A stretch of DNA of 64,000 nt from Adineta vaga (taxonomy: Eukaryota; Animalia; Rotifera), in the NCBI GenBank assembly GCA_021613535.1, contig CP075492.1, positions 5,518,001-5,582,000 on the forward strand. The letters are read 5' to 3'. This document shows, piece after piece, positions 1 through 64,000 of this stretch; within the stretch, counting starts at the first letter, position 1; each line of letters opens with the position of its first letter. The notes under the pieces were generated by a model that was given only the letters and a program-made list of their open reading frames with translations, did no database searches and was not told the DNA's origin. The translations under genes and the position numbers were made by a program.

Positions 1-325
1 AAGATTATTGGCAGAACAAGGTTTAAAATATGAACATCCATTTCGTTTTTCAGATATTTTTATCACGGGAATTTTACCTGAACGATCAGATTTTTTTTGT
101 GATATTCTTCCATTTACTTATACGCAAGGTACAACAGAACAATGTATAAATAATATTAAACGAAATAATTTAAAGGACATAACAGTATCAACACCACCAC
201 TTCTTGTTTGTTCAACAGGTCGTCATACAGCACAGAATACATTTTCAGATTATTATCGCATTTGGACAGTCTTAAAATATGTCTATGGTGATCGAATACA
301 TGGAAATAAACGTAATAAAGCTTAA
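1..325 (+). CDS. 3' end of a probable GT31-family (beta-1,3-galactosyltransferase-like) glycosyltransferase, truncated by window edge
   Basis: Frame is open from the window start to TAA at 323-325. 'PFRFSDIFITGIL' resembles the GT31 'F..EDV(F/Y)ITG.L' motif. Confidence 0.45.
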   Translation, partial: RLLAEQGLKYEHPFRFSDIFITGILPERSDFFCDILPFTYTQGTTEQCINNIKRNNLKDITVSTPPLLVCSTGRHTAQNTFSDYYRIWTVLKYVYGDRIHGNKRNKA

Positions 326-494
326 AAACAGAGACACGAAGTAAATGTTTTTTTTTCGCAGTCTATTCAATTGTTTTTAGATGGTTATATTTATTTTTCA
401 TTCGTATTATATGTAGATAAACAAATATAGAAAGTTTCATTTGTTGTGGAAAAATAATCAAAAAAAAAGAAATATTTTATTACGAAAAAGTATC

Positions 495-2348
495 TCATTC
501 ATCTGAAGATAATTGTAGTTTGAAAATATAAATTAGGATAGTAATCAAAAAAGTAAAATTAATAAAGTTTGATGAACTTCTATTAATAGGTGTTGTTGTA
601 GTTGGTGGAACAGCCGTTGTTACCTCACTTAATGAACTGCATGGAGCAATTGTAATATCATCAATTGCAACAGCTAGTGGAGTTGGTCGTCGTTGATATA
701 TTCGAAAATAAACTGATTCTTTACAAGCAGTCGATGGAAAAGACGTTGTAACTATTCGCCATCCACGACTATCATCTAATTCAACTGACCAAAGATTTGT
801 ATTAGTACAATCTAAAGTTAACATTTGTAATTTAGTATTTTGTTCGTCTGGTTCGACATTTGTCGAATTAACAAAATAAGCAAATCGAATACACATATCA
901 GCATTTGTTTCAATCAATCGTGTTTTTATTTGTCCATGAATGAGTGTTGATGGTGTATCTCGAGAACGTGCCCAATAAAGAAACCAATCACCACTTATTC
1001 CAGAAGAATATTTTGGACCGAGTCCTTCATTACGAATTCGATCTGGTGTTACAAGAGAACTATTAATGACAGTTTGTGGTGAAAGATATATATAATCATT
1101 TTGAATACCACATGATGGATCATAATCCGAATCAAAATCACATGCAAAATTTAGATAAGAATCTCCACGAAAATACTTTTGTTGATATCCACATGATCTT
1201 ATATCAAGCGAATCAATTGCAAATGAACTATTTACTTTAGTTCCTGAATCCATACGAAATAGAAGAGAATAATTTCCTATTGGTAATGATGCATATGCCC
1301 ATGACCTAATTTTAAAAGAGAATGATTTAGATTATTTTATTTGAAATACTGTTATTTACCATCGTTGATTGAAATAAGTATAATTCACTGGATTAATTGG
1401 CCAAACTTGCATGAGAGATTGACCATTCGTTTGATCCCATGCTAATACTGTCAGTTTACTAGTATGAAATGCTGTTCCAAATCTGTAATATTGAAAACTA
1501 AGACAAAATGTAGGATCATCTCTTGTAAAGTTAAATACACGTGTATTTAAATAACCAGCAGCACCCGATTTCAATGAATCGGAATTATTTAACCAGAGAT
1601 AATGACCTAGAAAATGAATGCGAAAATTAATTAGTTTTAAAAAGTTTTTTGTTGTTGTTAAAAGACCTGTTTGATCTCCAATGGAATAATCTGCTGGTGG
1701 TGCTTGTATTGTATAATTTTGAGCTTGTTGTGCTTGAATAATTGACCAACTATAGGAATAATTCGAAAGTGAAATAAATTCAGGACATAAAGTTTTATCG
1801 AAATCACATTGAAAAACTTTTATTTCTGGTGTCCATTTTGAATCTGGACATAATGAAATAGATATATCATCAAGATCTATCGATTGTGTAACATTACGAT
1901 ATGACATGAAGGGAATAAATTGACTCGCATATGGTGTTTCCAAAGTAAAAGTAAACCATTTTGTATTATCTCCTTCGACTCCAACTCGACCTGTTTGCAA
2001 TCGTGCTTGTAAATCATCTCCTTGAGCAAGTTCCATAGTAAAATCTATATCAGTTTGATTTGAAGAAACCCATTGTGTTACACATGCTGCGTATTTTGGT
2101 GGTACATTAATCCAATCTTTTGTACGAAAAGTAATCGATGGTTTAAGTATTCCAAGATGAGTCGAAGTTACATAGTGACCAGAAAGATTTCCATAAGTAT
2201 GATCAACATGTGTTGAAACATTGTTAACAATCCAATAATTATCAAATATCAAATCATTACATGTTTCTTCAAAGTCACAATAAACCACATTTTGTGATTG
2301 AGATGGTGTTATAAAACAAAATAGCAAAAATACAACTGTTACAAACAT
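495..2348 (-). CDS. Secreted/surface MAM-domain repeat protein (about 3 MAM-like units), Thr/Pro stalk, hydrophobic C-terminus (possible GPI signal)
   Basis: Signal peptide MFVTVVFLLFCFITPSQS. Repeated CDFE/CDFD starts, 'DHTYGNLSGHY', 'CLSFQYY', 'CIRFAYF', 'AIDDITI'. Short introns near 1607-1666 and 1305-1359. Confidence 0.75.
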
Positions 2349-2671
2349 TGTAAATGTATATGTCAATGTAGAAACTAGGTTGTTTATAAGTATGTTAAAC
2401 TGATAAGAAAATAACGTCAATACTGTGTAGCAACGCAATGACGTATTCTGTTTTTCCTGTCGATAGTTGACTCAATAAATACAACGACATGCGGACTAGA
2501 ATAATAATCTTATCACTTATCATTACATCACTTTTGTATTCTTTCGAGATTTGGGCAATTTCTTTTTAGATATAAATTTAACCATCTGTATGACGTTTTA
2601 TTGTAATTTAAACTCTGAAAGACTTGAATGTATATTTTTATCAGACAAAACAATCATTTTTAAAAAGCTAA

Positions 2672-5600
2672 TCAATGTTTATGATGTACACCTGCAAAGA
2701 ATGATTGAGTTTGTAACAGATTATTAAATAATTCTTTTGAATCTTTTAAAGTTGTTGACATATCATTTGATACAGAATGACATTTGAATGTAAAGACTTC
2801 ATAGAGATATTCTAATAAACGATTCCATTGTTTATAATCTGATGAATAGAATTGTTCGAGATGATCGATGAGTAACTAGAAGATATACAAATGATGTTTA
2901 GTGATGAGAACAAAAAAACACGGGAAATTACTTGTATTTGTATTCCAAATAAAAGAATGGGATTGGATATTTGTGGTAATGTTAATCGACAAACATCTGA
3001 TAAACGATCAAGAAATGAGTCATGTTGATGATTGAGAAATTCTTTAATTTCATTTTCCATAGTTTCATGTTGAAAATATTCATTTATCGATTCTAAATCA
3101 AGAAATTCATTCATAAAACCAACTGACCGTTGTTGATATTTATCTGTCAAATATTCATAATGATTATGTAATTGTTGTAAATAAATTAAACGATTTAAAT
3201 TCGAAAGATTCTTTTGTCGAGCTAATGCACGAAGATTAGAAAATTTCTTTAAATCATTTTCATATTCATTCAAAGATAATCGATCATAGAGACAAAGTGA
3301 ACATTGACATGATCGAATTTGACATTGTTGAAGATAATTTGAACGTTCATTAATCGATGAAATCCATAATGGACAATAAGATATAGTTAATTCATCACCT
3401 TGTCGAACATTCGTTGAACAAATATAGATAAATAAATAATCACCAATTAAATACCATAAACAATTCGGTAAACATGAATGATTAAACATTGAACCTAATG
3501 AATACCAAGCAAGTGTTGATTGAGATTTATATGGATTTTGTCGTTGAGTTTCAAAGAGAATACGCCATGGAACGTATGGCAATGGTGGAGGTAATCGTCT
3601 ACAGAAAAAAAATGAGTCGAAATTATGAAATATTCTATTGTCTATTTACTTTGAAAACGGTTTTCTCCATTGTTTTTTTTCTGATAGAATTTCTTCATAG
3701 TTTTCCGGTAAATTCGATGATATTTCATTATTTTCTTGTTGTTTATTCATCTCTTCTTTTATATTTTCTGCTAACCATTGTCGTATTGGTTGCATTGATT
3801 TCATTTTTTCAAATGTTGTCCATGTATCATTACCAATCAATAATTGTTTTTCAATTTCATTTAATAAACGTAATGTCTCATTAGAACAATATTCAATTTT
3901 AGAATTTTCATCCCAATAATTCATTGTATGACAATATTCTTCGCCAATAATTCTATTATCAATACTTGCAAAGGGTTGTTCGACAACTAATAATGTTCCA
4001 ACATCGAGATTTTTCAATGCATAAACACCATATGAACCATTCGGATAACCATTTTTCGTTCTTTCTTCTGTCTAGAAAATATGAAAAAAAGACTTCTTTT
4101 TCTTTTTTGTCTTCCAAAAGTTCAATTCTCTACTTGACATAATCGAACTTCAAATAAATCATTTCGATGACATTCAGCATGATGATTTGGTAGATCAATA
4201 AACATTAATTGTGTTTTATTCTTCATTTGTTTTTGTAACATTCCTTGTAAATCATATCGTCCTTTTGTATTTTCATCTCTTAATCGTATTAATTCTCTTT
4301 CAAGTATGGCCATTGTTGTTAAATTTTCTCCACCCGATAGACCAAGACCAAATTTATGTGATTTTAATAAACCTTCAACTTTATCGAATAAACCAAGATA
4401 TAGATGAGCACTTAAACAACGAAATAGAAGTTTGCCTGTAGTTGCTTTTGGTAATTCAAGTATATGGGTTAATTCATTAAATGCAAGAAGAATACCCGTA
4501 TCAGCTAAAGCTAATGCTGCATGACGTTCACGTAGATAACAAGCACAACGATTCGATAGAAGACGAATGCGATGTTGTTCACGTTCATCTGTTTTTGGAC
4601 CGACTAAAATCATTGATTCATTTGTAAAGATTTTCAAATTCGATGTACTAGTACATACTTGATTGTCCTTTTAATGTTAATTCTTTTTCTTGTTCTTCAT
4701 CAAGTTGTTTTAAACCAAATGTATAATACTCAATTGCACTACGATTATCATCAACTTGATAACATGCATTACCCATTTGTCTCAATTGTTCGACATTAAT
4801 TCGATGACTCATCGAACAACGTTCTTCAAAATCAATCAGTAATAAATGTGTATTTGGTGATTCACAACGAAGTGATATATCACCATCAGAACATTTTTTT
4901 AACCATGGATCGAGTAGAACTATCGATGAATTCATTGGTAAGAGATTATTTAGACGTTCGTGAATATATTTTAACGTTTTGATTTGTCTTGTATCAATAA
5001 TATATGACCAATTGTAAATTGATAGACGAAGACAATGATGATTTTCATCTTGAACAACTACATGAACAGCTGAACGATTCCAAATTGGTATCGAGATAAT
5101 TTTTAATCGTAAATATGAATTTACATGTAAATGATCGATACGTAGAAGATTTATTTTCAATTGTATTGATGTTTCCATGCGATCCATCTGAACAAACAAA
5201 CAAATACTAATTTACAAAGAAAGATTTCTTTAATACTTGATCGGAGAATATATCTGGAACTAATGGAATCAATCGATATTTCATTTGTGAATTGAGATTA
5301 TTCTTCATAAAACTATACGTTGAATCATCTAACATAGTCTCAATTTGTTTAATAAATGCATTATGTTTTTCCAATAGAATTGATTTTGATATAGGTGTGG
5401 AATAAATCTCATGTTGATCCGTTTCATCGATTTGATGAGTACGAAATAATTGCGATAAAATATCTGGATAGGATAATTTATAATCAAATTTGGATTTTGT
5501 TGAAGGAAGATTGGACGCTTTTTTCGATTTTGTTTGTTGAAGATGTTTTAATTTTTCAGTTAAACGATCATGCCAATGTGATGGGCAATTTCGATTTGAA

Positions 5601-5695
5601 CAACAGATCGATAGATCAAGTTCATCAGCTAAACCGATAATAGCTGCATGAGGTGTAAGAATAGTTTTTTTAATTTTTGTTCGTGACTTCGGCAT
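2672..5695 (-). CDS. TPR + SET domain protein (putative lysine methyltransferase), multi-exon
   Basis: SET motifs 'GSYGVYALKNLDVGTLLVVEQP', 'MFNHSCLPNC', 'GDELTISY' and post-SET 'CQCSLC'. TPRs 'LRQMGNACYQ..AIEYYTFGL' and 'LLSNRCACYL'. Final exon after intron 2876-2931 ends in TGA at 2672-2674. Confidence 0.8.
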
Positions 5696-5995
5696 ATTGA
5701 TTTTCAAGATGAGAAAATCTGTTTAGTTAATCTAAAAATAATTCAACGACCAATCGATAATATATACAAATGTTTTTCTTTCGTTTTTCAGCGACATCAT
5801 GCGAAAAATGTTCGAGCATTTCACTTTCTTTTTTAGGCACTTGAAACTTTTTTCTTGTCACAAGTTTCTCTCTCTCTCTTGCTCGCTCTTTTACATGAAT
5901 TAAGACCATGTAAGTAAAGTACAGATCGAAAAAATTCTCTTTTTTTAAATATAAAACAACAGGTACAAACAGAAAATTGTGACTATATACTTACC

Positions 5996-6640
5996 ATGTC
6001 AGTAAAAGCACCGCGACATCCCGTACAAGCAAAATCATTAACTCTATTGGAACTATGTCAGACAATTCAAGACCTGCGGCGTACGTCCTCACAGGATGCT
6101 TCTCAAATTTTAACACGTCGTCTTTATTTTCATCCGATAAATACAAAATCAAATTCGAAACAACGTCAATCATCAAAATTAGTTGCTCGTGGTATACTTC
6201 AAACGACACCCTCTCAAAAACAAACGTCTCATCCTAATCTGTCTATCCTTTCATCCTCATTCTCTTTCGCAACACGTTCAAATTCTAAAATGAATTCATC
6301 AATTATGACTGATAATGATGATACGAATGAGTTAGAAATAAGTACAGTAACAAGTTCATTCAATCAAATTTCGCTAGCACCGATTACACAACGACCACCA
6401 TTATTAACAAAAAGACGAACAGCATTAAATCGATCATTATATATTCCAGATCGACAACTAGTTCAATTGACTGACAAAATTGATACGCAAAGATTGAATT
6501 TATGGAATTATATAAATAAGAAATTTGATCGTCCATGCCCGCAAGATCCACCGACAACACCCCTTCATAATTCGACTGATTTTGATATCCAACAACAAGA
6601 AAGTTATTATTCATTCCCAGATATTATAAACTATAAGTAA
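5996..6640 (+). CDS. Uncharacterised intronless 214-aa Ser/Thr/Gln-rich protein, head-to-head with the TPR-SET gene
   Basis: Long ATG-initiated ORF in AT-rich DNA with coding-like composition. No domain recognised. Confidence 0.55.
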   Translation: MSVKAPRHPVQAKSLTLLELCQTIQDLRRTSSQDASQILTRRLYFHPINTKSNSKQRQSSKLVARGILQTTPSQKQTSHPNLSILSSSFSFATRSNSKMNSSIMTDNDDTNELEISTVTSSFNQISLAPITQRPPLLTKRRTALNRSLYIPDRQLVQLTDKIDTQRLNLWNYINKKFDRPCPQDPPTTPLHNSTDFDIQQQESYYSFPDIINYK

Positions 6641-6724
6641 AATCCTGTCCATACTGATCAATTATAACTCAACTTCGTTTTCTTCATATATACATATATA
6701 TATAACGAATCTTTCATTGGAAAA

Positions 6725-6890
6725 AAGATCGAGAATTATTGTCTTCTTTTTCTCAACACGAAAAAAAAATTTCTTAAGTTGACAGAAGAATCTTTCAAGA
6801 TGTAATAACAATAAATGGATGTTTGCAAAAAGAACAACGAACACAAGAAAAGTTAACATCAAGTTTCTACTGTTTTCTTTTTCTATTGTT
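6725..6890 (-). repeat. Diverged direct duplicate of the NAP1 last codons, stop and 3'UTR (original ~7452-7648)
   Basis: Shared blocks 'atttcttaagttgacagaagaatctttcaagat', 'gtttgcaaaa', 'acaacgaacacaagaaaagtta', 'ctgttttctttttcta'. Confidence 0.9.
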
Positions 6891-7157
6891 GAAATTTATT
6901 CTCTTCTATTTCATATCGACTCAGAATATGAAGTGAATAGTTCATTTCCAGTTGATTCAATCAAAAGTTCGCATATCAATGTAACATAAGAGATAATTAT
7001 TTTAAAAAAAAACTTCGTCCAAAAAATTCATCTGGTTATCATGGTAATTGGTTTCGTTATCGGGCACGTTCTCTAGATGCATCATCGGTTTTGACTACTG
7101 GACAAATAAAAACATCTGCAAATGAAACAAACGCATATGTGTATTAGACTTTCCTTA
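6890..7157 (+). pseudogene. Decayed, internally deleted, inverted fragment of the MAM-domain gene (or a close paralog)
   Basis: Translates as YSLLFHIDSEYEVNSSFPVDSI ... PKNSSGYHGNWFRYRARSLDASSVLTTGQIKTSANETNA/MCIRL. The gene at 495-2348 reads YSLLFRMDSGTKVNSSFAIDSL ... PKYSSGISGDWFLYWARSRDTPSTLIHGQIKTRLIETNADMCIRF. Frameshifts and stops present. Confidence 0.85.
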
Positions 7158-7638
7158 GGTAAACGAATAATACATACAGAAAGGATTGTTTCTTTCACAT
7201 TCATATTTTATTTTGATCATTACAAACGAAGCGAAGCTTTAAAGTTCTCATGGCTATTTTCTATATTATTCTACTGAGGAATTTATTTCCGGCCGATACT
7301 ACGTTTCTATGGTCTTCTTCGTAATGCGACTTTGCATACGCTGTCAAATAACGTTTTTTCCATTTTTATGTACACTTATTTTTCAAAATAAGAAGTCTTT
7401 TCAACATATAGAACCATTTTGATATATATGCATCGTAGAGTGGAAATTATAGAGATCAAAAATTGTTTCATTCTTTTCTTTTTATCTTCTTTTTGTCAAC
7501 ATGAAAAACAATTTCTTAAGTTGACAGAAGAATCTTTCAAGATATAACAACAATAAATGAACGTTTGCAAAAGGAAAACAACGAACACAAGAAAAGTTAG
7601 CATCAATAAAAAAAACATATTGCCACTGTTTTCTTTTT

Positions 7639-9253
7639 CTACTGTTGTTTGCATTCGGGTTGCTGTTGACCAGCACCGCCTTGCTTTCCGCCACGAGATT
7701 TCTAAATCCATCAAAGAAGAAAATTATTATGAATAATTTCATTGATACTTACACCACTGGGACCATGTTTACAATTGCCACCATGTTGGTGATGATGTCC
7801 ACCACGGGCACCACCATGACCTTCATGTTCATCATCTTCTTCATCATCATCTTCATCGTCATCTTCATCATCTTCATCTTCTTCATCTTCATCAAACTAT
7901 GAACACAAACAAAGAAATATATAATTTACTTAGATTTAATTTTACTTCTCCATCATCTTCATCTCCAACTTCACCGGTATAATAAAGTACAGCTTTTGGT
8001 ACAATTGAATCTCGTAACATATGACCAATTTCAAAATCAGCTGCTAACATTCTCATTTCATCACTATCTTCTATTTCAGCATCAGCATCTTCGGGTACTA
8101 AATACAAACACTTGTACATTTTCTTCTTCATTTCAGAAAGAGAATATTTACCAGTTGGTGGTGTAAAAAAGTTAAAGAATGAATCAGTTTGAACTTCTTT
8201 GGTTACCACACGAATTGTTCCACGATTCTTATGTTTTTGTCGTTTTTTGACCATTTTCATTGTGACATTTTTTCCTTTATTCCATTGAATTTCACATCCT
8301 TTCGATTTGATGATTTCTGGTCCTTCGTAGGATAATGGTTCATGCTCATCAGGTCCAGTGCGAAGTTCATAGAATTTGGTCAAAACAGTATTAGTAAAAT
8401 AGTCATTAGGTGTAAATTCAAATTCAATGGTGAAACCTTTTTCATTAGCTTCATTTTTCATTACAATACGAACATCACTAAGATGTTTAAGAACATCTTC
8501 ATCTTGTTCCTAATAAACCATAAGATTTATCAATGAATCGTTTATCGAAAGAAAACTTTACTTTGATTAATTCTGAAAGTACATCTGAATTTTTAAATAC
8601 TTGTAACCAAAATTCTGGAATACCGACTGTTTTTTCTAGAAATAATCTCTTTTAATCAAACATAAAACTCTAAATCAATGAGAACTACCTTCTTCTTTTT
8701 TTTCTTCTTCGTTAGTTTTCTTTGTTTGTTCATCAGTCTAAACAATTATGAATCTTCATTTCGACTATACAAAGGTTTCCATCATACCTCATCTTCATCA
8801 AATGCACATTTGCCTTCTTCTTCAGTTGGTTCATACTTACCTTTGACAATATTTAAACGCTAAAATAAACATTGAATTATTCTGCATCTTTTTTGAAAAA
8901 AACATTCTTTTTTCATACCTTTTCATAAAGTGGTTGATATTTGCTTAAATAACGACATTCAAGTGCATGAACTTCTTCGAAAAAGTTTGCTTCAATTTTA
9001 TGATGTTCTGCTTGAAGATTTCGAAGTGCATTTACACGTCGGACAACTTCAGCAGGTAAACTAAACGAAAAAACACACACACACACACACATCAAATTTA
9101 GACGAACGCAAGAGAAATTTCATCATACCTTCCAGCAAAAGACAATCCGTCATCACCCATTGAATCATTTCGATGTTGACCACTTTCAACAGTACTTGAA
9201 GCGGTTTCAACGGATGCAGGAGATGCTACTTGTTCATTATCATTTTTATCCAT
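7639..9253 (-). CDS. NAP1L1: Nucleosome assembly protein 1-like histone chaperone
   Basis: 'RRVNALRNLQ..EANFFEEVHALECRYLSKYQPLYEKR', 'GIPEFWLQV', 'FEFTPNDYFTNTVLTK', 'DSFFNFFTPP', 'DFEIGH', an acidic tail and C-terminal CaaX 'PECKQQ*'. Confidence 0.95.
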
Positions 9254-9530
9254 GTTTTTTGTTTCTTATTTTGTATAAAGCAACGAAATATCCCTTTTGC
9301 TGCGCAATATATACTCATATTCAATCATCCAATTAGATTTGATTTTAGAAAAATGTGTTTTATTTTTATAAAAGCATTTCTAAATCTTTTTCATGAACAT
9401 TTTTTCGTTCTCGAAAATCATTTTCTCTATATGAGAAATGTACAACTAGCGACATCATTGGTTGGGTATTTATTGGACGGGAATAATAATAATTATTCGT
9501 ATTTTTTCATTTTCATTTTAAGAAATAACA

Positions 9531-10389
9531 ATGTCGGATTTTGATGATATACAGCCGAATCTTTCAACGTCCATTGATAACGATGAAACAGCATTATCAA
9601 AATATGAAGATGAATTAGAACGAACAATTCAAGAGAATCTAACGAATGAACAAGATTTACATACACAAAAATTATTTCTTGCTTTTCAAAATGCAGCTAC
9701 AAATGTAACAAAAATGTTTCGTGGTATGCAAAGAATTTCCATGATATTTTTGTTTCATCTCTTCATTTCGTTTTTATAGAACGTTCCAGTGGAACTAATA
9801 ATTGGAATTCATTTCATACAGCTGCTGAATCTGTTGCAATGCTTTATAAAGGTACGTCAACTCGACATATGTAAATAGTAAAGAATATGAATTTGTTTTT
9901 TTTTATTTAGAAAGTCTTGATGTCTTGAAAGATGCTATTCAACTCGGTATTCTCAATGGCCAACAACGTAAAACGAAACAAGTCTTACGTTGGACACGTC
10001 GTAAACAACGTCGTCATATACGTACGGATGAATTCTATGATTATCTTATTGATCGTCCATCACAATCAATTGCTTCTCCACCAGAAATTGTCAATCCATC
10101 CAATCCATCTCCAGTTGTTGACGATTTACAAACATTTCGACAAGCACTTGTTATGAATAGTAAATTGAAGAATTTCCTTATGAAATTACAAACTATAGGG
10201 TTTTTGTTTTATTTTGTAGATAATGATAATAAAACACATATCGATATTTCTTCCAATCGTCAATCGGAACAACTTGAAAGTTTTGTTCGTCAACAAGTGG
10301 CAAATCAATTAGCAAGAAAACGAGATTATCATTCAGCTGATCTTTACTCAAATGATTCCCAAAAGTCAAAGCGTACTCGTCATACTTAA
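9531..10389 (+). CDS. HAPSTR1: HAPSTR1 / UPF0472 (C16orf72-like) protein
   Basis: 'QKLFLAFQNAATNVTKMFR', 'WNSFHTAAESVAMLYKES', 'DDLQTFRQAL' and C-terminal basic NLS 'KSKRTR'. Three short introns. Confidence 0.75.
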
Positions 10390-10616
10390 ATACAATAATG
10401 AAACAATAAAGAATCCGAACAAGATTTGATAACTTATCTTTTATCATTCTGTTTGCTTTCGATTGTATTTATATATCTACCTATTTTTGTGTTCTCTTTT
10501 GTTAAACACATACATTCGTTTAGTTATATTGTAACTAAATGAAAAGATCTCTTTTCGTATTTGATTTGGAAAATAAAATCTATGGAAACTTCTAATTTTC
10601 TTCTAGAGAAAACAAC

Positions 10617-12534
10617 ATGGCTTTGTTTTCATTTGGATTATTATTCATTGTTGTTTTTATTCTATTATTTTTTCGTTATAAAACATGGATTATGAATTGT
10701 ATTAAAGTCTTGCGTACTTATGAAACAATTCCATGTCCATCGGGAAAATTACCAATATTGGGAAATCTATTAAATTTACCAATAAGTGCATATCGTAAGA
10801 ATGAAACTACCAAAAACAATGAAATATAAAGATCTATTTTTTAGATTTCTCGAAGAAACTTGATTTATTTTATGAAGAGGCGAAAAGTACTGATTTATAT
10901 TGTTTATGGCTTGGAACACATCCATTAATTGCCTTTTTTCATCCAGTTGGACTTGAAGTTTGTTATGAAATTTACAAGACGAAAATAAATGTCTTTTTCT
11001 CCTTTTAGCACTTTTTTGCTAGCTCAAAACATATTACCAAATCATCGGATTATATCTATCTTCATCCATGGTTAAGAACTGGTTTATTAACAAGGTTTGT
11101 CTTTATCTAAATATCAAAGAATGTTGCGTTACATGTCTTTTCTTTTTAGTACGGGTGCTAAATGGAAAAATCGTCGACGAATAATAACACCAGCTTTTCA
11201 TAATACAGATTTATTAAATAATTTCGTTGAAATTTTCAATGAACAAACTGCGATCTTAATTCAACGTTTACAATCAATTCAATCAGAACGAGAAGTCAAT
11301 TTATATCCATATATTGCATCATGTGCTCTAGATATTATTTGTGGTTGGTATTCTACAAAATGGTTTTCCTTCTAAAACTTTATTTCCTTGATATTTTAGA
11401 AGCAGCAATGGGTTTAAGTATTGGTGCACAACAAAAACGAAATTCTGAATATGTCGACGCAGTTTTAAAGTAAATCAAATTTTCATCGAATAAAAAAAAA
11501 CGTTTGTTTGATTTAGATTAACTGATATTATTTTAAAACGTCAACGTATGCCATGGATGTGGCCGGATATAGTATTTCAATTCTTACCTGAAGGACGTGA
11601 ACATGATCGACATTTAAATACTGTTCATCAATTTACAAAAAAAGTTATTGATGATCGTGCACGAGATTTCCATGCGAGTAATATTCAGGGCAAACGTTTA
11701 GCATTTCTTGGTAAAAAGAACTTATTTATCCGTATAAAATTCATCGTTTTGATTTCAGATTTACTTCTTAAACAAATGCATGAAGAACAATTAACACTTC
11801 TCGATATTCAAGAAGAAGTTGATACATTTATGTTTGAAGTAAAAGAAACATTGAACATGTTTGTGTATGTTTTGGACTTTTCGGAATATTTTAGGGACAT
11901 GATACAACTGCTGCGGCAATGAATTTTACTTGTTTTATGATTGCATCACATCCTAAAGTTCAAGAAAAATTACATGAAGAAATTGATCGAGTTTTTGGTA
12001 ATGATCTCAATCGTTCTTGTACAATGGAAGATGTAGATGAATTGAAATATTTGGAATGTGTTATTAAAGAAACACTTCGATTATTTCCGTCTGTTCCATT
12101 CATAGCACGTGAAATTCAAGAAGATTTTACGTATCGTAAGTCTAAGAATACCAACGAATATTTCTTTATATCGATTGTTTTTTTTTGTTATAGATAATCA
12201 TAAGTTATTAAAAGGTTCAACTGCTGTTTTATTTATTTATTACATACATCGTGATCCGAAATATTTTCCTGATCCGGAAAGATTCGATCCGGATCGATTT
12301 CTACCAGAGAATAGTGTTGATCGACCCGCATACGCATTCGTACCATTTTCAGCTGGTTCAAGAAACTGTATTGGTCAACGTTTTGCCTTATTAGAAGAGA
12401 AGATCATTCTTTCATCTATTTTAAGACGATTTAAATTGAAAACATCTCAATTACGAGATGATTTACACCTTTCATTCGAAGTTATTCTTCGTTCTGAAAA
12501 TGGTGCTTTTGTTCAACTTGAAATGCGACAATAA
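10617..12534 (+). CDS. Cytochrome P450, CYP4 clan (CYP4V/CYP4C-like)
   Basis: N-terminal TM anchor, 'WKNRRR', 'EEVDTFMFEGHDTT', 'KETLRLFP', 'PERFDPDRF' and heme motif 'PFSAGSRNCIG'. Confidence 0.95.
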
Positions 12535-12569
12535 TTTTTGTAATTTCCTTTTTTTAGATAAATATATTT

Positions 12570-13880
12570 ATGATGAATCAATCAATTGAAGTCGATTTTT
12601 CTGGAGATATTGAAAAAGATCATCCGAAATGTGTACACGGACCAACATTACTATTTCACTCATCAACAGAACATTTCTTTGCTTGTTCAGCTTGCCGAGA
12701 TCGACAAGAATGTGATATTCATATTCCCTATGAAAAAAGGCAGGGTAAATCATCGAAAAAAATCATTGAACAACATCAAATCGAATATAAAAGATATAAA
12801 GAATATATTCAAAATAAACAAAAAAATAGAATTAAATTTAATAAACAATCATCTCTGTAAAATATTCATTAGAAATGTTTTTATCAAACTAATTTTGTTT
12901 CTTTCTTTAGTCATTATTGTTATACTTGTTCTATTACATTTCTTGATAGTAATCAATCTGAACATGTGGATCATCATTATTCGGAAGTTCTAACTCGTCG
13001 ACAATTTCGTCAACCATGTCGTTATCTTCTTCAACCACTTGAAAAAAAGCGAACGAATGCTCAATTTTTCTTCTCACAATCATTTATTGATTATCTTCTC
13101 ACCAAACTTATTCATCAAGGTTCTTGGGATAGTATTATTTGTATTGGCTGTCCAACTATTTTCGAAAATCTTAATCTTCCGAAATATCGACATAAATTTC
13201 GAAGTTATTTACTAGATTATGATCATCGTCTTTGTCCATTTTATTCCATGAAACAAATGCTGATTTATAATATGTTTAATGGACATATTTTTTCAAAGAA
13301 AAAGTTCTTTCAAGAACAATTTTTAGCTACAATCAAAAATTGTTTAGTTATTATTGATCCACCATTTGGTGGTTTTCATCGTGCATTAGCTTATTCAATT
13401 GAAAAACTCTTCTCATCGAATGATATTCAACATAATTTTATTGTTTTCAATCCATATTTTCTCGAAAAATGGATTAATGATGCATTTCCAAATTTGAAAA
13501 TGTTAGATTATAAAGTTGAATATACATCAAATTCATCATTACATTTATGTCGTGGAAAAAAAGGTTCACCTGTTCGAATGTTTACTGACATATGTCCATC
13601 GAAATGTCCACCTTTAGATGAAACAAATTATAAATATTGTTTTGAATGTAATCGTTATACATTATTAACAAATCAACATTGTTTTCAATGTCAATCATGT
13701 ACATCAAAAGATGGATTACCTTATAAACATTGTTCATTATGTCAACGATGTGTCAAAGCAGAAAGAATACATTGTATGAAATGTAATGTATGTCATTTGA
13801 AAGATCAATGTATGACAGAGACAAACAAACGAAAATGTCAAATGTCAGATAATGAAGAAATAAAGAAAAAATTAAAATAA
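12570..13880 (+). CDS. ZCCHC4: 28S rRNA N6-adenosine methyltransferase ZCCHC4
   Basis: N-terminal zinc finger 'CVHGPTLLF..FFACSACRDRQEC', catalytic 'DPPFGG', 'LKMLDYKVEY', 'KGSPVRMFT' and Cys/His-rich C-terminus. Intron ~12857-12910. Confidence 0.93.
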
Positions 13881-14110
13881 AATTTGTTATGAATTTTATA
13901 AAGGCGTTGAATCTATGTTTATTTATGATGAAATTCAGATGTTCTATTTAGTATTCACATTCATTCTTCGAAAATATAAGATTAAAAAAATAGTTATCTA
14001 TCTACAAGGCACACGAAAAGATAGGCGTGTTGATAATAAAAACAAAATAAAAATGAATGACAGAAAGAAAAAGTGACCGGGATAGAGTATGTTAAATAAA
14101 TTGTTTGAAA

Positions 14111-17100
14111 TTATGAAAATGATTTTAATCGATAGCCAATGGAAATTGATGGACGATTTGTAACTACTTCTCGTCGTAATAGACGATTGTTAGTATTCTC
14201 CATGAAATCATAGGACATTGATGAACGATCTATTATAGAGAAAGATTAGTTTAGGAGAGATGACGGATTTGATTTAGGACTTTGAAGGTTCAGAAAGGAA
14301 TGTTTTAGAATAAATACACACCCTTCAATTTTATTGGCTTTTGGATTGTCGATGTTAATAAAATATATTAATGAAATATTGCTAGTATAAAGTAATGATA
14401 TCCGGATAAGATCAGTATAACATCTCTCTATACCAAAAATGTTCGATTAAATAGAAAGTGATCATATCAATTTGACTTACTCATATGTTTCCTTCTGTAT
14501 CGAATCTATTTTTGATTCGTGTGAATATGTTTGTTAAAAATTACAAAGAGATAAAAAGTGTAGCAGAAGAAAAGCAATGTGCAAATAGATGTAAGTATGT
14601 ACAGATCTTATTTAACTCAACAAACCTGAACGTTGTCGAAACATAGTGGCTGCACTTTTTGTTCGTATCAATGGATCAAATGATAGATTAGTTGTAGCAA
14701 TAGGTGTTCTAGTTGACCCATTTGCTGATAATTGTGGCATAACATTTGTTTGAAGATTTGAACGATTTGTTTGAGGAATTATTTCAGATGTACGTAAGGC
14801 TTGTTGATAACGATTGTATCGTGGGCCATTTTGAGCTGAAAGTATCTAGACGAGAAAGAAGAAAACGACTAAAAAATTCAGGAATATCAAATGGTGGAGA
14901 GTGCTAACTTTGTCATCGAAGATGTGTGCATTACGTACCGATCGAGGTTCGAATTTTGGTTGTTGAGATGGAAAATAATGGTGAAATACTTGACTACTTA
15001 CAACATTGGTAGAATAATGACGATTGACTTGTGTATTTGGTAATTTTGGACTAGCATACTGAACAAGAGAGATATTGTGAGTTGAATCAATTCCATCTAC
15101 CTGAGGCTAGAAATAATAAAGATTCTCATGATTGAGAATCTAATAGCAATTCAAAATTGATGTATTTTTACACCCACACCCACACCCTCACAACTATAGC
15201 TATCTAAAGTAGTTCATAATGAAACAAATGGTACTAACCATACTATTACGTTGTGTATATGAATCTGGCACAACATCAGGAGGTGGTGGAAAGTTTGGCA
15301 TTACACCATTCGAATTAATTAACATTCGATGGCATAAATCGTTAATACCTTTCATAAATTTATATAAAATGAATCATTTTTCTTACAAAAATAAATGATC
15401 ACCTACCCATTCCTCGAACAAGTGTTTCTCGATGTTTCAATGATAACAATCGTTCCATTTCTTCACTTTCTTCAATATCTAAAGGTTTTGTTGTATCGAT
15501 ATCTGATTGATTTGGTGGAATGGATGTACCCATATTCTATATGAATAGTAATTCATATTTTTCATGCGAAGAAATCAAACTAATTCGAAGTTCTTACAAC
15601 AGTCAGACGTTTGAATTGTATTCGATTAATTGATAAACTTCGTGATGATCTCACTACTGGTAAAATGCGTTTTCCTGGACTTTCTCCATAGGCTTCTTTG
15701 ACGTTATTTATACTTGCATTGAGAGCAGGTTTATTATTTTTTATGAAATTCAGTTTATCTTGTTTCTTTTGTAATTCATCAATTTGTGCTCTAAATAAAG
15801 AATCGTATAAACTCACTGAAATATTCTTCACTAGTAGAACTTGATCTAGTATCTCAATTTTCATCAATTACTTTGCTAATTCACTTCTTGCTTTTGATGC
15901 TACTGTTTCTGAGTAAAGTGTGCCTGCTTGTAAAAAGTATTTCTCATAAATTTCCATTACTTCTGGTAATGGATAAATTCTTCGATAATTTCCCATATGT
16001 TCATCTTCCCATTTTTCAATTTCTTTTTGCCATTGTTGAGCTAGATCTTCTTGTTCTTCACGAAATTTATTATCTTTTTTATTACTTTTTTGAAAAAGTC
16101 TTTCACGAACACGACGTTTTTCTTCTTCAACAAAACGTCTCTTATCCGCAGCAGGCATATTTAATAAAAGTATCGTATCATAGATCAATGCATCTTTAAT
16201 ATCACGATCTAATTTAGAATCCGTAGTAAAACTTGGAGAATGATTAACCTTGAAAAAGATGAAATAGATAGATTAATTTCAGATGTCTTTTTCTTTTTCT
16301 AATTTTACTTCAAGAACATGAGGTTTCAATTTTCGATCAAGTAATATATCAAAACCAAGTATTTCAAAACAAGCACTACCACGATAATGATGAGGAAAAC
16401 AGGCACGATAGTTATGTTTCAGAACTGAATGAGCAGAGATAAGTGTTTTTATAATAATATCATCAATATCTGCCCAAAGTTTATTTATATCATAACCATG
16501 ATCGACTAACCAACGATTGATCGTCGTTGTTCGACTAGATGATGATGATGATGATAACAAAACACTAAAATAGTTCTATCTAGATATTTTTGATCACTTA
16601 CCGTTTAGTACCAGTGTCTTCATCACGAATGAAATCATCTGAACGTTTTTGAATGGCATAATTTGTTAAATGCATAAAAATATCTCTCTAAAATCAAATC
16701 GGAAGGTTTTTTTCAACTTTTCAAAAGATAATTTAACATACACAATTAGAACTGGATGGTTCTTCATAACCATGAGTAGTAAAACGAGCTAAACCATCTT
16801 TATAAACAAAGATTCGAAATGGATCACAAGATGTGACAGCAACATAAACACGGAAATCAAATTTAAAACCATCGACTAAAAATGGCTACGAGACAACCCC
16901 AAAAAAAGAAAAAAAGAACATTTCAAATATCAATCAACACTTCTTTTACCCGATTTACATATACTTGCACAACAAAATTATCACTCCTTGAAAATACAAT
17001 ATGTAAGACATAATCAAATTTTGATTGTATTTCAATTCTTACGGTTTGATATCTCGCGAAGGATTTTTAGTGAGAAATATTCCTCGACCTTGACAACCGA

Positions 17101-17994
17101 CATCAGGTTTGGAAATGTATGTTCTATGTTTTTTCTCAGTAAAATATTTCGCAAAATCACTATAACTATAAAATCGAAGAAAATGAATGAATGAATGAAT
17201 GAATGGATCAGATAATGTGCTAACATACTCAGCTGGAAGACACCATGCTTTTGGATAGAATGAATATTCTTTTGGAAACATTTTTTGCATACGTGACATA
17301 TTTCTTGTTAAGAAATCTTTTCGACAGATTTCACTCATACCAGGAAAATGATTGATTTTCTATTTATTGATTAGAATAAACACATGTTTTTTCTTCACGC
17401 AAATCTCTCATCTTACCTGCCATTTTTTCATCTGTGCTACTCTTTCAATGCCAACACTTGCATCTGTCCAAAAGATATTCCAATCATCTTCTTCATCAAC
17501 TTCACGAAAATTCAATAATTTCGATGCTCGTCGTACACAATCATATTTACACATGGATAAACAGATAAAATATAATCTAGAAATGATATTTCTTTTCGAG
17601 ATTTGATTAATCATTAAAATAAATATCTATACCTTTTACGTTTTCTCTTGTTGGTTTGTTCTTTTCTATCATCGTCAGTTAATTCCGATACAGATGATTT
17701 CAATGTTCTTGATACAGCTGTTTGATCATCGTCATCGTCATCATCGGATTCTCCTACTTCTTCTAAACATATAAAAAAGCGAATTAAATAACAATCAAAT
17801 AAAAGAATGCTTTTACCAAAATCTTTCGGTACTGATGTCGGAATATCAATTGTATCTTCATCGTCATATAAAGTTAATTCATTTGTTCTTGCTCCTCCGT
17901 ATGTTGTCGATGGCATATCATCGGATGATGCTGATGAAGAATCATCACTCGATTCACTGGAACTATTTCTTTCTTGTCGTGGTACAATTGGCAT
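14111..17994 (-). CDS. TTLL6: Tubulin polyglutamylase, TTLL6/TTLL13-like; 3' exon structure uncertain
   Basis: 'WNIFWTD', 'INHFPGMSEICRKD', 'YISKPDVGCQGRGI', 'KFDFRVYV', 'MHLTNYAI', 'CFEILGFDILLD..LEVNHSPSF'. Confidence 0.88.
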
Positions 17995-18566
17995 TTTGTT
18001 GTCTTTAAATAACAAAATCAAACTCATAGAACATTCAATGCTTACAACCGAGAGCTATTTCATTCAAGGGAAAAAAAAAGGATTTCAATAGAAATCGATT
18101 TCTTCGTCTGTTCTTTTTCTTAATTTGAATACCGAACAATGACAGACATACTATAATGGATTTTTTGATATTTTCATTTCATAATTCCGTGTACACAACT
18201 TGATTGATACCTTTCAAAAACATGTCTCTTGCTTTCGTACTGTCTTACATTATTCGACGAGAAGAAAAAAAACGTCGGAGAGGAGTCATATTATAAATTC
18301 ACTTTCTCAGATTTGAATCGAACAATAGTGTTTACTGCAAAAGTTCATTTACGTATAAAGAAGAAAAAGAAAATCGTCGCCCAATATGTAAATAAGTTAT
18401 TAAGAAACCATTTTCTCGTCAATTCAATCGATTTTGTTTGCTTAGCGACTACCTGTAAAAGCTGACAAAGGGAATGATTGAGAGACATCTATGTTTTGTA
18501 CTTCGGAAAAACAATTGAAAAGTACATGTGTTTTCTATTTTATTATGAAGAGATTGTTTTTCAACA

Positions 18567-19112
18567 TCAGAGTCCAGTTTTAATATTGGATCGAGTATGA
18601 GGTGGAAATTTTTCGTGATGATGTCCAAAAAATGCTTTTAATTGTTGTTGATAATAATAATCTGCGAAAGATAAGCGTCGTCGAGTATGCAAGTCATTTT
18701 CAATTGGTTTGTCAGTCAAAATTTGAAGAAGACTTGAAGATTTAGTAGTATGAAGAGTAGAATCAGTGGTTGTTTCGACGGATAAGAGATGATGCATTTC
18801 CCCATCTTGAACTGATGCAGGACGAAATTTTGGATGAATCAAAAGATTTTTTGGGCGATTATGAAGTTGCGGACGACTATTTTTACTATACGATGTAGTA
18901 ATTGGTACATTATGTGGATGTACTTGTTGAGGATGAGATGAATTTGAATGACTGATGGTATGATGCGGAACAGATGTAATGTTATTTAAATGATTTACTT
19001 GTTGAGAGGAAATACTATGTGATGCATCATTCGATTGAGAATTGAACGTTTCAGTTGCTGAGATAATATTGAAAACGTGATAAAAACTAACAAGGACAAG
19101 TATACTCTTCAT
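18567..19112 (-). CDS. Orphan secreted His/Ser/Gln-rich protein, possible propeptide
   Basis: Intronless ORF with hydrophobic N-terminus MKSILVLVSFYHVFNIISA and an RRR site near the C-terminus. Confidence 0.55.
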   Translation of the reverse strand: MKSILVLVSFYHVFNIISATETFNSQSNDASHSISSQQVNHLNNITSVPHHTISHSNSSHPQQVHPHNVPITTSYSKNSRPQLHNRPKNLLIHPKFRPASVQDGEMHHLLSVETTTDSTLHTTKSSSLLQILTDKPIENDLHTRRRLSFADYYYQQQLKAFFGHHHEKFPPHTRSNIKTGL

Positions 19113-20289
19113 GATACTGTCTTTTGTGTACGACACAATTTTCTAATGACTTGTTCTGCCTTTTCTGTGGGAGAAAGTCGATGATTTATACAAGCTGTGA
19201 CATCGATTGAAGAATACTAATGCGTAGGATGGTACATAATTTCACGAATAAATATAGTTATGAAATTATTGTATCACATTCAAAAGAAAATAATTGTTCA
19301 TGATAATTATATTTGATGTATTCGTTCTTTACCATATTGTCATGATGAAGATTTAAAATAATATGCCTTGTTCGAAATTTTGGATATGAATTCAACATAA
19401 AATAAATGACTATTTTCACTACGATAAAAGATAGTAGTGTAATCATTGTTATGCTACAATTTCTAGTGTGTTAGAATGAAGGGGAGCGATACTTTTTCGG
19501 AACAGTGTTTTACAAATGAGGTGACGGTATTGAAAGATAAATAAATATATTTCTCTGACGTAGAAAAGAAATTATTATAATAGTTAATAAATAGGGCATT
19601 TTATGTATTCCCTAGAAGCTTTTAAATAATGAAATGATCTGTCGTTCATTGCAGGAAGGAGTAATTGGATAATTCATATCATTAGATTCGTCTATCGAAA
19701 TATTGCTACCATGATATCTTGGAAAAAAACCGGTTCTGCCGAATTTTAATCGTCGATGAACTAGGGTAAAAGAGAGAAACTTCGATAAGAATTCTAATAT
19801 TTAATTATTTATTATATTTTGCTTGAAAACAAAAGACGTCAGAAAAGTAGAATGAAAAGCTTTTTCATTTACAAAACAAAAACAACTACTTAATATATTA
19901 AACAAGGGAAAAGTACTTTCTTTCGAAGTAGCAAAAATTAAGTGCAGAATCTTTTCATATTGCATATTATGAGATATTACTTGATTGAAAAACAAACAAA
20001 CGATACCGTTAATTTCGCATCACTAACTGCAATTGTCACTCTGCCAAGCAATAAAAAAGAAAAAAGAAAAGATTTCATTCGTAACAAAATTAATCTAGAG
20101 AAGAGAACACCTTTTTCTGAAGAGCAGATGTCCTATAGCATTTCCTTGATTGTATATTTCTTCTGCTCAAAAATTATTCTTTAGCGCGTCAAAATATCGA
20201 ACATATATACGTAGAATATCATATCCCTATCGAGTGTTCTGACTGATAATTTTCTTCTTATCAGATTCATTATTTTTAGATAATTGAAA

Positions 20290-23200
20290 ATGATATTTTT
20301 CCTTGTTTTTAATGTATGGTTGTTGATGACAATCAGTAGACATACGTCAGGTCAGTATTTAACGAAATAATTTTTCAGGGTAGTTTCTCTCATATACAAA
20401 CATATCACAGATTTTATTATAACCTAAATTTATTGAAATCTTTTTTTTTATCTTATCTAGCAATTTCGTACAATCAACCGAAATTTTGTCCGAATGCAAC
20501 GTGGAACATATCGGCAATAACTTTTGCGAGTGTTGCTGCAGTTGGTGTAGATCCATATGGTATTTTTGTTGATAAAAACAATACTGTCTATGTTGCTAAT
20601 CGACAGAAAAATGTCATTGTTGTATGGCAAGATGGAAATGCTGTTCCTATAAAAAATATATCGACAAATTTGAACACTCCAGCCAGTGTATTCGTTTCCG
20701 ATAATTATGATATTTATATTGATAATGGATTTTCAAATAATCAAGTGACAAAATGGTCAGCTAATTCATCGATGATGAGTCCAGAAATGTATATGTGCGG
20801 CTCGTGTTATGGTCTTTTTATTGATATTAATAATAATCTTTATTGTTCAATGTATACGAGAAATAAAGTTATTTCCAAATCATTATTAACACATTTAGTC
20901 CAATGGAATGTTGTTGCCGGTACAGGTGCTGCTGGAGCAACATCAATTACTCTCAACGTTCCTCGTGGAATTTTTGTCGATAGTAATCTTAATTTATATG
21001 TAGCTGATAGTACCAATGCTCGAATTCAAAAATTTCCATCAGGACAATTGACTGGAACAACAGTAGCAGGAGCTGCAGCAGCAGGAACTATTACACTCGT
21101 GAATCCGACTGGTGTTATTCTTGATGGTGACGGATATCTTTTTATTGCTGATACTAACAATAATCGAATTATTGCATCAGGATTATATGGTTTTTATTGT
21201 ATAGCTGGATGCACGAAAGCGGCTGGTGCAACATCGGTTCTATTAAATAAACCAATAACTCTTAGTTTTGATACTTATGGAAATATTTTGGTTACTGATC
21301 AAGATAATAACAGAGTACAAAAATTTCTTTTAGTGACACAATTATGCGGTAAACAAATTAAATTTGCGCTTCTCTTTTTTTCCGGCATTAGTGAGAAGCG
21401 AAAGAGTAGAGTTTATTTATTTTTGGAAGATTTGAATGACCTAAGAGTATATAAATCTATTGATTTTTACAAAGTATTAATCGTCTTCACTATGATTATA
21501 GACTCAGTTGTCATAAATATTTCTTTTCATTGTAGGTGAAACTACTACGACTACAATGATGACAAGTATTGAAAATATATATTCTTTCTTATCATGTGTT
21601 CTATCGTCGATCATTTTATCACTTTTTAGTTTCAACGGCGACAAATATCATTCAATCAACTTCATCATCGTCTACATCTTCACTTTACGGTAACATATTC
21701 AATAAAATGCATGTTAAATAAGAGGATGATAACTTGAGAGGTCGACTATTTTATTGCATGTATAAATTAAAAGCAAGGATACATTGAGAATTTCTATATC
21801 AAACTATCACAAGTCTCCGACATTACTAGAGAACTTCTATCGCAGAGATTTAGGCGTACGTTCTTTCAAATTCTTATTGTCAAACAATTCTAAGATCAAC
21901 GATAATGAATATAAGAGACGGGTGTGAACATCCACGAAAACGTTATGGAAGGAGTTAATGTATAAGGCAAGAGGACCCTACTTTTTTATTCACTCATCCT
22001 TTCGTTCACACTCTCACCGATATTTACTGTACGTCTTGACGAAAAAAATTTAATTTATGCGTTCTTTTCATGTGCTTTTTCAGTTACATCATATAATCAG
22101 CCAGAACTTAGTACTTCTGCTATATGGAATGGTAATGGAATAACGTTCGCTACTACTACTGTCATTGGCGCCACTCCATTTGGTATTTTTGTTAGTAAGA
22201 ATAATACTATTTACGTGGCTAATCGTGCAAATAGTCGAATATGTATATGGTCAGAAGGAAATAGTACACCTATCTGCATCACGAATGGATTAAATCTTCC
22301 TTATAGCGTCTTCGTTACAGTGTATGGCGATATGTATGTTGATAATGGAAATACGAATAGTCGAGTTGATAAGTGGTCACCAAATGGAACATCATATGGC
22401 GCGGCAATGTCTGTTACAAATCCATGTTATGGTCTTTTTATCGATATTATGAATAATTTATATTGTTCTATGGATGCAGCTGATCAAGTTGTAATGAAAT
22501 CATTACAAAGTAATTCATCTATGTGGATAGTAGCAGCAGGAACAGATTGTTCTGGATCAACATCAAATACACTTACAAATCCGCGTGGAATATTTGTCGA
22601 TACTGATCTTAGTTTGTATGTAGCTGATTGTGGAAATGATCGAGTTCAAAAATTTTTATCACAACAAATCGATGGCATAACAGTAGCAGGAAGTTCAACG
22701 ACAATTACACTTGATTGTCCGAGTGATGTTATACTCGATGGAAACGGATATCTCTTCATCGTTGATAGTAACAATGATCGAATTGTTGCATCTGGACCTG
22801 GCAATAGTTTTCGATGTATAGTAGGATGTTCGACTGTCGTTGGCTCAACTTCCAGTCAACTAAATAATCCAACAACAATGAGCTTCGATAGTTATGGAAA
22901 CATATATGTTGTCGATAGTACTAATGCTCGAATACAGAAATTTCTATTAATACCAAATACAACCTATCGTAAGTATAAATAGAATGCAGAATAAGACTTC
23001 TTTGATTCGAATTCTATCTTCTTATGACAACGTCGGTGTTTATCTAAACATTATGCTTTTTTAAATTAACAATGAAATTTCATTTATTTAGCTTATTCAT
23101 TCAATCAGCCAACTTTATGTCCATTTGTTACTTGGTCTATAAATGGAACTACTTTTGCTAACATCACATTGATTGGAGTAACTCCTTTTGGTGTTTTTGT

Positions 23201-26200
23201 TAGCATTAATAATACTGTGTACGCAAGTGATCGAATGAATGCTCGAGTTCAAATCTGGTATGAAGGCAGTACCATACCAGACAGAACAATTGCTTATGAA
23301 ATGGTTAATACGATGTATGCCCTCGCCACATCTTCAGGTGATATATATGTTGAGAATGGTTACACTAGGTTTCGTGTCGATTATTGGCCAGTTAATCAAA
23401 CGAGCAGTATTTCAATTCTATCAACTAATGGTCGATGTTTTACGATGTTTATCGATACTTCGAATGCTCTCTATTGTTCGATATCACTATGGCATCGTGT
23501 GACTAAAAAATGGTTGAACGATAATGGAACTACACCAATTCTTGTTGCTGGTACAGGTACTGCTGGAGCAACTGCAAATCTACTTAATCAGCCTTTGGGC
23601 ATCTTTGTTGATCTTAATTTTAATCTATACGTTTGTGATTGTATAAACAATAGAATCCAAAAATTCCTACCAGGAGCAACCGATGCTATTACTATTGTTG
23701 GAAATGGAGCACCTTCTACTATAGCTCTAAATTGTCCACAAGGAATTACTTTCGATACTAATGGTTATCTTCTTTTTACTGATCAAAGTAATCGTTTGAT
23801 AATGTCAGGACCATATGGTTTTCGATGTTTGTTGGGATGTTCGCAAATTGCTGGTTCTTTACCTAGTCAATTTAATGTTCCAATTACTTTTAGTTTTGAT
23901 AGCTATGGAAATCTATTTATTGTGGATCAAAATAATAATAGAATTCAAAAATTTCTTCTAACATCAAATATTTGTGGTAAATACTCAACTTTTCTTTTTA
24001 TTCCAATGATTTTATCTATTAGAAAATTCTAAAGTTTTATCGATCTCTTTTTGTTCTAGGTGTATCAAATAGTCAATTAACCTATTCTTCAAATATATTA
24101 TGTTATTCGAATGCTTCGACTATTCTGGCGAATGATACTATTGGCTTCTCACCATATGGCATTTTTATTGATAGTTTTAATACTATTTATATAGCTAGTC
24201 AGAGTAAAAGCAACGTTTTGATGTTGCCTCAAGGAAGTACTATACCTATGACTATTCTTTCTGGTAGTTTCAATCGACCCTATAGTATTTTCGTTTCTAC
24301 AACTGGTGATATTTATGTCGACAATGGTTATGCTAATGGTCGTGTTGATAAAATTATATACAGTACTATATCGAATGTCATTACCGCTATGAATGTACCT
24401 GGAAGTTGTTATGGATTGTTTATTGACGTGAATAATTATCTCTATTGTTCTTTAAAAACTTACCATCGAGTTAATAAGATATTGCTTGATAGTGGTACAA
24501 ATTTTACAATTGTTGTAGCAGGAAATGGTTCAGCTGGTGCATCAGCAAATATGTTAAATTCTCCACAAGGAATCTATGTTGACAATAATTTAACTTTGTA
24601 TGTAGCAGATTGTATGAATAATCGTATTCAAAAATTCTTATCAGGAATATCGGATGGAATCACAGTTGCCGGAAGTTCAACATTACCAGTGGTTACACTT
24701 AATTGTCCAACGGGAATTGTGGTGGATATCAATGGATATCTGTTCATTGTTGATAGTAATAATCATAGGATATTGGGATTTTATTTTTATGAAGTCCGAT
24801 GTTTAGTTGGATGTTCTGGTAGTGGTGGTTCCGCAGTTAATCAGTTATCTTTTCCACAAAGTATGGCATTTGATAGTTATGGAAATATTTATGTTACTGA
24901 TCGAAATAATAGTCGAATTCAAAAATTCACTTATGTATATAGCGATTGTCGTAAGTTGTTGATTGTTATAATGATTACTTTAGAAGTATTCCAGAATGAA
25001 GATAATACGTTGTCAACTACTTGCATAGACCACACAAAAATGTTATATTTTGAATAAAGAGAAGCATAAAAAACTAGTCAATTTCTCTCATTCTAACATT
25101 ATATATTCTCTTTGTATATAGAGTTGAGCTGCTTAGAGTTTCATCATAAATTCACAAAGTTACAAAACTTGTTTGTTTTAGCAACAACAACTAGCACCTC
25201 GACCACTACAATATCTACCTCATCCTCATCGTCCACCTCAAGTTCTAGTTCGTCCACTTCTTCTACAACAACGTCATCGTCCACCGCATCAACTTCCTCC
25301 TCAAGTTCTACGTCGTCTACAACGTCTTCATCGTCTACATCCTCTAGTTCTAGTTCGTCCACTTCGTCTACATCCTCCTCGAGTTCTACGTCGTCTACAA
25401 CGTCTACATCCTCCTCGAGTTCTACGTCGTCTACAACATCCTCATCGTTCGCATCATCAACAACAACGTCGTCGTCCACAGAATCAACATCCTCTTCAAG
25501 CTCTACGTCGTCCACAACGTCTTCATCATCTACATCCTCCTCAAGTTCTAGTTCATCAACAATAACGTCATCGTCTACATCCTCCTCAAGTTCTAGTTCA
25601 TCAACAATAACGTCATCGTCTACATCAATGACGACCAGTACAATCTCATTAGTCAACACAAGCACTACTTCTACACAAATTACGAGCGTTATCGAAACAA
25701 CTATTGCTTTGAGTACAATTTCACCTATAGATACAACTAAAATCTCAGAAACACCTATACTGAATCAAAGTAATAAAGTAAACACGTATGAAACTATCTA
25801 TTGGTAAAATTTATTCTAGGTTGTTATGCTCCAACTATTATCCTCATGCCGGGAAAATCATCATTATCATCACCAATAATATATCGACGAAGTCAAGATT
25901 TCTCAATAGTTTCCATTTTGAAACTCTCTTGTAAAAGTTCACTTTCAACAAGTATCGTATGGACAATTAAAAATTGTACTTCAACTACTTGTTTAACTAC
26001 AATCACCCTCAGTAAAAAATAGCTATCACCTTTAGTGAACTTTATATTCCATCGAGAACTTTAGCTTATGGAGTTTATGAATTAACATTGAATGTAAAAA
26101 TGACAGCATTACCTCAATTAAAATCTTCATCTACTGTCTATGTGAAAATAACTCCATCAGGTATTACAGCTAATCTTGTTCCATTAGGAACATCAATGAT

Positions 26201-29200
26201 TACACGAGGTGATCAACAAGATCTTTTATTCGATCCTGGAACATATTCTGTTGATCCTGACGAAGATTCATTTGATGCTACGGTAATTATTGATATTCAA
26301 AAGATTTCCTAATATTCTTTCTTTTTTGTATTGTAGAAATGGAAATATGAATATTATTGTCGAATCTATCCTCAATGCAATTTTCCTAATTTACAAGGTG
26401 TACTATTAACCATCAACGATTCAACAATTGATCCTTTAAATCCATCATGTTTATCAGGTAAAAACTATCTTTTCTTATTTAGTTATTTAGTATCTAATTA
26501 CATTTTTTTATGAAACAAAAACAAAAAGGTAATGGTACAAAATTAATCTTTGGAAATTCAAGTTTATCGCCAAAATCATCTCTGATCATTCTTCCTGGTT
26601 CACTTCAAACCAATCAAATGTATCAATTTATGGTATATATGGAAAGTCGTAAAAATTCATCGATTCAAGCTACTGGTTATGTTCTTGTTACAGTCGAAAT
26701 TACCCGTCCACAATTAATCATCATCGGGTATTTCGTCTTTCACATTTCTAATGATTGTCATAATTCTTAATCACTTGTCTTGTTCATTTAGTTGTGTTAT
26801 ATCATCAATGTGTATTCCTAATCTTGAATTTCAGTTACTTAATCCAACAACACAAGTTGCTCTAACTAGTTTCTGTACTGGAACTTGTGCAAATCTTCAA
26901 TATATGCAATGGAATATTTATCAAGGATCAAACAATTCATCATCATTGAATTCTACGAAATGGACACTATTTAATTCTTCAATTTCATATGAAAATATTT
27001 GGTTTTTCGGTAGATATACAAATAATTTTACTGCTACAAATCAATTATTACTCAACAATTCTCATATTGATTTTTGGCGATTTGAAGTTGTCTATACATT
27101 TCTCTCAGAAACAAGTTCAAGTGCATTAAATTTTGTAATCAATCAATCTCCTATCAATGGTTCATGTTCAATCTATCCATATACTGGTACAACAAGTACT
27201 TGGTTTAATGTTTCATGTTCAGATTGGTTTGACGAAGATGATATCAAAGATTATTCTTTATATGGTATTTTGATTTGTATTTGAGAAGGATTCAATCATT
27301 GAATAAATATTCTATTTTAGTTTGGACAACGGATATTTCCCAGCAAGCGATCATTGCTTTTTCGTCGGAATCTACTTTTCAAGTACGTCTTCCACAGGGT
27401 GATAATCAAACATCATTACTCAATATTATTATTCATGTTCGCGATCTTCTGAATTGTATTACAAAAGTAAACATGACAATGGTACGTGTTGTACTTGATC
27501 TAGATGAAATTAATAATCTACAAAATTCAGTCAACAAATCAAATGATAATCCAACTGTTCAATTACTATGGAGTGCAAATCAGAATATCGTTGGACAAAT
27601 AATAACTTCACTTTCACCAGTATTCAATCAGATGAACATGGAAAATATTAACAATGCTATTTCAGGTAAATAATCACCACTCTCATCTTTTGGAAAACTA
27701 ATTATATCTGCTCGTTTCCACTAGATGGTCTTTCAGCAGTAGAAATCTATGTATCATCCTTAGAAAGTACATCTTCTGAAAAGGTAAATTGTACGTAAAT
27801 GAACATTTATATTTCGTTAACTTTTTTTTTTCTAGATGATATCAACATCGATGAATGAATCGGTTCTGATTGAATATGAAAAAGAACTGAATTCTCAAGC
27901 AAATATTCGAGATTATCTAATACAATTTTATTCCAATTTACTTATAACAACATCGAATAGTATTATTTTACAATCCTCATCATTAGTTCAATTAACTCAA
28001 GCAACAAATCAACTAACACGAAATACGTTACAAATTGCATCAAATCGATGTTATCAATTAGCACTTGCTCTTCATGCAATGTCAACAAAAATCTCCTGTG
28101 AAGATAATCAAATGGCAACAACTCAATTAATTCAATGTGCATCAAATGTATTAACGGTAAGAGTTATTCGTCGATTATATATAAAATTATTTCAATAACT
28201 AAATCTAGGCAGTCAATGGTCCTTTACAAGAAAGAATTATAATACTTGATATAGATTATTCTCGAGCTAATTCATTACCTGAAGATTATGATACAGATAT
28301 TGAATCTGAATGGTCAAATTTAAGTAAGAGTCGATATTTTGAGTTCACCTATGATTTATATTTTGTATAGATTTATTTTCTGATGGAAATGATTTTTCTA
28401 TTGAAACAATTGAAAAGAATCGAAATATTTATTATCAAAAACAATTAGCAAATGAAATAATCAATCAAGCAAATGAAATTATATCTTTACTAACATTTTC
28501 ATCCAATATTCATTTAAATATTGGACAAAATTTAACTATAAATACATCCAATGCATTTATGTCATTACAAACGGTATCAATCGATTCGTTTTCCAATCGA
28601 ATGATAACTCAACCGAGCAACAGTAAATTTCATATTCCATCAAATATGACAATAAATATCACCAATACTTCTCCAATTTTGCTTCGAGTAAACTTTATTG
28701 AAAAAAGAATTCCTTGATAAAATATGTTTTTTCTTCTATTTAGTCTCTGATGAATCCACTTGCTTCGTTTGGAAATAATCAATCCGATTCGAATACAAAT
28801 ATGTCACGATTAATTTCACTTTCAATATTCGACAAAACTGGAAATGAAATTTCCATTCAAACAAATAGTGATAATCCAATTCGATTCATCATACCACGTG
28901 ATCCTAATCTTCTGATTCCATCTATGAATTTACAAAATGTAATCTCAATGAATTCAACTGATCATCATTTATTATTTCATTTACATTATATAAATATAAC
29001 CAATGCACTTCCAATTTCGATTCATTTTGAAATGCGTTCATTAGATCCAACACTTGCTTATTTATTTATTTTTAAATTTGATCAAACACCTTTATTGAAT
29101 AGTTCAATCAATCTTATTGATGGATGGTCACTTTTATGTCCTTCACGTATGAATGAAAGTATGTTTACATATTTTATTGATAATCAACAAACAATTGGTC

Positions 29201-32200
29201 GTCAATCGTTAATATTTGGTTTACGGGAATTAAATTCAACGGAGAGTCTTCAATTTTGTTCAAATAATTCTTCTCAAAATGATCTTCCAATTACAGATCA
29301 TCGATTTAACTTTACATCCAATTATGAACTTCGTATTTATACATCAGGTTGTTATTATCTTGATTCAAATAATAATTGGAAATCAGATGGATTGAGGGTA
29401 AGTTTTACATTTTTCTTTATTCTAGAAAAAATTGTTTGATTATTGCATAAAGGTTGGTTCATTAACAAATCATTATGAAACCGAATGTTTTTCTACACAT
29501 TTGACATCATTTGCTGGTGGGTTCATTGTTTTACCAGCACCCATTAATTGGAATTATGTTTTTGCAAATGCTGATTTTCTTAAGAATAAAACAGTTTATT
29601 TTACTGTTATTTGTGTGTCAACTTTATATATTATTCTCCTGATCTATGCACGATTTAAGGATAAAATTGATTTGAAAAAATTAGGAGTAACACCATTACC
29701 AGATAATCATATATCCGATCAATATTATTATCAAATTATTGTTTTAACTGGTCAACGAAGTAATGCTGGAACTGAGTCGAAAGTACGACATTCTTTTATT
29801 CCATGAAACTATTCTAATCAATCTTTTCGTTTAGGTTTATTTTGTACTATCAGGTAATGCTAATCAAACTAATGTTCGAACATTTTCTGATCCTCATCGA
29901 AAGATATTTCAACGTGGTGGTATTGATGCATTTATAGTATCTGTTCCTGAATCATTAGGACTGTTAAATTACATTCGTATTTGGCATGATAATTCAGGTG
30001 AAGGTTCATCAGCATCATGGTTTTTGAAATATATCATTGTTCGAGATTTACAAACAATGGATAAATTTCATTTTATTTGTCAAAAATGGTTTGCAGTTGA
30101 AAAAGACGATGGACGAGTAAGTTAAGAGTTTTATTTTCAAATGATATTTAACTTTCTAATTTGTATTAGATTGAACGTCTTTTACCAGTTGCAAGTGACC
30201 TGGAGAAAAAAGAATTTTCATATTTATTGACAAAAAAAACATATCATAGTATTTCGGATAAACATTTATGGATTTCAATCTTTTCACGTCCGCCATCCGC
30301 AAAATTTTCATGTGTTCAACGATGTACATGTTGTTTTGTTCTATTCTTTTCTTCAATGTTACTAAATATTATGTACTATGATCTATCAAATGACGCAAAA
30401 ATGTCAAATAAAACAACAACTTTCGATTTATCGTTTGGTCCAGTGCATATCACTCCTGAACAGGTATGTGTAATACTATTATTAGGGATATCTACAGAAG
30501 TTTATTGTAGATTGGAATTGGTATTATGGTTGAATTATTATCATCAATTCCAAGTATTTTATTAATTGAATTCTTTCGACGTATTCGAACTCGTCAAAAA
30601 ACAACCCCTTTACGTCAAGTCTTCTATAAAATCAATCCAAATACTCAAAAGTTCGTCAATACTTTCTTTAAAGATTAAACTAATCTTATTTTTTTTTCTC
30701 AGTAATTCAACGATTGTAAATTCAGTAAAAAAATCTCGATCACAAATAACATTTCCTTGGTGGTGTTTATTTATTGCTTATGCATTTTCATTACTAATTA
30801 TTCTCATATCGATCTTCTTTATCGTTGTTCGAGGTATTGAATTTGGTGATGTAAAAGTACAAAAATGGTTAGCATCTGTTCTAACAGGATTCTTTTCATC
30901 GATTCTACTCAGTCAACCTATTAAAGTAAAGTTTACATTCATTTATTTTTAAATAATGATTGAAAAAAACGATTTCGTTTTTTTTCTCTTGAAGATTGTT
31001 TGTTTGGCTATATTTTTCGTGTGCTTCTGTCGAAATTCTAATGATGATACAGAAACAAGTGAATATATTGATGATTATCAAATGACTTTGAATGATGATG
31101 AAGAATATTTTCAATCAGCTAACGTATAATAATTTATTTGTTTTTCTTTTCTTTTAATCGATTTTGTTTTTAGAATTATTCTTTATTCAATTCACAAGCT
31201 CAAAAACATAAACATCTCAATGAAGGTGAAGTAACACATGCTCGTGAACAACGTTTAAAAGACCTACAAATGTGGTCAATTATTCGTGAATTTATTATTT
31301 ATTTCATATTTCTTTTTTTAATTTGTTCAATAACGTATGCAAATCGTGATTATAATAGTTTTCATGAAGTTCATCATTTACGAAAATATTTTTATAATAC
31401 TCGACAAATCAACAATGATTTTACACGGGTTTGATTTCTTTATTTTATCTTTTCGTTATGTAAAAGAATTTTCGATTTTTAGATTTTAACGGTTGATAAA
31501 TTTTGGGAATGGTTAGAAACGAGTTTTCTATCGAATATTCGTGCTCAACAATGGTATAATAATGATATTCCTAAGTATTTAAATGGATATATCAATGATA
31601 AATCCAATCGATTAATTGGATGGGCAACAATGAGACAATTACGTGTCCAATCAGTTTCATGTTCTGATCAACGAATTCAATTGATTTGTGAACACAACTA
31701 TAATTTCTTGAATGAAAATAAACAATCATTTCCATTCGATTGGTTTAATCAAACAACAGATGAAACATATAGTTCATCGATAATCAAAGCTTTTCAATAT
31801 CAAACAAGTGATGAATTAGATACATATATTTATATAGGTGAACATGGAACATATGGTGGAGGTGGTTATGTCTATGAATTTCGAGGTCGATTAGAAGAAC
31901 TTCAAAGTAATGTATCAAAACTTCATGAATTAGAATGGATTAATGAACAAACAAGAGCGATTATTATTCAATTGACGTTATATAATCCCAATGTTCAATT
32001 ATTTACATCTGTGACATTTCTTCTGGAATTCTCATCAACAGGCGGAGCTTTTCCAACTGCACGATTTGAACCATTGAACTTTTATAGTAACTTTTTTTTT
32101 GATTATTTCTCAGATCACATACTTTCATTTCTGTTTTTAGCATTTACATCACTATTTCAATTGATATGTACGATTATTTATATGGGTTTCATTATTTATT

Positions 32201-33173
32201 TTACGATCCTTCAAATTCAATTATTTTTTCAATTAAAATTCAACTATTTTTATCAGTTCTGGTCATTAATCGAACTTGGAATTATCATTTGTTCATGGAC
32301 AAGTCTTGCCATTTATATCTGGCGTTTCAAAGAATCTCATCGTATAAGTTCTTTATTTAAACAAACCAATGGATATGTTTACATAAATTTACAATTTGCA
32401 GTTTATATCAATGATCTTCTAACATATCTTCTTGGTTTTTCATGTTTTTTTAGTATGATTAAATTTCTTCATTTAATTCGTTTCGATCATCGTTTATTAT
32501 TATTTACTCAAACTTTACGACATGCTAGAAAAGAACTTATTTCATTTTTAATGATGTTTTCGATTGTCTATATGTCATTTGTTTGTTTATTTTATCTATT
32601 ATTTCTATCGAATATATCGTCATGTTCAAGTTTATTATCAACAGCACAAATGTTATTCGAAACGACATTAATGAAATTTGATACCAGTGAATTAATACAA
32701 GCTGATGCATTTCTTGGTCCTTTGGTATTTGTCATATTTATATTTTTAGTTGTTTTTGTTTGTTTGAGTATGTTTCTTTCAATTATTAATGAAAGTTTTC
32801 GATGTACACGAGAGAATCGAATGAAAGATGTGGAAATGTTTGGATTTATGATGAACAAATTTTTACGTTGGACAGGTACGATTCTTGTTTTGTAGGAAAA
32901 ACGAAGAAGATTTGTTTGATTTTATGTTAGGTTTAAAGAAAACAAGTGAGATAGAAAATTATGCACGACGAGAATATTCGAATGCGTTCGAAATATATTG
33001 ATTCAATAGAAGGTTTTCCAGTGAAAGTTGATCAATTATTGGCAGCAATTAATAGAGTAAATTGAAAATCTTTGATATATTAGAAGAAGAAAAAAACTAA
33101 TTTTCTCTTCTTTTTTTAGTTGTACATCGATCAAAAAACGGATATATTGAGATTGGAAAGAAGACGTTATTGA
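20290..33173 (+). CDS. Giant polycystin-1-like (PKD1L/REJ) receptor-channel: signal peptide, 4 NHL beta-propellers, Ser/Thr stalk, REJ, GAIN/GPS, TM, PLAT, PKD channel; two apparent frameshifts
   Basis: NHL motifs (P.GIFVD..LYVAD..N.RIQKF). REJ-like 'P.NGSCSIYP.TGTTSTWFNVSCSDWFDEDDIKDYSLY'. GPS 'CYYLD...WKSDG...ECFSTHLTSFA'. PLAT 'AGTESKV..FQRGGIDAF..IRIWHDNSG..SWFL'. TOP/channel 'YGGGGYV..WINEQTRA..LYNPNVQLF', 'FLGP', 'MFLSIINESF'. Confidence 0.85.
25182..25660 (+). repeat. Degenerate coding tandem repeat encoding a poly-Ser/Thr mucin-like stalk
   Basis: Recurrent 'tcctcctcaagttcta(c/g)', 'acgtcgtctacaac' units encoding TSSSSSTSSTT variants. Confidence 0.9.
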
Positions 33174-33572
33174 ATTCGTAGAACTAAATTATGTGTTATT
33201 TCTATTCTGTTATGTTTTGTTCATATTCATATTCATATATACATGTTGCTGATGATAATAAGAATTCTCATTTGATACTTAAACTCCTACTAAATGTTAC
33301 AAAGACGATCTCTTTTTCAAAGCATCGGATGACTCAGAACATCATTATCACGTTTCTATTCACAGGATAAGTACTATTAACATGACATACTTATGATCAA
33401 TTGCTCTACATTTCTTCAATCATCTTTCCGACAAATTAAATTTAGAATATTCTCAAAATAAATCGAGATCTGAATTTGATCATTGTAATTCTTTTTGTGA
33501 AAAACTATTTATCATACATAAGAAAAACAAACACGATAAATATCGAAGTAAAGAGAAGACAAGCAAGTTTAA

Positions 33573-35134
33573 TTAGTTTTGTTCAAAATGTCTAGTGAGA
33601 TTTTCACTTTCTTTTTTGTCATCAACATCTGTTGCACTAGACACATATTGATTTCGTCGTAGTTTATTATTTCCACTTGATAACGTTTGTTTCGTTGACG
33701 ATCGACATATACCAATCGATTTGTCTTTCATCGTTGTTGTACCAGTGTTAGTCGATATTGATTGTTGTTTACTTTCTTCAGGACATGATGTTAATGTTCG
33801 TCCTGTTGTTGTTGTTCCATTAATACGAATACGTGTACGTTGTCGAGTTTTAATATCTTTATTTGAAAGTTTATTTCGTTGTTTATAACACCATCGACAT
33901 AATTTATGAAAGATTAATCGACGAAATTCATTACGAAATCTTGCTCCACTGATAAAATAGAGGAAAAAATTCACGACATGCATTAAATCAGATGTAATAT
34001 TCGATATTAAATACATCACAGCCGATGTTTGTACATAAATATCTAGATTTCGATAGACATTATTGTCACATTTCACCGCTTTCCAACTCTCAATAAAAAC
34101 ACGTAAGAAGATCATTAAATAATAAATCGCATTTGGTAATGTTAAGACAAAAAATGAAATCGAAATTGTAATCAACATAATTGTTATTTGAAGATTTTGT
34201 GATTGTACACGTGCACGATTGCTAACTGATGAACGAAATGGATTACTTGATGTTCGTGATACCGATGTTGATTCATGTAAAAGTGATGCATCACGACGTG
34301 CTCGAAATAGAGCAAGAAAAATTGCGGCATTTAATATTGAAATAACAATAAATGGAATAAAGCACCAAAAAAATGCATCAAGGATAAAAACAAGTTTTTC
34401 ATCTTGAGGTGTTTCAAGCCAACAATAAGCATTATTTTTCAATACAGTTCGACTGGCATGAACAGATGCAACAAGCATCGAACAGATAATGACAGCAATG
34501 ACAACAGCATATGCTTTCTTTCGTGACAATAAATCGGATACACGTAATGGTAGACATACAGCAAGAAATTTATCGGCATTCATCGCAGCAATAAGCCACA
34601 CTAAAATGTACAATAACAGTGATGATGATGATGATTAAAACTTGATTGATAAGAGAAAAAAATAAAGAACTTACCGGTTGTGTAGTTCACTGCATTAACC
34701 ATTAGAAAAAGAAATTTACATAATCCAGTTGTTAGAATATGTTTATTTGCTGAGAAACTTGATAATTCTCCGAAAAGAACACGTAATGCAAAAAAAGCTA
34801 CATCACATATAGCTAATGTTTGCATGTAGAATGCAATCGATGATGATCGATTCATTCGTGTTCGTCGTAAGATATAAAAAGCACATAGATTTAAAATAAT
34901 GGCTGGTAAAATAAAGAATCGATTGAGATTATGTGTTATATAACGAACAATATTGAATAAAGGTTTTTGAGAAATATATTCATATTTGATTTGAATACAT
35001 GTTATATTCGAATTTTTACTAATTAATTGATCAGTAATCAAAAAGGAGATATTATCAAAGATAGGTAATGATGGAGATAATACCGATCCATTCGATAAGT
35101 GTGAATATGTTGAAAGATTAATAGATTGATTCAT
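33573..35134 (-). CDS. Class A (rhodopsin-family) GPCR, invertebrate peptide-receptor-like
   Basis: N-glycosylated N-terminus, seven hydrophobic segments, 'LAICD', 'MNADKFLAVCLP', 'FFVLTLP', 'VNFFLYFISGARFR'. One coding intron ~34602-34674. Confidence 0.9.
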
Positions 35135-38100
35135 GGTTCATTTTTTCACATAACATACTGGTTTTTTTTATTCGAATCTGAAAGAAAGAAAGAAAGAAAG
35201 AAAAGGTATAGAAGCAATTATGTTAATAATGTAAAAGAAAACATTTGTATTCAATAACATATATTGATTCTAAAATATTCTTTTCGAGAAAGAAAACGGT
35301 GTGTTTTTTTTGCGTGTCTTGAAGGGTCTGTGTTTATGCTTTCGTTTTCATGCGTAAATCTAGAGACAACTGGTCTCTAAAATTTCTTTTCAATCATAAA
35401 GATATAAAGGAATAAAATATACAATGGTAACAAGTTTTCTCAAGTGTATGCGTCTGCTAACGTAACTAAGCGAACCAGTTGTCACACAATTAATAGTAAT
35501 GATGATGTGAATAGGAGCTAACATGTTATATGTCTTCTTTCTTTCTTTCTTCTTCTTCTTCTTCTTCTTTGCCTTCTCTTACGTCAAATAAAGAACAATA
35601 ATCGAAACGTTGTATAGAGATTTTTAACAATATAATGAATGACTATATAGCGTGTGTGTGTGTATGTATACACACAAATAATAATATCGATTAAGAGCTG
35701 ACTACTATCAAATCTATATGGGTGTATAATATAACAAATTTATTTGTCTAGATTTTCAATAGTTCGAACATGCAACGCACATTCATCAAGTCAGTTTCTA
35801 TATTTTTTCTCAGAGAAACACACACACAGACTTATCTTATTGTTATTGTTGTTTTTATTAAGAAACACTTCATTGAATTGAAAGTAATCGAAGCATATAT
35901 GAAATCAATCTCTCTATGCTTCCGTCGGTTACTTCCATGTGTCAACTATAATAGAACAAACGCTTGTCGGACAATTATTATCAATTGACAGAATTAAAAT
36001 CACAAAAGAAAAAAGAAAATATTAATCTATCGTACTAATTCACTTTTCTTCTCAAAAATAGATGCATCGATATACTTGTCATCTGTCACCGAATATGTTT
36101 CTATAAAACATCTAGAGCAAAAGAGAAGAAAAAAAACTAAATCTTAATATACAACATGTCTATCTTTTGTAATTAGTCTTTTGATTCTCACTATGATTAT
36201 CAATAAGATCGGATATATAGACTTGTAATTAACTCGATCTATGGAAGCATAAGATAGTAGATTAACTATTAGTTTGACGAACTTTTCTGATGATACTTAT
36301 GTATATATATATATTGTTATGATAGGTGGTAGAAAGATCTTTTTTTTTGTTAGCTTGTCAATACATACTTGATTGCCTTGAAGCATAACGTACAAGTATT
36401 CTCTCTTTCTTTCTTACAATGTTTTTTTCTCGCATCATTGATACTAAGAAATGTTTAGTTTCCGAGAAGAAGAAAAAATGGAAAAGTAATAGACATAGAG
36501 CAGAAAAAAAAACATATTTTGGGAATTCTAATTACTCGTCGATAATTGCAAAATATTGGCGAGTTATTCGATACATTAGTGCGTTTTACGATCATAGTAG
36601 CAAAAATAAACTCGACTAATTCACTTTCTCTTCTCTTTTCTATATCGAACTCGTTTTCCATTAGAATAAACTAAGATCAACAGTCATTGTTAATATATTC
36701 AGCATTGAACCAAAACCGATTCTTCCTATGCACAAGTGACTTTTATACTTACAAATGGAATAAATATGTCCTTATATACCATTACTTTCTCATTGTCATA
36801 GAAGTCATATGAAAAAGATTTTCTTGTTTTTTTTTGACAGAAAAATGCAATCTATAGCTCAAGAATGTCTTTCATTTTCTTTGTGTGTATATTACACTAA
36901 TACTAATCCTGAAAAGAATTGAAGAAAAAAACCATATTTGGTTCATTACCTTCTCTTTTGTTGTCATCAGAGATAAGAATCAAAATTGAATTTCATGCAT
37001 TTCTACAGATAATAAAATATGAAATTATTCCGAAAAAACAACAACATCGAGGATTGTTCTAGATCTATTACAATATCGTATTATAAGAAATAGAATTGAA
37101 GAAAAAAAAGCTCAACTTCATTGTCTCATGCTCGATTTTCTTTTTTCTCTTCCTCTACACATAGACTCTCCTTCTTTCTTTCTGTCAATAAGAATGTACG
37201 AAGTAATTATTTTGTTGATGATTGTTAAGTACGTCGTTCTCAAAGATATCAAGTTGTTCTCATCATCATCATCATCATGTACTTTGAAAAAATTGTCATA
37301 ACGATTGAAATCCTCTCGTTTCTAATAAAGATATATTTCTAATCAAATCAACTACTAATAACATTTACATAGAATTTCACTTTCATATATGTCGAAATTA
37401 AATATTCAAGTATGTAGGAAGTGTAAAATAAAATATGTATTTTTAATAAGAAAAAAATTACACCTTGCAATTGATATTTAATTTCATAGGCGACAAATAT
37501 TTCTTCGCAACATAAACTTAAAAGAAAAATTGACTGATTTTCATCGATTTGAACAAAGAAACACATCTTTTATTACATTCTTAATATGGAATCATATATC
37601 GGAAATATGTTGAGTGTATTCATTCCAATTAAAAGTATGATATTCAATCACGGAATGAAGCACATCATTCAGTAATATTTCACATAAGAATCATTATCTT
37701 ACTAATAGAACAAGAAGAAAAATGTGAAATGATATTTGATGCGTAAAGTCATATTTTTCATATTCAATAGCATTCGAAAGGAACAGAAGAATTAGATCTT
37801 ATTTTATGCTGACATATTTCCGCTTTAAACTCACATGTCTCATTGAACATTAGCAAAAGTTAAGTTAACATAGTTTCTATCCAAAAGGAAGTCACAAGTG
37901 TAAAAATCTCATTTAAAATTAGTAACATATCATCATAATTAGCAGCGGAAAAAAGTGAATTTACTGAAAAAGTTCGTACGAGAAATCTAACCACGTGCTT
38001 ATTATCTTCTAACGACATCTGATATAGATTGTGTATAAAATAAAATTCAATAGTTTAACTAACTAATAATCGATTGGTTTCCGAATGATTCAGTTTAAAA

Positions 38101-38169
38101 GACAAAGACTCGAAGATTTTATTCTATCACCAATTTTCGAATATCGAACGTGTGTAAGATTATATACTT

Positions 38170-40513
38170 ATGTCTCGAAGAAGTTCACGACGAATAGGTG
38201 ATGTACAACTTGAAGAAATGCCAACGTTACAACAAAAGTAGTTCAATATTCAATAACAAACTCTCGCTTTCTATATCGATTTGATTTTAGTATGAACAGT
38301 GGAATATGTGATACATCAAGTTTATCAATTCAAACTGTAGAGAAAAATACAAATAACGATAATTGTTCAGTAGTTAATCTCGAATTGAATGATGAAAAAC
38401 ATATTTCATCAATAAATACTTCACTTGGTATTATACCGAAAGCAATACCAACAAATGAAGCTGATATGATATGTACAACTGTTGAAAGTGTATCTAATGT
38501 TCGATTTGAATGGACCGTTGAAGATTTTTATCCTCAAGTGTAAGTAAAATTCGATCAATTCTTCATTCTTTCATGAAAAACAAACTTATTTTTAATAGAT
38601 ATGAATGTGGGGATATGATTCAAAGTGAAGAATTTCCACCCTATGATTTACAGAAAGAATTCTGGACACTTCGTTTGTATCCAAAAGGTCATCCAGAATT
38701 TTCGAAAGAACCTTCGATTGATGATGATTCGGTTATACAATTCTATTTAACATTATGTCCATCACATATTGCATCAAATCATACAGAAGGATCCACTCAA
38801 TTACATGTTTATTTTCGTGCTTTAATCAATTTTTCTAATTCACAAGTAAATATATTTCCAAAACTATCGTTCTTTTTATTCAATTCGAATGAGATATGAT
38901 TTATCAAGACATTTGTTTGCCAATTTAGGGTCGTGTATTTCATACAGAAACTGTTCATGATTGTGGTGGTAATATAACAAATGAAATTATTTTAATGAAA
39001 ATGACTCGTACTAAATGTGAACAATTATATAAAGAATCAACAGATCATTTAATTCTAAGTATTGAATTGATGTCAATTGATGATATTACAAAACGTAGTT
39101 TAAAAACAAGTTCAACTAAAATCATCGATGGTACATCACGTGTCGTTTCTAAAGTTATGAAAATGAAATTACGTTGGAAAATTGAACAATTTGCTGTACT
39201 AATTACTGAATCATCAAATAATAGTTATATTGAATCATGTGAATTTACATTTAATAAACAACGAACAACAAACAATAGTACTACTTTAAATACATATATG
39301 TCCGAACAAGATGTTGATAATGAAGAAATGAAATCTTCAAACGATGTTCCATTACATCAATGGTCACTTATACTTTATCCCAATGGTAAAACTGAACGTT
39401 TTAAAGAATCATTATCACTTTTTTTGGAACATACATTTGGTCCAAGTGTTCGTGTTGTCATACGATTTTCATTAATTGATGAACGTGGTCGTCGAATGAA
39501 TACAAAACAATTACCATCACATGTTCTAGGTGTTGGTGAACGTTGGGGTATTGGAGATTTTATTAAACACTTTACATTATTACAATCTCAACAACAACTA
39601 ACTCCAAATAATGAACTTCGTTTATATTGTCAAATCAAAATACTTGAAAGACAATCAATTGATGAGAAAAAATTTATTACAAGATTATCATCTCCATTTG
39701 CAACAAATAAATCAACAGGAGTAACATCTATTAATGATGATCCAGCTATCTATTGGCCAAAATTATTTTATACAGCATATCAAGAAAAACAAATGTTCGA
39801 TATGTATTTACGTTGTAATAATGAATTATTTTCTGTTCATAAATTAATCCTTGCACTTCGTTCAAGTGTTTTTGCTAAAATGATCAAAGAAAAAGAAATC
39901 ATAGTAAATAATATTGCTTTACCAATTCAAAATCGTTCAAATAAACGATCAACAACAAATGATACCGTTGAAATGCATTCTCAAACGACTAATGGAACAA
40001 AACAATCGTCTCTATTCACGCTTGATATCAATGATATTGATCATAAAACATTTCCCTATTTAATTGAATATATTTATACAGGTGGAATTCAAAAATTTGC
40101 TCCATCAAATGCTTCGATTTCACCAGCATTGATTATTGATCTTTTAATAATAGCAACAAATTATGATATACCCGATTTGAAAACTTATGCTGAATCTTTT
40201 TTAAAAGATATTATTCGAATTGATAATGCATGGTAAGATTTTATATTTCGAATGCAAAATCATCTGATCTATGATTTCTAGTGAATTACTTGCATCATGT
40301 GATAATACAAAGTCAGATATGTTAAAACAAGTAACATGTGATTTTATTGCAAATAATCTCGGTCATATTATGGAAACATCTGTACGTGTTTTGTTTTTCA
40401 TTTTTTTTAAATATGAAATATTTGTCAATGTTTAGAGTTGGACAGAATTGAAAATGAAACAACCGGATCTTATTGATCTTATTCTCAAATCATGTTTATT
40501 ATTACGAAAATAA
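38170..40513 (+). CDS. SPOP-like MATH-MATH-BTB(-BACK) Cullin-3 adaptor
   Basis: MATH1 'FEWTVEDF..WTLRLYPKG'. MATH2 'LRWKIEQF..WSLILYPNG..LSLFL..WGIGDFI'. BTB 'VHKLILALRSSVFAKM..LIEYIYTG'. BACK-like 'LKQVTCDFIANN..IMETSSWTELK'. Confidence 0.88.
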
Positions 40514-40689
40514 TCTTCATGTGCTTTTGTTTTCGTATAGAGAGCAAGTATGTGTGTGTTTATGTCTTTTCATAAATTATATCTTTTTTTTGTTTGTTAT
40601 TATTTTGAAAATAAAGTATGACAATATAGTCTGAAATTGAAAATCTCTCTCATCATAATTTTGCACTATAAAAGAACAAGAATATGTAT

Positions 40690-41092
40690 GCAGGATTTTC
40701 CGACTAAGTTTGTTAAGAATGCATCTTTTCTCTTCTGTCAGTTGTGGATGTAGATGTCGTATTCAAAGACCAAGACTATGAGTCATTTTTATATTGGCTT
40801 CGTTCCTTCACATATATAATAAGCAGCATCGTTGTGCAAAACTTGTCATCCAATAATTTTTGTTTTTCTCATGTTTCTTCCGTCTAGCTTGTTCCTGCAT
40901 TCTCAGGTAATAATCGTTTAACTTTTAAATACAATTTCTAAAAATAAATTAACAATCTAGACTTACGTGTATACTATCATTTAGCTTTAATTATAACTTC
41001 TTTTGTAAAGTAAGTCAAACATAATGGATTTATAGCGTCTGAATGAATTACATCATACACAACTTTTCCTGGTTGTATTGAAGAAATTATCT
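40690..41092 (-). pseudogene. Possible decayed coding fragment of unknown family
   Basis: Coding-like stretches (IISSIQPGKVVYDVIHSDAINPLCLTYFTKEVII; IRHLHPQLTEEKRCILNKL) interrupted by stops, with GTAAGT...TTTTTAG splice-like signals at ~40938-40966. Confidence 0.25.
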
Positions 41093-42311
41093 GGTAAAAT
41101 TAGACGTATTCCACAGAGTCCGTTTATTAATCTTCAGTAAGAGAAAGAGACATTTGATTAAATGTTTCTTATAAAACAAAAGAAACTACAAACAAAGGAA
41201 GGAAGAAGTTTTATCAATAACGACGACATACTTGTAAGTATAAACAACAGAAACTTAAATGTCATGCTTTTCTTGTTATATGTATCGTCGATTTGGCATT
41301 CTACGAACGTGTGTGCACAGAGATGATGATCAAATTACAGTTGTTGTTGTTTTGTATGAACAGAAATTGATTTGAGTCTACTTATTTATTTATTTATTAT
41401 TAAATGTCGTTATTTTTCGTATTAGTAAGAGATAGAAATTAGTTATTGTCAGCGGACACATATCAATACAAATGAAGATTAAGAAAATGTAGAAATAATC
41501 GCTATCTCCGTATTAGAATTTGTCTTGCATACTAATAAAATATGCTGATTTTTAGTGTAGAATAACTTCATTACCAAATGTTTTAACCAATATCATTTTG
41601 AAGAATCAGTCGTTTCTTTAGATTCAAGTCGAAAACAAGGATAAGTATATTAACAAGGATGAAATTCAGTTTATAATGGGAAAGGTCAGTTAAAACGATT
41701 TGTTTTCAGTCAAAAACTATATCAGTTAAGCACACTGTTCTCGTTGTTTCATTTCACATTAACAATTCTTTTCTTTTTTCTTTTCTTTTGACAGAACGAA
41801 TGTTGAGAAGTAAGTGCATTGCGTATAAAAAGAATAATTTTGTCAGTGATATTTGATAGTTTTATTACTCATATCACTGTTCGTCGTTTACGATGAAATA
41901 TAGTTATAAAACAGTTTGATTTAAGTTGTCGTTTATCTCATACTGACTTGTGATGAAACGTAATATTTTTGCAGAAGGATGGAGAACTGGTTTTTGTTTT
42001 ATTTGTTCAGTCTCTGTTTCAAAGGTTTCACAAATAACTACAAGCATGAATCGAGAAATTTTTTCTTTTCTTTTTTTTTGATAAGTACGTTGAAAAAAAT
42101 TGGTTTGAGACGACAGATGTGTATTTCATTATTATGTAATCTTTTTCATATCTACTATTCAAGTTAAAGAATAACTGAAACTCGTTCGATAGGAAACCTA
42201 TATATTATGCATATGCTCTTCTTCTTATACTTTGTTTTCCGAAATAACTAACTCTACAGATAGAACTTGATAGTTTTATCTTTCTAGATTTAGAACTATT
42301 CTTTATTCGAA

Positions 42312-43148
42312 ATGAATGGCCGACATAAATTCGTTCTTTCATGTGTAATGCTGATAGTTTTATTCTCAATGATATCTGTTTACAAATCTACTAATAATGC
42401 CTACAGAACAATTGTTTCCTTCATCGTATCGACAGCTAATGATAGTTTTACTCGTCAGATTTGGAAGAATATGTCATATTTAAATAAAGAAAAATATGAA
42501 AGATGTTTAACATGGCGACGAAATGATGCATTTTGGGCTGTTCAACATATTCGACATACAGCATTTAAAAATCTATTAAATTCATCTTCATTAATTGTAG
42601 AAGTTGGAGGTAATACGGGACTTGATACATCGAAATTCGTTGAATTGTACAATTGTTCTATCATTAGTTTCGAACCATTAGCAGAAATGTCAAAAATTTT
42701 AATAGAAAAATTTCAAACAAATTCCAAAGTTGAAATACAACCCTATGGCTTGGGTAATTATGCGAGAAAAATAGAAATTGAACCAGTTGGTAATACAAAT
42801 GAAGGTACTAGTATTTTTCGAAAATTATCAAAGAAAAATTCGACAAAAACTCAATCCATTGAAATACTTGATATTGTTCAAACAATTGAAAATATTCGAA
42901 AGACAAAAACATCAAATGGAATTATCGATATGATCAGTATTAATTGTGAAGGTTGTGAATTTGAAATCTTACCAGCATTAATCTTGAATAATCTAACTCA
43001 ATCCATTCGTATTATACAATTTGGTTCACATATGGAATTTTTTAATAATTCATCAATTATTTATTGTCAGATGGAACAAGGAATAGAAAGAACTCATAAA
43101 ATTATTTATCAATATACGATGCTATGGGAAGCATGGGTAATGAAATAG
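42312..43148 (+). CDS. FkbM-family (Methyltransf_21) SAM-dependent methyltransferase with N-terminal membrane anchor, intronless CDS
   Basis: 'IVEVGGNTG' (motif I), 'IISFEPL', 'PYGLG', 'IDMISINCEGCEFEIL', 'IIQFGSH'. Confidence 0.85.
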   Translation: MNGRHKFVLSCVMLIVLFSMISVYKSTNNAYRTIVSFIVSTANDSFTRQIWKNMSYLNKEKYERCLTWRRNDAFWAVQHIRHTAFKNLLNSSSLIVEVGGNTGLDTSKFVELYNCSIISFEPLAEMSKILIEKFQTNSKVEIQPYGLGNYARKIEIEPVGNTNEGTSIFRKLSKKNSTKTQSIEILDIVQTIENIRKTKTSNGIIDMISINCEGCEFEILPALILNNLTQSIRIIQFGSHMEFFNNSSIIYCQMEQGIERTHKIIYQYTMLWEAWVMK

Positions 43149-43617
43149 AATCTTGATTGAAAATAAAAACAATCCACGAACGATAGCTACAAGTCCCATG
43201 CAATAATGTATAGGATTTAAATCGAACATTCTTTCTAGCCTGTTTTTTTTTTGTTCTGTTATATTATATCAAATAAAAAGAAAAAGACAATATTTTTTAA
43301 CAGTTTTACTTTAAGTGTATTCTTATAAATAAAGTGAAAACAGTTTGTTTTTAGTAATTTAAATATGTTTATGACACTCATGGTTAGAAGAAGAAAATGA
43401 GTTATATAGCTTCGAGAATATTTGCATGAGCATTTCTTTTCAGGCAACTTCTTTAAGCTGTTCAAAGAGGTCAGAATTATCTTACAAATAAGTCAAATCA
43501 ATGGCGTGTGGTGAACCATATAGCACTGAAACGATTAATGAAGCAGTTCCAGTTCTCGAAAAGACAGATGAACGTAGAAACACAACTTCGAAGCTCAGTT
43601 AATAACATCAATATAAA

Positions 43618-44250
43618 CAATAGTCTAAAATAAGAGGTGTCTTTACAAATGTAGCGTCAGTCTGTATAGCTATCAAAGAAGCAGTCAACCATTGTGAGTA
43701 GAATATCGTACCAATGAACTTTGTATCACGAAAGAAAAATTTGGATCAATTACACCCATCTTTTATCTATACACAAATAATGAAGAAAGTAGTATTAATC
43801 ATCGACTTTGAAGAGCAACATATGACAGATTTGATTGATTATTGTCCTGGAGTATTTGCCGGAACTATCAAAGACAAAGACAGTAGTGAGCAACTGATAC
43901 ATAAATACTATCAAAAGACGCCTCTTTGGTATGATACACGTAAGATGGCATGCTATATACCACACCTACCCGCGCACTACGACTTATGGATACGAATATT
44001 ATTGTAAGAATGGGGTTTCTTCATTAAAGATCTGCATCAACACATTGAATAACTATACAAAACAATACAGTGGGCGTTCTTCTATGCTGACACTTTTAAA
44101 GTCTATCGTGATCAAGGTTTATCAAAAGCAGATTTTGAACGATTGACGGAAACAAAGGGTGGATTAATGTCATTCTGTTCGTCATAAAGTTTGATCCAAT
44201 TCGATCAACTGCAGTTTTTGCTTCCATCCGTGATGTTATAGTTATTTTTC
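43618..44250 (+). pseudogene. Relic of an ADP-ribosyltransferase(-TPR) family gene of the type expanded in bdelloids
   Basis: Fragments Q*SKIRGVFT..CIAIKEAVNHCE*N; LDQLHPSFIYTQIMK; KTPLWY; RALRLMDTNIIVRMG/FFIKDLHQHIE*L; FKVYRDQGLSKADFERLTETKGGLMSF; LFVIKFDP..FASIRDV. Multiple stops and frameshifts. Family assignment is from recalled motifs. Confidence 0.75.
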
Positions 44251-44665
44251 TTCGACATCGATCTATTTAACAACATCTACAATAGAGTTTCTTTTGTTAA
44301 AAAATAATTCAATTAATGAAAAGTTTTAGAATGTAAGATCAAGAAGAGTACGAAGGCTTCCTTAGATATATTAATAAAGAAGTTACGAAAAAGAAAAAAT
44401 AGAAATTATTTCTGATTATAGCACGTTGAAGATATATAGTTCAGTTTATGGAAAATCTATATTCATTAAATAGTATTTCATAAATAGTACGAAAACCTTT
44501 GCAAGTAGGACATCTATTGAGAACTTTTTTCGTATGAAACGAAATGAAAGAAAACATGGACTATGGATTCGAATCGAATTTCGTTATCTTTATATCACTT
44601 CTGACTGATTCTGACGACTATCAGTCTAATTATCTGTCATTTAGGTTATTGATTTTTAAAAGAAC

Positions 44666-46813
44666 ATGCCATCTGTAGGAACACTTGCTTTCGATGAATT
44701 TGGTAGACCGGTACTTATCCTCAAAGGACAAGAGTCGAAAAAGCGATTATTTGGAATCGAAGCACATAAGGTTTTTTTACTCCATTTATTTGTCAACGAT
44801 TTTCATTATATCTTTGATTCTAGTCTCATATATTAGCAGGCAAAGCTGTTGCTAACACTTTAAAAACATCATTAGGTCCACGAGGTAGATTTCTATTCTA
44901 ATTTACAATTCCAATTGTATGTATGTATGTCTCTTTTTGCTAAGGTATGGATAAATGTATGGTATCACCTGATGGTGATATAACAATAACAAACGATGGT
45001 GCAACTATTCTTAGTATGATGGATGTTGAAAATGAAATAGGTAAATTACTTGTTCAACTATCAAAATCTCAAGATGATGAAATTGGTGATGGTACAACCG
45101 GTGTTGTTGGTAAGTTATCAATCTATTATTCATTTCGTTATCTATTTTCATATGTTTTTCAGTTTTGGCTGGTGCATTACTTGAACAGGCAGAAGCCTTA
45201 CTTGATAAAGGTATTCATCCTATTCGTATAGCAGATGGTTATGAATTGGCAGCCAAAATGACTCTTGAACATTTGGATAAAATATCGGAATCATATCCAC
45301 TTGATTTGAAAAATCTTGATCCATTAATTAATACAGCTATGACAACACTCGGTTCGAAAATGTAAAAATGAATTAATTTTCTAGTTTGAAAAATAATTCT
45401 TTTGTTTGAAATCAATAGTATTAATCGTTGTCAACGACAAATGGCTGAAATAGCTGTTAATGCTATTATGAATGTTGCTGATATGAAACGACGTGATGTC
45501 AATTTTGAACTTATTAGAGTTCAAGGAAAAGTTGGTGGTCGTCTTGAAGATACGATTCTGGTCAAAGGTGTTGTTGTTGATAAAACATTCTCACATCCTC
45601 AAATGCCTAAGGTTAATTGAAATTGTTTTTCTCTTCTTTACATATGAATCATCAACAAAATCATATTCATTTTTTTCTTGTAGGAAGTTCGCGATGCTAA
45701 GATCGCCATTTTAACATGTCCATTTGAACCACCAAAACCAAAAACAAAACACAAATTAGATATAACAAATGTTGAAGATTATAAAAAATTACGTGAATAT
45801 GAAAAAGAAAAATTTAGTGAAATGATTAAATCAGTATGTAGAAAAAGAAATGTATTGAAATCAAACAGATTTTTTTTTGAATAGATTAAAGATTCTGGTG
45901 CCAATTTAGTTATTTGTCAATGGGGTTTTGATGATGAAGCAAATCATTTACTTTTATCTCAACAATTACCAGCTGTACGATGGGTTGGTGGACCTGAAAT
46001 TGAATTAATTGCTATTGCTACTGGTGGCCGTATTGTACCGAGATTTCAAGAACTTACAGCAGAAAAATTAGGTTTTGCTGGACATGTTTATGAACTTGAT
46101 TTCGGTACAACTAGTGACCATATGTTATGTATTGAACAATGCAAAAAATCTAATACATGTACTATTTTCGTTCGTGGAGGAAATAAAATGGTAAAATCAA
46201 TAATTTGATATGAAAGTAACGATTATCTTGTTTGCGTTTAGGTTGTCGAAGAAGCAAAACGTGCTTTACATGATGCATTATGTGTTGTAAGAAATCTTGT
46301 CCGTGATAATCGTATTGTCTATGGTGGTGGTGCATGTGAAATCGCATGTGCTATTGAAGTTGCTAAACAAGCAAATAAGGTTTGAATTGACATGAATACT
46401 CAAAGTAATCCATCATATGTACATTTCATTTTATTTCAAATACAGATTCCAACAATTGAACAATATGCAATCCGTGCATTTGCTGATGCTCTGGAATCAG
46501 TTCCATTGGCATTAGCTGAAAATAGTGGTTATTCACCATTAAAAACCGTTTCTGATGTTAAATCACAACAAATTGCACAAAACAATCCTCGATTAGGTAT
46601 TGATTGTCTTAATACAGGAACAAATGGTACGTTTACTTATTTTTTTGTTTATGATCAATATTCATTTTCTTCTGTTCATATATAGATATGAAAGCACAAT
46701 CTGTTATTGAAACACTTATTGGTAAACGACAACAGATCAGTTTAGCTACTCAACTTGTTCGAATGATTCTCAAAATTGATGATATTCGTCTTCCCGGTGA
46801 ATCAGACGAGTGA
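44666..46813 (+). CDS. CCT5: T-complex protein 1 subunit epsilon
   Basis: '[15 protein letters not shown]', '[14 protein letters not shown]', 'HPQMPK', '[17 protein letters not shown]', '[12 protein letters not shown]', 'ILKIDDIR'. Confidence 0.97.
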
Positions 46814-47743
46814 TCTTTCATTTAAGTTTTACATTTTAAACATCTTGTTATCTTTTTTTCTTCTGTTCTTATCAACGATCAAAATCTTTGATGATATCTT
46901 TCTATTCTTCCGGTTAACATTAAATAAAACAAAAAACAAGATTAATAACAACATGAACACACTCAATTTTAAAGATACAGCCATCTATTTACTGATAAAT
47001 AGTGACCTCTATCGATTTTTTTTTCAAACACAAAATAATGGATAACGTGAACAAAAACTTAGTTTGAATAATGGATGAAATTCTTCATCGATGTAGTTTT
47101 ATATATTTAAGTCTGTTAAATCGATTATTAAAATTTCTACCAATAGTTTATTTAAGAACGCAAAAACCAATGCAATAGTGCTTGATAAATATATATATTC
47201 ACTATTCATCCTTGTCTCAGTCTTCTATTTGCCAGATTTTAATTTAGATCGTTCCTTGACAGAACGATATTCCCAGACACACTTTTTCTTGATAAATTTG
47301 CAAATTCTACCATGTAGTTTTGAAAGACAAAAGCTGAAAAGATCCGATTTTTTATAAATTCGAAGTTTCATAAAATCCAAGGTAAGATTGACGGTTGTCT
47401 TAAGAATATATTGTCAGATAATTACGTTTTGAGTAAGCCAATTACTTACTTTACATGCAATGGATAAACTGAAGATGGAATTGAAAGCTTTCGCAACTGG
47501 TAGTTCCGTTATTATATGACTTGAGAAATTTTTCAGACGTATTCATACAACAATTGATTACATATCGTATTCAAAGAGAAAAAAAAGTAATAATAATACC
47601 ATGAACAAATCGATTTGAAACTTGACATGAATATTCAATTATTTATATATGAGATCATTAGCCTTTGGCTTTCATCCCACTTGAAAATGAGTATGTTTGC
47701 TTTAGTTATTTCTATACATTTTAGATTAATATACAATATTGCC

Positions 47744-48834
47744 ATGGGTTCGAATGCAAGTATAATGCTTCAACAAGAAGATTTACAGAATATCTGTCAA
47801 CAAACAGGTTAGTCAAAGCTATATGTTCGTGTAGAACTGAGAGGAAAGAAAAAATTTCTTATCAAAAGAAGAAATAACTTGAGTAAACGAAGTATTATTT
47901 TCAAATAAAACATGAGATTTTGTTTCATTTCTTAATCAGTAACAAACGCTCAATTATCTTAATCTTATAATTAACAGATTATTTCTGACAGCTCATTATT
48001 CTAGAATAGACCAATCGTCTACACATGAATGTATACGATTGTATAATCAAAAGAGAAAGAGAGAAAAGAAAATATCTCAATAGTAACGTATCTGCTATCG
48101 ACCGATGAAATAAATCAAGAAGAAAAGTCAGCACTTGCTAACAGGATATACATCTCTAACTGAGAGAGAGAAAGAAGAAAAAACACAATAACAAATGTCT
48201 TCTATTACTTTCAGGTTTTACTGGAAAACAAGTTCAACGTTTATACAGTCGTTTCAAAGCGTTAGATAAAAATGATTGTGGTTATTTAACACGAGAAGAT
48301 CTGCAATGCATTCCTGAAGTGAATATTAATCCATTAGGTGAACGTTTAATTGATGTTATTATGGATGATTATGGTGAAAGCAATAAAATTAATTTCAAAC
48401 AATTTATTTTTCTTCTTGCAAAATTTCGACAAGGAAAAATGAAATCTTTAGTAACAGAATATAATACACGAGAAAGTAAATTACGATTTTTATTCGATGT
48501 AAGTGAATTGATTAACAAAAAATATCAGAAATATTTCAGCAATAAATCTAGATGTATGATCGTAATCATGATATGAAAATTGATCGAACTGAATTACTTG
48601 ACGTCCTTAAAATGATGGTTGGAGGAAATATTCTTGATGATCAAATTGCGACGATAGCTGATCATACGATTGGAGAATTGGTAAATTATTCATTATTTAT
48701 ACATACTGGAATATGTTTTTATTGTTATTTTCTAGGATAAAGATGGAGACAGATCGATAACATTTGAAGAATTTTGTAAAACTCTCGAACGTATTGATGC
48801 TGATGATAAAATGAGCATGAAATTTTTAAATTAA
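47744..48834 (+). CDS. CHP1: Calcineurin B homologous protein (EF-hand)
   Basis: Myristoylation-type start MGSNAS, 'TGFTGKQVQRLYSRFKALDK', 'INPLGERLI', 'KLRFLFDMYD', EF hands, C-terminus 'KMSMKFLN*'. Confidence 0.88.
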
Positions 48835-48988
48835 ACCATCTCTTTCTTTTGTTAATGTATATAAGCTTTATTTCAGACCTTAGATGTATAGATATAGATA
48901 TATATGTGTTGTATTTATTGCATGAAAAGAATTTATAGAGAATAATATCATAAATGAATATATTTCTTTATTTGAGATAAGTCCTCTA

Positions 48989-51900
48989 ATGAGTTCAAAA
49001 AATCCACAAACGATGCGTCGATTATTTGGTTTTGAATTGGCTGATTTCAAATCATGGTCCAGTTTTGTTAAATTGATGAATCGACCAGAGGATCCAAGTT
49101 CATTGGCAGTTCTACGTATCTTCTTTGGTATGTATATAGAGAAGATAATCATTTGTTTTAGATAGGTCATATTTATTCTTTTAAGAATCAAATATATCAA
49201 CTTAATTGAACAGTAGTAGGTTTTGTATATAGTGAGGCTTTTAGAAGAAAAAAAAAGAAATGTATTATCTGTGGGGTTGTAGAAAATAATATTTTAGTAC
49301 TTAGAAGAAAAAACTCTTTTCCTTATTGTTACGATTCTTCAATTCTTTTAGGTATTTTGATGATGTTGGATATTCCACAAGAACGTGGAATGTCACATGC
49401 TGATGCTTACTATCCAAATGAAGATCGTGAATGTCAATTTCCGTTGTTCAATTTTCTTGAACCATTGAAAGCGGAATATATGGTTATGGTTTATTTTATT
49501 ATGTTTCTTGGTATAATATTCATATCTATTGCTACTGATGTTCACTTTCTTCTTTTCTTTTGTCGTACAGGCGCTCTTGGTATTACATTAGGTTTATTCT
49601 ATCGTTTAGCAACGATATGTTTTACAATAACATATTGGTACGTGTTTTTTCTGGATAAAACATCATGGAATAATCATTCGTATTTATATGGTTTAATTGG
49701 TTTTCAATTGATGTTTTCTGATGCGCATCATTGTTGGTAAATATTCTTTATTACACATTTATTTTCCATAGTGTCGTTGAGAATCTCTCACTGTTCGATG
49801 ACAAATGAAAGATTTTTTTCTATTTGTTTATTTTATAGAAGATAAAAAAGATCGATTGATACTATGACAGTGAGTGATATTTTCTCTTTCTTACATGTGG
49901 CCTAAATAAGTCGATTATGATTGTATTGGTTATTTCGTGCATATGTTTGACACACTTTCTTCTTCTTAGAAGATTTCTGTTTTGTATTAGAAAGATTGAG
50001 TTAAACTTTCATTTTTTTTGTTCAAAAGGTCAATTGATGGATTATTTCGAAAGAAAATTCGTCATTCACATGTACCATTATGGAATTATACGTTGATTCG
50101 TTATCAAGTTTTTCTTGTTTATTTCATTGCTGGTTTGAAAAAGACTGATTTGGATTGGGTGAGTGGATATTCGATGGAGAATCTAGGTGATCATTGGGTA
50201 TTTTCACCATTTCGGTAAATAGATATTTCAAATGAAAAAGAAAATAACAATTGAAATATTTCATTGGTTTTTTTTAGTGCATTCATGACAGTGGAACAGA
50301 TCACTTTAATTCTTGTTCATGTCTGTGGTCTTCTCTTTGATTTATTCATTGGTTTTGCATTATTTTTTGATCGTTCAAGACCTATTGGAGTCATATTTTG
50401 TTCATCTTTTCATTTAATGAATTCTCAATTATTTAATATTGGTAAATTGAAACGAAAAATTCTTCCTCTTGTTTTTTTTGTTAATTAATATCCATATTAT
50501 TGGTAGGTATGTTTCCATATACAATGATTGCGACAATTCCAGTCTTCTTCCATAATGATTGGCCACGAAAATTTTTAAGTCGTTGTCTTCCTAAATGGTT
50601 CTATAAAAATAAACCAATACAATACAGTTCATCATGTCTATATTCCAAAGAGGAAATTAAACCTGAAGAAACGAAAACTAAACCAGCAGCAGCAGCAACT
50701 TCAGTGAAAAATGCACCCGTTAAAGCAACACTTCGTCATAAGATTTTCACAATTTTTGCCTTACTCTATCTTACTGAACAAGCATTTTTACCTTACTCAC
50801 ATTTTGTCACTAAAGGTTATAATAATTGGACGAATGTAAGTTCAATTAAGATAATTTCATTTTGTTTTCTTAATACAAAAAGATATTTTGTTATTTATAG
50901 GGTTTATATGGTTATTCATGGGATATGATGGTTCATAGTTGGCATACGTAAGCATATTTATTCATTGAATGACTACTATTCTGTGTCTTTGTTTTTATTA
51001 GACAACATGTGAAAATAACTTTCATTGATAAGAAGAAAGGAGAACCACATTATTTAAGACCAACTGCATGGGCATCAGCAAAACGATGGAGTTCTCATGC
51101 TGATATGATCGGTAAATAATCTCTCTCAATCCATAAATTGTTATTTTTCGATTCTATTCTATTCTATTCTATTCTATTCTAGTTCAATACGCTCAATGCA
51201 TTCAAGGTAAATTAAAAGAACATGGTTATGACGATGTTGAACTTCGTTTTGATATATGGCGTTCAATGAATGGACGATTTAATCAACGACAAATTGATCC
51301 ACGTTTAGATTTACTTTCATCGGAAACTAAATGGAGTCCATTTGAAGATACACCATGGTTACAACCGTTATTAACGAATCTAAGTGATTGGAGAACACGT
51401 ATGCAACAAATTGAAACTGATTTAGCAGCAAAAGATCAAAATGCATTGGTTACATTTGTTGCAGATTTTCCAGGTAAAATGAAAAGAAAAATGTTATTTA
51501 GGATTAAATGTATGAAATATGATAAAATTTAGGTCTTTATCTTGAAAATTACATTCCACCGGATTTGAATACTACTATTGAAGTACTCGAAGGTGAAGTT
51601 ATAGTTGAAATGTTAGGTTTAAAGAAAAATGTCACGTTAAATATTGGACAAAATATCACCGTACCAAGCGGAGATTATCACAATGGTTTGTTGTTGAAAC
51701 TAAAACTTTTGTTTCTTAACTAATTATATATTTCTTTTCTATTTATAGTTTATACAGTTTCATCGACACCATCCTGTTATATGTATGTTTATCTGAATCA
51801 ATCTGATGTTCAAATAGTTCATCTATGGGATCGTTATTATAATGTAACAGATCGTTTACTTAATGAAACAATTGATCGTAATCGTCCATTACATAGTGAG

Positions 51901-52728
51901 AAAGAAGAAGCTGATCTTGTTCGTTTATCTTATGAAGATGTTTTTGGTGAATTACGTCAAAAAACGATTCATGAATTATTAGAACTTCCATTCGATTATC
52001 AATTGCATAATAAAAATGAATCAAATACAAATTGGACAACTATTCGTTTACAATTTGAAACAAGTATGAATCGTTCAATAGTTAAACGTTTAGATACAAA
52101 AATCAAGTGGCATGAAAAACATCAGAGAACATTTACAACATTTTTTAATAAGAAAAAGAAACAATTTCTAAGATGGTATGCTATTTTCTTACGTTCAGTA
52201 ATGAGAAGATAAATATTTTCGATCAATACTCTATAAAACCTTGAACGTTTATACTTCGAAAAAGCAAATCTATTATGTTCGAAATACCTTCATTCCAAGG
52301 TCTTTCCATTCATCGATGGAAATAAATAAAAAATTCTGATATTTTCAAATGACATATTCAAACGACATATTTTTTCAAAGTATTTTCGTAGATTATAAAT
52401 ATCTTGAGGAAGAAGACATATAACGAGTAGGATACAGAGACAAGACCTCTAAATGAAGGTGATCAGAAAATCAAGTTCATAGAATCTTATGTCTTTTATT
52501 TCTAGTTATCAAATTGTTAAAGTGGCATTGAAAAGTATTATATACAAAACAGATTTTATGAAATTGGTTGACAAAGAAATTCATAATAGTATTGAAGAAA
52601 GTTCATCGAGTAAAATTGTAACTGAAGAATCTCCACCACATGCTCCATCATCAGAACAATCAACTCCACCAAAGAAGACAACAAAAACGACAAATGGAAA
52701 AACAAAAAAGAAAGAAACAAAAAAATAA
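48989..52728 (+). CDS. GGCX: Vitamin K-dependent gamma-glutamyl carboxylase
   Basis: '[16 protein letters not shown]', 'DIPQERG', '[15 protein letters not shown]', 'VYFIAGLKK', '[28 protein letters not shown]', 'SMNGRFNQR', 'FVADFPGL'. Confidence 0.96.
51152..51180 (+). repeat. (ATTCT)n microsatellite at a GGCX intron acceptor
   Basis: About six tandem ATTCT units directly before the AG acceptor. Confidence 0.85.
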
Positions 52729-52990
52729 ATTCTTTAACAAAATAATTTCTCTCTCAAAAGACAGTGATCTTCATTTTCCTATTTCTTATCTATTCATTTG
52801 CGTATTTTGCATAGTTTTATTTATATTCCTTATTTTAAAGTATTCTTTGTTTTCTTTTTGTTCGTATGCATACTTTTTTTCTCTAGTTTATTTTAAATCG
52901 TTAATAAAAAGAAAGAAAAAGAAGAAAAAATATCGAAATATACTTGATAGTTTATGAAATGCTATAGAAAAACAAGCGATATCTAATTTG

Positions 52991-53359
52991 TCATTTTTTT
53001 TTGTTTTGTTTTTTACCATTTGCTGGTGCTGGACTATTGATAAAATTGAGCAGATCATCAATATTTTGATCTCCACGATGGCCCGGAATCGTTTCAGCAC
53101 GAACAGCAGCTTGTTGTGCAGTTTTCTTTGGTTTTCGTCGAGCACCCATATCTTTTTTTGCGCCAGCTAACGATGAAAAAAGATCATTTTCATCGAAAAA
53201 TGATGGCATATCATGATGATGGTGATGGTGATGCGAAGGATCACTACATGAATGAGAATGTTCATGATGTGATGCAGATCCTGCTGCTTCTGATGATGAA
53301 TGATCGGTGGTCACTGTTGTATGAGCTTGACTATTGTTGACGACATCAGCTGAAGCCAT
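52991..53359 (-). CDS. Small His-rich uncharacterised protein (122 aa)
   Basis: ATG-initiated intronless ORF. 'HHEHSHSCSDPSHHHHHHHD', 'IPGHRGDQNIDDLLNFIN' and a Lys-rich tail. Confidence 0.65.
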   Translation of the reverse strand: MASADVVNNSQAHTTVTTDHSSSEAAGSASHHEHSHSCSDPSHHHHHHHDMPSFFDENDLFSSLAGAKKDMGARRKPKKTAQQAAVRAETIPGHRGDQNIDDLLNFINSPAPANGKKQNKKK

Positions 53360-53667
53360 CTCGAGATATATACTTTATCGTCTAAAAGTAAAAGATTATG
53401 AAATTATATAGTCGGATTTTTCCGAAGCATCTAAAAAGAAATTTTTTACAAGGAATGAATAACTGATTTAATAAATCATCATAATAAAGATAGGTAGTAG
53501 GCTTATTTATTCTCTATTCGAATTAAAAGTAAGCATATTGATGAATGAATCAAAAGAGGTCGCAAGTTACTGAAGAGATTTTTGATTGGTGAAAATTTAT
53601 AGCATAACAAAGAATATAGAAAGAGATAGATTGACTTCTAATTTTTTTTGACGGGATAACAAGAGAG

Positions 53668-56600
53668 ATGGGTGATAGTGATGATGATTTTGATAGTCGA
53701 CGAAATCGAGATAAATTTCGTCGTGAACGTGATGATTTTGGTGGAAATCGTGGAAATCATAATCGTGGTGGTGGTGGAGAATGGAATGATGGAAGGTAAA
53801 AAACGAAATTTATTTGCTATTCGAATTGTAATCAGAATTTTTTATTCTAGAGATCGACCAAATCAATTTCGACGACAATATCCTGGTGGTGGACCACCAC
53901 CAGGACGTGATTTTCCACCAAGATATAATCGAAGTCCAGCTAGATATGATATGAGTCCACCACAAAATAAACGTCTTCGCCGTGATTGGTAAAAACTACT
54001 CTTGTTTTCTTTAAATAATAAATTCAATGTTTTTTTTCTTTCGTCTTCTAGGGATGGTTCCGATCAACCACCAACTCATTTTGATCTACCTGGGGGTTCA
54101 CCATACTTTCATGGCGGTGGTGGAAGTGGAAATTTTCATCAAAATTTTCCACCAAATGCACCTCCGACTAATGATCAATCAAACAAGTAAAGAAATAATT
54201 TGAATTTTAAATCGATATACGTTCGAATATATTATTGTCTGTAGAGATTCTTCCGATAATACAACACAACCACCATTGCTTAGTTTTAAAAATTTTCTTT
54301 TGGATCAAGATGATAATATTGATCAAGAAGAAGCTGTCAAACGATATACGGTTTATAAAACAGATTTTAAGAAAAATCAAATTGCAGACTTTTTTACAGC
54401 ACATAAAGATGAAGAATGGTTTGTATATTCATTGATCTTCACATATGTTTTCATTTCAACTCTTTGTTCTTCTAGGTTTAAATATAAATATTATCCGGAT
54501 GAATATCCTAAACGTCGTGAAGAACAAAGACAGATAGTTAAAAAACGCTTAGATATCTTCATGGATTTATATAATAAAGGTTATCTCAATGATGTTAGTG
54601 TTGAAAATGACAGTCAACGTACATTAACAAGATTTCTTGATGCTGGTATAAGATGTTTCTTTAAATCTAATGATATATTCTAATTTTTTTCTCGAAAATT
54701 CATAGCTGTTATCAAAATGGAAGGTGGAACTGACCATGACCTTCGAATACTTGATTCAACATCATCATCATCTAGTAATACGGCAGAAGATAACGAAGAT
54801 GATACATCAAAACAATCATCAACTAAGGCAAATAATGAGGATTCAAATTCCAAGAAATCAACTGGAAATAAAGTAATAATACTAGTATTGAGATTAACTA
54901 CCATTCTTCTAAATATTCGTTCGATCTTTTTCAGAGAAAACGTGAAGGTAGTGCATCGGATGATGGCGCAGTATCTGATACTGAAAATGGAACTTCTCAG
55001 AGTAATGAATTTCTTGTTATTTGATTTAAATAATATCATCTAACGTTTTTTTAATAGCTGAATCAAAAGATAATAATGAAGCAAAATCATCCGTATCACA
55101 AGACAATGAACCCGAAGCAGGCGAAGTACCTGATGCACCACGATCTTTACATAAAACATCTTCAATATTTTTCCGACATTTGGCCATGCAAACAACGAAA
55201 GACGATCTTGAAAATGTAAATTATATTGATGTTTACTTTCGAAATTCAAAAAACAAACTTTTTCTTTAGCTCTGTAAACAATATGCTGGCTTTCGTCGCG
55301 TATGCATCACTGATCCAGCACCTGAACGTAAATTCTCTCGACGTGGTTGGGTTACTTTCGATCATAATGTTCAAATCCGTAATATATGTTATGAATTAAA
55401 CTCAACAAAAGTTTGTCTTTCATACTTTTTTTTGTTTTTCAATTTCATTTTTATTCTTTCATTAGTTACATGAAGTTGATATTGGTGCTATAATAAATCG
55501 TGATCTGAAAAATCGTCTTCGCACTGTAAATGGCATTGGACATCACAAAACTATTGCACGCAATGATCTACGATTGATTACAAAAATCATTAAACAATTA
55601 GATGATCGATGGAATATTTGGGAATCGATTGATAATCATACTGATCAAAAAAAGACAACAATAACGCCAACTCCATCCACAACAGATGATTCCGAAATTT
55701 CATCATCAACAATGAATGTATCTCCTACGAAAAATAAAAATCCAATTGGTTTTGTTAGTTATAATCCATTATTGAAAAATATTACTGAATATCTCGTGGA
55801 AGAAGCAGATGCTGAAGAAGAAGAATTACTTGGTGATTCATTAACAAATAATGATAATACACAGAATTCATTTGAAGTTGATAAGGAATTAATAAAAGTA
55901 AGTAAAATTAACATGTGTCAATGATACAAATTCTCTGTTATTGGAATTTTCATTTGACTTATTGTTTTTTTCTGTCCTCGATTCAGGTACTCGATCGTTT
56001 AATTCTATATTTACGTGTTGTTCATTCTGTTGATTATTATAATGGTGCAGAATATGCACAAGAAGATTCGATGCCAAATCGTTGTGGTGTCATACATGTT
56101 CGTGGTGCCCCGTTGACATCAATTACTCAAGCCGAAATAACAAATTTCATGGAACAATTTGAAACACGTATTAAACCATTGCTCGATTTTCATGAGAAAA
56201 TCGATGATGATGAAGCTATTAAGTTAGGTCTTAAAAATGAACAAGATGAAGTTGAAAAATTTATTATTGCAAATTGTCAAGAAGTTGGTAAAGATAAATG
56301 GTCGTGTCCGTTGAGTGGAAAGAAATTTAAAGGTCCTGAATTTGTTCGAAAGCATATTTTGAATAAACATCAAGATAAAATTGATGAAGCGAAAAAAGAC
56401 GTAAGATTTTATTTGTTTTTCTTTTTGTTCACGAAGCATATGAGTCTATTTAGGCTATCTATTTTAATAACTATCTCTATGATCCGAAACGACCACAATT
56501 ACCAGAACATCCATCTAATCGAGCAGGAGCTCCACAAACTGGACCTCATCCTCTGGTTTACCGTTGCCTACACCAATGGCAGCTCAACCATTACTATCTC

Positions 56601-56929
56601 GACCACATATATGGCCTTCATGTAAATTTATAGGTCATTTTCTGAACAAATCTATTCTTTACTTTAATTATTATAGTGTCTGCACCTCAACATCATGGTC
56701 CACCGGGTTATTATCACAACCAGTTTCATCAACCTCGTCTCCGAGACCACCATTTATGTATCCAGGTGGTGGTGGACATCCTGGTGGTCCATTTCCTCGT
56801 CCACCGTAAGTCTATTTTTCTTACTAAATAACTAAACTCTTAGTTATGAATATTAATTGCATTTTTTTTTCTAGTGGTAATCGACAAATACGGAGTTACG
56901 AAGATCTCGATGCACCGAACGAAATCTAA
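53668..56929 (+). CDS. SRRT: Serrate RNA effector / ARS2
   Basis: '[17 protein letters not shown]', 'MSPPQNKR', 'LSFKNFL', 'HKDEEWF..KY', '[17 protein letters not shown]', C2H2 '[25 protein letters not shown]', C-terminal 'YEDLDAP'. Confidence 0.96.
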
Positions 56930-57438
56930 TTTCGACCCGTCAAATATTTTCAAGAAATGAAAATAATTCATTATCTCTCTTGTTGTTGTTGTTGTGGTTG
57001 TTGTTATTGTGGATTTTTTTCTCACTTCGTCAATGATGAATGAATATTCTACGAAATTTATTGTTTTTTTTTGTCTTGTAATCGTATGAAATATATTAAT
57101 GAGACTGAAAACACAATCGAACTTTCTTTGCTCGATGATTTGTGCGTGGTAATTGCTCAAATGTGTAACAGATCTATAAATAAATTTAAAATACAAATGA
57201 TATTGACGGATTTTGCTCACATTTGAGTAGGAAAATTACAAAACATATATAAGTTAAAAAATACATGTAAGATCATACAATCTCGATAAAATAAGAGGTC
57301 ACTACTTTCTCGAAACGAACGAAAAATTCGATCGATGATTTGATTGGCATTCGACATATATCGACGAACGTTTGTTCGTTCGTTCGTTCATTCACGTATT
57401 TCGTAGCAGAACAGTTATTAATAATTCTCTATTTTATT

Positions 57439-60114
57439 ATGGATGAAATGGACGTCACCGATGACGAAGATATGTTATCTGATTCAGGTACCTGGATCTA
57501 CTGTGATGAAGATATTCATTCATTAGGTGAAGTTTTGTATAAAAATGAAACTTTTCGACATGTGAATCTATCCTTGATTTAATTCAATAGATGATGAAAT
57601 CAATGAAAACAATTGGCGATATATTTTTCAAGAAATACTCAATGCTATCCATGAAAATAAATTAAATGATGGTGCTAGACCTCTTACATTCGACGGTACA
57701 TGTAAACTTCGTATTAAAAAATTTGGTGATGTGCCTTTTACATTTCCGTTAGCAAGTGCATCATGTTCTCGATTGATTTGTGAACATGGCAAACCGTTAT
57801 CTCTTGCAAACAAATACGATTTTTGTGGAACTAAAGTAATAAAAATCATTCATTCATTTAAATCTCGAACTATTATATTGATTTTCTAGGTGATGAATAC
57901 AGCTTGGCAGATTGATTCCAGCACTATCGATTTTCCTCTTTCATTTTCAGCAGCAGTGCGATCGAATGTATTTGAACAACTTCATTTGAATACACCAGAT
58001 TTAAGTGAACATTTCGATTTAAATCTACATAAATTATTCATGTTTGGACCATGTACAGAAACAAAAATTTATAATTTTGATGATAAACTTTTCATTTATC
58101 TTGCTACTGTTCTTGTTTTCTTACCATCACATTATACAGGTGGAACTTATCGATTTATTGATGATAACGATGATGATGAAGATCTCCATCGACATTTATT
58201 TAATCAACATGAATCAGATAATAATTCGAAACCATTTATTCTTATTTTACCACCTGATTGTCAACATGAAATTCAATCGATTGAAAAAGGTTTTAAACTT
58301 TTACTTGTCTATCATCTTGTTTCAAATACGAAGTAAAAATGATTTGATTGATCTAGTTGTATTTATATTATTTATATTCGACATTTCAGTTCAATTCAAC
58401 AACTCATTTCTCTTCTATCAAAACCAAGAAATCATTTAATGACCATTGAAAATATCTTTCTTTCCCAACGTCTTCAACGTATATTTACCTATTGGGAAAA
58501 CAATCCTCTGAAGATGCCAACAAAACTTATCATTCCTATTCAACATCCAGTGGATTATTCGCCCTATTTTTCCATGTTATTTCGTGATAAATATCGAACA
58601 ATTATAGAAATTCTTATGACAGCAATGAAACCTTGTTTTTCATTTCTTGTCTATTCAGCAACATTACAACATGATGAACCATTTGGAAAGAGAGCAGATT
58701 CACGATTGCTTATTCATTCACTTGAATTATTGAACACAACCGATCAATTTACATTGGATTTAGATGTTCAGCATGAACGTACAATTATACCAAATGAAAT
58801 TCTTGGTGAATTACATATGTATATTGATTCATTTGAACAAGCTGGTGGTCGTCAACAAGTTGTTCCTACAGGTAAATTAATTCAATCAACATAGACTTCT
58901 TCTTCTTCATTGATTGTTATTAAGGTGAACAAATATTTCGTAATTATTCAAAATTTCAAGTTCTTCTCATCATTCCATACGAATATCAATGGGATCTTTT
59001 ACTTGATGATCATTCATTTGCATGTCATCATTTATCATATATGCTTTCATTACCAACTAGATCACTCAATAATTTATCTTTAAATTTACTTCATTGTATA
59101 CTTAGTGATAAAACTTCATCTCCAATATTATCATTTGATCAACTTATACATTATCTCATTATTCTTCGTACTCGTGTTGGTTTAACACCAAAACTTGTTC
59201 AATTAATTAAACTAATTTTTCAACATAAACAATTTAAAGACGAATTGTTTTCGAATGAAAAACTTTATCAGTGGCTAAATCAGCTAGTTCAGTCATTCGA
59301 AAGTTGGCCAATGTTTTACATGGAATTCTTAGAATTATTTCGAAAAACGATTAGTTCTTCAATGCCAACTAAACTCAATGAAATTATTCAATTTCTATTA
59401 CAATTCTCTAATGAAATCTTACGAAATTTATTTATTAATACTTTACTTCGATCGATATTCAAACGACGAGCATTACCAAGACAAATTTTATTATCAACAT
59501 TATGTTCTCTTTTACATTTACTAATTGTTGATGGTTCATATGCATTTGATTCTCTTCTGAATCTTGCTTATCATATTATTAAACGAATTCGAAAAATATC
59601 AGTAGATGATGAAATTATTGAAAAATATTTCAAAATGCATTTGATACCAATGTTAATCAATATTTATCGTGATGTAAAAAAGAAAGAAAAGAAAATTCAT
59701 TCAATAATACCATTATCACCAGCATTTATTCTCATTTATGAATATTGTTTAAATACACTTAATTATTATTGTTCATCAAATGGATCATTTTCTTCATCAT
59801 CATCATCATTGAATGTGATATCTATGAATGAAGCATTACTCATATGTCCATGTACATCATGTGCTCGTTTACATAGTTTTCTTATTGATTCGAAAATTTC
59901 AACATTAATAGTTGATGTTTCATCGAATCTTGTTCCTGATCATTGTCTTCGTCATACATTGAATAAGTTTCCCATGTTATCCATCGAATATCAACATGAT
60001 CCATATACAGGTCGTGAACAAACACTCATTATTTCGAAATGTGGTTATGAACAAGAACAGAAACAATTGTGTTTTCATCTTCGTCGTTTATTAGTCCAAT
60101 TACATCGATTGTAA
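57439..60114 (+). CDS. 2OG-Fe(II) oxygenase-fold protein resembling a fungal/oomycete/bacterial family, with helical C-terminal half
   Basis: 'KFGDVPFTFPL..NTAWQID..LHKLFMF..LATVLVFLPSHYTGG..DCQHEIQSIEKGFKLLLVYHL'. C-terminal 'CPCTSCARLHSFL..GREQTLIISK'. Short introns. Family assignment is from recalled motifs. Confidence 0.65.
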
Positions 60115-61449
60115 ATTTGAAATGATTGTTTGTTTTGTTTTGTTTTTATGTGAAACTTCTTTTTCTTTTAATATTGAAAACGAACAAGATTGAATGTACA
60201 TAAATCCTATCCAGTTCAATTGAAATAGCTACTTCATAAGGATGTCGATACTGATGTGAGCATATGTGCATCTCTCTTACTTCCACACTCGTATCCTTAT
60301 GATTAGGATTAAATAAAGAGTCTACTGCACCAAATCGAATCTTTCCATTATTTACATTTTATGAAAATCTAAAACAGAACGACAGCATCAGAAGTTGTCG
60401 GTTATTTCAATAATGGTAAAAATATGACATGATTTTCCGCTTGTAAATACGTGGCCAGAATTCAATCCGATAGCACATGCACCAGTTTTGAATAATACTA
60501 TTTTTCATGCTCGGACTAGTATAAAATCACAACTTTTCTAAACTGATTTTTTCTGTTAGTTTTCATAGTAGAATAACTGTTATTTAATTTGAGAATCTGT
60601 ATAACTAAGAGCTATTGTTTCTGCTCCGTTGAATATTTTCAGTGTTGATAAATAATTTTATCTCTTTTAAATACAAATAGACAGAAAACTTATAAGGGGT
60701 GGGTTATATATAGAATGACATGTTGTATCTTTAAAAGCAAACTAATTTTGAAGTTATGACAATGAGTCCATAAAAGACAAAATCTATCCAGATTTACTTA
60801 TATGTGTAGTATATGATCTTCATATGTAAAATTTAGAGTTCGATAGATATCCACATGATCACTTCTACAGAGATTGCAACGTAGATAGAAATGCAATACA
60901 AACTGAAAGAAAACAGAAATAGTGTCTGTAAAATAAATGAGTTTAATGATCTAGTAATAATTCTATTGTGATAAAAATATTAATAAGCATTGATCTATTT
61001 ACATTTGTCAAAATATTAATTTTTGAAAGAAAGTATACTACGCAAGAAATTCTAGTTAGCAAATGGTCTAGTCAATCAACAGATATTGATTCTATAGGAT
61101 TATCTGTAATAAATTTGATTATGTTGTTATGATTTCTCTTGTGTAATATATGTAGATATATATAACTTTCTTTTTTTCTTTCTTCTATATCGATTGTTTT
61201 TACAATCGTCTTCCAACTTCTGTATTCATTCGTATGGTCTTTCAACGCTATCCATATACATATCAACAAAGAAAAGAAGAAGAAGAAGAAGGAGAAGAAG
61301 AATATCAGGCTAATAATTGCTTATGTAGGCGGATAGCGCTACACATTTGTACGATCCATCGCATGCCACGCCATCCATACACATATGTTGATATGCATAT
61401 GTACAATTGTAGATTCTTCTGTCTTTTTCTGCACTCGTACCATATATTA

Positions 61450-61573
61450 CCAAATAAGGAAATACTCGTTCTTCTTTTCCCATATGAGAAAACCACAGAT
61501 ATTACCATATATATCCTTCTTGGATATGCAAGAAACGAAGAGAGAAAAGAGAAAAAGAAGAAGTACTATATAA
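61450..61573 (+). promoter_or_regulatory. CArG box (SRF site) and TATA box upstream of actin
   Basis: Perfect CC(A/T)6GG 'CCAAATAAGG' at 61450-61459. 'TATATAA' at 61567-61573, about 100 bp before the ATG. Confidence 0.65.
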
Positions 61574-61670
61574 CTCTCTGTCTTATCCATTCTAAAATTG
61601 CCTAAGATATCTTGGATATTCACTACAATCTCACATTACTTCTTACTTAAACTAAGCAAAAACTAAAACT

Positions 61671-62979
<1,309 letters not shown>

Positions 62980-63539
62980 ATCTTTAGAATCAATTCAACA
63001 GTATAGACACATACATATGCATTTTTTTCTTTTTCTTTTTGTCTTTTCTGATATCGTACTAATTTCTATGTACTCATCGTCTTCTTCTACAAATAAACCT
63101 TTTTATGCACATGAATCTATCTACTCTAGTGACATTTTCATCTCATATACACATATGTCAATAAAATAACACTTTCTAATCAAAACGGCAAGTAATCAAT
63201 TATCTTCTTTGGAAAGATAAGCTTTTGTCATTTTATAAGATACTTCATCATCGATGCAATCATGTGTCATAAACACTCCTCGGAGGATTACATCAAGATG
63301 AAGTGTTTCGCCTACGATTATATAAGTTTGTTATGTTACAAAAAGAAGAAGAAGAAGAAGAAGAGTTTTAGTTCACCAGTTTCTATATCGAGATTTATTT
63401 TCTTTTTGATATTAAAAATAGATTTTCATCTCGAAAAACATTTCACCTAGGTTTTTTTCACTTCTTGTTTTAAATATAAAAAAAAGAACGATTGCACAAA
63501 AACAAAAGATTTTGGTCTCAATGTTTAAAGAAATCGTAA

Positions 63540-64000
63540 TTAATTTCTTTTTGTTGGTTTATATTGTTGCCAGCAATGTAATAACATGTTTGCCATATAT
63601 AAACTGAATGCATGGATTTGTACCATTATAATAAGAAAAATATACCAAAGTACTAATAATGGAAAGCCAAGAAACGTTTGTGGTTCAACGTCATCTAATT
63701 GATTCTTTGATTTTAGTTTTTTAAATGTAAATAAATCACTAAGATTGAATATAATTGTCGTCATAATTGTCCCTAAACCAAATAAAACTGTTCCACGAAA
63801 GAAAATTTTCATCAAAAATATTTGATTTTTATTCATAGCCATTAGACCACATATAGATGGTATAATTGTAACTAACCACAGATATTGCCATAGATGTGGT
63901 CGTGGAATAGTTAATGTTGTGAGCATTGGCATATGATAAGTTACAATTTGAAATAGAACAAGACATGCGAGTAGAAAATGAAGATAGATAAAAATACGTA
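63540..64000 (-). CDS. JAGN1: Protein jagunal homolog (ER membrane), 5' end outside window
   Basis: 'PRPHLWQYLWLVTIIPSICGL..KNQ', 'FLGFPLLVLWYIF..VQIHAFSLY..LLHCW' and basic C-terminus. Confidence 0.75.
   Translation of the reverse strand, partial: RIFIYLHFLLACLVLFQIVTYHMPMLTTLTIPRPHLWQYLWLVTIIPSICGLMAMNKNQIFLMKIFFRGTVLFGLGTIMTTIIFNLSDLFTFKKLKSKNQLDDVEPQTFLGFPLLVLWYIFLIIMVQIHAFSLYMANMLLHCWQQYKPTKRN

What the first reader, a model, noticed from the sequence alone, without database searches (positions are those of the whole stretch)
20290..33173. Polycystin-1-like receptor-channel whose ectodomain is four NHL beta-propellers on a mucin-like stalk
Seen: one collinear spliceable unit of signal peptide, NHL x4, poly-Ser/Thr stalk, REJ, GPS with intact HL|T autoproteolysis consensus (HLTSF), PLAT and PKD channel. 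Established: characterised polycystin-1 family ectodomains use LRR, C-type lectin, WSC, PKD-Ig or SUEL modules, while NHL propellers are best known from cytosolic TRIM-NHL proteins, teneurins and many bacterial proteins. Inference: a lineage-expanded, possibly foreign-derived propeller has been recruited as the sensing head of a GPS-cleaved channel receptor. This could be a functionally undescribed chemo-, mechano- or pathogen-sensing system.
Basis: partly seen in the sequence, partly recalled or inferred. Interest (0 to 1): 0.85.

Follow-up and report, generated by a model that had tools for sequence, protein, structure and literature searches.

The report
Rotifer polycystins with swappable propeller heads
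The rotifer Adineta vaga has expanded a polycystin-1-like sensory receptor-channel into about 55 genes, most carrying one to five interchangeable beta-propeller heads (four in this gene), which looks like an undescribed repertoire of surface sensors, though no transcript or function has been shown.

Summary
The window is Adineta vaga chromosome DNA. 20290-33173 is one 29-exon GT-AG gene: signal peptide, four single-exon six-bladed NHL propellers, Ser/Thr stalk, REJ, GAIN/GPS (HL|T), PLAT, TOP and TRP channel. The one at 26013 is an assembly error (Illumina contigs of two studies carry the missing A at full depth); the one near 32955 is untested. The gene is not unique. About 55 loci carry the GAIN exon, at least 32 with same-strand propellers directly upstream. 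Adineta and Rotaria species share the architecture, often split in annotation. 49 of 49 propellers start at a phase-1 acceptor, one paralog joins propeller and REJ in a single open frame, and a second head type arose three to four times on the body tree (p-AU 0.0002). The pore has Lys at the position of PKD1L3 Lys2069, so it probably works as the one receptor subunit of a 1:3 channel with PKD2. A bacterial origin of the propeller is suggested by scores, not shown. No RNA evidence. Other first readers in this scan noted the same architecture at paralogous loci. I found no paper describing it.

The parts
20290..20350 (+). Exon 1: start codon and signal peptide
   Evidence: Hydrophobic N-terminus by inspection; relatives P0284, P0287, P0271 begin the same way; phase-1 donor
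20461..21348 (+). Exon 2: NHL propeller 1 (phase 1-1)
   Evidence: Pfam NHL E 2.8e-17; best match is propeller 1 of orthologues
21536..21689 (+). Exons 3 and 4 (21536-21565, 21630-21689): short Thr/Ser linker
   Evidence: GT-AG, phase 1-1, open; not confirmed by RNA
22084..22968 (+). Exon 5: NHL propeller 2 (phase 1-1)
   Evidence: Pfam NHL E 1.4e-18; AlphaFold pLDDT 92, six-bladed propeller
23092..23976 (+). Exon 6: NHL propeller 3 (phase 1-1)
   Evidence: Pfam NHL E 2.7e-10
24060..24950 (+). Exon 7: NHL propeller 4 (phase 1-1)
   Evidence: Pfam NHL E 2.7e-25
25182..25769 (+). Exon 8: mucin-like Ser/Thr stalk, 195 codons
   Evidence: 84% Ser+Thr; a longer stalk at the same place in A. steineri L026
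25820..27665 (+). Exons 9-13: REJ module; one A missing from the assembly at about 26013
   Evidence: Pfam REJ; A inserted at full depth in contigs of two DNA runs
27725..29397 (+). Exons 14-18: helical region and GAIN domain
   Evidence: Model of the orthologue P0272 matches GAIN domains of BAI3, BAI2 and latrophilin best (E 7e-6, low TM)
29453..29782 (+). Exon 19: GPS (His 29498, Leu 29501, Thr 29504), tethered stalk, TM1
   Evidence: HL|T/S conserved in most relatives; TM helix by hydropathy
29835..30116 (+). Exon 20: PLAT domain
   Evidence: Pfam PLAT E 2.5e-15
30170..31428 (+). Exons 21-25: TM2 to TM6 region
   Evidence: Open, in phase; hydrophobic segments
31483..32086 (+). Exon 26: TOP (polycystin) domain
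   Evidence: Pfam Polycystin_dom E 3.7e-36
32141..32875 (+). Exon 27: TRP-type channel part; filter Lys at 32674-32676
   Evidence: Pfam PKD_channel E 3.3e-34; Lys aligns to PKD2L1 Asp523, kept in 109 of 132 relatives
32931..33173 (+). Exons 28-29: cytoplasmic tail; one extra base at about 32955-32958 relative to orthologues
   Evidence: not covered by reads

Best explanation
A functional member of a bdelloid-wide, much expanded family of polycystin-1-like (PKD1-like) receptor subunits whose outer heads are exon-shuffled modules. Shown: the gene structure, the fusion, the family size, the head exchange and the conserved GPS and pore residues. Inferred from PC1 and PKD1L3: the ~3500-residue protein is cleaved at HL|T and sits in a membrane, probably ciliary, as the single receptor subunit of a 1:3 channel with a PKD2-type partner, giving the Lys of a KDDD filter. 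The four propellers, held out on an O-glycosylated stalk, bind an outside ligand or surface with their variable top faces. Binding or pull on the head exposes the tethered stalk after the GPS and changes calcium entry or G-protein signalling. Different paralogs give different specificities, so the family most likely serves contact or chemical sensing of food, microbes or substrate.
For: Exon model in phase and break at 26013 removed by reads. 55 GAIN-exon loci; 15 of the 20 closest paralogs have 1-5 propellers directly before REJ, and 16 more loci by position. 49/49 propellers have a phase-1 acceptor at the same place, 48/49 a phase-1 donor; the exception (L002) runs through a short stalk into REJ in one open frame. 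Gene models with NHL, REJ, PLAT and channel in Rotaria sp. Silwood1, R. magnacalcarata, R. socialis, A. steineri and A. vaga, and with NHL x4, REJ, GAIN and GPS in A. ricciae. 'NHL-only' models in A. steineri sit directly before REJ models. dN/dS 0.26-0.42 against orthologues in head and body. Sib-like heads need 3-4 changes on the body tree, one clade rejected at p-AU 0.0002; L010/L013 bodies 97% identical in DNA, heads 76%; L005/L008 bodies 95% with four and two propellers. Positions flanking each blade's Pro have mean entropy about 2.8 bits against 1.45 overall. Filter Lys (PMC8357825). Ligand-to-head, stalk exposure and calcium mechanism shown for PC1/PC2 (PMC12513491). Planarian pkd1-like genes serve chemo- and mechanosensing with pkd2 partners (PMC11448475).
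Against: No RNA run holds this stretch, so splicing and expression are unproven. The break near 32955 is untested. No ligand, cell type or cleavage is known. PKD2-type partners in this genome were not verified. Variable surface loops are expected without positive selection, and no pair gave dN/dS above 1. Allele differences were 19 non-synonymous to 11 synonymous, which is only moderate constraint.
Confidence: 0.62

Rival explanations
1. Innate immune receptor family. The propellers are pattern-recognition modules from the same pool that other A. vaga genes use, and the PKD1 body turns recognition of microbes into calcium entry. Same anatomy, defence role.
For: Fast head divergence and exchange; variable top face; about 1000 propeller candidates in the genome; earlier scan notes report hypervariable propellers on ART, caspase and DED genes (not checked here); PMC3846280 lists NHL expansions among possible defence genes.
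Against: No dN/dS above 1 in the pairs tested; the four-propeller order is kept between A. vaga and A. steineri. Known invertebrate PKD1-like proteins are sensory. No expression data on infection found.
Confidence: 0.2
2. Mechanical or adhesive tether. The propellers and stalk anchor the protein to cuticle, mucus or matrix, and the complex senses force or flow, or the shed ectodomain has a structural role. Head diversity is largely drift.
For: Long mucin stalk and tandem heads suit a tether; planarian pkd1L-2 is needed for mechanosensing; 5-6 N-glycosylation sequons per propeller.
Against: A pure tether does not need about 55 paralogs with divergent top faces and repeated head swaps.
Confidence: 0.12
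3. Two genes, or a pseudogene: a secreted NHL x4 protein followed by a separate headless PKD1-like gene, or a decaying copy with two frameshifts.
For: Databases often split such loci. An in-frame stop and an AATAAA-type hexamer lie in intron 7. Two frame breaks in the assembly. No RNA.
Against: Conserved phase-1 donors, the single open frame in L002, no signal peptide on the split REJ models, the 26013 break absent from reads, purifying selection. The hexamer is expected by chance in 70% AT DNA.
Confidence: 0.06

Closest known systems
PKD1L2 / PKD1L3 and PKDREJ (vertebrate PKD1-like proteins)
   Same: REJ, GAIN/GPS, PLAT, TOP and TRP channel in the same order; Lys at the filter position of PKD1L3 Lys2069.
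   Different: Their heads are C-type lectin and SUEL lectin, or PKD repeats (PMC5318412). Here four NHL propellers. A handful of genes there, about 55 here.
Polycystin-1 (PKD1)
   Same: GPS HL|T, tethered stalk, PLAT; best PDB sequence match of the orthologue's post-GPS region.
   Different: No LRR, WSC, C-type lectin or PKD-Ig repeats found.
C. elegans LOV-1 and planarian Pkd1L-1/2/3
   Same: Invertebrate PKD1-like sensory receptors working with PKD2; LOV-1 has a Ser/Thr-rich mucin region (my knowledge).
   Different: One gene in the nematode, three in the planarian (PMC11448475); no NHL mentioned for them.
NHL propellers: M. tuberculosis PknD sensor domain, TRIM71/Brat, teneurins, Bacteroidota T9SS proteins
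   Same: Six-bladed fold, TM about 0.73-0.77. PknD is the closest analogy: an extracellular NHL sensor on a transmembrane signalling protein.
   Different: Here secreted-type with conserved cysteines and sequons, one exon per propeller, tandem, on a channel subunit.
Adhesion GPCRs
   Same: Shuffled extracellular modules over a GAIN domain, lineage-specific expansion.
   Different: The body is a PKD1-type 11-TM channel subunit, not a 7-TM receptor.

Membership tests
PKD1-like polycystins | REJ module | tested here: met
   Pfam PF02010 over cut-off in exons 9 and 12
PKD1-like polycystins | GAIN domain with GPS HL|T/S before TM1 | tested here: met
   HLTSF at 29498; orthologue model best matches GAIN structures, E 7e-6 but TM only 0.3-0.4; Pfam GPS weak, E 0.006, under cut-off
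PKD1-like polycystins | Actual autoproteolysis at the GPS | not testable with these tools
   Needs protein expression
PKD1-like polycystins | PLAT domain after TM1 | tested here: met
   Pfam PF01477 E 2.5e-15
PKD1-like polycystins | TOP domain and PKD channel | tested here: met
   PF20519 and PF08016 over cut-off
PKD1-like polycystins | Eleven transmembrane helices | tested here: inconclusive
   Exon-by-exon hydropathy found 8 helices over threshold; helices split by introns or weakly hydrophobic were not counted
PKD1-like polycystins | Non-acidic filter, needs a PKD2 partner | tested here: inconclusive
   Lys in place of PKD2L1 Asp523; partner candidates seen only as positions; PF18109 search rang nowhere
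PKD1 (PC1) orthologues proper | LRR, WSC, C-type lectin and PKD-Ig repeats | tested here: not met
   No such Pfam hit in the propeller or REJ exons scanned; the other ectodomain exons are signal peptide, Ser/Thr linker or stalk
NHL beta-propeller | Six four-stranded blades with NHL repeats | tested here: met
   Pfam NHL; AlphaFold pLDDT 92; Foldseek to Pizza6, Thin, PknD, TRIM2/3/71
TRIM-NHL | RING, B-box, coiled coil, cytosolic | tested here: not met
   Signal peptide directly before propeller 1; no such domain
Horizontally acquired domain | Nested among bacterial sequences in a tree that includes animal homologues | tested here: inconclusive
   Profile scores: T9SS-tailed proteins 216-275 bits, TRIM71 181 bits. 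Tree lacks animals; sister grouping with Bacteroidota-type repeats is weak
SMP-30 / lactonase or PAL-type propeller enzymes | Conserved catalytic metal ligands on the top face | tested here: inconclusive
   Pfam SGL under cut-off; top-face positions vary among paralogs, which argues against an enzyme; ligands not mapped one by one

The most novel reading that the evidence does not exclude
Bdelloids have built a diversified recognition repertoire on a ligand-gated ion channel: a propeller of bacterial origin was turned into a phase 1-1 exon cassette and plugged, in one to five copies, onto dozens of PKD1-like subunits that share a few PKD2 partners. This would be a combinatorial chemosensory or immune receptor family that signals through polycystin channels.
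Probability: 0.3. Interest if true: 0.85.

Novelty: new variant of a known kind. Interest (0 to 1): 0.6.

Why it matters
The ligands and activation of polycystin-1-type proteins are still open questions. A natural family with one conserved body and many compact, single-exon heads offers ready-made pairs to test whether binding at the head gates the channel through the tethered stalk. It also shows that PKD1-like genes, a handful in the animals compared here, can expand into a receptor repertoire as adhesion GPCRs do. If the propeller is bacterial, a foreign domain became an exon-shuffling module in an animal receptor.

Tried and rejected
RNA support: no RNA run holds the stretch; the two non-genomic or RNA-like runs laid showed only paralog fragments and no exon joint. 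Pseudogene reading of the 26013 break: rejected by reads. Separate NHL gene: rejected as above. Pattern scan of bacterial genomes gave only weak hits of 29-31% identity and is not a fair test of origin. PF18109 search for PKD2 rang nowhere and is uninformative. PDB search with exon 19 found nothing. Supplements of the fungal-infection paper held no relevant annotation. Paper searches found no description of NHL-bearing polycystins or of a bdelloid PKD1 expansion, but the library lacks many subscription papers, including the 2013 genome paper.

Full report
Origin. The genome has 100.8 Mb in six contigs. The window's contig length, 20,354,754, equals that of the contig carrying Adineta vaga I4U23 proteins, and the named close protein hits are all bdelloid rotifers. 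The window is A. vaga.

Gene structure. From the sequence I set 29 exons between 20290 and 33173. All 28 introns are GT-AG and the phases agree. The order is signal peptide, propeller 1, two small Thr/Ser exons, propellers 2-4, a 195-codon stalk that is 84% Ser+Thr, REJ, GAIN, GPS with TM1, PLAT, further TM exons, TOP, channel and tail. Pfam confirms NHL, REJ, PLAT, Polycystin_dom and PKD_channel exon by exon. The four propellers are 42-54% identical to one another. AlphaFold gives propeller 2 as a confident six-bladed NHL fold. A model of the orthologue's pre-GPS region matches GAIN domains best, though weakly.

Two frame breaks. The assembly lacks one A at about 26013, which would stop the protein at the start of REJ. 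Contigs from a 2013 and a 2021 DNA run both have the A at full depth, so this is an assembly error. A second break, one base too many at about 32955-32958, shows against orthologues. It also lies in an A run but was outside the one stretch I could lay with reads. If real, it costs about 50 C-terminal residues.

One gene or two. No RNA run holds the stretch, so the evidence is comparative. The GAIN exon matches 55 loci in this genome by my count. Of the 20 closest, 15 have one to five propellers directly before REJ. Sixteen more loci have a same-strand propeller within about 8 kb upstream, from a list that scored only 132 of 1016 candidates. With the window's gene that is at least 32 of 55. In all 49 full-length propellers examined a phase-1 acceptor lies at the same place, and 48 end at a phase-1 donor. 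The exception, L002, reads from propeller through a short stalk into REJ with no stop and no donor, which is the fusion seen directly in DNA. Gene models with NHL, REJ, PLAT and channel exist for Rotaria sp. Silwood1, R. magnacalcarata, R. socialis, A. steineri and A. vaga, and an A. ricciae model has four propellers, REJ, GAIN and GPS. Two A. steineri 'NHL x4 only' models lie just before REJ models, so annotation splits hide the family. At those loci the four propellers match the window's four in the same order. Rough dN/dS against orthologues is 0.26-0.42 in both head and body.

Swappable heads. Four of the 20 paralogs carry instead a domain that the Atlas groups with rotifer 'integrin beta-like' (Sib-like) proteins. 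Relatives elsewhere carry FG-GAP repeats, a uromodulin D8C domain, or NHL plus EGF. On a tree of the REJ-GAIN body, built inside a script from separately matched exons, the Sib-like heads need three to four changes, and holding them together is rejected (p-AU 0.0002). Near-identical bodies differ in their heads: L010 and L013 are 97% identical in body DNA and 76% in the heads; L005 and L008 are 95% identical with four and two propellers. Across 29 propellers the residues flanking each blade's proline, which form the ligand face in known NHL domains (my knowledge), average about 2.8 bits of entropy against 1.45 overall. No pair showed dN/dS above 1, so positive selection is not shown.

Mechanism. 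The GPS reads HL|T and is kept in most relatives. In the pore, the window's Lys aligns with Asp523 of PKD2L1 and is kept in 109 of 132 relatives. PKD1L3 has Lys2069 at the filter entrance of a 1:3 channel with PKD2L1 (PMC8357825). For PC1/PC2, ligand binding at the N-terminus exposes the stalk and raises calcium permeability (PMC12513491). Planarian pkd1-like genes act with pkd2 genes in chemo- and mechanosensing (PMC11448475). I therefore infer a cleaved receptor subunit that needs a PKD2 partner and senses through its propellers. Several channel-domain hits without a nearby GAIN match are partner candidates but could not be fetched. Sensing of chemicals or surfaces is my first choice (0.62), defence second (0.2), a pure tether third (0.12).

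Origin of the propeller. With a profile of the heads, T9SS-tailed and named Panacibacter proteins score 216-275 bits per 300 residues, against 181 for TRIM71 and far less for other solved animal NHL domains. A search with the best unnamed bacterial-type repeat returned Bacteroidota and bdelloids, and no other named eukaryote among the top 120. In a tree of three blades the heads form one clade (SH-aLRT 95), apart from Acidobacteria-type repeats and only weakly beside the Bacteroidota-type ones. The bacterial set was picked for similarity, the animal set is limited to the PDB, and the tree has no animal rows. I put a bacterial origin at about 0.55.

Novelty. NHL expansion in A. vaga is mentioned in the literature (PMC3846280). 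I found no paper on NHL-bearing polycystins or on this expansion. No non-bdelloid REJ protein appeared in my searches at all, so they cannot exclude the architecture in other animals. Shuffled ectodomains on PKD1-like proteins are known in kind (PMC5318412). The head type, the family size and the repeated exchange appear undescribed. This scan's first readers noted the same architecture at five other loci; those notes are not independent support. Verdict: real, a new variant of a known kind, interest 0.6.

Noticed in passing
window 25287-25457: Contigs of both DNA runs show a joint that goes back 171 bases inside the stalk exon: the stalk may be longer in one allele or collapsed in the assembly. 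171 is a multiple of three.
   Followed up: no
window 33576-35137 (-): Rhodopsin-type GPCR gene (Pfam 7tm_1) lies tail to tail with the polycystin gene, about 400 bases from its stop.
   Followed up: partly
L001, L007, L011, L016 (about 3600-6500 in gene orientation): PKD1-like paralogs whose head is a Sib / integrin-beta-like domain with no Pfam family.
   Followed up: partly
L006: A paralog close to the window's gene on the body tree lacks a head and the first REJ exons within 10 kb upstream; probably truncated.
   Followed up: partly
L026 24264-24622; L028 18834-19352: A. steineri loci with a duplicated channel fragment, and with a repeated REJ exon and no GAIN within the stretch held: signs of turnover in the family.
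   Followed up: no
G000 C2:13895324, C2:10877230, C4:9562944, C2:10213783, C6:8870595, C5:5940362, C2:14387049, C3:7599924, C5:6212491: PKD_channel hits with no GAIN-exon match close by: candidates for PKD2-type partners or divergent PKD1-like genes.
   Followed up: no
L026 1136-4119 (-): A PAN/Apple plus NHL gene near the A. steineri orthologue: the propeller is also used with other modules.
   Followed up: no
window 11512-12531 (+), 61656-62555 (+), 50485-52209 (+), 7895-8509 (-): By eye from translations: a cytochrome P450, an actin, a gamma-glutamyl carboxylase-like gene and a nucleosome assembly protein. An ordinary host neighbourhood.
   Followed up: no
L013 4500-5387: Part of the first propeller aligns out of register with L010, suggesting a local frameshift or assembly error.
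   Followed up: no

Follow-up and report, generated by a model that had tools for sequence, protein, structure and literature searches.

Receptors of the polycystin-1, PKDREJ and sea-urchin REJ family follow a REJ-GPS-PLAT-11TM-PKD channel plan, and the modules usually found at their N-termini are LRR, C-type lectin, PKD repeats or EGF. The classical shuffled modules, such as EGF, Ig, FN3 and kringle, measure 40-100 aa, and the NHL domain of TRIM proteins is one that binds RNA or protein. Exon shuffling with class 1-1 symmetric modules of metazoan extracellular proteins goes back to Patthy and is discussed in PMC6335736. In the TRIM B30.2 families, new architectures have arisen via exon shuffling or domain replacement (PMC3137616).

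The window, by which we mean the whole stretch of 64,000 nucleotides of Adineta vaga DNA that was analysed, carries a gene that, as predicted from its sequence, is a polycystin-1-like receptor-channel, reaching from a signal-peptide exon to a PKD channel (Table 1). Its layout comprises a signal peptide, four NHL propellers with a T/S linker, a mucin-like stalk, REJ, a GPS-like motif, PLAT and the PKD channel. Pfam searches run exon by exon located REJ, PLAT, Polycystin_dom and PKD_channel, in that order, downstream of the NHL modules; their order, strand and compatible frames suggest that a single transcript would span the NHL modules and the channel. The GPS-like motif was read in the open frame 29426-29803, in which there is no Pfam GPS match at E<=0.01. 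While REJ, PLAT, Polycystin_dom and PKD_channel are common to this gene and the polycystin-1/PKDREJ/sea-urchin REJ family, the rotifer gene differs by its N-terminal ectodomain of four NHL propellers and a mucin-like stalk. A literature search retrieved no paper joining rotifer, polycystin and NHL.

Exons and propellers of the ectodomain

The sequence-only reading had listed seven ectodomain exons, all multiples of 3 in length and bounded by phase-1 introns. All seven are preceded by AG and followed by GT, are open in the frame given by phase-1 entry and exit in phase 1, with the proposed lengths. Counting also the signal-peptide exon and the exon that begins the REJ region, there are probably nine consecutive phase-1 introns, the splice borders being those predicted from sequence and conservation. 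The same reading described the rest of the gene as broken by many short introns. A heuristic model, on which the downstream intron phases also rest, places about 16 such introns there; the description does not extend to the channel part, a single open frame of 1.4 kb (31483-32892) that is longer than an NHL exon.

Table 1. Predicted features of the rotifer receptor-channel gene, in window coordinates.
Feature	Position	Strand	Basis or counterpart
Signal-peptide exon, MIFFLVFNVWLLMTISRHTS + 1 base, leaves in phase 1, donor GTCAGT	20290..20350	+	Read from sequence
NHL propeller module 1, one 888-nt exon, phase 1-1	20461..21348	+	Pfam, module HMM, borders; pairs with module 1 of paralog at C3:8169646
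T-rich micro-exon, 30 nt, ETTTTTMMT, phase 1-1	21536..21565	+	Counterpart C3:8243527-8243556, conserved TTGTAG/GTAT signals
S/T-rich micro-exon, 60 nt, STATNIIQSTSSSSTSSLY, phase 1-1	21630..21689	+	Counterpart C3:8243621-8243683
NHL propeller module 2, one 885-nt exon, phase 1-1	22084..22968	+	Pfam, AlphaFold model
NHL propeller module 3, one 885-nt exon, phase 1-1	23092..23976	+	Pfam, module tree, borders
NHL propeller module 4, one 891-nt exon, phase 1-1, degenerate start VSNSQL	24060..24950	+	Pfam, module tree, borders
S/T-rich mucin-like stalk exon, 588 nt, phase 1-1, in-frame 9/18/27/36/45-nt tandem repeats	25182..25769	+	No Pfam family
First REJ-region exon, phase-1 entry, probably phase-1 exit	25820..26011	+	Donor picked by heuristic; REJ domain in open frames after
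Rest of gene: REJ, GPS-like CFSTHLTSF, PLAT, transmembrane region, Polycystin_dom + PKD_channel	26016..32892	+	~16 short introns, mostly phase 0 (heuristic model)

Each large exon had also been read as one whole propeller of about 295 aa with no internal intron, and this was borne out on several grounds. Positions 1-295 of the module HMM are covered without interruption within each of these exons, and all four modules score 40-87 bits against NHL (Pfam PF01436), for which the cut-off is 20. The AlphaFold model of module 2, the one module that was folded, is a closed six-bladed propeller of about 24 strands (pLDDT 94.4, pTM 0.93). The modules open with xS(Y/F)NQP, degenerate in unit 4, and close with R(I/V)QKF, as had been noticed, this last motif being followed by 7-8 residues; their mutual divergence is equally real, pairwise identity among the four being 43-54%.

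A Foldseek search with the module 2 model returned six-bladed NHL propellers as best matches. The model superposes on the M. tuberculosis PknD sensor domain, its Pizza6 designs, Drosophila Thin and TRIM2/TRIM71 over 258-284 columns, with TM 0.7-0.9 and E down to 1e-17, at an identity of only 19-28% between module 2 and these solved structures. The TRIM NHL domain is cytoplasmic, whereas the rotifer propellers would be extracellular and in tandem, as in PknD. The rotifer propellers may have a ligand-binding role.

Among the sequencing runs, the contigs matching the window are genomic DNA with the introns covered. Two short contigs of a possible RNA run fall inside module 2 and cross no junction. 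A word search of transcript-derived protein fragments with module 2 found none above 71% identity in the length range covered. Read "joints" that might be taken for splices or deletions were rejected as mapping artefacts: their ends are non-canonical, their sides measure 20-44 nt, and they join non-equivalent positions of paralogous modules. A bacterial origin of metagenome ORFs of about 300 aa was also set aside; some of them sit on 1.4-3.3 Mb contigs and are as long as the exon open frames, so that they would seem to be rotifer DNA misread by gene finders made for prokaryotes.

Cassette borders and arrays across the family

The conservation of the cassette borders is far above chance. In paralogous modules outside the window gene, the acceptor AG lies at the same position in 35 of 36 cases, while any other offset from -40 to +11 has an AG in at most 5 of 36; the best donor is in phase 1 in 30 of 30, and exon lengths are 885-894 nt, all multiples of 3. 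A genome-wide count of start motifs that have an AG 5 nt before them gave 137 matches against 4 in the control; the motif alone has 296 against 90. At first look the genome holds 899 NHL exon candidates, and nearly all of the best 133, which were scored, are full-length and stop-free. Gene models of A. steineri and Rotaria show the same junction, namely QKF, 7-8 aa, a split codon and xS(Y/F)NQP. The question raised in the sequence-only reading, whether NHL exons elsewhere in the genome share the 1-1 phase and the length of about 885 nt, is answered in the affirmative for the paralogous modules compared.

The family also varies in the number and setting of its modules. Paralogs of the polycystin/REJ type contain 2, 3, 4 or 5 NHL modules, counts that come partly from coordinate lists and, with the best 133 of 899 candidates scored, are minimum values in the case of several paralogs. 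The cassette is also found ahead of stalk-EGF-EGF bodies, in 1-3 copies, so that both expectations of the sequence-only reading, a module number differing among paralogs and NHL exons preceding other effector domains, agree with the data. In the array at C3:658k, positions 2 and 4 are 95.9% identical across a 917-nt stretch matching the exon, whereas no alignment extends into the introns on either side, a pattern which shows, at the level of sequence, exon-bounded homogenisation. In the module tree, positions 2 and 4 of two sister arrays cluster within each gene, whereas positions 1 and 3 each pair with their orthologue in the other gene. Because the deep branches of this tree lack support, it is the shared exon structure that points to exchange of modules between architectures. 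The idea that modules can be copied, dropped or inserted in frame is supported by their symmetric 1-1 exons, by the family copy number of 2-5, by the second body type and by the homogenisation at C3:658k.

The array of the window gene itself has behaved more conservatively. Its modules 1-4 pair one-to-one and in order with those of two sister paralogs located on C3 at 8.16/8.24 Mb (support 96-100), and this position-by-position match indicates that the array is old and stable. Partial gene models of A. steineri and Rotaria contain as neighbours an m1-like then an m2-like module, and an m2-like then an m3-like module; with the paralog pairing, they lead to the view that the module order of the subfamily appears to have been fixed before the A. 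steineri and Rotaria splits. The notion of a plug-and-play array accordingly holds for the family, with its 2-5 copies and two bodies, but not for the lineage of the window gene, which has stayed collinear.

Explanations for the phase-1 pattern

The reading that we favour, with a probability of about 0.8, is that the ectodomain was built by classical exon shuffling and tandem exon duplication, and that its four modules form an old, collinear array whose splicing is most likely constitutive. The lineage-specific module would be a complete six-bladed NHL propeller in one exon of about 888 nt between phase-1 introns. As all ectodomain exons are 1-1, modules could be gained, lost or replaced in frame through recombination or conversion within the introns around them, intronic recombination being the probable mechanism. 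The genome-wide outcome would be hundreds of NHL exons, in arrays of 1-5, preceding bodies of at least two types, polycystin/REJ and stalk-EGF-EGF. Since the array in the window is old, collinear and most likely constitutive, its phase pattern would mainly be the footprint of how the gene was built, not a sign of isoform diversity in progress.

An active combinatorial system, in which alternative splicing leaves out or selects individual propeller exons and so gives many receptor isoforms per gene, is by comparison distinctly unlikely. Any subset of exons 1-8 can indeed be removed with the frame kept, symmetric exons are prone to frame-preserving skipping in animals (PMC6335736), and the introns beside NHL exons, 83-394 nt long against 44-70 nt elsewhere in the gene, would be long enough to hold regulatory elements. 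However, the sites at all modules are of strong consensus (TTTTAG acceptors, GTAAGT/GTAAAT donors), as is usual for constitutive exons; skipped exons mostly avoid folded domains, according to a reviewer in PMC6335736; and each module seems individually required, given that the four are kept as distinct orthologous positions in the sister paralogs. Diversity could instead be generated at the DNA level, through exon-bounded conversion or cassette replacement with hundreds of NHL exons as donors, the phase-1 frame being maintained as a germline diversification system. The exon-only identity at C3:658k and the within-gene clustering of positions 2 and 4 in two sister arrays speak for such a process, which is nevertheless unlikely: in the gene considered here, the 43-54% identity among its modules, each closest to the same position in the sister paralogs, gives no sign of recent conversion or replacement, and a search for relic modules in its long introns found none.

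Errors in the exon model have also to be weighed, namely that modules 1 and 2 are joined directly and the micro-exons are intronic, or that the locus is a decaying, unexpressed pseudogene. In the partial Rotaria gene model P0001, an m1-like module adjoins an m2-like one directly, without a linker, and a direct splice of modules 1 and 2 would be in frame here as well; none of the RNA runs among the sequencing runs searched clearly contains the gene, and module 1 is frameshifted in the nearest paralog copy, that at 8.24 Mb. Against this, both micro-exons recur in that paralog at the same position, phase, composition and splice signals, although its introns are otherwise poorly alignable; the counterpart of the 60-nt exon has 63 nt, an in-frame 3-nt indel, and both genes have a 64-nt intron between their micro-exons. 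The stalk exon of the paralog (8247383-8248135) measures 753 nt and is likewise phase 1-1. An A. steineri gene model has a T/S linker of 32 aa at the equivalent place, and in the window gene every exon is open and the domains are intact as far as the channel. The missing linker of P0001 would be explained by the fact that gene predictors often miss 30-nt exons. A wrong exon model is, on balance, very improbable.

A bolder extension would make the phase-1 NHL exon the unit of bdelloid germline diversification, through exon-bounded conversion between positions or genes, exon skipping, or both. We consider it quite improbable, yet if it were true, these receptor-channels would display changeable sets of propellers, functionally comparable to cassette-based immune receptor diversification.

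Significance and relation to known shuffled modules

Exon shuffling appears here in a very clean and quantifiable form, with an unusually large module that has multiplied in an animal both asexual and noted for its gene conversion. That one propeller exon could come to stand, in 1-5 copies, at the head of polycystin-type channels as well as of EGF-type membrane proteins is explained by its conserved phase-1 frame, and the phase-1 rule offers a simple annotation aid for a large and almost undescribed receptor repertoire. A new recognition system would be indicated if isoform-based or conversion-based diversity were demonstrated; at present, what is documented is a gene architecture and not a new mechanism.

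This is textbook class 1-1 exon shuffling and a clear new example of it, the rotifer NHL module being undescribed. As in the class 1-1 systems, domain and exon borders coincide, and phase 1 is shared by the introns on both sides and by the end of the signal-peptide exon; tandem arrays and varied gene contexts are likewise found in both, and in both the skipping or insertion of a module would keep the frame. What sets the rotifer case apart is the module, a whole six-bladed NHL propeller of about 295 aa present in hundreds of copies in one lineage, which was not found among shuffled modules in the literature searched. The single-exon B30.2 (PRY-SPRY) domain of the fish and mammalian TRIM multigene families (PMC3137616) also places a whole recognition domain in one exon, within a large, fast-duplicating, lineage-specific family. 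That domain, however, has another fold, is intracellular and sits in a C-terminal exon, whereas the rotifer propeller is an internal, symmetric tandem cassette.

Exon phases and fold of the NHL modules

The ectodomain of the polycystin-1-like receptor-channel gene in the window is encoded by seven exons (see table), in DNA of ~30% G+C. Re-reading of the sequence and a scripted check found AG before the start and GT after the end of all seven. By script, each is entered in phase 1, remains open in the resulting frame and exits in phase 1, and none of the split codons at the junctions is a stop, which bears out the sequence-only reading of seven phase-1-bounded exons with lengths divisible by three. 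Together with the signal-peptide exon and the first REJ-region exon, these phases give nine phase-1 introns in succession. The introns that flank the NHL exons, the linkers and the stalk (20351-25819) measure 50-394 nt, and six of the eight exceed 80 nt.

Exons of the window gene (window positions) and its closest paralog, and loci by NHL modules preceding a polycystin/REJ body (some counts are lower bounds)
Feature	Position	Length (nt)	Strand	Remarks
Signal-peptide exon	20290-20350	61	+	typical signal peptide; exit phase 1
NHL module 1	20461-21348	888	+	phase 1-1
Micro-exon 1 (linker)	21536-21565	30	+	phase 1-1
Micro-exon 2 (linker)	21630-21689	60	+	phase 1-1
NHL module 2	22084-22968	885	+	phase 1-1
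NHL module 3	23092-23976	885	+	phase 1-1
NHL module 4	24060-24950	891	+	phase 1-1
Stalk exon	25182-25769	588	+	phase 1-1
First REJ-region exon	25820-26011		+	entry phase 1; exit probably phase 1, donor picked by heuristic
Paralog micro-exon 1	C3:8243527-8243556
Paralog micro-exon 2	C3:8243621-8243683
Paralog stalk exon	C3:8247383-8248135	753		phase 1-1
5 modules (one broken)	C5:1.92M			before REJ
4 modules	window gene; C3:8.15/8.25M; C3:668k; C3:13.94M; C5:1.958M
3 modules	C2:4.086M; C1:13.17M
2 modules	C3:7.76M; C1:11.57M; C2:737k; C3:1.03M; C1:16.48M; C3:10.89M

Downstream open frames encode REJ, PLAT, Polycystin_dom and PKD_channel, and a GPS-like CFSTHLTSF motif is present. The description of the rest of the gene as split by many short introns holds with one correction: a heuristic intron model predicts ~16 introns within 26012-31482, each 44-70 nt long and most of them in phase 0, but the channel part is one undivided open frame of 1.4 kb, longer than an NHL exon.

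The four large exons score 40-87 bits against the Pfam NHL repeat (cut-off 20) and show the start motif xS(Y/F)NQP and the end motif R(I/V)QKF already noted from the sequence. An HMM made from the four modules covers positions 1-295 in each exon, in a single unbroken open frame. The predicted fold of module 2, based on a 60-sequence alignment, has ~24 strands (pLDDT 94.4, pTM 0.93) and, when superposed, matches six-bladed NHL propellers over 258-284 columns (Pizza6 designs, the PknD sensor domain, Thin and TRIM2/71). This model and its superposition indicate that a single exon encodes a single, complete propeller, in agreement, as does the uninterrupted HMM match, with the earlier view of each large exon as a whole ~295-aa propeller lacking an internal intron. 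The modules had also been called mutually diverged, and their pairwise identity is 43-54%.

Sequencing runs covering the stretch include introns and exons alike and were therefore taken as genomic DNA. One possible RNA run (X1, organism A, 2022) yielded only two short contigs within module 2 (22170-22651), each with one mismatch and at a depth of 2-7, which hint at weak expression without proving it. Read 'joints' had non-canonical ends and short sides and linked non-equivalent positions of paralogous modules; they were treated as artefacts.

Conservation of exon borders

All searches were run per exon. With module 2, 899 first-look candidates were obtained in the 100.8-Mb genome (six contigs), and nearly all of the best 133, which were scored, are stop-free and full-length. 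Outside the window gene, 326 kb of paralog loci hold 36 full-length modules. In 35 of these an acceptor AG lies exactly two bases upstream of the codon for HMM position 1, any other offset from -40 to +11 being found in at most five. Where QKF is recognisable, the best GTAAGT-like donor falls in phase 1, 19-25 nt past the F codon (30/30). The resulting exons measure 885-894 nt, each a multiple of 3, so that the 1-1 phase and ~885-nt length that were to be checked in NHL exons genome-wide recur in these loci. The start motif with AG at the set offset occurs 137 times genome-wide, against 4 in a reversed control (296 against 90 when the AG is not required). In independent gene models of other bdelloids, the module joint reads QKF, 7-8 residues, one split-codon residue and xS(Y/F)NQP, at the same place as in the window. 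Comparative support for the predicted exon borders is strong.

In the closest paralog, the corresponding micro-exons have the same phase and T/S-rich composition, and a 64-nt intron separates the pair in either gene. The splice signals TTGTAG/GTAT and TTTTTAG/GGTAA are kept, with one in-frame 3-nt indel, while the surrounding intron sequence aligns poorly. In an A. steineri model, a 32-aa T/S linker separates the modules resembling 1 and 2. The mucin-like stalk exon contains in-frame tandem repeats of 9, 18, 27, 36 and 45 nt, and its differing length in the two genes indicates that the stalk evolves in length through repeat gain and loss.

Module number, order and apparent exchange

The genome contains ~40 loci of a related channel exon. 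Their coordinates were combined with NHL matches and fetched DNA for counting modules. Numbers vary from two to five before polycystin/REJ bodies, and the same NHL exon, in 1-3 copies, precedes stalk-EGF-EGF bodies; both variation among paralogs and placement before other effector domains had been put forward for checking. Clearly, this module served as a cassette in the course of evolution. The NHL-stalk-EGF-EGF loci (L007, L011, L014 and L016), with a T/S stalk, two EGF-like exons and a hydrophobic stretch past the second, constitute a second receptor-like architecture with this cassette; an ABC-2 transporter fragment lies upstream in L007. At C5:1921200-1927100 (-; L015/L019), a REJ exon directly follows five tandem NHL exons, the third broken or partial, and no channel exon of this gene is among the ~40 loci listed.

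Shuffling and duplication of modules, as envisaged by the sequence-only reading, fit the varying copy number and body among paralogs; the window array itself is old and stable. In a maximum-likelihood tree of 40 full-length modules (13 partial or frameshifted HMM matches omitted; midpoint root for drawing only), window modules 1-4 each group with the same position in the sister pair at C3:8.16/8.24 Mb (support 96-100). This pairing indicates that the four-module array predates that duplication and has remained collinear. Partial gene models of A. steineri and Rotaria place module 1-like before 2-like and 2-like before 3-like neighbours, which fits a fixed order.

Exchange at the exon level appears elsewhere. 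In the C3:658k four-module array (L006, L020, L030), positions 2 and 4 (C3:659181-660068 and 661857-662744) are 95.9% identical over 917 nt, a tract matching the exon extent and flanked by unalignable introns; the pattern resembles gene conversion limited to the exon, or replacement of the cassette. In two sister arrays, the tree groups positions 2 and 4 within each gene, and positions 1 and 3 are orthologous across genes.

The closest paralog itself exists as two near-identical inverted copies ~75 kb apart, C3:8147700-8170000 (-) and C3:8242400-8256300 (+) (L002-L004, L018, L021, L024, L027, L048, L049; module branch lengths 0.002-0.03). In the + copy, module 1 is frameshifted, with HMM 1-113 and 112-295 in separate frames; in the - copy, modules 1 and 2 lie ~9 kb apart, not 0.9 kb.

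Relation to known systems

Many ~300-aa ORFs from metagenome/ENA assemblies (P0011-P0120), some on 1.4-3.3 Mb contigs, are 50-71% identical to module 2 and bear bacterial-style names (YvrE lactonase, YncE, streptogramin lyase); they resemble exon open frames of bdelloids, called by prokaryotic gene finders and given the wrong names. For bdelloids or rotifers with NHL or polycystin, the only literature found was a mention in passing of expanded NHL families in A. vaga (PMC3846280). The single-exon B30.2 domains of TRIM families (PMC3137616) are a functional analogue of the NHL exon. In the established picture of exon shuffling, modules are symmetric 1-1, signal-peptide exons end in phase 1, and symmetric exons are linked to skipping that preserves the frame (PMC6335736); the window gene resembles it in its symmetric 1-1 modules and its signal-peptide exon ending in phase 1.
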